DNA of 53,239 nt from Octopus bimaculoides (lineage: Eukaryota). Shown here one piece after another: positions 1-53,239 of the stretch (positions are counted from its first letter, which is position 1; every line of letters starts with the position of its first letter). The DNA is taken from positions 39,065,942-39,119,180 of the forward strand of contig NC_068986.1 in the NCBI RefSeq assembly GCF_001194135.2, in the 5' to 3' direction. The translations under genes and the position numbers were made by a program. The notes beneath the pieces are model-generated. The model saw nothing but the letters and a program-made list of their open reading frames with translations. It did not search any database and was not told where the DNA came from.

Positions 1-172
1 CCCCTCCTCGGAACTTTCCAGGAAGTAATTCCTCCCCTCCTTGGAACTTTCCAGGAAGTAATTCGCCCTTCTGGAACATTCCAGGAAGTAATTCCTCCAC
101 TCGGAACTTTCTAGGAATTTGCTCTCCCCATTGGAACTTTCCAGGAAGTAATTCCTCCCCCTCCTCGGAACT
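1..172. repeat. Minisatellite, ~29-33 bp unit with core GGAACTTTCCAGGAAGTAATTC, about 5 copies, running off the window edge
   Basis: Directly visible tandem units. Confidence 0.9.
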
Positions 173-559
173 GATTGGCACTCGTACCAGTGGGACGTTA
201 AAAGCACATCTGAGCGTGATTGTTGCCAGGGCCATGGATTGGCTCCCGTGCCAGTGATATGTGAAAAGCAACATTTGAGTGTGGTCATTGCCAGTGCCAC
301 CAGACTGGCTCCCATGCAGGTAGCACGTAAAAACACCTTTTGAGTGTGGTCGTTGTCAGAACCGCCTGACTGGCCCTCGTGCCAGTGGCACGTAAAAAGC
401 ACCCACCACACTCTTGGAAATGGTTGGCGTTAGGAAGGGCATTCAGCTGTAGAAACTTTGCCAGACCAGATAAAGCCTGCTGCAGCCTCTGACTCATCAG
501 TCCTAGTGAAACCGTCCAACCCATGCCAGCATGGAAAGCAGACATTAAGTGATGATGAT
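173..559 (+). mobile_element. RTE-associated 3' UTR / SINE tail with internal ~65-bp repeats and (GAT)n end
   Basis: Same tail follows the RTE ORF at 2590-2920 and recurs at 24131, 25864 and 34713. Confidence 0.8.
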
Positions 560-582
560 ATATACATACATATATATATATG

Positions 583-878
583 CTAAGACCCCTTCGGTCA
601 TGACTGACCATGGGATTGCACATAAAGTTACCCTTCCAGGCAAGGTTGTTTATGGAAGACCAGCAGTCGCCCATGCAAACCACCCTTCACTCTCCATGCC
701 ACCAATGTTACACAAGGGAAAGGCAAAGGCTGATACAGCAACTCATTTCTACAGCTGAGTGAAGTGGAGCAACGTGAAATAAGTGTCTTGCTCAAGAACA
801 CAACATGCAGCTCAGTCCGGGATTGAAACTCACCTTATGATCGTAAGCTCGACGCTCTAACCACTGAGACATGCGCCT

Positions 879-882
<4 letters not shown>
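583..882 (-). mobile_element. tRNA-derived SINE
   Basis: Minus-strand head GGCGCATGTCTCAGTGGTTAGAGCG...GTTTCAATCCC (A and B boxes) followed by TTGAGCAAGACACT core; related copies at 22718 and 33470. Confidence 0.8.
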
Positions 883-932
<50 letters not shown>

Positions 933-955
933 TATATATACATACAGACCCAAAC

Positions 956-986
<31 letters not shown>

Positions 987-1030
987 TATATATACATACA
1001 GACCCAAACATATATACATACATACCTACA
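883..1030. repeat. (TA)n/(CA)n compound microsatellite with a duplicated CATACAGACCCAAACATATA unit
   Basis: Visible directly. Confidence 0.9.
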
Positions 1031-1069
1031 AGTTTATGCACACATATTACACATGTACATATAAAGTCT

Positions 1070-1149
1070 GCCCGCATAGCTCAGTTGGTAGAGCATCATA
1101 CTCATATAGATCAATCTGAGGTCCACAGGGTGAAGTCCCTCTGCAGGTG
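1070..1149 (+). pseudogene. tRNA-Lys-like pseudogene with CAT at the anticodon position and a 7-nt insertion after position 37
   Basis: GCCCGCATAGCTCAGTTGGTAGAGCATCA...AATCTGAGGTCC..AGGG..AAGTCCCT closely follows the eukaryotic tRNA-Lys(UUU) body; T-loop damaged. Confidence 0.65.
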
Positions 1150-1179
1150 TCTGTTATATTCTACCTTACTCTTTGCTAC

Positions 1180-2920
1180 AATTATAATTTCGTCTGAGCT
1201 TTTGCAACCAGTTCATATCTGACCATTTGTTTCTGCCAGGTAGTAGCACCGCTGATGTTACATTTCTGGTACAGCAACTGCAGGAGAAATACCTGGCCAG
1301 AGATAAACCTCTATACTTGTCTTCTGTTGATTTCGAGAAAGGCTTTGACAGGGTGCGGAAATTGGGGATTGACAAGTGGTTAATAAGAGCTGTACAGGGA
1401 TGCCATTAGTAAGGTAATGGCCGGCAAAGACTAGAGCGAAGAATTCTGTGTAGAAGTAGGGCTTCACATAATATAACCACCCCTCTGATCCATCATAGTC
1501 CTCCAGGCAATAACAGGAAATCAAGACGGGCTGCTCCTGGGAGCTCTTCTATGCTGATGACCTTGCTCTCATAACAGAATTACTACCAGAACCAGAGAAG
1601 TTTCAGGTGTGGAAGCAAGGTTTAGAATCAAAGGGCCTTAGAGTCAATGTTGGAAAAATCAAAGTCCTAGTAAGTATGAAGGTAAACACATCACAAACCC
1701 CTTCAAATAGATGGCCCTGTTCGACCTGCAGAAAAGGTGTAGGTAGAAACTCTGTAAGATGTACCCAGTGTAAGCTATGGACACATAAGTGCAGCAACAT
1801 CAAAGGAAAGGTAACTGGGAAGATAGCTTTTGTGTGCGGCTGATTCACAGGGACAATAAACATTACAGATGCTCAGAAAATTGATTCCATCATATGCCAG
1901 GGGAAGAAACTAGCAGTAGTTGATAGCTCCAGCTACCTAGATGACCAAGTGTGTAGTGGGAGTGGATGCTCAGAGAGCATTACCACTAATGCAAAATTCA
2001 GACAGCTCCTACTTCTACTGGTGACAAAGGGCCTCTCACTCAGAATGGAAGGTAGATTGTATGATGCATGTGTGTTGACATGCTACATGGCAGTGAAAAA
2101 CGAGCCATGACTGTTGAAGACATGCGTAGGCTTGAAAGGAATGAAGCTAGTATGATCCGCTGGATATGTAATGTCAGTGTGCACACATGACTGAGTGTAA
2201 GCATTCTGAGAGAAATGTTGGACATAAGAAGCATCTGATGTGGTGTGCAAGAGAGATGACTGTGCTGGTATGGTCATGTGCTAAGTATGGATGAGGAGAA
2301 CTGTCTGAAGAAGTGTTACTCCCTAACAGTGGAAGGAACTCATGGAAGAGAGAGACCCAGGAAGACATGGAATTAGATGGTGAAGAATGAACTTTGAACG
2401 TTGACAAAAGACCAAGACCTCTGGAGATATGCTGTGATTGAGAAGATTCGGCAAGGAAAGTGAGATCGCAGCTGTAGCCTACACCAGTGTCACATAACCA
2501 AACCATTTAAAAAGTACCTTTGAATTGTTGGGCAACACTGTGTTTGAGGAGACCTATCGAGTCAAGCAAATCAAAATGAAATGGAAATTGTAGTTGTGGC
2601 CATTACCAATGCTGGTGGCACACGATAAGTACCATCCATTCATGCATGGGTTGTTGCCAGAGCCACCTGACTAGCTCCCCGTAAAAAGCACCATCCAAAC
2701 ATGACCGATGTCAGTGCCACCTGACTGGCCCTTGTACTGGTGGCACGTAAAAAGCACCCACTACACTCAGAGTGGTTGGTGTTAGGAAGGGCATCCAGCT
2801 GTAGAAACATTGCCAGATCAGAGTGGAGCCTGGTGTGGTGTCCTGGCTTGCGAGTCTCCAGTCAAACCGTCCAATCCATGCCAGTATGGAAAAGGGATGT
2901 TAAATGATGATGATGATGAT
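1180..2920 (+). mobile_element. 5'-truncated, degenerate RTE-clade LINE (RT to 3' UTR and GAT tail)
   Basis: QQLQEKYLARDKPLY..VDFEKGFDRV, LLYADDL, WKQGLESKGLRVNVGK; frameshifts and stops. Confidence 0.9.
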
Positions 2921-3429
2921 ATACATACATACATATATATAGTAGTATGTACTTATTTCAATAAAAATTTTTAGAAATTCATTTATTTAGTTCATACATT
3001 AAATGTGAAACTAGTTTTGTATTAACCACGCTGACCTTAGGATAGACTTGATTTATCTTGCTCGCCCTAATCTTTTGCATACCAAGGAGAAATGCCCTCA
3101 TTTTATTTAAAAACAACAGCCATTAAACATGCATGGAGTTTGGTTTTTAACTGCTCTTCTCCCCTCTCTATATCTTTATACACACACAGAATTTGCTGTT
3201 ATCGGCCCAGTGACAGATTAGAAATGTGTTTGAATATGAACAAAGAAGCAGGACTTCTCTCTCTTACTATATGCATACGTATGTGTGTGTGTGTGTATGT
3301 TCCTGTAAAGTCACTGAATTAAGTAAGGTTTTTTTTTGGGGGGGGGGGACTGAAACAAAAAAATGTACATGTATTCCAAATCCTGTGTTGAATAGTAGAA
3401 GACTAAGGAAAAGAAAACAGAAGGCAAAA

Positions 3430-6400
3430 AAGATTTCCACAAAACAACATTTATTAAAATAACGACAAACCATACCACTGTGAGCTTTGACCACTGGGTT
3501 TAGCCCTCCGCAACGTACAGTGATAAACCATTGAGATTGGTAGAGAGAATAGAGTTGTAGTTATACCTAAGTATACTGTCAGAGCAACAGTTGGGTTTGG
3601 GCTTATTTTTCCCTGATTAAAAGTTCTTGAAATGAAAGGGAAGAAGATTGAAGTAGAAGAAAAAAAAATGAGTTGCCCTTCTCTCCCCTAAAATATATAG
3701 TGGCTACATTAGCCAGGGGAATAGTTGAGAGCTGAAATTGAAGCAGTGGGTGCTAGAATATTGTCATAGAATGTCTTATATTAAATGATATTTAATATAA
3801 GATGCACCAGAGAGATGTCATCCTCACTTCAGCTCGTGGGCATAGGGCAAGAAAGGGATAGTTTGTTCATACCTTAGAGTAAGATGAAGCTGATTACGAT
3901 GCACAGTACACACACACTCTCTGTCTATAGATATAACTATTTTTTTTTTAACATCAATAATTTTGCTGTTTCACTAAAACTAAAAGCAAATATATTTTGT
4001 TTTGATAAAATAACACATGCTTGAAGAAAAAAAAAATATATATATATATATATATGTATATATATGTATGTGTGTGTGTATATAGATATATATACATATA
4101 TATTGACAAAAAGAGGGGAAGAAAAACAAAAAAGAGAAAATGTATTGCAATGTTAATATTGGTCTGTTTTAGTAAATCATTAGAGTCCCAAGAAAGAGGA
4201 AAAGGTTAAGAAACCAACCAAGTAAGTGAACAAAAATTCCAAAGAATAAACGACCATTTATATTTACTTATACAGCTGTGTACACTGCACAGAAGAGAAG
4301 AGGAGAAAGCAATTATTTGCCTCAATATAGTTAAGTAATGAAGCCACACTTCAGTTCATGCAAAGCCTAATTAAGAGCATAGACAAATTATTATGTTAGG
4401 GAAGAAGAAAAGAAAAAAAAGTGGCCTTAATGTGTTTTGTTTGTATTTCTGAACAAAAACCATCATAAAACAAGAACTAGCAAATATTTTACATATCAAG
4501 AAAACTTAATGTAATGGGATTGTTTCGAAAAAGATAAAAAGAAAGAAAGAAAAAAAAAGTTGAACATGTGACACTAAGTCAAACTGAATTGAATTCAATA
4601 ATATGAAGGGTGAGCTGATCAAATATAAACCTACTTTTCTAGAATGGCAATGTTTTAAAGCTAAAAAGCAGTTTTTGAAGCAGCATATAATAGCTGAATG
4701 AAAACAGCTTTAGTATTGCAATTCTTATACATGATTGGCAATGTCAAAAGGTAATGAATAGAACCTACAATCAATAAGACCTTTTTTAAGGAAACACAAT
4801 CCAAGAGATGTATTTGCATGTATTAATAGAAATATTTCATTGCTAGATTATTTTTTTTAGCCAAAACTTAATGCAAACTTCTAGATTTTACAGATTTCTC
4901 TTGAATAAATGTCTTTCAACAAAATAAAAAAAATAAAAAATTATGTCCAATTCATCAACTAAATGAGAATAACGTTAAAAAATTCAAATATTTCAGAATA
5001 ATTAGTGGTCACATCTGAAGTTGGATGTCCACAAAATAACCATATTTAAATGCGTCTATGTTATAGGATAAAAATTGAGGATTGCCACAACCAGCAAATT
5101 TTAAATTGTTGTGGAAAGTGACACTAATCATATCCATTTCAGAGAACAAATTCGAGAGTATCTTGTCAAACAGCACAAAAAGCAAATATTGAAACTCAAA
5201 TATTTAGAGTTTAGGTGTGTGTGTGTGTGTAATATGCAACTACCTATAGCTCACCCTCTCAAATGAAAGCATTGACTCTTTAAATGGCCATTAGAAAACA
5301 ATATTAAAAAAAATTGAAACAGAAGTTATATTGCCAAGAAATCCAGAATTAGAAATAATAAAAGGGGAGAAAGAAAAACAATATTAGGGAAGAAGTGTGA
5401 AATAGAGTCATATTTTTTAACTTCGATCATAATTCTCTTCGGACATCTCCGATGCCACCTTACAAAAAGGTGTCTAGAGATAAGCATAGTCTTTTAATAT
5501 AATATTTTTCAAATAATCCATTTTCATCATCATTCTTTGCACTAATTACTCTGGAGTGGAACCCATACATTACATAAAGGTGAAAGAAAAATATATAGGT
5601 TGAAAATTAAAATGAATTTAAGGAAAAAAATGAAGGACATTCTAACAAAACAAAAACACTACAGCTTCCAACTACAATGTTAAAAGCTTCAGCTTTTTTA
5701 CCATTATATATCTACATTTAGGATTAACAAAAAGTTAATTTTACTATTAGGCAAGTACAGTACATATTATTTAAAGACAAGTAAAATGAAATAAGAGTCA
5801 GTTCAATTTAAAAGAATTAAAAAAATGTTTTTTTAAAAAAAACTTAAGACTCACACTAATAATTTTTTTTTTTTTTTAAAGCTACAAAGTTTGTCCAAAC
5901 TTAATCCAGACCACATAGAAAAAGAAGGAACTGGTTAGCATTATTATTATTTGATAGTTTTCATACTTTAGACAATTTAGCAAAAGTTTACATAATGGGA
6001 AGGGAGAAAAGAAAAAATAAAGTTGAAATAAAATCAATTCTTGCTACTTCTGATTCAGCATAATTTGCTAATTTGACATTAACTCTTATGAGTGATGTCA
6101 CTAGACATTAAATTTCATTAGAGTAAGGTTAGGATATTTATTACAATTGAAAATAATAAAGATACTCAGCATGGCATTATAATGCCAGTCCAATGCTTGA
6201 CCAACAAGATTTGTTGGTAGCAAATTCAATATTTCTCAGTAAAGTTTTGTTATCTTTCATTAAAAAAAAAAAAGAAAAAGTTTAAAAAAACTCATAACTT
6301 CCTTTTCAATTCGTATTTGAAATCTACATTCTCAAGCCATAATGTTAAGCCAAAATCACTGAATCATGAAAAAGACAGCAACATATGGTGAGGTAAAAGT

Positions 6401-8657
6401 ACACACATGGGTGCATTTTGCAAAGTTTACAGCTTTGATGCTTGAAGTAACCAAGTTAAGTTTAATTTAAGAGTTAGAGACTCATAGTCTGCCTCTTGGT
6501 TTTGTCAAATCTGTGGGGAAAAGAAAATAAGGACACCATTTTGTAAGGATCCTTTTAATATTACTAAACTACAGCAGTTATCTTAAGCGTTTTCCCTTGC
6601 ATTCAATTTTTTTTTTAATGTTAAATATTTTTTGTCATACCTTTTAAAGCTACTGGGACAACAGGATGCATTTTAGAAATTATTTTTTCCCCTGTTTACA
6701 AACCAAAAATGTTTTTTCTAAAAAGGTCACTAGTCGATCCAATATATATATTTTTTTCACATGACAGCAAAATAAAGTTTGAGAACTGAACCTCACAAAA
6801 ACGTTCTTCAATTTTTTTTTTCTTTCCTATTGAGGCCATGAATATTTCAGTTACTTTATGTTGCATCAAGAAACTGGTACCTTAAGTATCCAATAATTCA
6901 GCATTTAAGACAATAGAATTTAAGATGCTTGATCATAAAAAGGTGAGAAAAGTTCATCCAATGATATGTTTTACAAACATATCATAATTATGTAAAATGG
7001 CTTATTTACCTTAAATTGATATAGTTTCATCAAATGTCAGTCACTAAATTCTATTGGGAAGCTGATTTGTCAATCTGGTATAGGAAACTGAATTGCACTT
7101 GTTTTTGGTGCAAATCAAGATAAAGAATGATTGCTTATTTGAAGCAAGTGTGTTTATTGTCATTTGTTTTAATGTTATATTAGTCTAGTCAGCATCTGAT
7201 GCAATATCAACTGTGAATTATAAAAGTTTATGGAATATGATTTTGCAGCCATCAATTGGCTGTTGGTCACAAGTTGGTGCATAGTTAGGCTAATAAATCA
7301 GTTTTTGTTTTGTAGGAACAGATATAAGTCTATATTTCCTCCCTACCAAGTAGTGCTAACGAGACTTGACAGACAAACCTGAATATATCAATTAGAACTG
7401 AAATCATTAAGCACTTTGTCCCAGCTGTCTGATTTTAAAAATGTAAAGTAAAGCAACTCACAAAGACAAATATTTAGTTCTAGTAGATAGAAGTGGAAAT
7501 AGGACAATAATGAAATTATCGAAGAAATTAAAAGAAAATAACAACAAAAAAAATCAAATCATATATAATGAACACAAAATAAAAGGCATTATGTGCATCC
7601 TGTTAAGTCCAACATTATATGTTGTAGATACATGAAGACAGAGTGAGAAATTAAAAATAATAAAAAAATAAGATGTCATGGTAGCTAACTAGACCTACAC
7701 ATGATTTTAAGATAAATCTAGTTAAAACTGGATACAAAGTAACTTGCCATGAAAACTCACTTATTTTTTGCAATCAGGAATAATTCAATATGATCTAAAG
7801 AGCATCAGGTTTAGTTGGGATAAAAAATAAAAAGGAAAGAGCACAATATATTCAGTGATTGTGTTTTCTGATTTGTTCTGTTTTTTGAAACCAAGCGTCC
7901 ATAGACCAGGCCCACGTCTGGCAAGGGCACCTTTCAAGTTTCCCATCTAATGACTTAATCCATAGTAACATTAGGGTTACGTTAGAAACTCAAATAAGTC
8001 CTTTGTTTAAGAGAACATCTGCGGTTGGAGGTGAATTCTGTTATTGGTATAATGTTTATCATTTAAAACAGATTTTTCAAAAGAGAGAGAGCAAGTGGGG
8101 CTGGAAAAAAAAAAAAAAAAGTTTTTTTTCAGTAATACTTTCAGGTGCCTGAAAAGTTGGTTAATTATTTCAAGAGGCAGTACTTGCTTAATAACTATTG
8201 ACTGCCCTCGCAGCGGAAGCTCGCAGTGATAGCCAAGTCTCATTATCACCACTCGATCATGGCTGCTGTTGTCGTAGTCGTAGTACTAATAGTAGTAGCA
8301 CAGCCCATCTTGCATATCGTAGTCACTGACACAGGCATCATCATTCTTTGTTNNNNNNNNNNNNNNNNNNNNNNNNNNNNNNNNNNNNNNNNNNNNNNNN
8401 NNNNNNNNNNNNNNNNNNNNNNNNNNNNNNNNNNNNNNNNNNNNNNNNNNNNNNNNNNNNNNNNNNNNNNNNNNNNNNNNNNNNNNNNNNNNNNNNNNNN
8501 NNNNNNNNNNNNNNNNNNNNNNNNNNNNNNNNNNNNNNNNNNNNNNNNNNNNNNNNNNNNNNNNNNNNNNNNNNNNNNNNNNNNNNNNNNNNNNNNNNNN
8601 NNNNNNNNNNNNNNNNNNNNNNNNNNNNNNNNNNNNNNNNNNNNNNNNNNNNNNNNN
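3430..8657 (-). other. Putative terminal exon / long 3' UTR of FAM120A
   Basis: Polypyrimidine tract at 8660-8685 (minus) runs into the N gap; no recognisable repeats; U-rich on the minus strand; AATAAA (minus) at 3450-3455 with a downstream U-rich element. Confidence 0.5.
8353..8657. other. Assembly gap (other gaps: 11973-11982, 15625-15726, 26200-26329, 43435-43669)
   Basis: Runs of N. Confidence 1.
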
Positions 8658-9135
8658 GCAGTACGAGAGAGAAAAGAAAGAGTGAACTTTAGCTGATTGT
8701 TTTGGCTCCATAAATGGAACATGAACAAATTTTGGCTTTCTAATGAATCAGTCAGATAGTCCAATGAACGAAAACTCCAAATAGCAACATATTGAGTTAC
8801 CAAGGATTCCAATGTATGATACAGTATATCTTCACAAACAAGTGCAGATGTCAACTGGATAGTCATGCATGCACAAAAAGCATGCAAAAGCACTAATCAG
8901 CTAATCTAATCCAGTTCAACTTCTTTATGCACTAAATTTCAAAACATTTTTCAAATATTATCTAAACAAAATAATGGCATTTTTTTGTTTTTTGCATTCT
9001 TGTCTCTCCTGATCAGTTTAGATTAAACTCTCAGAATGATTATGATCTGAAGAATATACTTTTAGGCATAAAATATTTGTAAATGAATGAGTTTTTGTTA
9101 CAAATGGACTATAAACAGGTGTCTGGTAAAACATG

Positions 9136-9175
<40 letters not shown>

Positions 9176-9371
9176 CACGAGACAATAAGGTTTTGGCTCA
9201 GCTAGAATAAATCAGTAAATTACAACTAAATAAACATGTAATTAACAAAGATACTGCAATTGCAATTCAGTCTTGATAAAATTATCTATCAATAATTGGA
9301 TTTTAAAAAATTGGGTTATCTTTTCAAGCAACAAATGTTACAATAAGCCATCTGATACAGATGGCACTTAC

Positions 9372-9534
9372 CTCTGAAGATTGTCTTTCATTGGGAGCAT
9401 TATGGACAAGTTAAACACGGCAGAGTGAACGTTACCATTTATAACTCAACTCATACAGCAACGGACTTAACAATTGTCAAGTTTACAATACTAGACGCTA
9501 TCCAGCGAAGAGTTGGTTCACACTATATAGTATC
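9372..9534 (-). other. Candidate alternative or 3' exon (EILYSVNQLFAG*, stop 9498-9500) with consensus splice sites
   Basis: TTTTATTCTTAG| ... CAGAG|GTAAGT; phase-compatible with the exon 16 donor. Confidence 0.55.
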
Positions 9535-10330
9535 CTAAGAATAAAATAGTACCTAGAATGTCATCCTGTTGTAATAAGCTAGCAATTACTATGTACTTTA
9601 TAAATGAACTATTTTAAAATTCAAATATATGACTGTGAAATATCCAGAAGAGTGATTGAAAACTACCTATTTTAATTGAATGTTATTTATGTGTAGAGCA
9701 AGTGTTGATATAATGAATTTTGAAAATTCAAGGAAACAAACTTGAAAATCTGCTTCATGTAAGACATATAATACAACCTGCATAAATTCATTAAAAAGTG
9801 ATTAATTTTAACATACTGAGACATGCTAGTATTATTGCTATTAAGATCTTTTTAAAAATCATTCAATACAAGTTTTTTTTATCAAGAACAGAAAGGAAAA
9901 AAAAAAAAGAAAAAGAAAAAAGCAATTGCAAATATCGAAAAATCTCAAAAGAAAAAGTAATGTTATTTTAGTGGTGATGATTGCAAATTTTTAAAATGTG
10001 TACACACATCCACTCATGTATATACACACACACACACCCATACACACATAAAAAAAAACAATGATGCTAATTACTAATGAGTAACAAAATTTACTAAAAA
10101 ATGTTTTGTTCAGCCAATTAATGAATGAGAAACAAAAAAAGAGCAAACCAAAAAGCTAAAATAATTTAAATGAATAAATAATTTTTTTCTTTTCATGTTT
10201 TACCAATAATGATTTGAGTAAAATATATATGTATATATATAAAAAATGGACAAACACAATGGAATGATGTGGACACCGGACATTTCTGCTGTCACAGGAA
10301 CCAGGGTTAAAACAGGCTTGAGTTGGAAAG

Positions 10331-10619
10331 CTAAGCCTTTGCCATGACTATAGTCTCCGTTGAAGAGGGGCCATTATTAGTTTGTTCCTTTTTGGTTGAG
10401 ACAGAGTTGGTTTCATTGGAGTCATGGTTGCTGTTGTTGTTATTATTGGTGCTGTTGTTGTTGTTGTTATTATTGTTGTTGACACCACCAGCTTTTCTGT
10501 CTTTGTTGCTTATTGCACTATTTGAATTGACCTTCTCATCAGCATTAGCATATTTACCAGTTTTATCACTTTCAGAGTTGGATAAAAATTGAGACATATT
10601 TACTACAGAAGAGCCAGTC
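10331..10619 (-). CDS. FAM120A: FAM120A exon 17 (Asn/Ser-rich C-terminus, stop TAG at 10331-10333)
   Basis: TATACCAG|G ACT GGC TCT...; in frame after exon 16 and contains a poly-Asn tract. Confidence 0.75.
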
Positions 10620-13600
10620 CTGGTATAATAGAAAATACAAAAATTAGAACAGAACAAAACAAAAATCAATACAAATACACACACACACATATATATTGGG
10701 TTGTCCGGAAAGTTTGTGCCGATTTATAATAGCTTACCTTTCGACTTATTTGCCATGAAACCACCTCAATTCTGGGAAGAGGGTGTTCATATTTGGTTGA
10801 TTAAAAATGTAATGGCAAGTATTTGACCTTTTTCTTTCCTTTAAAAATCGGCACGAACTTTCTGGACAACCCAATATATAAAGTTTTAAGAATCTCATCA
10901 TTTGGTTTGAGCTTCCCAGGTCTATCTCACAATTTCGCCACCCCAACTGGTTTTCATACAATTCTTTCATATTTGCTTAAACAATTATTTAGTATCCACT
11001 GCATGTAATATATCTATCTTCTAGCTATTTTCTCATGTTCCTTGAATTTTTTCAAATTTACTTAACACAGTTGCAAGATCTAAGTTTCAATGAATCTAAA
11101 ATTACAAGTTTGTAACACACATTAGGTACAATAACAGAATTTTGATTCCAGAGTCACACAGTTTTAATTGATTGCCAACGCCATAACTGTTTAGCCTGTT
11201 TTTTTTTTCACCAGAGTGCACTACAAAATGCTGAAAGAAAGCCAACAAGGAACAGATTCATGTTAAAAAAAAAACAAACTATAAATCAACTTCAATGAAT
11301 GAGGTTATCACAATTGAATATTATAAATTTTAAAATTGAAGTTACATCACTAAATTTAGGATAACCAAATTGAGTACTTACTCTCCTGAAATTTCAACAG
11401 TGCAGCCTCTTCCACGGACAATAGCAACTGCACCAGTTCCTCGAGCATTTCTTGGTTTACTTCCTGGCCTTGGACGAGCTCTCAATGGACGCCTGGTAGG
11501 AGGTCGGAAACCTCGACCCCTTGAAAAACGAGCCTCATTCTGATAGAAAGTGAAAAATAAAAAGTCAATACGCTGGCTTGTGTGAGATAGGATTCAAATA
11601 CAACAATACATAATCTACTTAAGTTTGACAAAAGGCTGTCAAGTGACATAAGATTAAATTTTTGCGTATTTGCTCATTGGAATAATTTTTTTTAATTGTA
11701 CAGTACAGACAGCACCAGCAAATCAAATAGTGTACAGTTACAATATGAAAAATTCAAAAAGACACTGTAAGATGGATAATTAATTTGAGGGACAAAGTCA
11801 ACTCCAGAAGATGGACAATGTCAACTCCACAGTCCAAACACTGTGCTCACAGAGAATCTAGTACTGTTTTGTATTTTAGCATTATGGGCATAAAAGTTGT
11901 TCTTTGTCAGATGTTACAAATCAGCTTAACCCTTTTGTTATATTTCTGTTGAAAGACTGCTTCTGTTTCAGTNNNNNNNNNNGGGGGGGGGGGGATCAAG
12001 TAAAATAACTTTGTTCCAAAGACCAGCTTAATAATCACATAACTGAAAAATCAGGATTCAGATTGTTTTAAAACAAGTTTGTATCATGGAACCAGCTGTA
12101 GTCCTAGGTGAATTGGTATCAAAAGGTTAAGAAAAAAAAAGCCTCAACAATAGGCAGAAGCGTGACTGTTAAGAAGCTTGCTTCCTAACCACATGGTCCT
12201 GGGTTCAGTTCCATTGCGTGGTACCTTAGGCAAGTGTTTTCTACTATAACCTCAGTCCGACCAAAGTCTTGAGTAGATTTGGGAGACGGAAACTGAAAGA
12301 AGCCAGTCATATACATTATATATATATATATATATGTATATATTTGTGTGTTTGTCCCTCCACCATCGCTTGACAACCGATGTTGGTGTGTTTACATCCC
12401 CATAACTTAGCGGTTCGGCAAAAGAGACTGATAGATTAAGTATCAGGCTTACAAAGAATAAGCCCAGGGTTCGATTTCTTTGACTAAAAGGCAGTGCTCC
12501 AGCATGGCCACAGTCACAATGACTGAAACAAGTAAAAGAATAAAAGATTGAAGAAGATTCAATGTTTCTTACTGATGGCCTTAATCCTCTCCCCATGCCA
12601 TAAAGTGCTGCTGAAGCTTTTCCTCGGATTGCTCTGTTTGATGCAACATTACGAGATACTCTGCAAAATAAAATTTTCACAAGAAATATATTTCAAAATT
12701 TATATTTTGTTAAATGTATTTATGTGTAAAAGTGTTTAAATTTGGCCAGTAATGCTCTGATCACCTATCTTAACAACTTTTCAGCTTTTACAACATGTTG
12801 TGGTTTAGTCCTAATTTGGCTTTATAATCAAAGGAAAAGTGCATCTAGGAATACATTAGCCAATGCATTCTTCCCAAACACAGGAGATTGAGTTATAAAG
12901 ATTCTTTTTGGCTCAAAATACAAGTAGATTTGTTTTGTGTGAATGTTTCTGTGAGATTACTGTTATTCTTTTAGATAGTTGGATATTTCTTACACAAAGT
13001 TAAGGACTTGTCTTGATAAAGATCTATCAACCTCTAAATATTTTGTCCATTAAAAAAAGTAAAGAAAAAAATGGACTAGCATCAACAATCTATCTAGAAA
13101 TATTTAAACAATGAAGAAAAAAAAACATTAACAATGACTAATATCTAACATTTTAATTAGTTCAGCAAGTATAAGGGATAACTCTAGGCATGTTTTGATC
13201 TTAATAAACCTCCTCAGCAAAGCATAGATTTTATTCATGCTGATGTGTCAGGGATATTTTGTAGATGAAAAACTTGTTTAACCCAGTGGAGTGCCAGATA
13301 TATGGTCAAATAAAGTTCCGGTGGTCAGGGCTCAAAGGGTTAATGAATAAAATATCTGATTAAGTTGCTTCATTATTTAAAAATTGTGAAATAAGTCTGC
13401 TTAGCAATCAATATAAGTACACTTTAGATATATTCAGTTAAAAGGTGCATGAAATTACAGTACCTTTTGCCTGGTCCTCCAACTGACATAACTTGTGGAG
13501 CCATGTTAGATGCACGGCCTCGGGCCGCACCATGAAGATTTGGTCCCCAACTGCCAACGACAACTCCGGCTATCTCCAACTGCCCACCACGAGCATCTAC

Positions 13601-16600
13601 AGGCGAACGACCTTAAAAAAACAAAACAAAAGGAAACAATTTTATTTCCATAAATCACTGTTCAAACTTACAATCAGCTAAAAGAAAAATGTCTTTTAAA
13701 AAATTTTTTCAGTTATTCTTTTTTTTTTCTCTTCTGATGAAGGAATAGTGTCCAAAAATGTCAAAACTGTTTCTGTTCTTTTGAAGTTCAATAGAAAAAA
13801 GGGTTTAAATTTCTCATAGAAAGAGCTATTTAGCTTCAACAATTCTAGTAATTTTGACATTGGTTTTGAAAAGGATATCTTGTTAAGATTATTTGCATAA
13901 ATTTAATTATAGCCATATGACCACCTGAGGGCAGTGATATCAAACAAAGTAAGTCAATCAATGTACCAGCAGCTGTCAATTGCAAAATCATGGCTTCAAA
14001 TAATCAATGATTAATAATTGCTATTACACTGATTAGGCAATTAGAATCCCAACTTATTGTCTCATTTGTTGGAAGGAGGGAAACAAACAAACTAACATGT
14101 CTACTTCATTAGAAAGCTATCTTATTATCAAAAATAAGATATTCAATAAACTGGGTAAAATTTCAAGGAAAAATGTCCTGCAAGCTGTTTATATGTTTCA
14201 GCCAGATTCCAACGATTGCTTATGCTGTGCCATGTAGCCACTATACCACATTCTTTAAATGCACCATACATGCTACCCCATAAGAAAAAATATAAAACTT
14301 ACCAAGGATGCCTCGTCCTCGACCTTTGTTCTGGTTCTGTCCACCAGCAGAAATATTTGGTTGAATTGGAGGGGCACCAGGAGGCCGATGATTGAAGTTA
14401 ACATTAGAGTAGGGTGGAAAAGGATAATTGGTGTAGAGAGCAGTAGCAGGTAATGGGGCTTTGGCAAATTCTACTTTCAGTCCTTCTAAAATTGCTTGTC
14501 TCATTCGTTCAACCTTCAGTACTTGATCAACCTAAAAATGCGAGAAAGAAGTGTGAGAAATTCCAACAAAAGAATATAAAATGGATTCATTTGGATTGAG
14601 GACTATTTCCTTTGTAACTGAAGTCATATTGAGACAAAAGTTAAACCAAGTTTATAAATTGGAATACGTAGTCAACACTTAGATATTTTTGAAAACAGAT
14701 TGAAAATAACAGTTATAATCTAGAGCTATAATGCAAGATGGAATAACATATTTACCTTTTGGCAAAAAGAAAGTAAGTTACTAATAGATTATACACGGGT
14801 ACAATATGAAAACACCTTGTTTTCAATAATGAGAAGGCTATGCTGAGCTATTTTACTGACATATACTAACAATTGGGCAAGTTACAAACAAGGTAATAAA
14901 CATAGTGTGTGTGTGTGTAACGAATGTTTTCTTACCTGTCCATCACACATATCAATGAGAGGAGTATTGTTATTTGCTTTCAGAAGTTTGAAATGAAAAA
15001 GTTTGCCATCAAAGTATAACCAGGGGCAACACATGGTCCATGGAATTGGAGCTCCACAAATATCATTGGCAAAAATGGCAGTTTCAATTCCAGCCATAAA
15101 AAGAGATGCTAAGTGAACTCCACGGTTACTGATAGATGGTAGCTGTGGGAAAGAAAACCAAAATATATTTGAGTCACTCCACATTGGAAGATACAAACCT
15201 GTAACCACAATATTCCAAGTAGGAGAAATTGAGTTCATTGATGCTTACTTGACGTGACATAGATCATGAAACAAAGAAAGTATACCTGCTGGTTGCTGCA
15301 TGTGAGAGTGTGCACTGTGAGAGGAAAAAAGCTTTGAGAATGTGCTTAAGGAGTTTGTTCTCTTTGGAAGTGTATTACAAAATGGGTAGAGATGGACTAT
15401 ATGTAAGCTGAACCTCTCCCCCCCTTATTTATTAATTTTTTTAACGGAATCCCACGTTTTAGGCTATGGAGATTCCGATTCTGAAAAAAATTTTTTTCAA
15501 AAATTTCAATCCCCCCACCAAACAGGCTATTTACATGCTAGAAATAACAGCCAAATCTCACAAAACTAGTGTTAGGGTTAGGGTAAGGGTCAGTTTAGAT
15601 TTACCCTGTGGATCTATATAAAAANNNNNNNNNNNNNNNNNNNNNNNNNNNNNNNNNNNNNNNNNNNNNNNNNNNNNNNNNNNNNNNNNNNNNNNNNNNN
15701 NNNNNNNNNNNNNNNNNNNNNNNNNNTTTTTCAGAATCGGAATCCCCATAGCCTAAAATGTGGGATTCCGTAAAAAAAAAAAAGGGGGGGGGAGGTTCAG
15801 ATTACATATAGTCCATCTAGACCACAAAATGTATTGGTACACTATCTATATGAACAAAAACTAGTTTCATAAGATATTTTACAGAAGTCCCATCATACAT
15901 ACTAAAGACAATTATTACAACTTGTATACATACACAATTAACTAAAAAGAAAACAGTCACCCAACTCATTACAATGTGAAAAACAGATGGGGCTGTGAAA
16001 CAAACCAACGTTATCAGTTTTACTATAATAGTGTAGGTTAATAATTCAGTTAGCTAACTCAACCCATGACTTTTTCCCCTTTAGCTTCATCTGACTCTTC
16101 CTGCACATCCAATGCATTTTATCTGATATATTTCCGTTTCACATACTGACTTTAATGCATAGATATATTTCTCATCAACAGTGCTGCACTGCTGTCATTA
16201 CTGATGCATTATCAATATGTAAATTCTAGCACAATTACTTGTCATATAGGATAATGACAATTGATGTAAGATTATGCTTTGCCAGTAAATAGAACAGTTT
16301 CACTTGGTATTCAGAAAGCATTTAGAAAACAAGACTCGTATAATCTTTCCTCAAGAAACCAGTTTTTGTCATTATGACATTAAAACTACTTTAAGAAAAA
16401 AAAACTGTTCAAATTCTCAAATGTCCATACAGTATTCATTTATAGTCTCATCTCTTCTCCTAATATTAAAAATAAATAAAAAGAAAAGCAAATAAAAAAC
16501 TCCTACCAAACTGTTTAAAAAAAATTAAATAGAGATCAAATGAAACTAAATCAGAAAGAAACAATTTGGAAAAAAAATAAAAAGAAAAAAAAGAAAAGAA

Positions 16601-19600
16601 AAACATACTTTTAGATCCTGCATGATCTGAATGTCATGGAGAAGAGGAGACACTGCCATTGCTAAGAAAGCATCCAATTCTTGCCTTTGTAGAATTCTAC
16701 CATTTTGTAAAATATACCTAGGAATGGTAAATAAATAAACAAACAAATAAATAATAAAATAAGTTTCAAATTTTTGAATATCACATAAAAGAAGCAGATG
16801 AGTCATTCATGTGATATGAATAGCTAAGCCAGGACAAGAGAATGGGAAGTTCCTGCTGCTGATACTGCTGCATGCTAGAAAGGCAGTTAATGTTACAGGT
16901 GAGGGCAGAACTTGAGGTGTGAGCAAAGATAATAGAGAGACAATGTATTGAACAATATATATGTTAATGTAATGTGAGAAAAATATGCTCCAATGTTCAA
17001 ATGATGGTAATATAGATATTTTCCTCATACTCTTAATATGACAGATATTAATGGAAACTAATCATTCTAAATAAGTCAACCTGAAAATGCTTCTTTAACA
17101 GGTACAAGAATTGCTGTGTGGTTAAGAAGCTTACTTTGTTATATAATTTCAGGTTAAGTTTCACTGCATGGCACCTTGGGCGTCTTCTACTATAGCCCTG
17201 GCCTGACCAATGTGAGTCTGTAGGTGTTTGTTTCCTCTTCACCACCTGACAACTGGTGTTGGTTTGTTTACATCCTTGTAACTTACAGTTTCAGTAAAAA
17301 AAACAAAAAACAAACCAATAGAATAAGCACAAGACTTAAAATGTACTGGGGTTAATTTGTTCAACTAAACCCTTCAAAGTAGTGCCCCAGCATGTCTACA
17401 GTGCAATGACTGGAACAAGTAAAAAATAAATGAATAGTGTTACCAAAAAGATGAAGAGAGAACCAAATAGAGACTTCCATTAATATTCTTCATATCAGAA
17501 TAAACAAGAACCCACTAAGATTTTACTGTTTTAAATAAAAACGACAAAGTACCTGTGAACACAACACATAAGCAGTAAATGTTGTGGAACATAATTTGTG
17601 TTTAGCATCAAAGGAGTATCACTTTTAAGACAGGTAAGGAATGCTCTTAATCGTCTGTTTTTGTCATCAGCTTGCTGGCCTAGCCACAAACGCTCAATAC
17701 TTGGAGTTTTCCAGTCAACCGGATGTGCAACAACATATTCACAGTGTGGACTAAACACGCCTTTGCGGACTACCCATTCTTTGACACAGACCTCGAAGGA
17801 TTTGGAAGACTGGTCACCTGAAGAACAATGAAAAACAAGTTTATATTGTCATTAGGGAAAGGATATATGATAATGCAAAACCATGTCTAAGAACTATGGT
17901 TATAGACTACCAAGTTTGTTTTTCTGTGTCTTAAATGGTAGTGATAAACAAGAACAAAATAATAATTACTTCTTTGTTTAAATTAAGAGACAAGAAAAAA
18001 TAGTTCAGGCCATAACATAAATGTAACTGCTTAATGTATTATTATTATTAATGAATGGATAAATGAAAAAACAATATGCAACTTGTGACATGAAAGTAAA
18101 CTTCCAAGAATATCAACATTGACAGGATCTGCACTCCACAAAAAAAAAGAAAAAAAAAAAAAAAGACACAATCACAAGGTTTTTAAAACCTTATAATACT
18201 GTTATAATAAAAAATAAAATTCATATCTATTTATAGTCAGACTTTTAGAATTTTGTTTATTTCAAAAGATTCATTGCATAAAATGAAATGAAAATAAAAA
18301 AATTTTCCAGCTGGATTCTGCATTTCCAGCATAATTTAAGTTCCTTTAATTTCTATGAAGAAAAATCAATGAATTTAAAGTAATAATCAACATATAGTTC
18401 TTTTACCCCACAAAATCAAGCAGCACAAGTTATTATATAACATGACCATATATTATTTGCTAATAAATTGTGAATTATGTTACACTATTTAAATAAAGGA
18501 GTAGAGTATATAGTACATTATAAAGACTAAAATATAGCTTACCTTTATCTTTACTTTGATTTTCGTGAATAATCTTTAGTTTATTTAAATTAAAAAGCAC
18601 AGAATAAAGAGTTTGCCTGACAGGCCGATATAGTTCCACATAAGAAATAAGGTCTCGACTGACATCCTCTTCCAAGCATACCTCTAATTTGACTTCACCC
18701 TAAAATAAGCAGATATTTTCATAATCAATCCTCAAAAGTAGGAGACAGTAATGAATAAAAAAAGAAAAGAAAAAAAAAAGAAAAAAGGGGTTTCAGTAAT
18801 ATTTACCTGAGATAATAACTGATACACCCAGGGACTCATTAAACCTTTCTGGTGTCTTTCACTGGCTATACGCATAATTTCAGGAGATATTTGGGGAAGT
18901 TTAAATTCTACATCATTCTGTGAATGCTCATTTTTTACACATTTGTTCAAATTCTATATGAAAAAGATAAGCAGAATGTATGCAAAAGCATGTACAATAT
19001 TATTACACTAAATCTTTTTACTGATCAGAGATAAGAAAAAAATTTTCAAATGTTACTCTTAACTCATTAGCATTCAGATTACTGTCAAATGTAATGCTTA
19101 TTTATTCATTGCTTTGAATTAATCACATGGCTTTGATGTGATTGTTTTCTGAAATGCATCAATTAATTTCAGTTTGTTGACGACATTTGATGCATACATT
19201 TTCTTTCCACTATTTTGTTTTACTATCCTCCACATCTGTTCTCTTGTGCAAACAACTTTAAATTTCATGTGTCACATTTCAACTGCTTTTCCTGAACAGC
19301 TTTACATTCTCAAACTTCTTGACAGGCCTTTTTACCCTGTCTATTAAGAAACCCCAAAGATAATTTCTGAGCAGTTTTAATAGCAAGCTGCTTGTACTAG
19401 AGTTTGGTATTTAAATTAAATTATTATAACATGTGATTCTAATTGGTGAACACCAGCATAATTTACAAACCACTTCAAAGCCTTCACTTTATTGAAATGC
19501 TAAGCCAGCCTACTCGTGAAAATTATAAATCATGAAAAGATTGAAATTAAAATGGGGAAAAAAAAAAAAAAAAAAAAAAAACTTATTCACACATAAACCT

Positions 19601-22600
19601 AACATATTGAACATTATTTAAAGATTGAGAATATTGAAATAACATTACTTGCGGAAACTTTTGAGTCCATGTGTCATCATTTCTCTTAGAATCACCTGAA
19701 ATAAATACATCAAAATATCAACAATAGTGAATAAGATACATACCTCCAATTTCCCATACAAAGGAGTCACCTGAAACTGCAATTTTTAGAAACAGACTGC
19801 AAGACCTGGCTATAAGATGACTTGCATTTTTTTTTGTTCATCCATCTAAGCATATTACTCATGTCTATGCCTCTGAGCTCAATCTCTTCCTGATGAATCT
19901 CCCTCCACTCTCACAACTAATCTTCTTCACATCCAACCTTCCATCACCACTGACTATGGCACAATTCACTCAGCTGTTGTTATTGTGGGAGTAGAACTGC
20001 ACATATTTCATCCTCCTACCACAACTCCTCCCTGAAACCACTTTTTTCTCATGCATTCTCAATATCATCCCTTACCCCCTTATTTTCCAAACACCCCTTC
20101 TATTTCCCCTTTCCCCAATACATCACTACATTTTGTCAATGGCAGCCCTCCTTCCCATCACCTCAAATCATCTACTGTTCTGACCTCTACCTCTGAACAG
20201 GCCAACCCATGCCAGCTTAGAATATGACGATGCGTATATAGTAATTTGCATCAGGTCATTGACACAATATTTCATTAACTCACCAAATGAAAATGAAATT
20301 TAGCTAATAGAAACCATTTGGCATAAAATGAACAGGAATAAAATAGAAACATACCAGACTGATTGGCATCAAAGTCATGCATGTTCTGATTGGGTGGGTC
20401 AACAACAATTTGCGGGTTAGCATTATCAACATATCCAGAGGTTTCCTGAAGAGAAAATTTTCATATTAGACATGGCTTTGCAAATGTTTTTAAGCAATCT
20501 GAATCTTAATCGTAGCAATGAAACAAACTTAGAGTAATATATAATTTAGCTGAAAGAAATCTTAAACGTTTCTTAACTCTGGCTATATTTCTTTAGTAAT
20601 AATCTAACAAACTGAAAGAACACTTTATTGGTGATGACATAATTAGAGAGAAAAACCTCTTCATCATTTTAATACCGACCCGGCTGCAGCAGACTGAAAT
20701 TTTTTTCGTTCAAACAACCAACCTGGCTGTAGCTGGCCGAGCGTACCCATTGTTATCTAAATGCAAATTTGAACACAAATCTTGTTAGTACATTCGTGAA
20801 AACACATAATTTCACTTTGAAAATAGTTGAGTTAGTATTTGACATGATATCTGAACTCAGTGAATTTTTGGAGATTTTCTTCCACATTTTTTCTGTGTTG
20901 ATTTATTTCAACTTTGAAAATGGATAGGAGTTTCATGCTATCAAGCAGTGATTTCAAATTTTAAAGTTTTTTAACGGAAGATATGGAGATATTGAGAATG
21001 AATCGGGTATTTCTGTATCTGAAACTGAAAGTAGCGATTCTGAAGAAACTAAAAGCAGTGATAGTGACAGCAAGTATTATGTCATGAATACAATTCATGA
21101 AATTGAACCAGTATTTACATGTGAGAGACACTAGCAGTACCCCAGTAAGTGGAGAACCAAACTTTGATCCCTTATTTAAAATAAGACCCCCCCCCCTCAT
21201 CGACTGCGTTCAAAATGCATATAAAACACTTTACAACCCTGACAGATCCTTATCCGTTGATGAAAGTATGGTGGGGCATAAAGGAAGGGTACACTTCCGA
21301 CAGTATATGCCAGGAAAGCCCACAAAGTGGGAGATCAAAGTTTGGGAAATTTGCAAAGCAAATACTAGGTACTGCTGTGGGTTTAGTTTTTATACTGGGG
21401 AAAGAGACAATAATGTTAGTCAGCATGGCCTAGGGTATGATGTGGTCTGGAATTTATCACTTCCATACCATAAGCAGGGCCGTATATTATTTTTTGACCA
21501 ATTTTTTTGTTTGGTCAAACTCGCAGTGGATTTAGAAGCTGTGACAATGTCTACACGTGCTACAGTAATTGCTCGTAGAAAAGGGCTGCTGTTGGATATA
21601 AAAAAAGCAAAATTAAAAAAAAAAGAGGTGAAATAATCCAATGGCAGAAAGGAAATCTGTTGGCGACCACATACAGAGATAAGAAGCAGATAAATTTTCT
21701 ATCTACTGGTGCACAGCCATGTGTAGATGAAAATGGCACCGTTTGCGAACCTCGATTATAACAGGTACATGGGCGGTGTGGATTGGCCGAACCAAGTGAT
21801 GGGTAATCTGATTGGTAGACCAGGTAGTAAGTGGTGGCAATACCTGGTTTGGTATAGAGTAAACATGAGCATTGTAAATGCACTTATATACCAAATCAGG
21901 AGGGGCTCATTTTCTATGGTGAAGTTTAAAATATATTTTTATATTTTGCTCAGTTTACCTGTATTTACCCATAATTAGAGTCACTTTGAGATAAAAGTTA
22001 TGCAATAGAATTGAAAAAGAACTCTTTCTTCAATTATGTCCCCAAAATCACAATATGTTGATAAGTAAAAAAGTTACAATTGTTTAATGAAACTAGTCTA
22101 AATTCATGATTATTTTAGAATTTAATTGAAACTCATGAGGAGTGTATTTTGGTCAGAAATATAGTAACAAAAGGGTTAATATCTAGGTGTAAAAAAATGA
22201 GTTGTGTTAGGGAAAGTAGGATGTTCTAGGTACAACATAGCAAAATGTTACTTGTTCCAACTGTGAAAAAACTAACTTTAAACAGCTTTAATTACATACC
22301 ATATAGAATTAAGTCTTCAATTACCTGACTATAGTTTTAACTGATGTCAAGTTTATCACATAGTTTATAGATTTGAAAATTTAATCTTTAAGACAATATA
22401 TCTTAAAATGTTCATACAATTAGCCAACTACTAATCAGAATATTTAATAAATTAATTTAAATACATTAAAAACTTACACTTGTATCAGATTTATTTTGGC
22501 CATTTTGAAGATAGCTGCCAGTTTGTTGTGGAAGACCATTTACTAAAGAAAATGAAATAATGAAAAAACATCAAAGAATGACCACACTCTTCCTCTCCAA

Positions 22601-25600
22601 TATCACTGATTCAAAAAGTTGTACAAGCAGTATTTTATAAAAGAATTACAATTAACCATATAATATATTAAGCTGGATTAGATTTTATTGATTTTAAAAG
22701 CTCTATATCTAATATAGGTAAGGGCATGTAGCTCAGTGGTTAGGATGTTGGATTCGTGATCACAAGATTGTGGTTTTGATCCTTGGACCAGGTCATGCAT
22801 TGCATTCTTGAGCAAAGCATTTTATCTCATGCTGCTTGGATCACTTTGATACCATGCATCTGTACTGGTAATGTTGATTTGATGGAAAGAGAGAGCAAAT
22901 GCAGAGCACAAACATTTGATCACTATAAACAAATCATCTGCACAGGTTGTTCAGCAAGAAATTGCAGAACCCTCATCTGTTATCTATGATGGGAAAGTCC
23001 ACAATATCTAAGAAGTGTGTATGTATGTATGTATATATATATATATATATATATAAAATCACCTTTTGTTTTTAAAAGTAAACTCAAAATTTCATACCTT
23101 TAGGTTATAATGGTGTTCATAACTCAAGAGTTTATCAAATAACTGTATCAAAATGAATCAGTTATAATATATTGATTTCTAAGGTCACAATTTTGGGGAG
23201 AAGTTATAAGCTAAAAGTGCATCAAGACCATTTTCAAAATGCTATATCATTTTAGGAGTATTGTGAACTAAGAGTCAATATTTTGCATGCAAAGACTAAG
23301 GTCCAAACAAAGTTATGTCTGTCTGAAAACTGCACTAGCACAGGTTCAGATTAGGATTATTTCAAGGCGAAACTGCCAATGTTCCCAATGAAATCTAGTC
23401 TATTAACTCTCCAACCTGATTCCATGACTTTAGGATGTGGGGTATTATTGAGAACAAAAAACAAAACAACTGCGTTTACAGCCCTTCTTACCACTAGCTA
23501 TTCAGCTGTAGGTACATAACTCGTTTAACATTTAGTCAAGCAAACACTGGAGCGAGTAGAATTACCTTGTTCAAGGGCACAACACAAAGTTAATATTAAG
23601 TTCTGATTTTATGATGGTACCCTAACAAACACAACCTTACAGCCATTTTACTTCTCAAATCAAAGAATAGGCAGCACTCACTTTTTACTCTGGGTTTATA
23701 TTTCAGGAAACCATCTTGAGTACCATTTAAATAGTACTGGACACTTTGTTTCAATTTTGTAATAAGTTCTTGTTTATTTTTAACAGAGTCTCTGAAAAAA
23801 TAAACACAAATGAAAATAACAAAGACGTCTTATTTTTCAATTTTAAAATGCTTTCAAAGCAACTGTTGCTTTAAGAGAAAAAAGAAAAAAAAAAATTGCA
23901 ATCTATAACTATCCACAGTTCAAAGCCTATATCTGTAATGAACTAAATAAATAATTTTTCAAATACTAAATTTCATGTTAAATGATCATTAAAAATATAC
24001 TCTTAAATGTTTTGCTAGATATAAGCTAAAGGAAATTCTACACTAAAACAAGAAACATTCCAATAATATGAGTACTATATTACTTGCTGTGAGGATTTAT
24101 GGACACAGGTATATAAACACTTTATAGATGCATCATCATTATCGTTTAACGTCCGCTTTCCATGCTAGCATGGGTTGGATGATTTGACTGAGGACTGGCA
24201 AACCAGATAGCTGCACCAGACTTAATCTAGTCTGGCAGAGTTTCTACAGCTGGATGCCCTTCCTAACGCCAGCCACTCCAAGAGTGTAGTGGGTGCTTTT
24301 ACTTGCCAGCCAGGCGGTACTGGTACAACTTAAGAAATTTGTGCACAGTGAAATGAAATATAGTTCAATTTAATCATTCTTTTAGTGTTTTCTATAATTT
24401 TTCTTTGTAGAGTATTATCACAGCCCCACCAGTTTAATATGCAAATTAATATATGTAGTGATGAACAATATCTTATGTTATATAGGTGTTTTCTTTTACA
24501 TATAAGTGTTATTACCATGGTCCCTACTCAAATAAATCAAAACATTTACTGCACCTATCTCCTTTATATTCTCTGCTTTGCCTGTCAAGAACCTCTTATA
24601 AGCAAAAACATACAAATTGCAACAGCCTAACCACCTCTTAAATTCTTCTTTCTGTTAAGCTTCAAGAACTTACATGACAACAAAATCAATAGATACCCAA
24701 ACAGATCCAGAAAGATACAATTATATGCTTCCAGTGATACAGCATTTACAATAACAATAATTCAAAACATGCATAAAGAATATTTAAGTATAAAACTGAT
24801 ACACTGCTTCATTTAGTATATCATTTTCAATGTTAACATAAGTTGCAATAATAAAAATACAGACTTCCCCCTCTTTCAAATCATACTAAGTCAGCAAATT
24901 ATTTTAAAATTCTTGAGAAGACATACATCAGCTCACAGTAATTTAATAAGGGAACTGAAGCAAATAAGATTCTTCAAGTGTTTAATATTTATTTATTTAG
25001 TTATTTATGCGTTTGAGCCAAGTGGCTGTGGTCATGCTGGAGCACCACCATGAGGTTCCCATGCCGGGAATCGAACCCAGGCCGCCTGGGTGAAAAAAAT
25101 ATGGAACGCTTCACGAATTTGCATGGGGACAAAACTATAGAAAAATTCAACGTATAAATATCTCTTTAATATTTAGATCTCTGAGGATTACTGCAAAACT
25201 AAAGAAAATCTTTCAATTTATGTAAGCAAGGAAGATTTTTTTTTTTTAATTGTACAATAAGAAGATTAACTAGATCATGTGCTTAAAAGACTAATCCCCA
25301 AACAAAATAAAACACTTTCTTCTAACATATTTTATCAGTGACAAAACATATACACATTCAAGACACCATGAAAAAATCTTAAGAGAAACTTTAAGAAACC
25401 TATCTAAATGTCAGTAAAGATAAAAAATGAAGTAAGTCATTTTCAAAATGTATACCAGAGGCATCTAATCAGCACAGATTTGACAGAAAGCTATTGCATA
25501 ATCTTCAGAATCATCCATTTTCTTTTAGATTCAAAGGACTTTTCAACATAGGTGTTAGACTACTCACAAAATGCATTTTCAGAGATGAATGCTTGTGTAG

Positions 25601-26329
25601 GACCAGCCACACGTTTTGGAATAATGCACATTGTTCAGTCAGGAAGTGCTCTTGCTTAACCCTTTAGCATTCAGATTACTGTCAAATTGAAATGCTTATT
25701 TATCCATATTGTTTTGAATTAATTGGGGCATTATCTCATAACCGAGGTTTCAATGATATGGTTGTTCACTTTTAGAATGACATTGTACGGTAGATGTGAG
25801 AGGCCGAACCTGGCCAATTTGAAAAGAAGACAGGTAGGATATTTGAGCCAGTTCAAATGTTAATCATCATCATTGTTTAACGTCTGCTTTCCATGCTGGC
25901 ATGGGTTGGACGGTTTGACCGAGGACTGGCAAGCCAGATGGCTGCAGTAGGCTCCAATCTGATCTGGCAGAGTTTCTACAGCTGGATACCCTTCCTAATG
26001 CCAACCACTCCGAGAGTGTAGTGGGTACTTTTACGTGCCACTGGCACGAACTTCCCAAGTCTATCAATTTTACCAGATCTCAAAGGATTTGTTCCCTCAC
26101 TTCTCCACTGACAAGAGGTAGGATCTGAACTCAGAAAGCAAAACAGGATGAGATGTTGCAAGGCATTTTGTATGACATTACAAATGGTCGACCAATCAAN
26201 NNNNNNNNNNNNNNNNNNNNNNNNNNNNNNNNNNNNNNNNNNNNNNNNNNNNNNNNNNNNNNNNNNNNNNNNNNNNNNNNNNNNNNNNNNNNNNNNNNNN
26301 NNNNNNNNNNNNNNNNNNNNNNNNNNNNN

Positions 26330-26388
<59 letters not shown>

Positions 26389-29300
26389 TACTTGTCTGTT
26401 TAATATTCATTTTCCATGTTAGTATAGGTTTGGATGGAGATACATTTAAGGCAGGACTATATGGCTGGATGGTTCGCATGTCACCAATCCACACCACTTT
26501 TTGAGGTAAGAGGCTTTCAAAGCATAGAGTGACCGGTCACAAAGTCAACATCAGTACAACTTCATTTAAGTGGTGTTGGGTGTGGAATATAGAAACACTG
26601 ATGCATAAATATGCATCAGTGTTTCTATAAAGTACATGTGCATCCTACAGTTTCTATCATCCAAATTCCCTGACATAGCATTGGTTGGACCAGGGCTACA
26701 GACAATACCCAAGGTGTATTTTAATAAAATGTATATGATGAATTACAGTCAATTCTATAAACTGTTGAAGCATCAATTCTATTGGTAACATCAATTGACT
26801 TAGAGGTTATAATGTAATTCCTATGACAGGAAAGAAAATGAGTCAAAAGCATATCACTTTAACCAACCAACCCATCCACATTTCTGAACTTTTAAAACAT
26901 ATCTATTACATGAAACTTTCAAATACTTTATTAAATATTGCATCCACATTAACTTGCAAAGAAACAATTAGATATGTGAGTATAAAGCTTCATGAATGAA
27001 ATGCCACAGGAGCAAGGCACACAAGGAGATACCATATGGAAAACTTATCAAATTCAAACCAACAGAGGGTGGAAGTGATGATGTTGAAAATTATAACATA
27101 GACAATGAGAACATTCAGTTTCAGCTTTTCTATTCTCACTCCTAGCCACATCTTAATGAAACCTTAAATGAATCGTCTGGGCTTAAATTGGATATATCAA
27201 TAGCTGGTCTGTATTTGCCTAGGGTTAAACTAAATGTTAATAGGTCAGGCTCTCTATGCTGCTGGCACTACATAACCTGAACAATTTGTCTCATGTTTGG
27301 GTGATCAGTGACTAAACTGATCTCCATATCTGGAAGGATGAAGGACACCACCAGGTAATTTGGAACACTTATTTGAAAATGCATTGCTGTGCAGGTTCCG
27401 CCTTCCAGGCTATAGATTTTAAATATAACCTTATGATATTTGAATAAGTTAGTTAACATGAAGATAAACGTATCCACTGTAAATCTGTTTCTTATTTAAA
27501 ATTCAATTCTTAAACAAAAAACACATTGTTGAAGACATGCAAGTTGATTTACAAATGAAACATTTAATTACAATAAAACAAAAGATTTGTAAAAGCAAAG
27601 CTGAAATTTAAAAATTCATTCATGACTTGTAAGTAAAATAAAATATCACTATCTACTTACTTGAAAATTTCCTCCCCAATGACATCCAAATTTTCAACAG
27701 AAGGTAGTTTTCTAACAAAGTCAACAACAGCTTTGATCACTTTTTCTGGTGTTAACTACGAAGAGAAGGAAAAAGTGTGAACATGACTAAACTAAACAAT
27801 TTAGAATAAATGAATAGCTAACTTAACTAGTCTGTTATAGAAACAAGAAATAATTAAGTTTAGAATACTTTTTTACAGAAGTTTCATTGCAGTAAGCAGA
27901 GTTATCTGAAGAAAAAAAAATTTAACTGGACTAGCTTACATTCATTGAAGTAACAAGTATGCCAGTAGAATAAAATGTCAATGGTTTTAGAAAATTAGAC
28001 TTTAGTAATTGTATTAACTGAAAGCTTGTAATCAAGTTTCAATGGTCTAACTACGGTTACACATAAAGTAACAAAATGATTTCCACAACTGACTTAAAAC
28101 TCATCGTTTAGAAATTCACACTAAACTACAGAACATATAGTCAGTAATAAACCTAGACAATAGGGTCAGCAATGCACACAATATACAGAAGATTTTTTAA
28201 ATAATTACATTCAAAGGAGTACTATAACTCAGTAACTCATGTTCAAAAAGTTGGGAGAATGTACCTGACAAACTAACCTGATGGACTCTCCAAGCTTTAC
28301 ATACAAATGAACAAGTTAAAGAGCAAGCCTTAGTATGATTGAACAACTGCTAGGAATAGCAAGTCAAAAATAGAATATCTTTAACCATTGGTCTGCTTGA
28401 TCAAGACTTAGCTGGGAGTTCAACTCAATGAAACAACCTAATTATGAAGGATACTTGTTCAGAGCAATTCATTACATGGTTCAAAACTTGAGTCAGGTTG
28501 ATTGGGTTAATCATAATTATTTGCCAGGGACACATCAATGTTAGGATACAAATTAGTTATTTACAAAGCTGGTATCCTAATGACAAACCAGCCCAAATTC
28601 TAATTAAACTACTGACTGTGTTTATCATTGTCAATATTTGGTAGATAGGCTGGCGTAATTGGTTAGCACTTATCGTGAATATAAGAGGTGTAGGTTCAAT
28701 TCCCATGCATACTAATACCCACTTTTTTTCTGTTGGGGGCTTATATGCCCCAATATTAGACTATTTTCTTCAGCCAATACATGGTGATTGCTTATAAGCT
28801 TTAATGGTGATGAGCTGGGAGAATTGTTAGCACACTGGGTGAAATGCTTAGCGGTATTTCATCCATATTTACATTCCGAGTTCAAATTCTGCCATGGTCA
28901 ACTTTACCTTCATCCGTTTGGGGTCGATAAAATAAGTCTCAGTCAAGTACTGGGATTGATGCAATCAACTTACTTCCTCCCCCGATAATTCTGGCCTTGT
29001 GTTAAAATTTGAAATCATTATTGCCAATGTCAAAAGCAAAACTTGAACATTTGAAGATAATTTAATATGAAATAAAATAGTCAATGCTTCACCTTTGTGG
29101 GTCTTCCTTCTGTGGCTTTATAGACTTCATCTTTGAAAAAGTCAACTAAATCCTCATCAGGAAGTATATGATTTCCTGAAAGGAAAGAAAAAAAAAAATA
29201 CAAAACTCATGGAATGTATACCTTGTTTCTTGAATGTTATCTTCCCTGATCCAATACCTTTCCCCATAGCTACCCTAACATGTATAAAAAAAAATTTTTT

Positions 29301-32300
29301 TTAAAGCAGCTTTATATATCATAAAACATTATCTCATAGGAATGCATGGACCAAGATTTTTTACTCCTATCTTTAGTCATCAGACTATTTTTTAACTATA
29401 AAGGAAGTCTTAACCTTGAAATATATATGTATGTATATACACAACAAAACAAAGCAATTTACTATGTAATTAAATTACAAACTTAAGAGTAATTCATAAT
29501 TTATTGAGGCAGATTTTCTGCAGTTTGAAGCTCTTCCTGTAGCCAACCCTCACCTGTTTCCAAGTACAGTATTATTTCCCCGTGGCCAGAAATATTTTTT
29601 GTAGAATATTGGAAATGAATGACACTGCTTGTCTGACAATGATACTATCATGCAACGTCGAGATAAGGAAACAAACACATTCATTACCAAAATATGTAGA
29701 TAACAGCTGTAAAATCAGCAGAAAGAATTCTGTTTATATGGTTTGGCATGCAACAGGTTATCAAAACGTTTCTCGGTTGTTATGACAGTTTATAGCTATT
29801 TATCTCATAACTGTGTAAAACAAAAAATGTGCAATCAACAACAGCTCCTGCTCATAGGTGAAGGGACTAAGTACACCAGTGAACCTAATCTACTCTGAAT
29901 TTAGTCATGAGAAGAAACAACATTTTTTTGTTTCTATGATGATTAAACTTATATATACGATGTCAATATAATGTGGCTAACATGACAATAAATATATAAG
30001 TTTAATCATCATAGAAAAAAAAAAAAAAAAAAAAAAAACCCTTTTAAAAAAAAAAAGGGAGAATAATTAAATCTAAATGAAAATATCAATTTCTTGCAGC
30101 AAATGGGCATTTTCCTTTTAATCAGCAATTATAAGCGAGAAAAAAAAAAAAGTAATGTAGAAATAATTTGCCACATTTTGTCCATAAATAATGTGCGTGC
30201 ACCCACGATAATCACTTAAAGTACATGATATACATATATACACACACACACACACACAAAAATAAATATATGAATTCTGATGTGAGGTATATACGATGTC
30301 AATATAATTTACAGTGAGTGGCAAGACTGGTGTATATGGCAAACATTTAACTAGACATAATTATTGATTAGTTGGACAGAATTTAGACAGAGAGAGTGAA
30401 ACCTCTCCAATCTTTCATGGTTTCTCATGGAATTGGTTGCTCCCACCTTGTATTATTCAGGACACACAGGACAGTGTTTTACACAAACTAAGATGGAGCT
30501 TCATAAAACATATACCTTGTCTGTATTATGAAGGCAAAGTGCTCAACAGAGAATATATGACTGGAGTGTATATGTTTGTGTGTGTACACTAGGCATGGGT
30601 AACCTTTTTTGAGAAATGGACCAGGAGACATGGTTTATCCACCAGGCAGGTCACATAACTAAAAAGAATTGAAGGTAATTTTTCATTAGGCATATCATTC
30701 AAAGAGTCCCACAGGTTGCACATGACTGGTACACACAAACACAGTTCCAGTACAGCCCTCAACCCATAAAACTGTTATAGGTTGTACTCATGGAAAGAAC
30801 TTCCATCTCAAGTACAATTTTGAATATAAATGAAAAAAATAATGAAATTAGTACTATAAGGTATAAAAGAACAGAATTATATTTCAGTATGCTTTAGGAA
30901 TCAGTTGTTTAAAGAAGATTTTGTCAGAAGGAACCTAGAAAAGACATACACAAAAACTGAAATACACCATCAATGACTACTTCTGAAGGCCACAAGGACA
31001 GAACAGTCACTAGAACTTAACTTCACTACATGTCTTCGACAAACCATTGAGGGATGAAAAGCTAAATCAGCTGGGACAAGATCTAGGCTCAAAATGTAAG
31101 GTGATAAAAGTAAATGCTGTGGGGCTTTTTAATCAAACATTCTAATATTTTCTATCCCCTAAAAAATAAATAAATAGAAAGAAAAAATGTTTATTTGCTA
31201 CCAGATCACCAAAACAGAATAATAGAGAGAAAAAAAAATTTTTTTTTTTTTAAATGAAGATTACCGCATCTTCCTCACTGTCCAAAAAGTTATATGTGCT
31301 ACCTTTTAATGAATAGTGTTTCAATTGAGCTAAATGTTTGCTAGAACAATACAACAGGACTAGGCAATGGAATATCAATTACTACAACAAACTTGCCTTT
31401 TATAAGAATATGTTCAATAACAAGAATGAAATATTAACATGAACTCTTGAAGTGGAGGGAAAATGTTACAAAATCCATATTTCATTAAAAGGTTAAATTG
31501 ACTGTCACAAAATTACTGACATTTTCTCTTTACCCTTTCACCTTAGCTTAATAACACACACACACAAACCATGATAGTTTTCATTGTGTAAGAATGAAAA
31601 AAACTGTATTCTGAAACTGTTTTTCTTTCATTTTCTATATAATGTCAATATTTAAAATTTGGTTTAGACTCCATCACTGCCAGATTTCTTGGTATGCTCT
31701 ACAACTGTGTCAACACTAAATTGCACTTGCATTTAAGTTTTTGATGTCAAGTTATATAGAATTCATCTCCAATATCTCCCATGATAAACTCAAGATTTCA
31801 AATCAATAGCTGCAGAAAAGGATTGTCTTAGAACAGGTGTTAGATGGTGGAATAGCAAAATCTGTTTAGTGTAGGACTAAATGTCTTGCAGAATTTTTGT
31901 CTCTCTATGATTCAGTTTCACATCTCACCAAAATCAACTTTGTATTCCATTCATTTAGGATTGAAGATTTAACACACATGTACCAAGTTCAATAACTGAC
32001 ACAATTATGGCTTTTTCCCTATGTAGAACAATTATTAATTTTGAGAAATGAAGACAAATTGATTGCTCTTATAAAGTCTTGAAAAATTTATTATTATTTG
32101 TTTATAGCTGAATCTTTTGAAGAATCAGAACAAATTCCAGACATGAAAGCAAATTCTAGAAACATGAACCCTTGAAGTAAACTTTGCAATGCTTCAGTCA
32201 TCAGTTAAGAACTTATGCTCTGGTGCAATCTGTTAGTGCGTTCAATATACAGAGAATCTGTAGCTAATATAAAAACTATATTAACTACCACAGGCTAGCT

Positions 32301-35300
32301 GACAGGGAAGAAAGACCATGTAGCAGGTACACAAGAGCAGTTAGCAATAAAAAATGTTTGGAAGGTACCATAGCAGTAGTTGATAGTTTGTTATCTGGGC
32401 AAGCTAATTAGTGGTGGTGGCGAATGCTCTAAAAACATAATAGCTAATATAAGGACAGAGTAGAAAAAGTTGGCTTCTCTCTCCAAATGAAAGGTAGATT
32501 GCATGGCATTTGTGTAGAGTGTAAAACTGAATGGTGGTAAAAACCATTGCTTGCAGAAGATGTGTTAAAGTTGGAAAGAAAAGAGGTGAGTATGCTCAAC
32601 TATGTATGTAAGTGTGCATGAACAATGAAGCACAAATGAACTGAGAAAAACTAAGTATAAGAGAACTGACATGTAATGTGCAAAGAAAAGGGATATGCCA
32701 GAACATGTGATGTATATGAAGGATAACATTTGGGTAAAGTGCCAAGCAATCCAAGTGGAAGAAAGCCAGAGAAGAGGAAGACTTGAAGAAGACAGAAAAA
32801 AAAACAGTGATAGTTGTTCTCATCAAGATGGCAAGGAAGCACAAGTGGCGGGATACTGTGTAAGGGAAGACTTAATCCTATTTCTGCAAAAATGATGAAG
32901 ATTCAGAAATAAGAGCATGGTCATTCACATGCACCAAATCTCAGAGGTAGTTGAATATGAATTGTAAGAGATGAAGATGTGCAAAGAACAAAACCAAAAC
33001 ACACAAAATATTCAACACTTACTTTCAGCATTTCCATATATGACTCAACAATTTCAATAACAATATATTTCTTTAATGAGATTACAGGACAGGACAAATG
33101 CCACAAATCAAAAGTTACACAGCAACTAGCTCTTGAATAAATATTTCTCCTGCAGCTGTTAACTACAAATGTCATCTATAGTTTATTTTACATTAATTCT
33201 ATGAACCTCTCTAATGTACCTACAAATTAGTGTTTATGATTTAGTTTCCTGATATACAGTTTCTCTTCTGCACCTTACTTACACTTAATAATTCAAATGG
33301 GGAATGTTGTGATGTAATAATTTGTCAGTAAACTACATACAATGAAATTAAAACTTAATTATGTGTCTTGCAATAATTAGGGTGCGATACTCCAACATTA
33401 TGGTAAAAACAAAGATAAGAGAAATGCACTGGCATTATCAGTAATGACAATGAGAGTTCTAGCTGATCTGATCAATAGATCTGTTCATGAAATTAACGTG
33501 CAAGTGGCCAAGCATTCTACAGACAGGTGTAAACTCAACATAGTTCTTGGGGAGATTCAGCATAACACAAAAAGTGACAAGGTTTGTCCTTTGAAATATA
33601 GGTACTACTCATTTTTGCCAGCTGAGATAACTGGAGTGACATGATATAAAGTATCTTGCTCAAGGACACAGCACGCTACCAAGGATTGAATTCATGATCG
33701 TATGATCAGGAGCTGAATATCCAAACCACTAAGCAATGCAGAGAACCATAGAAAAATTATGTAAGATGTATTTAGAAGTTAATAACATCGATTAATGAAG
33801 AAAGAAATCATCATGACCAGACACAAGTTTGGCTATGGTGTTAAAAGATGTTCATTTCCCAACCACATAGTTGTTGAATTCAATACCACTGCACAAGAAC
33901 TTGAACAAATGTCTTCTATAGCCTCAGGTCAACCAGTGTCGTGTGAAATTCAGAAGATAGAAACTGTGTGGAAGTCTGCAACATAAATGTGTGTTCTCTA
34001 CTTTCCACTGACATCAGTTAAACAATGGTAATGTTTGTGACCTGCATAATCAATATCTCACAACGCCTGTAGTTCAATGTGAGAAGGCTAGAGGAATAGC
34101 ATACATGAAAGCTTAGGACTGGCATCAGGAGGGACATCTGGCAAAACACTGCTGTCTCAAGAAGTCTTGTCTAACCCATGCGAGCATGGAAAACGTGAAT
34201 ATAAAAATAATGAAGATTTATACATGGTAAATGATCAATTGGCTTTCCAACAATAAAAAAAATTGATTCAATTATAATTAAAGATCCTTTTTTAATACAC
34301 CAGATACAATATCAATATTTTCACATTTAATAACAAGTTTCTACAAGATGGATGAAAGAATCACTGTCATGATTATAACTGCATAAAACCAGAATATAAA
34401 TTCTAATCAAGATACTGCATCAACATATATTTGAGAACCCTTTACATAAAAAAATTTCATAATCAAATGCTGTCAATAATAAACACTGTGGTTAATTAAT
34501 GCTCTTGAAAATATATAATACAGGATGATTGTCTTGTGAAAGTATTCCTAATATACCTTTTACACTTGCTTCAGTTGTTATTGATACCAACCTGCCCAAG
34601 ACCACCCTTGCTTCTATGATACAAACTTTGTTTTATGGTGATCTAAATAATAATTTCCCATAAAGCTTCTGTGTTGATTTATATCCCAATTACTAGCTTA
34701 GTAATGACTAAAATCATCATTAAACATCCGTTTTCCATGCTAGCATGGGATGGATGACTTGACAGAAACTGGTAAGACCAAGGGCCACACCAAATTCCAT
34801 AGTCTGTTTTGGCTTGGTTTCTACAGCTGGATGCCCTTCTTAACACCAATCACTCCACAGAGTACTGGGTGCTTTTTATGTGGCACCAGCACCCACACCA
34901 ATGCCATTTACAGGGCACCTTGGTTTTAGGACCTCAATTCTGTTGTGGTGGGTCTTCTCAAATACAGCAAGCACCACATATTTTCTTCGTAAGGTTTAGA
35001 GTTTTGAGATCAGCCTTCAAAACTTCATCCCATGTCTCCCTCTTCCACAACTTCCCCCCACTTTAAGTGATCGGCACTTCTTTATGCAACTGTCCTCATC
35101 CATCTGTATCATGGCCAAATCATCACAGTCTCCTGTCTTGTACACTGCATATAATTCCTGTTATGTCCAACTTCTTCCCCACATCCAACTGAGCATACCA
35201 GCTTCATTCCTCTGCAGCCTTTGCATGTCCTCCACATTCAGGGCCTGCATCTCACTACCATGCAGCACTGCAATTCACGCATATGCATCATACAATCTTG

Positions 35301-38253
35301 CCTTTACTCAGAGACAGATACCTTTGGTTGCCAACAGAGGTAAAAGCTTTCCAAACTTTGTCAGTCCTATTCTTATTCTTTAAAAAAAAAAAGTTTAAAT
35401 TATGATCAATAAAACTTCCACACAATAACATGTCCAAGAAAAGATTCTAATTGTTTCCTGTCCTTTGGAGATTTTACATACTAAACAAAGCAACGTGGTG
35501 AGAACTATGGCCTTGTACTACTTGATGTGCATGTCTGTCTCACCTGGTCTAACATTTTTGTGGAGGTTGACAAATGTGGTGCTAGCTTTGCTAAGTTTGG
35601 CTTTCACTTTGTCATCAATGTTGATAGTTTGGGGGAGTGTACTTCCCAGGTAAGTGAACATGTCTATTTCATCTAGTCACTACAGACTGATGAAGATAGG
35701 TTCTGTGTATGTCATTCTCGGAACTGGTTGCTGCATCGTTTTATACAGATCCTCAAACCAAAACTGCCACAGGAACCAATTTATTTGGCAGTATGAGATT
35801 GTTCATCCACCAACCAATTACAAGAGCAAAAGAAACCTTTTAAATTTGTGATAACTATAATGGAATTTCCCTACTTTCCATTGCAGACAAGATTTTGGCC
35901 AGAGTGCTACTCAACAATGTCAGTGCACCATGAGCAGGACCTCCTACCAGAAAGGACACAGGACCAAAAACATGGTGTTTGCTGCTAGACAACTACAAGA
36001 GAAATGTCAGGAACAGGATGCCAACTTGTACACCATCTACATTGGTTTGACCAAGGCTTTCAAGACTGTTAGTAGAGAAGGCCTATAGAGAATTATCACA
36101 AAAGTACGGATGCCCCAGAAGATTAACCACCATCATATGACAACTACAAATGCCATGTTGGCCAAAATTTAAGATGATGATGAAACATCAGAACCATTCT
36201 GTCTCCAAAAGAGTGAAAACAGGGTTGTGTCTTTGGTCCCACTCTGTTCACCCTCATGTTTCCAGCCATACTGATAATGGAAAGCTAAAACCATCTTCTG
36301 TTGGATGTTGCTAATCCTTCATAATCTTTTAGCTAGTTGTTTTGTTAAGTCATTACTATGTATTCTTTTCTGTCAGTAGTAATTTGTCCCATGGCTAAAA
36401 ACCATGTAGCTTTATCACTCCTTCCTGATTCCTGCCACCCTTGTCTTTCCATGCTTGATACTCCATACCCACCACTGATAATTTGGGAAAACCTGGTGCT
36501 TCCCACTTAGTAACCTACCTGTTTCCTTCTCTTATTCTCACCAAGAACTATCATACTCAGTGCCTAACAATAAGATGCTTATTATTACTAATATTGAAGA
36601 TATCTACAGTGAATACTGTATGTCATACATGGATTGAGGTGGGTGAGAGTAATAATACCAAACGAAGCACAGATGAAACATCTATTCAAATGAGTTCCAA
36701 CTGTTGTATCTCTTCAGATACAGCAGATACCAATCAAATCATTGCTGGAGATCTGTTTCTCTTTCCAGGACACCATCATCAACGTTAAGTTAGGAGAGAT
36801 TGTTCAGATGCAGACTGGTATATATTGTGTGCAGGAAGTAAGCTGGAAAGGAGGGTGGTGGTGGTGCTCAACCAAACATGTTACAGGCAAGGAACAACAG
36901 CACAAATTCTGGGTTGATACCATCAACTGAGTGGGTGGTATAGGTATATCATTAGCTATGAAATGGGTAAAGTAAGTAAAGCAGTCAAAGTGAGTGATAG
37001 GACAATCCAGTTAATTATTGACAACTCAAGTGCTATTGAGAGAGGCAGCTGAATGTGGAGAATGCATAGGGGAGAAAGAGAGAGAATATTGCATGTAGAC
37101 CCAACAGATGGATTGACCACACAAATTTGACAGAAGTATAGTAGATAAGGTGATGAAAGATAAGCAGAAAAAAGCAGCTGACCCACTGGAATAGTTGCTG
37201 AGATGCTTAACAAATCTGACAAAGTAGGATATAGATTTTGTTCAAACTGTCCATGAGGTTAATACATTGCACTCTACACAAGTAAAACACTTGTGCCAAA
37301 AATATTTTTTAGAATTTTTAAGGATAACTTTTCCTCCAAAACACAAATGCCTCACCGTATCTTCTAACATTCAAACAGTGAAACTTCCCCATTCTGCTAC
37401 AATATCTGCTATAGTAGCAGCATCAGATATTACTCAAATTCAATGAGACAATAGCTTTAGCAATAAGACACTATCTGATTTGGGTTTGAATAGTAGTATG
37501 ATAAATAAGAGTAATGGAGCACTCATGTTTAAATGTGGCTCATTATGACCACATTGATATATTAGGAATAATGAACCCAATACAATAGAAAATTTATTGA
37601 ATAAACTAAAGGCTCAATCAGTAGTTAATAATAATACTAATATTGACAATGGAGCAAATATTTCTCCAATGGTTTCAAGACTGATTTACATAAGGTAGTG
37701 TAATTATAATGAACAAAATGGGAGCAAATCAGTGGATGTAACTGGAGAGTAGTAGATAAATGTCCATTAAATGGAGACTGCTTTCACAAGAACATTGTTT
37801 ATCAAAATACTGTAAGAACCCATAATAAGCGTAAATGTTATGTAGAGTATACAACAATGTCTTTTAAGAAATGTTTTTCTGTACTGTCACTCATTTTCTA
37901 ACCCTAAGCTTAGACATTCAACTTCTCTTGCAGAGTATATATTTAATTCAAAATCTAAGGGCAGAGAGTTTAAAAAGGAATGGAGTCTTATAAATTCAAT
38001 CAAACTGTACCAAAGGGAAGGACTGTCATCTATGTACAGTTGAAACACTTGAGATTCTTATAGCAGCTGAGAAGCTATTGAATAAAGAGAATTAAGTTAT
38101 AGCTGAGCAAAAGCATAGGTTTCCATAGACTTTCAAGTACATATCATGGAACACAAAGGAATTATTTGTGCATTAATAGAGGATCTGAAAGAGTAAACAT
38201 GCATATGTGTGTGTAAACATACACACATATCCATGCCTGCACCCCTCTTAATC

Positions 38254-38284
<31 letters not shown>

Positions 38285-41200
38285 TACAAACACATGTAGA
38301 TATAAGTGTATATGAATATGTAAAAGAATGCATGAATGCATACATATACACATGTATATACTCCCTATTCATCTGTTCTCATTCACATCCACTCATCCCA
38401 TCAGTTTGCACACTCTCTCTCTCTCTCATATATACATATGGCATGGATGGACTGGAAGAACGGTGGTAACAGGGAATTGCATCAGATTGCCAGAAGGGAA
38501 GCTAAGAGAAAGGTTTACTTAGCCAGAGGGGAAGCAGGTAAGAAAAAATTTGCCAATGCTCTGCATCGTGAGGACCAAAGACTAAGTGTTTCATGTTGCA
38601 AGACAGTGTGTGAGAGAGAATCGTAATGTCAAAGGAGAGAAATGTGTCTGCGTGGATGACAGCTCACTTGCATTTAATGAGGCTGCAAGGAGACTTGGAG
38701 ACGCCACTATGAAAGGTTGTTAAATGAAGAGAATGAATGGGAGAAAGACAGTCTACTGAAGGTCGACCCAACAGAGGGACCAGCTACCTATATTGACAGT
38801 ACCTTGGTAGATAAAGCAATTAAGAGTATGAAGACAGGGAAAGCCCCAGGCCCATCAGGAAACACTGCAGAGATGCTTAAACTATTTGGAGGTGTCGGCT
38901 ATAGTCTATAGTACATGAAGGAGTTATACCCAATGACTGATGTAGCAGCACCATAGTCAACTGCTACAAAGGTAAAGGTGATGCATTAGATACAAATAAT
39001 TACAGAAGTATCAAGTTGTTGGATCAGGTAATGAAAGACATGAAGAGGGTCCATAGCCCAACTAATTAGGGATAGAGTCAGTTTAGATGAGATGCAGTTT
39101 GGGTTGTGCCAGGGAAAAGCACCACTGATGCCAACCAATTTACAGAGAGTATTGCATGTTTTTTCCACGTCACCAGCACTAAGTTTGCCATGCAGATTGC
39201 AAGACTATGAACCCCAAGAGAAGTGGCTTTATGCTGGGAGATGAAGGGTTGAAGTCTGAGAGATTTTTTGATGGGGCTACATGGCTATTCACATTTTAGA
39301 AGAGATGGGGTGATCAAGAAAGAGATAAAAATAGCAGTGATGAGGCATCTGGGTGGACCCTCAACATGAGGTGAGTAAATGTGAATGAAGATAGGAAAGG
39401 GAGAGTGGCAGTTGCATATACACAGACATGTACATCTACATATGTATAAGTCTGTCTGCCTGTCTATACACACACACACACACATACATACAGGGTGTTT
39501 GTACTAAATTTGACGATTTTTTTCAGGAACAGCTTAAACAGTCATTGGCTTTGGAGAGTATGAAGATTAAAATATTGGAAAAGAGTTACCCGTATCATGA
39601 TGAATCACACTAGGTATCAAAATACTGGCACCAACATTCTGTGAAGACTAATGGTTGTAAGATGTGACAGATTATGAAGTCATGACCAACAGGGAGGGAC
39701 ACAGCAGGTGTTCTAACTGCATCTGCATGCTAAAATGCATCCTGACATCTTTTAACAGAGCCTTAGGCTTAACTCAGATGGTTACACAAAGCTGCCAGAG
39801 ACTTAGTCAAATCCCCGGCTGGTGATAGTTGCTGCTGGAAAGCCATACGTGTGGCAGCAAGATTTTGGCTCTTTGCCCTACCTCTAGAAAGAGTCAGAAG
39901 TGGTTGTTGAAGAATTTCTATAACTTCACCAGCCCCAATTTCAGGCCTCCTATTTCCATAAATTGTAATTACATTGATTATGATGCATGGGGTGTGGTTC
40001 AGAAACACACCACCCACTATACCTGCAAGACCAAGGAGATTTTGAAGATTTTCCCCAGTGACAAAGGAACACATGCACCAGGTTCTGGAGCTGTCTTGAA
40101 GTTGTGGTGGAAGCTGAGGGTGACTATTTTGAGTAAATTGTTATCTCCCAGCCATAATTGAGTTGATAGTTTTCGATTCTTTAAAAAAATACTTTTATTT
40201 TTGGATGGGATATTGTTTTCTTTTCCTTTTGTGCAAGCTGACAAATTTAACACCAAACATCTTGTACATAGACATATACACAGTGTTTGTATGCATACAG
40301 GATGTACTCTTGCATAAAAAGCCCCTATATTTTACAAGGATATTTTGCTGTAAAACAAATTGACTATTAATGATCTGTATATCATATTTAAAGTACATAT
40401 ACTGTAGAAAGCCTTCTAAATGGCTGTATTCATCTTGAGAAAGAATCCCTTATAGATGTATAGTGTTAAGAGATACAAACATATCAACTGCAGACAAAGA
40501 ATGCCCAGCTGATATATTTCTGTGTGTTTTAACTTTCATCACTAATAAAGAAATTGAGTACATTTTTAACATACACTTAGGGAAAGCTATTTTAAACCAT
40601 ACATAATGGCTATGTATGTAAATATGATGTTGAGACAGTATACTGGAGTGAAGTATGAAACTACATTTGTCATAAACAATGTTATGGGTATTGTGTCTCA
40701 ACTTGATCTTTTAGAGCAAATAATATAGTTGTTTATATTTTGATCAAGCAGTGTGATATTTCTTATTACCATGATCAAACAAGGGTAGCACACTACTGCT
40801 CAAGTTTTGTTGTAATCCACTCATAGAAAATAGCAGATGAAAGTTTGTGACTATTTCTTTCATCTTTCCAGAAGTTTTCATTTAGATAATAAATGCTTTG
40901 TAAAAGTAACACAGTCATTAAATAATGTAAGACGTGTCAGGTGTGGGTTATGCATGATGGGGAAGGAGCTGAGATCATGTGACCTCTTCACATAACCGCT
41001 GACGTAATGAAAGAAATTTTTCTGAAGCTCATGCTAACACTCAGTGATGATTTGGCTTGTTTTCAGTATTTTATTATTAGTAACAATTATGCCAAGCAGA
41101 CTTGTGCCCATCCAGCTTCCTAGCCTATGGCACTCAGTCTGCCATTTGCAACATGGTTACATTAGAAGCAGAGCAATTTTTTTTACACATTTAAAAATTA

Positions 41201-41597
41201 ATTAAAGCAGATCATATACACAAATAAACATGATACACACACACACACACAGGATTACCTCATAATACATGTGTCTGTTCTAAGATTTTTTTTAAAACAG
41301 TAAATAACTTTTAAGAAAGTCTTTCTACAAATACATATGTTTGTATACATACAAATGACACCTTGGGCAGGGGTTTTAAAGCCTTGTGAGTGGACTTGGT
41401 AGATGAAAAGTGAAAGAAGCCCACTGTATATGCATATATGTACAGATGCAGACATGGCTGGGTGGTTAAGCTCAGTTCAGAATCATTTGATTAGGGATCC
41501 AACCTTACAATGTGAATGCTGTTGGCTAATGTTCTACATTCTAAAGCCGAGGGTTGACCAATACTATGTGAGTGTAAATGGTAGAAAGAAACTGAAA

Positions 41598-41654
<57 letters not shown>

Positions 41655-44600
41655 ATACAGGCACTGTCACAGTTGTGTGGTTCAGAATTTTGCTTCCCAA
41701 CCACATGGTCTTGGGTTCAGTCCCAGTGTGGCACCTTGAGAAAATGACTACTGCAGATCTGGATAGATGAAAGGTTTGTGAATAGATATGGTAGACAGAA
41801 ACTGAAAGAAGTCTGTCATGTGTGTATGTGCATGTGCCCCGGGTTACCATCAAACAAGTGGTGTCATTCATTTTCAGTCTTCTGTGAAAACATATCCAGT
41901 CAAGGGGAGGTATCAGCTTGCTTGGAAACAAGGATAGGTATCAGGAAGGGCATCTGTCTGTGGAAAACCTGCCCTGACAAATTCCATCTCACTTATGCAA
42001 GCATGGAGAAACAAATGTTAAAATGATGATCATAACAATATGTGCCACCATCTGTGTGTGTGTGTGTGTTTGTGCAAATGACTTCATACTTCCCCCTCCC
42101 CATGTTTTTGGTGACTTAACAAAACAACATCACTATCACATTCAGATATCATATACTCAATCCACCACAAAAGCACATTGGAGTTTCTTGACATGTCTTA
42201 ATGTTGTGCCACCTTTATAAACAGAAGATACTAGCAACTATGTCCAGGCTGTTCGTTGTTTGATAGAATAGAAGATTACCTTGTTTGCAAACAAGTATAG
42301 GTTGGTGACAGGAAGGTCCTCCAGTGATAGAAAGTCTGCTCTGACAAAATCTGCCTGACCCATGCAAACACAGAAGAGTGGATATTCCAAAATGATTAAC
42401 ACAATGTATGTGTGTGAGGGGCAAGTTCATATTTCCCCTTATCTGCATATCTTATGCTCATTGATAAACTATGGCTATGTATACATGCATACTCACAAAG
42501 TTGAAAACCGAAAAATGATTACACAAACTTCCATCAGGCCTGCCAATCTCATTGTTCAAAAGATTTTTATTAATTTAAAAATCTTTTTTTCAAATATACA
42601 TATAATAAATGAAGATGAATGGGCAATGACAATTCAACACATACTACAAATGTTTCAATAGCATATTAATTTGTTTGCATTAGGTGTACTACTTTAGCCA
42701 AAATCATCACGCCAGCCAATTGATCAAGCATTTTGAACTATCAACAGAATATGGAGTGCTGATTTTTTTCCATTGATGGTTTAGAATGCTTGATGAAATG
42801 GCTTGTGATCTTGGCTAGTGTAATACACCCACTGTTAATAAATGATCATGCTACTGAAACATTTGTAGCATGTACTGAACTGTCATTGTCCAGCAATCTT
42901 CATTTATTCTATTTCTTCACCTTATGTGTGGCTAATGTTACTAGAAAGACAAGGCTTGCAAAATAATAGCATCAAACAGTTATGATCACATTATCTAATC
43001 TTGCAATTGGAAAATATAATGGGGATATTTATTAGTATTCCTACAGTGTACACCAATAGCCAGCTACATGTTGGAAGCTACCAAACTAATAACCACAATC
43101 TGCAAAATCCCAATCTCTCTCATATATATATATAAAAACATTGCAAACTTTGCAGATGGAAACTGCAAGAAACCTATGATGCAGGGGCACTGGCAACGAT
43201 CTCACTCGAAAATCCTACGGGAGCCAGTCAGGCGGTACTGGCAACGCTCAAAATGGTGCATCTCATGTGCCACCCGCACAAGAGCCAGTCCAGGGGCACT
43301 GGCAACGATCTTACTTGGCTTGCCGGGTCTTCTCACGCACAGCACATTTCCAAAGGTCTCGGTCAGTAGTCATCGCCTCGGTGAGGCCCAATGTACGAAG
43401 GTCTTGCCTCACCACCTCAGCCCAGGTCTTCCTGNNNNNNNNNNNNNNNNNNNNNNNNNNNNNNNNNNNNNNNNNNNNNNNNNNNNNNNNNNNNNNNNNN
43501 NNNNNNNNNNNNNNNNNNNNNNNNNNNNNNNNNNNNNNNNNNNNNNNNNNNNNNNNNNNNNNNNNNNNNNNNNNNNNNNNNNNNNNNNNNNNNNNNNNNN
43601 NNNNNNNNNNNNNNNNNNNNNNNNNNNNNNNNNNNNNNNNNNNNNNNNNNNNNNNNNNNNNNNNNNNNNGCATGGCTGTTCGTACGTATGCGTCATACAG
43701 TCTGCCTTTTACTCTGAGTGAGAGTCCCTTTGTCGCCAGCAGGGGTGAGAGCTCTCTAAACTTTGCCCAGGCTATTCTTATTCTAGCAGCTACACTTTCA
43801 GCGCACCCACCCCCACTACTAACTTGGTCGGCCAGATAGCGGAAGCTATCGACTACCTCTAGTTTTTCACCCTGGAATGAGATAGAAGTTGTTTCCTGTT
43901 TGTTTACAGTCTTTATTGCACCTGAACATCTGCCACAAACAAAAACTAACTTGCTAGTTAACCTGACTTTGATGTTGCTGCACCTCTTATGTGTCCATAG
44001 CTTGCACCGGGTACATCTTATAGAGTTACTACCTACTCCTTTTCTATATACTGAGCTCCAACTAATGAAATGATCTGTGATCAATTTGAATGATTATTGA
44101 TTTCAGAAATATATGTAGTGAAATATTTTAAAATACCATTAACTTGTTTTGTTTGTGTGTGTGCATATGTATATATTTACCACTGTTACTGAAGAAACTA
44201 TCAGATATTGTTATACACCACTGGTCACAATGCGCTTCCAATTCTTTCTTGATTGCACTCTTCTTTTCCATCTTGGTCCAAATCGTCGAACTGAATTGTC
44301 CTCCCACTGTCACGGAAGCCTTCTGAGTGGCCTTTTCCAAAATCTTGGATACCACTCAGCAACTGCATGAGTGCAACAGTGATATGTGAACCTTGCGACA
44401 TGTCTGGCTCAGCAGAATTTGTGCTTTTCGGCATTCTGTGACCACATTGTTCACGAATTACCTCAATTTAGATAGGCTCTCACAATGATATTCCTAGCAA
44501 GGATGTTTCCATGGCCCTTTGCATCATAACCAATCGATATTCTACCCTATTCACAGGCCATGTCACACTTGCATGTACATGAGTTTCTAACAACATCAAA

Positions 44601-47600
44601 GATCCTTCAGGGAGACATTCAAGGAACTTTATGATCATTTGAAACTGATTCCCATCTTTAAGAATAGAAAAAGTTTTGACTCCATTGTAAAACAAAATCC
44701 TCACCATCAAGCAGAAGTAATCAAGGCACCAACAGAACCCATATATCTCTGACCTTGTTGTCACAGCTCTTCTTAACATACTTTTAGTATGCCTTAGCCA
44801 AGTCCAGCCTGTTTCTCATGCAGAGAAGACAGTACATGACCTAGGATGAACACCATCTGCCAACTTAATGCAATTCACAGAGGTAACTACTTTTCTTTTA
44901 GACCCCTATGTTGGTGACAGAAAGAAAGGCTTCTTGGTATGCAAGAGACAAGCCCAAAGAGACTGTAACAAGCTCTGGCAACCAAGTATTTCAGAGCTGA
45001 CAAAGCAGGCCTTCTTCAGTGCATGTGTAGAGAGCATTCTCTAAGGAGATAACACCTGAACTATGAAGAATGAACTTGATGGTAGAAGGCTTAAACAGGT
45101 CATGTTGTGAGCAAAGAACCAAGGAGGACATTTTTTGAACACATTCTAGCAAACCCTACTCAAAGAAAGAGTAAGCTTTGATGTCCACTGCTATTGTGCT
45201 GAATAGGTCATATCAGATGTCATACTTATGGGGACTTCCACATGCTATACACTGATATTATGGCATAGACTATGGAATTGAGGACAGAGATTCCAGGCGT
45301 GGTGAGACGCATCTAGGTTGCAGCTGCTTATATATATATATATATATATAGGCGATCCTTCAGTATTTGTCTCTAGAGAGATGGTATGAGGAGACGACGT
45401 TATATACCCTCTTTTTCAGCCTAGCCTCTTTGTCACGAGGGACGTTGTGTGGGTGAATGAGGTGGTCTAATACTGAAGGACTGCCACACATACATATGCA
45501 GAAAGAGAAATATATATTCTTAAGCGTATGGGGCTCTTTCTTGCATGACTAGTCTTTTCAGTTTTTGGATAAAGTGTGTATATATATATATATATATATA
45601 AATAAAATCAAAATATCCCAATGCAACTATCTCCATACGAAATAGACAATGTGCACAATATTTTGAATGGGACAATCAAGATAAACTTATTTCGAGAAAC
45701 ACTTGAACGTAATATATTATATAAACACTGTATTATTTTATGTGTGCATGGTTAAAATGTAGTTATTTTCAAAATCGTTCAAAATTAACGGAACATTTAC
45801 TGTTGGGTGACTCAATTCTGAGTATAGTCAAATATATTATAAATTTCCGCGATGACAGGGACTAAAGCTCTAGTGAAGTGGTTGAGTAAGCTGTTAGGCG
45901 AAAGTTCCAGTCAATGCGAAATACAATATAGCATATTTTTGGTAATTATTTAAGTTAACGAATATGATGTAAGTATACATGGTTATCAAATAAATTATAT
46001 AATTTTACTTTAACTGCTTAAACAGAAAGCATCAAACTTGTTATAACGTTGTAATCAAGCAGATTATGCTAAAAGAACTCCCACGAAAACTGTAGATGTT
46101 TATATTCTAAAAGGAACATTATTTTTTTTATCCTATAGCTAATATCTCCCAACTTTAAGGGGATTTCTTTTTTAAAGCTTAACTTTTTGAAAATTATGAA
46201 AATATTAAATTGTACTTTTAAGCGAATTGAAATATGAAATATATTTTCTCGAGATACTGGAGTAAAATCTTTCTGGAAGGAACTAAGTTATATAATTGTT
46301 ATGCTATGTATAAAGAATATCAAAACGCTGGAGCTGCTTTCAGCATACAATTCTAAAACCAGTTGTTCTATCCAGTTTTATTAAATGGCGTTGGATATTA
46401 CGTCATGAGTAAGATAACAACACCTTCGAAACTATTTCCGTTGTTGAATTCATTAGATCAGAACCTCTTACAATAGTTAAAAACAATGTATTGTACGATA
46501 TACTTCTGTCATGTGCAACAGGGCAGATTTAAATCTGAGAGAAAAATAAAAAAAGGAAATAAAATACACGCACATAAATAGAAGAAAAAAAATTCGAAGC
46601 TAACTGTAGTGCTAACTTAATCAAACGTTACGTTATCTCGGCAATTATTCAAGCTTATAAATAGGACTTAACCAATAGGTATTAATAGCTGTGATTTTGT
46701 AGTATCTTTACTCCTCCCTCTCATATATAGATCCATATAAACATGCAAGGAATGTTATTGCATTAAGTAACGAATTGATTCTTTGAAGAAATAGAACGAA
46801 GACGAAAATTTTCAGCAAATTATGAGTGCTTTGCTGACAACCAATGAACACATGGAAAAACTATCTAATTCAGCCGGTCTTTCATCGCCTGTCAGTAATA
46901 GCGGGGACATGTTTCTATTGTATTTCAGTAGTTATTTTCATTCATCGGTTCTGTAGGAATTTAAGGCGTTGAATATGATACAATTAACACCGGCAATTAG
47001 TTTCATTTTAACAAGGAGTTATAACCTGCCTTGAGTTAACACAAGAATATATTCGATTTGGTGTTAAGCAGAGTTTTTAATAAAAAAAAAAAAAATTTCT
47101 CTATCGCCATTACTGGAGCAATTTCCCTGTTTCATGGCACTAAGTGGTTGAGACTAGTCTCCCCCTGGATAGGGCACCAGTCCATTAACAAGTTTCGTCC
47201 ATCCGAGTTCAATAAGTTCGAATATTACAATAGTTACATCCCAAAGTACCAATTTATGGCTAGCTGAACTCGTCTGGCGAGTGTTAAATGTGGTCATGAA
47301 GATAACTAAAACGCAAATGTCGGCCAAACCTTAACACAACCCACCAAGCTGCGACAGTAGTTTAATAGCAAAATAAAAACAAAAATATTACATAGAGATA
47401 AATAAAGGAAAGCTACCAACACACACATTAGGGCAATTTACCAATAAATTTCTTCTGCATATCTCATTTCAATATTATTCGAAAAACTCAGCCTAACCCG
47501 ATTACTAGTCTGAATTGTAACCATCACTCCATAATTAAGTAAAGCTGCAAGAAAACTACGTAAAATGTTAAACAATTCGAAAAGTTTGTGTTTACACTTA

Positions 47601-49985
47601 GAAAAGGAGTGGTGGCTACCGATGCAAGTGAGGCAATGACGAGTAAACATGTTATGCACATATTCTCAAATTTACCAAAAGAAATACGAGTAGAAACGGA
47701 CATAATTTTCAACAAATGGTTTTATACAAAGGATTCTGTTAAAAGAATGAAACAGATATTAACGAAATACATGAGCAGTTTACTGTTCAAGAATTTTTTC
47801 CCCTTCCAAATATTTCCAAAGGCAAAATCTTTACAGAACAGGACAAGAGAGAGGAAAAAAATATCCAAAATTGTACTTAAAAACCATAACACTAAAAATA
47901 TTATTTTTAACAAATCGATTTAAATGTAATTCAATTCATTGATTTTAAATAAAATAGAATAACCATTACTGAACTTAAGACTTCACCTTTTCAAAATATG
48001 TATATATAAAAAAAAAAAATGCAGACGCACACACACATTAACAGCTAACGTTTTCTTACAAGATAAAAGTTAATTCCTTATTCCCAAGTATCATGTTAAA
48101 ATATCTTAACCCAAAATATATCACCTAATTCAAACCAAACATCTTTAAAAATCGGCTGATCCTGAAATATAACCGGTATTTTAACATAAACAATTTGTAT
48201 CTAAGAGAACGTAGTCACACTACAAGTAGCGGTTCACTATATAATTTATAATATATATATATATATAATAAAGTCACAAAATGTCTGGTTTAGTAAGGAG
48301 CCTTATCTTAATCTACTAATTCACCATCTTACAAGCATAGAAAATATTCTATATTTTCAATTCGTCAGAACTCTTTCACGCAGATTGATACTATTTAGAT
48401 TATGAATATATTTATATACATACTAAATATGTGCTCTAAGCATATGTGTGTGTACATGCATAACACAAACAAGAAAATGTACACGAAAAAAAATTCTTTA
48501 ACAATGTAGAGAAATAATGAGGGGAAAACAAGAGACGACAACTCTTGATGAAGAAACGGAAAGGACATTTTTCAGAGAAATTCGTAAATACTTCGTAATT
48601 CTATGAATTAGCAAGTTTAAATTAATAATTTTCCTATCATGCATCTTTGTATATTGATTTCTTCTGGATTCATTCTTCCCCTGGGATTATTAAAAAAGTG
48701 GAGTAAAAAATAAAATGAAATTCTCCTTTTAAGTAGTAAATAGTGTGTTGGTATTTTTACTTGTTAACCGTTCAACGAGTGAATTGTTTTACATTTTCAT
48801 TTTACAAGGTGGGTTACTTTGCCGACAAACTGCGTCAATATTTGAAAATTTAGCCACAAATACGGTCGGCTCGGAAATATGAGAAAAAACTATGCATCCC
48901 TCTTGTAACTAAAACTTTTAAAAAGAAAAACCAGCAAATAAATTCTTCTTCACTTAAAAGTTATAAAAAATATTGATCAATTCCTTATGAAATATACAAA
49001 ATATATTTTAAATTGACTCAGTTAAATATTACGTGGAGAAATAGGAATTATATATTTAATGGATATTACTAATGAATATTTATGTTAAGTTGTATATACA
49101 AATTACAAGTTGAGTTGATTAATGAAAAAGTATAAAATTGTGAATGATGTCTTCAACGTTAAATTTTACAAATTTTAGACATAAGAAATTATGATTTATA
49201 TATGAAAAACACACGTTACAAATAGAATTATTTGGGGGTAAAATGACATAGATAAGTAAATAATTACCAAGAAGTGCTGCGAACAAACAGAATCGACTAG
49301 GATGAAGATTAAGACACTTGGCTATGTCGTCCATAATGTATTCCTTAGTTTCTAAAGAACCTTTATAGGTAAGTTTCAAGTTATTCGAAGAGAAATAGCG
49401 AGGTGGGTCAAATATAGCATACACGGAATCCTGGGCAATGATTCCTTGCAATCCATGTTCTCGGCAGTATCCGATTACTTCTTGGTGATGATCGTCCATA
49501 GAACACGCGACAGATACATTTAATTGACGAAGGGCCATCCGAAGGGCACTTCGTAAAAAAACGGGTGGGGTCCACCATACCTTTGGCGGCGGTGTACCTT
49601 TGTTGTTCACGTGCTTGGTGACTAGATTTGCTTTTTTCCTTTGATTCTGTTGTTCAGCTGACCATTCATTTAAACTTTGACTTTCAAGAGCACCGTTGAA
49701 GAAAACAACCAGCTCCATGTTGGCACTGTGGCAAGCCTGAACAAGACTTGTTAGAAAATACATCATGCGGTTCCATTGACCACCGCATACCCAGTCAGAG
49801 AAGTAACCACCGTAAAGCCGATCCAAACAACTTTCAGCATCCACCACCAAATAAAAGTGACCAGAATCGTTGAATTTATAACGTCGTTTCGGTACAAATC
49901 CACGTGATATCTTCAGTAAATCCACCGAAACACATGCACTTGAGCAATGTGTTTCCAGAAATTCTTGTAAAGCCTTGATACCCAT
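10331..49985 (-). CDS. FAM120A: FAM120A-like protein (constitutive coactivator of PPAR-gamma-like protein 1 / OSSA homolog), 17 coding exons, 1001 aa
   Basis: Exons in transcript order: 49268-49985, 29093-29175, 27661-27755, 23682-23791, 22478-22542, 20355-20445, 19649-19695, 18807-18953, 18543-18699, 17553-17817, 16609-16717, 14936-15142, 14303-14531, 13464-13611, 12573-12660, 11382-11539, 10331-10619. They sum to 3006 nt, all introns are GT-AG and phases match. Recognised FAM120 motifs: GGQW, KGTPPPKVW, FAALLGNHILPDEDL, DKNRRLRAFL, PWLYFDGKLF, GGQLEIAGVVVGSW. Confidence 0.95.
10696..10874. mobile_element. Tc1/mariner-type MITE, 30-bp TIRs, TA target duplication
   Basis: TA|TTGGGTTGTCCGGAAAGTTTGTGCCGATTT ... 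AAATCGGCACGAACTTTCTGGACAACCCAA|TA. Confidence 0.9.
11382..11539 (-). CDS. FAM120A: FAM120A exon 16 (Arg/Gly/Pro-rich)
   Basis: NEARFSRGRGFRPPTRRPLRARPRPG...VEISG-E|GTAAGT; phase 0 to 2. Confidence 0.88.
11926..12130. mobile_element. piggyBac-type MITE (TTAA...TTAA), contains a small gap
   Basis: TTAACCCTTTTGTTA ... GGTATCAAAAGGTTAA; ends match the piggyBac at 20660-22179. Confidence 0.8.
12152..12547 (+). mobile_element. tRNA-derived CORE-like SINE with internal TA microsatellite and GTAAAAGAATAAAAGA tail
   Basis: B-box GGTTCAGTTCC, core GGTACCTTAGGCAAGTG, tail GTGCTCCAGCATGGCCACAGTC. Confidence 0.85.
12573..12660 (-). CDS. FAM120A: FAM120A exon 15
   Basis: TTTTGCAG|VSRNVASNRAIRGKASAALYGMGRGLRPS|GTAAGA; phase 2 to 0. 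Confidence 0.85.
13278..13343. mobile_element. Miniature TTAA-flanked piggyBac-like remnant
   Basis: TTAA|CCC...GGG|TTAA spanning only 66 bp. Confidence 0.4.
13464..13611 (-). CDS. FAM120A: FAM120A exon 14
   Basis: RSPVDARGGQLEIAGVVVGSWG...PQVMSVGGPGK-R|GTACTG. Confidence 0.93.
14303..14531 (-). CDS. FAM120A: FAM120A exon 13
   Basis: VDQVLKVERMRQAILEGL...KGRGRGIL-G|GTAAGT. Confidence 0.92.
14936..15142 (-). CDS. FAM120A: FAM120A exon 12
   Basis: LPSISNRGVHLASLFMAG...CCPWLYFDGKLFHFKL...CDGQ|GTAAGA. Confidence 0.95.
15249..15314 (-). other. Candidate poison cassette exon (29-nt or 66-nt form)
   Basis: Acceptor TTTTTTCCTCTCACAG; donors CAG|GTATAC (exon end 15286) or CAA|GTAAGC (exon end 15249); both forms create a premature stop. 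Confidence 0.35.
15391..15817. mobile_element. Foldback/MITE with ~95-bp TIRs, apparent TAGA target duplication and internal TTAGGG-like repeats
   Basis: GATGGACTATATGTAA..GAACCTC..ACGGAATCCCAC..AGGCTATGG.GATTCCGATTCTGAAAAA mirrored at 15727-15817; centre partly N. Confidence 0.85.
16609..16717 (-). CDS. FAM120A: FAM120A exon 11
   Basis: YILQNGRILQRQELDAFLAMAVSPLLHDIQIMQDLK|GTATGT. Confidence 0.94.
17111..17435 (+). mobile_element. CORE-like SINE, degenerate copy of the 12152 family
   Basis: GTGTGGTTAAGAAGCTT...GGCACCTTGGGC...CCAGCATG...ACAAGTAAAAAATAAA. Confidence 0.75.
17553..17817 (-). CDS. FAM120A: FAM120A exon 10
   Basis: VKEWVV...LWLGQQADDKNRRLRAFLTCLKSDTPLMLN...CCVH-R|GTACTT. Confidence 0.94.
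18543..18699 (-). CDS. FAM120A: FAM120A exon 9
   Basis: GEVKLEVCLEED...LYRPVRQTLYSVLFNL...KDK-G|GTAAGC. Confidence 0.93.
18807..18953 (-). CDS. FAM120A: FAM120A exon 8
   Basis: NLNKC...LPQISPEIMRIASERHQKGLMSPWVYQLLSQ|GTAAAT. Confidence 0.93.
19059..19190 (+). mobile_element. Fragment of a second TTAA MITE family
   Basis: TTAACTCATTAGCATTCAGATTACTGTCAAAT, nearly identical to the start of 25656. Confidence 0.65.
19649..19695 (-). CDS. FAM120A: FAM120A exon 7
   Basis: TTTCAG|(G)DSKRNDDTWTQKFPQ|GTAATG; phase 1 to 0. Confidence 0.75.
19744..19770 (-). CDS. FAM120A: Candidate 27-nt in-frame microexon (GDSFVWEIG)
   Basis: TTTCAG|GTGACTCCTTTGTATGGGAAATTGGAG|GTATGT; phase 1 to 1, but only 48 nt from exon 7. 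Confidence 0.4.
20355..20445 (-). CDS. FAM120A: FAM120A exon 6
   Basis: CTTCAG|ETSGYVDNANPQIVVDPPNQNMHDFDANQS-G|GTATGT; phase 0 to 1. Confidence 0.8.
20660..22179 (+). mobile_element. Internally deleted piggyBac (PGBD4-like transposase pseudogene)
   Basis: Acidic N-terminal piece ~20985-21075; SVDESMVGHKGR..QYMPGKPTKW, FFDQFF, YMGGVDWPNQ; right end AAAAGGGTTAA at 22169-22179; degenerate left end at 20660. Confidence 0.88.
22478..22542 (-). CDS. FAM120A: FAM120A exon 5
   Basis: CTTTAG|(I)NGLPQQTGSYLQNGQNKSDTS|GTAAGT; phase 1 to 0; low conservation, supported by splice sites and phase. Confidence 0.8.
22718..23010 (+). mobile_element. tRNA-derived SINE
   Basis: GTAGCTCAGTGGTTAGG A-box and TTCTTGAGCAAAGCA core. 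Confidence 0.75.
23682..23791 (-). CDS. FAM120A: FAM120A exon 4
   Basis: TTTTCAG|DSVKNKQELITKLKQSVQYYLNGTQDGFLKYKPRVK|GTGAGT; phase 2 to 1. Confidence 0.9.
24131..24328 (-). mobile_element. RTE/SINE 3' tail fragment
   Basis: Reverse complement of the 173-559 tail, ending in (GAT)n. Confidence 0.8.
24985..25053 (-). mobile_element. LINE/SINE-type 3' tail with (TAAA)n end (part of the chimera)
   Basis: GGTGCTCCAGCATGACCACAGCCA...CTCAAAC resembles the SINE tail at 12491-12547. Confidence 0.75.
25054..25095 (-). tRNA. 3' half of tRNA-Glu(UUC) ending in CC (retrocopy, part of the chimera, non-functional)
   Basis: TTTCACCCAGGCGGCCTGGGTTCGATTCCCGGCATGGGAA-CC: anticodon loop, variable loop, intact T-arm, acceptor 3' strand, discriminator A. 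Confidence 0.88.
25100..25122 (-). ncRNA. RNU6: U6 snRNA 3'-terminal fragment (retrocopy, part of the chimera)
   Basis: GCAAATTCGTGAAGCGTTCCATA followed by a T run matches the invariant U6 3' end. Confidence 0.88.
25656..25862 (+). mobile_element. TTAA MITE (second family), right end truncated by the adjacent SINE tail
   Basis: TTAACCCTTTAGCATTCAGATTACTGTCAAAT. Confidence 0.7.
25863..26050 (-). mobile_element. RTE/SINE 3' tail fragment
   Basis: Highly similar to 24131-24328. Confidence 0.8.
26330..26389. repeat. (TA)n(CA)n microsatellite abutting an assembly gap
   Basis: Visible directly. Confidence 0.9.
26588..26629. repeat. Perfect 20-bp inverted repeat with 2-nt spacer
   Basis: TATAGAAACACTGATGCATA-AA-TATGCATCAGTGTTTCTATA. 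Confidence 0.95.
27661..27755 (-). CDS. FAM120A: FAM120A exon 3
   Basis: CGTAG|LTPEKVIKAVVDFVRKLPSVENLDVIGEEIF-K|GTAAGT. Confidence 0.92.
28644..28714 (+). pseudogene. Degenerate tRNA-like relic (Asn/Ile-type D-arm) or isolated SINE head
   Basis: TGGCGTAATTGGTTAGCAC A-box, CTTAT/ATAAG stem with 7-nt loop, GGTTCAATTCC B-box; acceptor stem poor. Confidence 0.4.
28810..29020 (+). mobile_element. Nin/Deu-domain-like SINE
   Basis: GAGTTCAAATTCTGCC..GGTCAACTTTACCTTCATCC.TTTGGGGTCGATAAAATAAG; degenerate relatives near 31830-31980 (+) and 51390-51560 (-). Confidence 0.65.
29093..29175 (-). CDS. FAM120A: FAM120A exon 2
   Basis: TTTCAG|(G)NHILPDEDLVDFFKDEVYKATEGRPTK|GTGAAG. Confidence 0.93.
30590..30728. 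mobile_element. hAT-like MITE
   Basis: TAGGCATGGGTAACCT ... AGGTTGCACATGACTG imperfect TIRs; flanks GTGTACAC / GTACACAC match at 6 of 8. Confidence 0.45.
32320..32870 (+). mobile_element. Old RTE LINE 3' fragment
   Basis: Nucleotide similarity to 1900-2450 (GCAGTAGTTGATAG, GAAGGTAGATTG, GGAAGACTTGA). Confidence 0.7.
33470..33740 (-). mobile_element. tRNA-derived SINE
   Basis: CTTGCTCAAGGACAC core on the plus strand and a tRNA-like head near 33740. Confidence 0.7.
33830..34215 (+). mobile_element. Degenerate SINE with RTE-type tail
   Basis: TTCCCAACCACAT head and CCCATGCGAGCATGGAAAA tail. Confidence 0.65.
34575..34720. mobile_element. Fragment of the piggyBac MITE family
   Basis: TTGATACCAACCTGCCC..GACCACCC..GCTTCTATGATACAAAC matches the reverse complement of 12075-12125. 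Confidence 0.55.
34713..35381 (-). mobile_element. RTE LINE 3' end with tail
   Basis: Reverse-strand similarity to 1980-2920. Confidence 0.8.
35462..36275. mobile_element. BovB-like RTE LINE relic with inverted 5' part
   Basis: Plus 35860-36273: GISLLSIADKILARVLLN, MVFAARQLQEKCQEQ, QGCVFGPTLF; minus 35462-35850: DMFTYLGSTL..NIDDKVKAKLSKAS. Confidence 0.75.
36785..37210 (+). mobile_element. RTE LINE AP-endonuclease fragment, degenerate
   Basis: GEIV..IYCVQEVSWKGG...TGKEQQHKFWV..GGIGI, matching the APE N-terminus. Confidence 0.65.
38418..39135 (+). mobile_element. RTE LINE fragment (linker to RT N-terminus)
   Basis: NEENEWE..GP..IDSTLVDKAIKSMKTGKAPGPSG..AEMLK; YKGKGDALD.NNYR.IKLLDQVMK. Confidence 0.85.
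39491..40264 (+). mobile_element. Internally deleted maT (DD37D) Tc1/mariner element
   Basis: TA|CAGGGTGTTTGTACTAAATTTGAC ... GACAAATTTAACACCAAACATCTTG|TA; WQQD...IDY spaced by 37 residues after repairing one frameshift. Confidence 0.85.
41355..42030 (+). mobile_element. Cluster of SINE fragments, a (TG)n tract at 41603-41652 and a near full-length SINE at 41657-42030
   Basis: Repeated GAAACTGAAAGAAG core, GCTTCCCAACCACATGG head and GCATGGAGAA..ATGATGAT tail. Confidence 0.75.
43183..44060 (-). mobile_element. Young RTE LINE 3' fragment with open reading frame, spanning an N gap
   Basis: ORF 43311-44084: PHD-like Cys/His cluster, LEVVDSFRYL, ARIRIAWAKFREL..LL, RKTWAEVVRQDL; 3' UTR repeats. 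Confidence 0.9.
44195..44780 (-). mobile_element. Degenerate RTE-1-like LINE 3' fragment (different family)
   Basis: TWPVNRVEYRLVMMQRAMETSLLGISL resembles the RTE post-RT motif QRAMERxMLGIS. Confidence 0.65.
44900..45300 (+). mobile_element. Degenerate non-LTR retrotransposon C-terminal fragment
   Basis: LWQPSISELTKQAFFSACVESIL..GD.T.TM..ELDG resembles the F.ACVESxLLYG.ETW motif. Confidence 0.5.
45351..45485. mobile_element. 135-bp MITE with 17-bp TIRs next to a (TA)n tract
   Basis: GGCGATCCTTCAGTATT ... AATACTGAAGGACTGCC, 15 of 17 complementary. Confidence 0.7.
47110..47200. mobile_element. Old SINE remnant
   Basis: GGAGCAATTTCCCTGTTTCATGGCACTAAGTGG..CTCCCCCTGGATAGGGCACCAGTCCAT resembles invertebrate SINE body sequences (recognised from memory). 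Confidence 0.4.
49268..49985 (-). CDS. FAM120A: FAM120A exon 1 (PIN/XPG-like domain), phase 1 end
   Basis: MGIKALQEFLETHC...FAALL-G; donor G|GTAATT. Confidence 0.95.
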
Positions 49986-50097
49986 TTTTTAAAAATTCCC
50001 TATTCTATATCCTCTCGGCTTTGGTTTAGCCCTAGGCAGGATGTATAATGATTTGATTTCTTCTAACCCCTTCAATACTGCTTAATCTACCGGTTAA

Positions 50098-50330
50098 CTC
50101 ATGAAGATAAGAAAATAAAGAAAAGAAAGAGACTGCAGGCACGTTATCACCATCTATATGGCTACCATGTGCACCCTCTTATCTTCTTCCCTTCCTTCTC
50201 ACCGGACACAGCAACGGTGGCGCTAGTCTCACAGATGCCCGGATGAACAACATCCCATAATTGTCATGACAGTAGTAGCGAATCATTACTAACATCCGGG
50301 CTACACACCGGAAGTATTTGCCAATAAATT
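50098..50330 (-). promoter_or_regulatory. FAM120A promoter / 5' UTR with ETS-type motifs, CCAAT and a probable 105-nt 5' UTR intron (50098-50202)
   Basis: CCGGATG 50239-50245, CATCCGG 50293-50299, CCGGAAGT 50308-50315, CCAAT 50321-50325; donor CCG|GTGAGA and a pyrimidine-rich acceptor. Confidence 0.6.
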
Positions 50331-52118
50331 AAAAGCTATTCTATTTTCAACACTTTTCTTATACGAAAATATTCTCACTTTAAAAAAGATTTCTTAATAT
50401 ATATATATATATATATACCCATCAAAAATAAACAATTAAATGATATTTATCCAAAATATTTTTTAATCTTAATATTCCAAATGTTTTTATTTTTCTATAG
50501 TAAATGCGTATTTAATGTTTTGATTTGTACGTTTTTTTGTTTTGTTTTTTAAAAATAATATACTTGGAAGTAAAACAATGTAATTTATTTTTCCCCGAAC
50601 CGAATTCTTTTTATGAAGTTTTTATTTTCCCGTTATTATTAAATTGATTTCATATTAAAAAATGGAAAAAAAATATTTCTAGTAATGTCAAACTAACTGA
50701 AAGTAGAAATTTCATTAACAGTTTTTATTGCTTAAAATTACCATAAATAAGATATAAATTCTTTTAAAAGTTGTCCAGCGGACGCTTTATTTATGAATGT
50801 GGTTTGCAATAAGACATGGTAAAAGGGCAGTCTTATAATTAGACTCTGTAACAAATGCATGAATTAGAAAAGAAAAAAAAAATAGAGAAATGGACGAAAC
50901 AGAACACAATTGAAAAAGATTACAAAACAATAAACAAATTATTTCATAGAAGTTGCTTATTTACTTCGAAATAATTGAGATCGTAACATGTTCGTTGTAA
51001 TTATAACTGATTTATTTTGTCATTTTTCGCTAATATACAATAAATATATAATTATACTTTTGGAAAGTATTTTGAATTAATTTATGCATACAAAACAAAT
51101 ATCTTAATTGAAACAGAATGACATTTAAAATGGTAAGAAGGGCAGATCAGATTTTCCCAGATTTATTATCAGGTTATAATACCTGTTGGAACTATCAATT
51201 ATTTTTTCACCCACTACTTTCTTTTCCATTTATTTTTTACAAACATTTTTTCCTGCGAATTTACATCTTATAAGAAAGTTGTATATTGATTATTAGTAAA
51301 ATAGTGTTTATATATGATGGGCGAACGAGTTTTCTTGTCAGATATATTTAAAGGTTACAGAAATAAAGACTTCTTTTGAAGATAGAAGGTCACAATTTGC
51401 TGTGAATGCATATAGTCTACTGAATTAACCTTCAACTGAGCATTAAAATATTTTCTTATTCACCCTATAAGGATGAAAGGTAACGTTCACCCAGGTAAGA
51501 TTTCTATCTCAAGAACCGATAAATGCTAAATAATGTATCAGGCTTTGGATTGATACTCTACTGATGCGTGTTGAGTGATCATTCTAAAAAGCGAGGTAGT
51601 AATAGTTAACTGTTTACTTTTCAAACATAAAGCAATCGTCATAATCTTGTACACTATTGAGAGGAATGAAACTAATGCTACAGAGAGGGATAAAATCAAA
51701 AGATATAGTTAAAGAGGGAGCCTCTGTATGGTCATTCAAACCTACTAGAAAAGGCAACCAAATCTCCCTCAAATGTTATTCATTTGTCTTGCAAAAGGAT
51801 AATGTAATTTTAGAAACACTATGTTAAGAGAAAAAAATAGCATTGAAAAGTACCAGCTGGTTCAGGGTAAAATAACTAAAGAACATGTCATAAAACATAA
51901 TGACTTTTTAATAGACTAATTTCTGAGCCAACCATATAAATTTGAGGCAAGCAGCATCTTAATATGTTTTATCTAAAGAATAAAATGTAATACCAGCAAC
52001 TATATATGTGATCTTGAGCAAAGAGCAGGCAGTCTAATTCAATACTAGATATTCTTCAGTCTTTAAGTCAAAAACTATTAAAAAAATATTAATATAAAAA
52101 AGATTTAAAAGAAGAAAA

Positions 52119-52690
52119 TCATCATCGTCATCATAATTTTACATCTGCTTTTGTAGACTAATGAGTTGAATAGGTGTGCTCCATCAGAACATTTTGCTAT
52201 TTGTCATCTCCATTATGATGTTCAGCATCCTGAAATCAGCTTTTACCGTATCTTAGATTTTTTTTCATAAGAAGGTCCTGTTTACTCAGGTCACTTAACC
52301 TGTCTTCACCCAATTGTCATACTTTGTGCGCATTACATGTATCAGTCATCTCTCTCATGCAACTAGGCTGATTCTTGCAATATCCATTTTCTCTCTCAGT
52401 TCACCTGCGCTCTGTTCATCATGCACATAGACACTACGTATCAAATACAGCATGCTCATCTCATTTCTTTCCAGCCTTTGTACATACTCTGCATTCAGTT
52501 ATCATGTATTCCAACCATGCAACTTCACATATTTCACACATGATCATATAATTTGCTCTTTCCTGAAAGAGAGAGAAGTCCTTTGTTGCCAATATGAATA
52601 ATAGTTTCCTGAAATGTTTCCAACTCATTCTAATTCTGGCTACATTGCTTTTGGAACATCCTGTTCCACTGCTGATTAGGTCATTCTAAA
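52119..52690 (-). mobile_element. Old RTE LINE 3' end with (GAT)n tail
   Basis: Reverse similarity to 1960-2450; CATCATCGTCATCAT tail. Confidence 0.7.
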
Positions 52691-52939
52691 CAAACCTTCT
52701 GGGAAAGATTGCCTCTCACAAACACTCCTAGTAATAACTACTTCAGTACATGTTTTATGGTGTTCTTCTTTTCAATCAGCTTGCCTCAGATTCCACTGCA
52801 TCTTTTTGTGTACCCCACTTAACAATGGGTACAAAGAGCAAAGTTCTTAGCTACTCCTTTTCTGCTTAGCAAGCAGAGTTCTATATTCCTTGTGTGGTGT
52901 TATGGGCTGTGATGAGCTGTGTGTTGTTGGTGGAGAGAG

Positions 52940-53110
52940 GTGAGGCAAACAGAAGTGAAGCCAGACCGGAAGGGTCAGACCGGAAGTCAGACACATGCGG
53001 TCGAAGGCCAGCACGTGCGTCAGTCAGAAAACAGAGAGGTTACGAGAAAGACGTGTTTTGATCAGGAGCGATTGTGTACTCCGCTGCAGTCGACAAGATA
53101 AGGTCCAACG
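52940..53110 (+). promoter_or_regulatory. Promoter-like island, probably the start of a divergent gene
   Basis: Tandem CAGACCGGAAG at 52962-52972 and 52976-52986, CACGTG 53012-53017, TGCGTCA 53016-53022; locally GC/CpG-rich; strand inferred. Confidence 0.5.
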
Positions 53111-53239
53111 TTTCATTCTGTCCTTTTGCTTCTTGTTGTCTTTTTCCTCCATCACACCACAAGCTATTTCGGCCCATAAAAAAAAAAAAAAAAATTATGA
53201 GTGTAGTCCGGATTTCTAGTGATATCATTAAACCATTTT

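What the first reader, a model, noticed from the sequence alone, without database searches (positions are those of the whole stretch)
24981..25175. Tripartite retrocopy: U6 3' end + tRNA-Glu(UUC) 3' half ending in CC + LINE/SINE tail, a possible fossil of serial RNA ligation
Seen on the minus strand, in order: GCAAATTCGTGAAGCGTTCCATA (U6 3' end, 25122-25100); T7 (25099-25093, shared by the U6 U-tail and the UUC anticodon loop); CACCCAGGCGGCCTGGGTTCGATTCCCGGCATGGGAA (tRNA-Glu 3' half); CC; TCATGGTGGTGCTCCAGCATGACCACAGCCA...AAAC; (TAAA)n. The tRNA piece begins inside the anticodon loop and ends in CC, as expected for a cleaved mature (CCA-added) tRNA rather than a tRNA gene. Established: mature U6 ends in a 2',3'-cyclic phosphate, tRNA halves carry 5'-OH or cyclic-phosphate ends, and RtcB-mediated ligation of U6 precedes human U6/L1 chimera retrotransposition. 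Inference: two ligation events (U6 to tRNA half, tRNA-CC to a LINE/SINE 3' fragment) made one RNA that the LINE machinery copied. That would be direct genomic evidence of U6-tRNA-half ligation in a mollusc germline, or the founding or member copy of an undescribed U6/tRNA composite SINE. An 11-bp direct repeat TTTAATATTTA (24981-24991 and 25165-25175) may be the target duplication, which would add a fourth, 42-nt piece of unknown origin (25123-25164).
Basis: partly seen in the sequence, partly recalled or inferred. Interest (0 to 1): 0.85.

Follow-up and report, generated by a model that had tools for sequence, protein, structure and literature searches.

The report
U6–tRNA-Glu half–SINE tail chimeric retrocopy
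A 135-base insert in a mollusc intron joins the last 31 bases of U6 snRNA, the 3' half of tRNA-Glu and a SINE-type tail; it is most likely a one-off by-product of LINE reverse transcription, a rare example of a known kind of chimera and not proof of RNA ligation.

Summary
On the minus strand, with no filler between pieces, lie:
- the last 31 nt of U6 (25126-25096);
- a T7 run shared with the tRNA anticodon loop;
- a tRNA-Glu(UUC) 3' half (to 25056, 39/43 identical to the human Glu-TTC 3' fragment, CC included);
- a ~43-nt two-hairpin tail and a (TAAA)n-like end.

New here: the tail is 76% and 66% identical to the 3' end of a ~390-bp SINE present twice in the window, with compensatory changes in the hairpins. 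So the LINE that mobilises that tail type made the copy.

U6 chimeras with 5'-truncated U6 and short stringent-LINE or SINE tails are published, as are tripartite chimeras and tRNA-half/L1 chimeras. I favour serial template jumps, because both junctions have 1-4 nt of ambiguity. Prior RNA ligation cannot be excluded. Nor can a pre-existing tRNA-Glu-headed SINE that merely picked up U6.

The 11-bp target duplication is not significant. The internal T7 and the missing A box argue against a U6/tRNA composite SINE.

No cephalopod genome was reachable, so copy number and the empty site remain untested. Interest is moderate to low.

The parts
25165..25175 (-). Candidate 5' copy of a target-site duplication (TAAATATTAAA)
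   Evidence: Read directly. Not significant: 63 of 300 shuffles reach the score. About 3% of AT-only 11-mers recur within 100-300 bp.
25127..25164 (-). 38-nt AT-rich stretch of unassigned origin: part of the insert only if the 11-bp duplication is real, otherwise plain flank
   Evidence: No match to U6, tRNA or the SINE. Its 3' 15 nt (25144-25130) repeat 25208-25194 at 14/15 identity; 1 of 300 shuffles reaches that.
25100..25126 (-). U6 snRNA 3' end, about nt 77-103 (CATGCAAATTCGTGAAGCGTTCCATA)
   Evidence: Rfam U6 model positions 75-105 align here. The 23-mer is unique, with 0 expected by chance. The single mismatch is a CpG->TpG.
25093..25099 (-). T7 run: U6 oligo-U tail plus U(32)33-35 of the tRNA-Glu anticodon loop; junction ambiguous by up to 4 nt; also a Pol III terminator
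   Evidence: The human Glu-TTC fragment begins UUUUCAC. The Rfam U6 consensus ends UUUUU.
25056..25092 (-). tRNA-Glu(UUC) 3' half, from C36 to discriminator A73
   Evidence: Unique 37-mer. 39/43 identical to the human Glu-TTC 3'-tRF when the T-run and CC are included. Correct tRNA geometry in ARAGORN once a modelled 5' half is added.
25054..25055 (-). CC: remnant of the post-transcriptional CCA end, or partly tail or microhomology
   Evidence: The SINE tail aligns as CT.A.GG against the element's C-CTCATGG, so one C is ambiguous.
25011..25053 (-). SINE/LINE-type 3' tail core with two hairpins (TCATGGTGGTGCTCCAGCATGACCACAGCCACTTGGCTCAAAC)
   Evidence: 32/42 and 27/41 identical to the 3' ends of the two SINE copies. 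Consensus structure has 13 pairs, 3 of them with compensatory changes. The 23-mer core matches 12493-12515 with 3 mismatches, 0 expected.
24992..25010 (-). A-rich simple-repeat end, (TAAA)n-like
   Evidence: TRF period 4, 5.8 copies, 24986-25008.
24981..24991 (-). Candidate 3' copy of the target-site duplication, overlapping the last tail repeat
12153..12545 (+). Comparator: ~390-bp SINE copy a (tRNA-like head, internal TA/TG microsatellite, 3' module ending in the related tail)
   Evidence: Its antisense ORF matches stray SINE ORFs in public data.
17098..17433 (+). Comparator: SINE copy b (older, lacks the microsatellite segment), same tail

Best explanation
This is a dead-on-arrival chimeric retrocopy, sitting in the sense orientation in an intron of a FAM120-like gene.

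Proposed steps:
1. A LINE reverse transcriptase of the 'stringent' type recognises the two-hairpin 3' tail that the window's abundant SINE also carries. It started target-primed reverse transcription on an RNA with that tail and a (TAAA)n end, and copied about 60 nt.
2. It jumped to the 3' CC(A) end of a mature tRNA-Glu(UUC) and copied it back to the U-run of the anticodon loop.
3. The A-run at the cDNA tip paired with the oligo-U 3' end of U6 snRNA. The enzyme copied the last ~31 nt of U6.
4. The cDNA was then joined to the chromosome.

The product has no promoter and an internal T7 terminator, so it is inert.

Shown: the identity, order, orientation and exact abutment of the three pieces; entry into tRNA and U6 at their native 3' ends; tail homology and conserved tail structure.

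Inferred: that it was a single event; which enzyme did it; the order of synthesis; and that the joins were template jumps and not prior RNA ligation.

I put about 0.8 on 'LINE-made chimeric retrocopy containing a U6 3' fragment' and about 0.45 on this specific double-jump version.
For: - The pieces and junctions are as described.
- The tail is homologous to the 3' end of a SINE present twice in the window. Identity is 76% and 66%, against 83% between the two SINE copies.
- It keeps both hairpins through 3 compensatory pair changes, so it is a working tail variant and not a decayed copy.
- It ends in a period-4 A-rich repeat.
- Both upstream RNAs are entered at their natural 3' termini. Both junctions are ambiguous: up to 4 T at U6/tRNA, 1-2 C at tRNA/tail.
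- Moldovan et al. describe 1-3 nt microhomology as typical of RT template-switch products.
- Published precedents:
  - Platypus U6-L2 chimeras almost all have 5'-truncated U6 upstream of a short L2 tail that ends in a simple repeat, with TSDs of only 1-9 bp.
  - U6-Mon-1, U6-AnolisSINE2 and U6-RTESINE1 chimeras also exist.
  - Tripartite chimeras have been ascribed to double jumps.
- The U6 and tRNA parts carry only about 1-2 CpG-type changes, consistent with a single insertion age.
Against: - One DNA copy cannot separate template jumps from copying a pre-ligated RNA.
- No second copy, empty orthologous site or species tRNA-Glu gene could be examined, so 'single event' and 'mature tRNA' are inferences.
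- The tRNA-CC-tail unit looks exactly like a simple tRNA-derived SINE. Octopus genomes are reported to hold more than 1,300 SINE families, most of them unclassified.
- No clear target-site duplication bounds the insert.
- mcm5s2U34 is not known to me as a strong RT block, so the stop in the anticodon loop rests on the microhomology argument.
Confidence: 0.45

Rival explanations
1. Bipartite, not tripartite. A simple SINE already existed, made of a tRNA-Glu head, CC(A) and this ~60-nt LINE-type tail. One of its transcripts was reverse transcribed only as far as the anticodon-loop U-run. The RT then jumped to the U6 3' end, or U6 had been ligated on. Only the U6 junction is specific to this locus.
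For: - A tRNA head plus a LINE-derived tail is the canonical SINE architecture.
- The tail belongs to a SINE tail family present in the window.
- O. vulgaris is reported to have 1,317 SINE families, 1,279 of them unclassified, covering 11.7% of the genome.
- U6 chimeras with 5'-truncated SINEs (Mon-1, AnolisSINE2, RTESINE1) are known.
- A microhomology-driven jump to the U6 U-tail would pick the only U-run in the unit, whichever RNA supplied it.
- From my own recollection of Ohshima and Okada: many tRNA-derived SINE heads retain CCA.
Against: - The tRNA part is 39/43 identical to a human tRNA fragment, closer to a real tRNA than most SINE heads are.
- No other copy of the tRNA-tail junction or of this tail variant is in the 53-kb window.
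- Six-frame translation searches found nothing, but the database holds almost no cephalopod DNA, so this is nearly uninformative.
Confidence: 0.25
2. An RtcB-type ligase joined U6 (2',3'-cyclic phosphate end) to a 5'-OH tRNA-Glu 3' half, and joined a CC>p-ended tRNA to a 5'-OH tail fragment. The LINE enzyme then copied the finished RNA in one pass.
For: - RtcB ligates U6>p to 5'-OH RNAs of several kinds, and such chimeras retrotranspose in human cells.
- tRNA 3' halves carry a 5'-OH, and RtcB's natural substrates are tRNA halves.
- CC-ended tRNAs with a cyclic phosphate arise under arsenite stress.
- tRNA halves are found in L1 chimeras.
- The U6 end is intact, with at least 3-4 U.
Against: - It needs two rare ligations on one molecule. 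The second needs an unusual CC>p end and a tail fragment cut at the right place.
- Both junctions are ambiguous by 1-4 nt, which ligation does not predict.
- An RNase A-type cut in this loop would be expected at C36/A37, yet C36 is retained (the enzyme preference is from general knowledge).
- Nothing in the DNA specifically demands ligation.
Confidence: 0.18
3. A member or founder of a multi-copy U6/tRNA composite SINE family.
For: - An snRNA-headed 'SINE/U' class is listed in the O. vulgaris repeat annotation.
- A multi-copy element is more likely to be met by chance in any one window than a one-off.
Against: - A T7 run in the sense strand would terminate Pol III in mid-element.
- Only a B box is present, with no A box.
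- Only the last 31 nt of U6 are present, and U6 promoters are external (Pol III rules from general knowledge).
- There is no second copy in the window.
- Known SINEU heads are U1 or U2, not U6.
Confidence: 0.04
4. Two or more separate events: an old U6 pseudogene fragment next to which a tRNA-SINE retrocopy later landed, or several cDNA fragments captured at a repaired double-strand break.
For: - No convincing duplication flanks the whole unit.
- A 15-nt local repeat just 5' of the U6 piece hints at untidy repair.
Against: - The pieces abut exactly at the natural U6 3' end.
- All three have the same orientation, with no filler.
- The arrangement is the standard one for single-event U6 chimeras.
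Confidence: 0.05
5. An assembly chimera in a draft scaffold.
For: The window has five N gaps; the nearest is at 26200-26329.
Against: - The element lies in ungapped sequence about 1 kb from the nearest gap.
- The junctions fall at biologically meaningful RNA ends, which misassembly would not produce.
Confidence: 0.02

Closest known systems
U6 chimeras with stringent LINEs and their SINEs: platypus U6-L2 and U6-Mon-1, Anolis U6-AnolisSINE2, opossum U6-RTESINE1 (Doucet et al. 2015, PMC4476161)
   Same: A 5'-truncated U6 that ends in its own U-tract is fused to a short LINE/SINE 3' tail ending in a simple repeat. Target duplications are small or unclear. The authors ascribe them to the LINE RT switching templates.
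   Different: Here a tRNA-Glu 3' half lies between U6 and the tail. The host is a mollusc. The LINE partner is unidentified.
Human U6/L1 chimeric pseudogenes (Buzdin 2002/2003; Moldovan et al. 2019, PMC6789731)
   Same: The U6 3' end is fused directly to a 5'-truncated retroelement in the same orientation. The debate between ligation and template switching is the same.
   Different: Human cases usually have full-length U6, a poly(A) tail and clear 7-20 bp TSDs. Here U6 is cut to 31 nt and the tail is a structured SINE-type tail.
Tripartite chimeric retrogenes (Gogvadze et al. 2007, PMC2104539)
   Same: Three different transcripts are fused head to tail in one retrocopy. This is interpreted as double template jumps during LINE reverse transcription.
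   Different: The components differ (WEIRD, Mg-SINE and MGL in a fungus; a few mammalian cases). The fungal case has an exact 14-bp TSD, which this locus lacks.
tRNA-half/LINE-1 chimeric insertions in primates (bioRxiv 10.1101/2025.02.02.635956)
   Same: A half-length tRNA with a breakpoint in the anticodon-loop region is fused to a LINE-type sequence in one insertion.
   Different: Those are mostly 5' halves (nt 1-37) in antisense orientation, explained by twin priming. Here it is a 3' half in sense orientation with CC, and with U6 on its 5' side.
Simple tRNA-derived SINEs with a LINE-derived tail (Ohshima and Okada; Gilbert and Labuda model of tail acquisition)
   Same: A tRNA-related part is followed by a LINE-type structured tail and a simple repeat. 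Tail capture by template switching is the proposed origin of such SINEs.
   Different: This copy has no 5' tRNA half (no A box), carries a foreign U6 fragment and an internal terminator, and no family is documented.

Membership tests
U6/LINE-or-SINE chimeric retropseudogene | U6 sequence ending in its native 3' U-tract, fused directly to the downstream part | tested here: met
   Rfam U6 model positions 75-105 end in the T-run that abuts the tRNA part.
U6/LINE-or-SINE chimeric retropseudogene | Downstream part in the same orientation, ending in the 3' tail of a LINE or its SINE | tested here: met
   The tail is homologous to the SINE 3' end, with hairpins kept and a period-4 A-rich end.
U6/LINE-or-SINE chimeric retropseudogene | The whole unit is flanked by a target-site duplication | tested here: inconclusive
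   An 11-bp repeat is present but not significant, and no repeat abuts the U6 start. Stringent-LINE chimeras often have TSDs of only 1-9 bp.
U6/LINE-or-SINE chimeric retropseudogene | Insertion absent from the orthologous site in relatives | not testable with these tools
   No cephalopod genome is in any reachable collection. The best match to the host gene's first exon is 81% identical, in a cluster with the bivalve Solemya velum.
Tripartite chimeric retrogene (double template jump) | Three unrelated transcripts fused directly in one orientation | tested here: met
   U6, tRNA-Glu and the SINE-type tail are contiguous on the minus strand.
Tripartite chimeric retrogene (double template jump) | Both junctions created in the same retrotransposition event | not testable with these tools
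   This needs a genome-wide count of copies that share the tRNA-tail junction.
tRNA-derived SINE | tRNA-related head with both A and B boxes (internal Pol III promoter) | tested here: not met
   Only the 3' half, with the B box GGTTCGATTCC, is present. ARAGORN finds no tRNA in the window.
tRNA-derived SINE | LINE-derived 3' tail | tested here: met
tRNA-derived SINE | Many dispersed copies | not testable with these tools
   There is one copy in 53 kb. The translation searches were empty but uninformative. The metagenome scan gave only chance bacterial matches.
   T7 sits in mid-element on the sense strand. There is no A box and no U6 5' part.
U6 snRNA gene | Full-length match at or above the Rfam gathering score | tested here: not met
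   15.1 bits against 44, covering only model positions 75-105.
tRNA gene | Complete cloverleaf | tested here: not met
   ARAGORN finds 0 genes and there is no Rfam gathering hit.
Product of RtcB-type ligation (Moldovan model) | The chimeric RNA exists before reverse transcription, joined at U6>p and a 5'-OH end | not testable with these tools
   This needs RNA data or biochemistry. The DNA junctions show 1-4 nt of ambiguity, which that study associated with RT switching.

The most novel reading that the evidence does not exclude
The locus is a germline fossil of RNA-level ligation in a cephalopod. U6 snRNA, with its 2',3'-cyclic phosphate end, was joined by an RtcB-type ligase to a 5'-OH tRNA-Glu(UUC) 3' half. 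The tRNA's trimmed CC>p end may likewise have been joined to a SINE/LINE tail fragment. The product was then retrotransposed. That would extend the U6-ligation pathway beyond mammals and to tRNA halves as partners.
Probability: 0.17. Interest if true: 0.65.

Novelty: new member of a known kind. Interest (0 to 1): 0.35.

Why it matters
If it is a one-off tripartite chimera, it shows three things about the retrotransposition machinery of a SINE-rich mollusc genome:
- It picks up U6 and mature tRNA just as vertebrate LINEs do.
- Multi-template cDNAs form outside mammals and fungi.
- A tRNA joined to a LINE tail, the presumed first step in SINE birth, can be caught in the act.

A genome-wide census of such U6 and tRNA chimeras in cephalopods could help decide between template jumping and RNA ligation. 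The useful measures would be junction microhomology, U-tail length and tRNA breakpoints. On its own, this single inert copy has no evident function and decides nothing.

Tried and rejected
1. Looking for other copies
   - The window holds none for the U6 piece, the tRNA piece or this tail variant.
   - Only the related SINE tails at 12.5 kb and 17.4 kb match.
2. Public DNA
   - Two viral-contig scans were empty.
   - The one metagenome scan gave three GC-rich bacterial chance matches.
3. Protein-space trick
   - I translated the element in all six frames and searched 5.8 billion predicted proteins. Nothing was found.
   - This proved uninformative, because the database has almost no cephalopod DNA.
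     - The abundant SINE's ORF hits only 12 representatives. The two I checked (P0121, P0123) come from ENA contigs of about 540 bp.
     - The host gene's exon has no hit above 81%.
4. Orthologous-intron route
   - The nearest homologues of the FAM120-like exon are distant molluscs (69-72% DNA identity in the exon), so their introns are not comparable.
5. Exact look-ups of three window ORFs found nothing on record.
6. Extending the U6 match further 5'
   - 'GTCCCC' against U6 'GGCCCC', with an internal deletion, did not convince me on inspection. The Rfam alignment does not extend there.
7. The 9-mer TTTGTCCCC
   - It is shared with the SINE's post-microsatellite region. BLAST finds no supporting similarity, so I treat it as chance.
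8. Whether the SINE's own T-arm-like segment (GGGTTCGATTT) shows that the tRNA-tail junction is ancestral
   - The spacing is similar, but the acceptor-strand region does not align. Secure homology starts only at GG(T/C)GGTGC.
   - The SINE copy gives no tRNA hit in Rfam.
9. A literature search for the SINE consensus string found nothing.
Full report
**What is there**

I read the minus strand from 25175 down to 24981. The pieces follow one another with no filler:

| Piece | Coordinates | Sequence or note |
|---|---|---|
| Candidate duplication, 5' copy | 25175-25165 | TAAATATTAAA |
| Unassigned AT-rich stretch, 38 nt | 25164-25127 | no match found |
| U6 3' end | 25126-25100 | CATGCAAATTCGTGAAGCGTTCCATA |
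| T7 run | 25099-25093 | shared by U6 and the tRNA |
| tRNA-Glu(UUC) 3' half | 25092-25056 | CACCCAGGCGGCCTGGGTTCGATTCCCGGCATGGGAA |
| CC | 25055-25054 | |
| Tail core | 25053-25011 | TCATGGTGGTGCTCCAGCATGACCACAGCCACTTGGCTCAAAC |
| A-rich period-4 repeat | 25010-24992 | |
| Candidate duplication, 3' copy | 24991-24981 | overlaps the last repeat unit |

The U6 23-mer and the tRNA 37-mer are each unique in the window, with none expected in shuffles.

**The U6 piece**
- Rfam's U6 model aligns its last 31 positions (75-105 of 105) to 25126-25096.
- The score (15.1 bits) is far below the gathering score only because the rest of U6 is missing.
- The single mismatch to the conserved sequence, CACG to CATG, is a CpG transition.

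**The tRNA piece**
- It is 39/43 identical to the published human Glu-TTC 3' fragment GUUUUCACCCAGGCGGCCCGGGUUCGACUCCCGGUGUGGGAACCA, CC included.
- It has the right geometry: a 5-nt anticodon-stem strand, a 4-nt variable loop, a 5-bp T stem, the TTCGATT loop, a 7-nt acceptor strand and discriminator A.
- ARAGORN calls it tRNA-Glu(ttc) once a modelled 5' half is attached. That test is partly circular.
- The window contains no complete tRNA or U6 gene.

**What the tail is**

This is the main addition to the finding.
- The core GTGCTCCAGCATG and its surroundings recur at 12494 and 17382.
- Both sites are the 3' ends of two copies of a ~390-bp SINE, at 12153-12545 and about 17098-17433 (both plus strand).
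- That SINE has a tRNA-like head at its far 5' end, an internal TA/TG microsatellite and a 3' module.
- Its antisense ORF matches stray ORFs in public data. From memory I recognise it as the very abundant octopus SINE. That identification is recollection, not a test. The only tool-based taxonomic pointer is that the best cluster for the host gene's first exon contains the bivalve Solemya velum at 81% identity.
- Over the ~42-nt core the element is 76% and 66% identical to the two SINE tails. The two SINE tails are 83% identical to each other.
- The three sequences share a two-hairpin consensus structure of 13 pairs. Three pairs are kept through changes on both sides, for example AGTCA/TGACT against AGCCA/TGGCT.
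- With only three sequences this is modest evidence. It fits a functional tail variant of the kind that 'stringent' LINE reverse transcriptases recognise.
- The LINE partner was not found in the window.

**Where homology with the SINE stops**
- It is secure from GG(T/C)GGTGCTCC onward and plausible from CT.A.GG.
- One of the two C after GGGAA could therefore belong to the tail or be junction microhomology.
- At least one C is unexplained by the tail and fits a CCA-added tRNA. I could not check what follows tRNA-Glu genes in this genome.
- The SINE also has a T-arm-like GGGTTCGATTT at a similar distance upstream of the core. The acceptor-strand region between them does not align, so I do not count this as evidence that the tRNA-tail junction is ancestral.

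**The junctions**
- U6 to tRNA: the T7 run can be split as 3-5 U from U6 plus 2-4 U from the anticodon loop. The human fragment begins UUUUCAC, and the Rfam U6 consensus ends UUUUU. The join is therefore ambiguous by up to 4 nt.
- tRNA to tail: ambiguous by 1-2 C.
- Both upstream RNAs are entered exactly at their natural 3' ends.

**The boundaries**
- The 11-bp repeat is real but unremarkable. In a local alignment of the two flanks, 63 of 300 shuffles reach its score.
- Only 0.16% of all 11-mers in the window recur within 100-300 bp, but 3% of AT-only 11-mers do.
- Its 3' copy overlaps the tail repeat, as expected for priming on an A/T-rich target. It may be genuine, but it cannot carry the claim of a fourth piece.
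- Nothing resembling a duplication abuts the U6 start.
- A 15-nt repeat, TTTTCT(T/A)TAGTTTTG at 25208-25194 and 25144-25130, lies just 5' of U6. One of 300 shuffles reaches its score. I cannot explain it.

**Context**
- A Solemya FAM120-like protein maps in exon-sized blocks along the minus strand. Residues 1-281 map to 49985-49125, 270-300 to 27752-27660 and 299-335 to 23796-23686, with further blocks down to 14373.
- The element therefore lies in an intron, in the sense orientation, about 1.2 kb upstream of the next exon.
- The window is a draft scaffold with five N gaps. The nearest is at 26200-26329.

**Mechanism**

The arrangement is the signature of LINE-made chimeric retrocopies: U6 3' end, then another RNA, then a LINE/SINE tail, all in one orientation.

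Closest precedents (Doucet et al. 2015):
- Almost all platypus U6-L2 chimeras have a 5'-truncated U6 upstream of a short L2 sequence that ends in a simple repeat, with TSDs of 1-9 bp.
- U6 also forms chimeras with the SINEs Mon-1, AnolisSINE2 and RTESINE1.

Other precedents:
- Tripartite chimeras have been ascribed to double template jumps.
- tRNA-half/L1 chimeras are described, though mostly 5' halves in antisense orientation.

I therefore read the locus as one target-primed reverse transcription. It began on a tail-bearing RNA, moved to the CC(A) end of tRNA-Glu, then moved from the anticodon-loop U-run to the U-tail of U6, and was truncated after 31 nt.

The U-run offers a simple reason for the breakpoint. 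After copying U35-U33, the cDNA ends in A3-4, which can pair with the U6 oligo-U end.

Ligation before copying remains possible:
- RtcB joins U6>p to various 5'-OH RNAs.
- tRNA 3' halves have a 5'-OH, and CC>p tRNAs exist under stress.
- However, it needs two rare ligations on one molecule and does not predict the junction overlaps.
- In Moldovan's assays, 1-3 nt microhomology marked RT-switch-like products.

The DNA alone cannot decide.

**The main rival**
- tRNA-Glu plus CC plus tail may already have been a small SINE, with only U6 added at this locus.
- This is a strong prior in a genome reported to hold over 1,300 SINE families covering about 12% of the DNA.
- The microhomology argument would explain the breakpoint equally well.
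- Against it stand the near-canonical tRNA sequence and the absence of another copy in 53 kb. Both are weak.

A U6/tRNA composite SINE is unlikely. The T7 would terminate Pol III in mid-element, there is no A box, and U6 promoters lie outside the 31 nt present.

**What could not be done**

No cephalopod genome is in any collection I could reach.
- The DNA scans returned nothing or bacterial chance hits.
- The six-frame translation searches were empty but uninformative.
- Exact ORF look-ups were empty.
- The nearest homologous loci are too distant for intron comparison.

Copy number, the empty site, the species' tRNA-Glu genes and the LINE partner all remain open. They are the decisive tests.

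**Verdict**

This is a real, non-chance, RNA-derived chimera. It is most likely an inert one-off retrocopy and a new member of the known class of U6-containing, LINE-made chimeric retropseudogenes, unusual in carrying a sense-oriented tRNA 3' half. It is not by itself evidence for RNA ligation. Interest is 0.35.

Noticed in passing
window 12153-12545 (+) and about 17098-17433 (+): Two copies of a ~390-bp SINE with a tRNA-like head, an internal TA/TG microsatellite and a 3' module. Copy b lacks about 70 nt including the microsatellite and carries an A-rich insertion. The 3' module has A-box-like (TTAGCGGTTCGG) and B-box-like (GGGTTCGATTT) motifs, as if it were a second, decayed tRNA-derived unit.
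   Followed up: partly
window 25130-25144 and 25194-25208: A 15-nt direct repeat (14/15 identical, spacing 64 nt) lies immediately 5' of the U6 fragment. One of 300 shuffles reaches its score. It could be untidy 5'-junction repair or a local AT-rich repeat.
   Followed up: partly
window 49985-14373 (-): A FAM120-like gene (constitutive coactivator of PPAR-gamma-like). Ten tblastn blocks to a Solemya velum protein map along the minus strand. The chimera lies in the intron between 27660 and 23796, in the sense orientation. Its tail contains AATAAA motifs that could act as cryptic polyadenylation signals.
   Followed up: partly
window 21097-21636 (+): A piggyBac-type transposase fragment (Pfam DDE_Tnp_1_7, E 1.6e-30), inside the same gene's intron.
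   Followed up: partly
window 43311-44084 (-), and 43180-43310 (-): An ORF remnant with a weak PHD/zinc-finger-like match, interrupted by an N gap. From the ORF stop onward a motif recurs three times: GATCGTTGCCAGTGCCCCTG twice exactly and once as a variant (GAGCGTTGCCAGTACCGCCTG). This may be the 3' end of a retroelement.
   Followed up: no
window 28640-28730 (+) and 28800-28895 (+): Two further tRNA-like SINE heads of other families, with B-box-like GGTTCAATTCC and GAGTTCAAATTC. They show how SINE-dense the region is.
   Followed up: no
window 8353-8657, 11973-11982, 15625-15726, 26200-26329, 43435-43669: Five runs of N, so the window comes from a gapped draft scaffold.
   Followed up: yes
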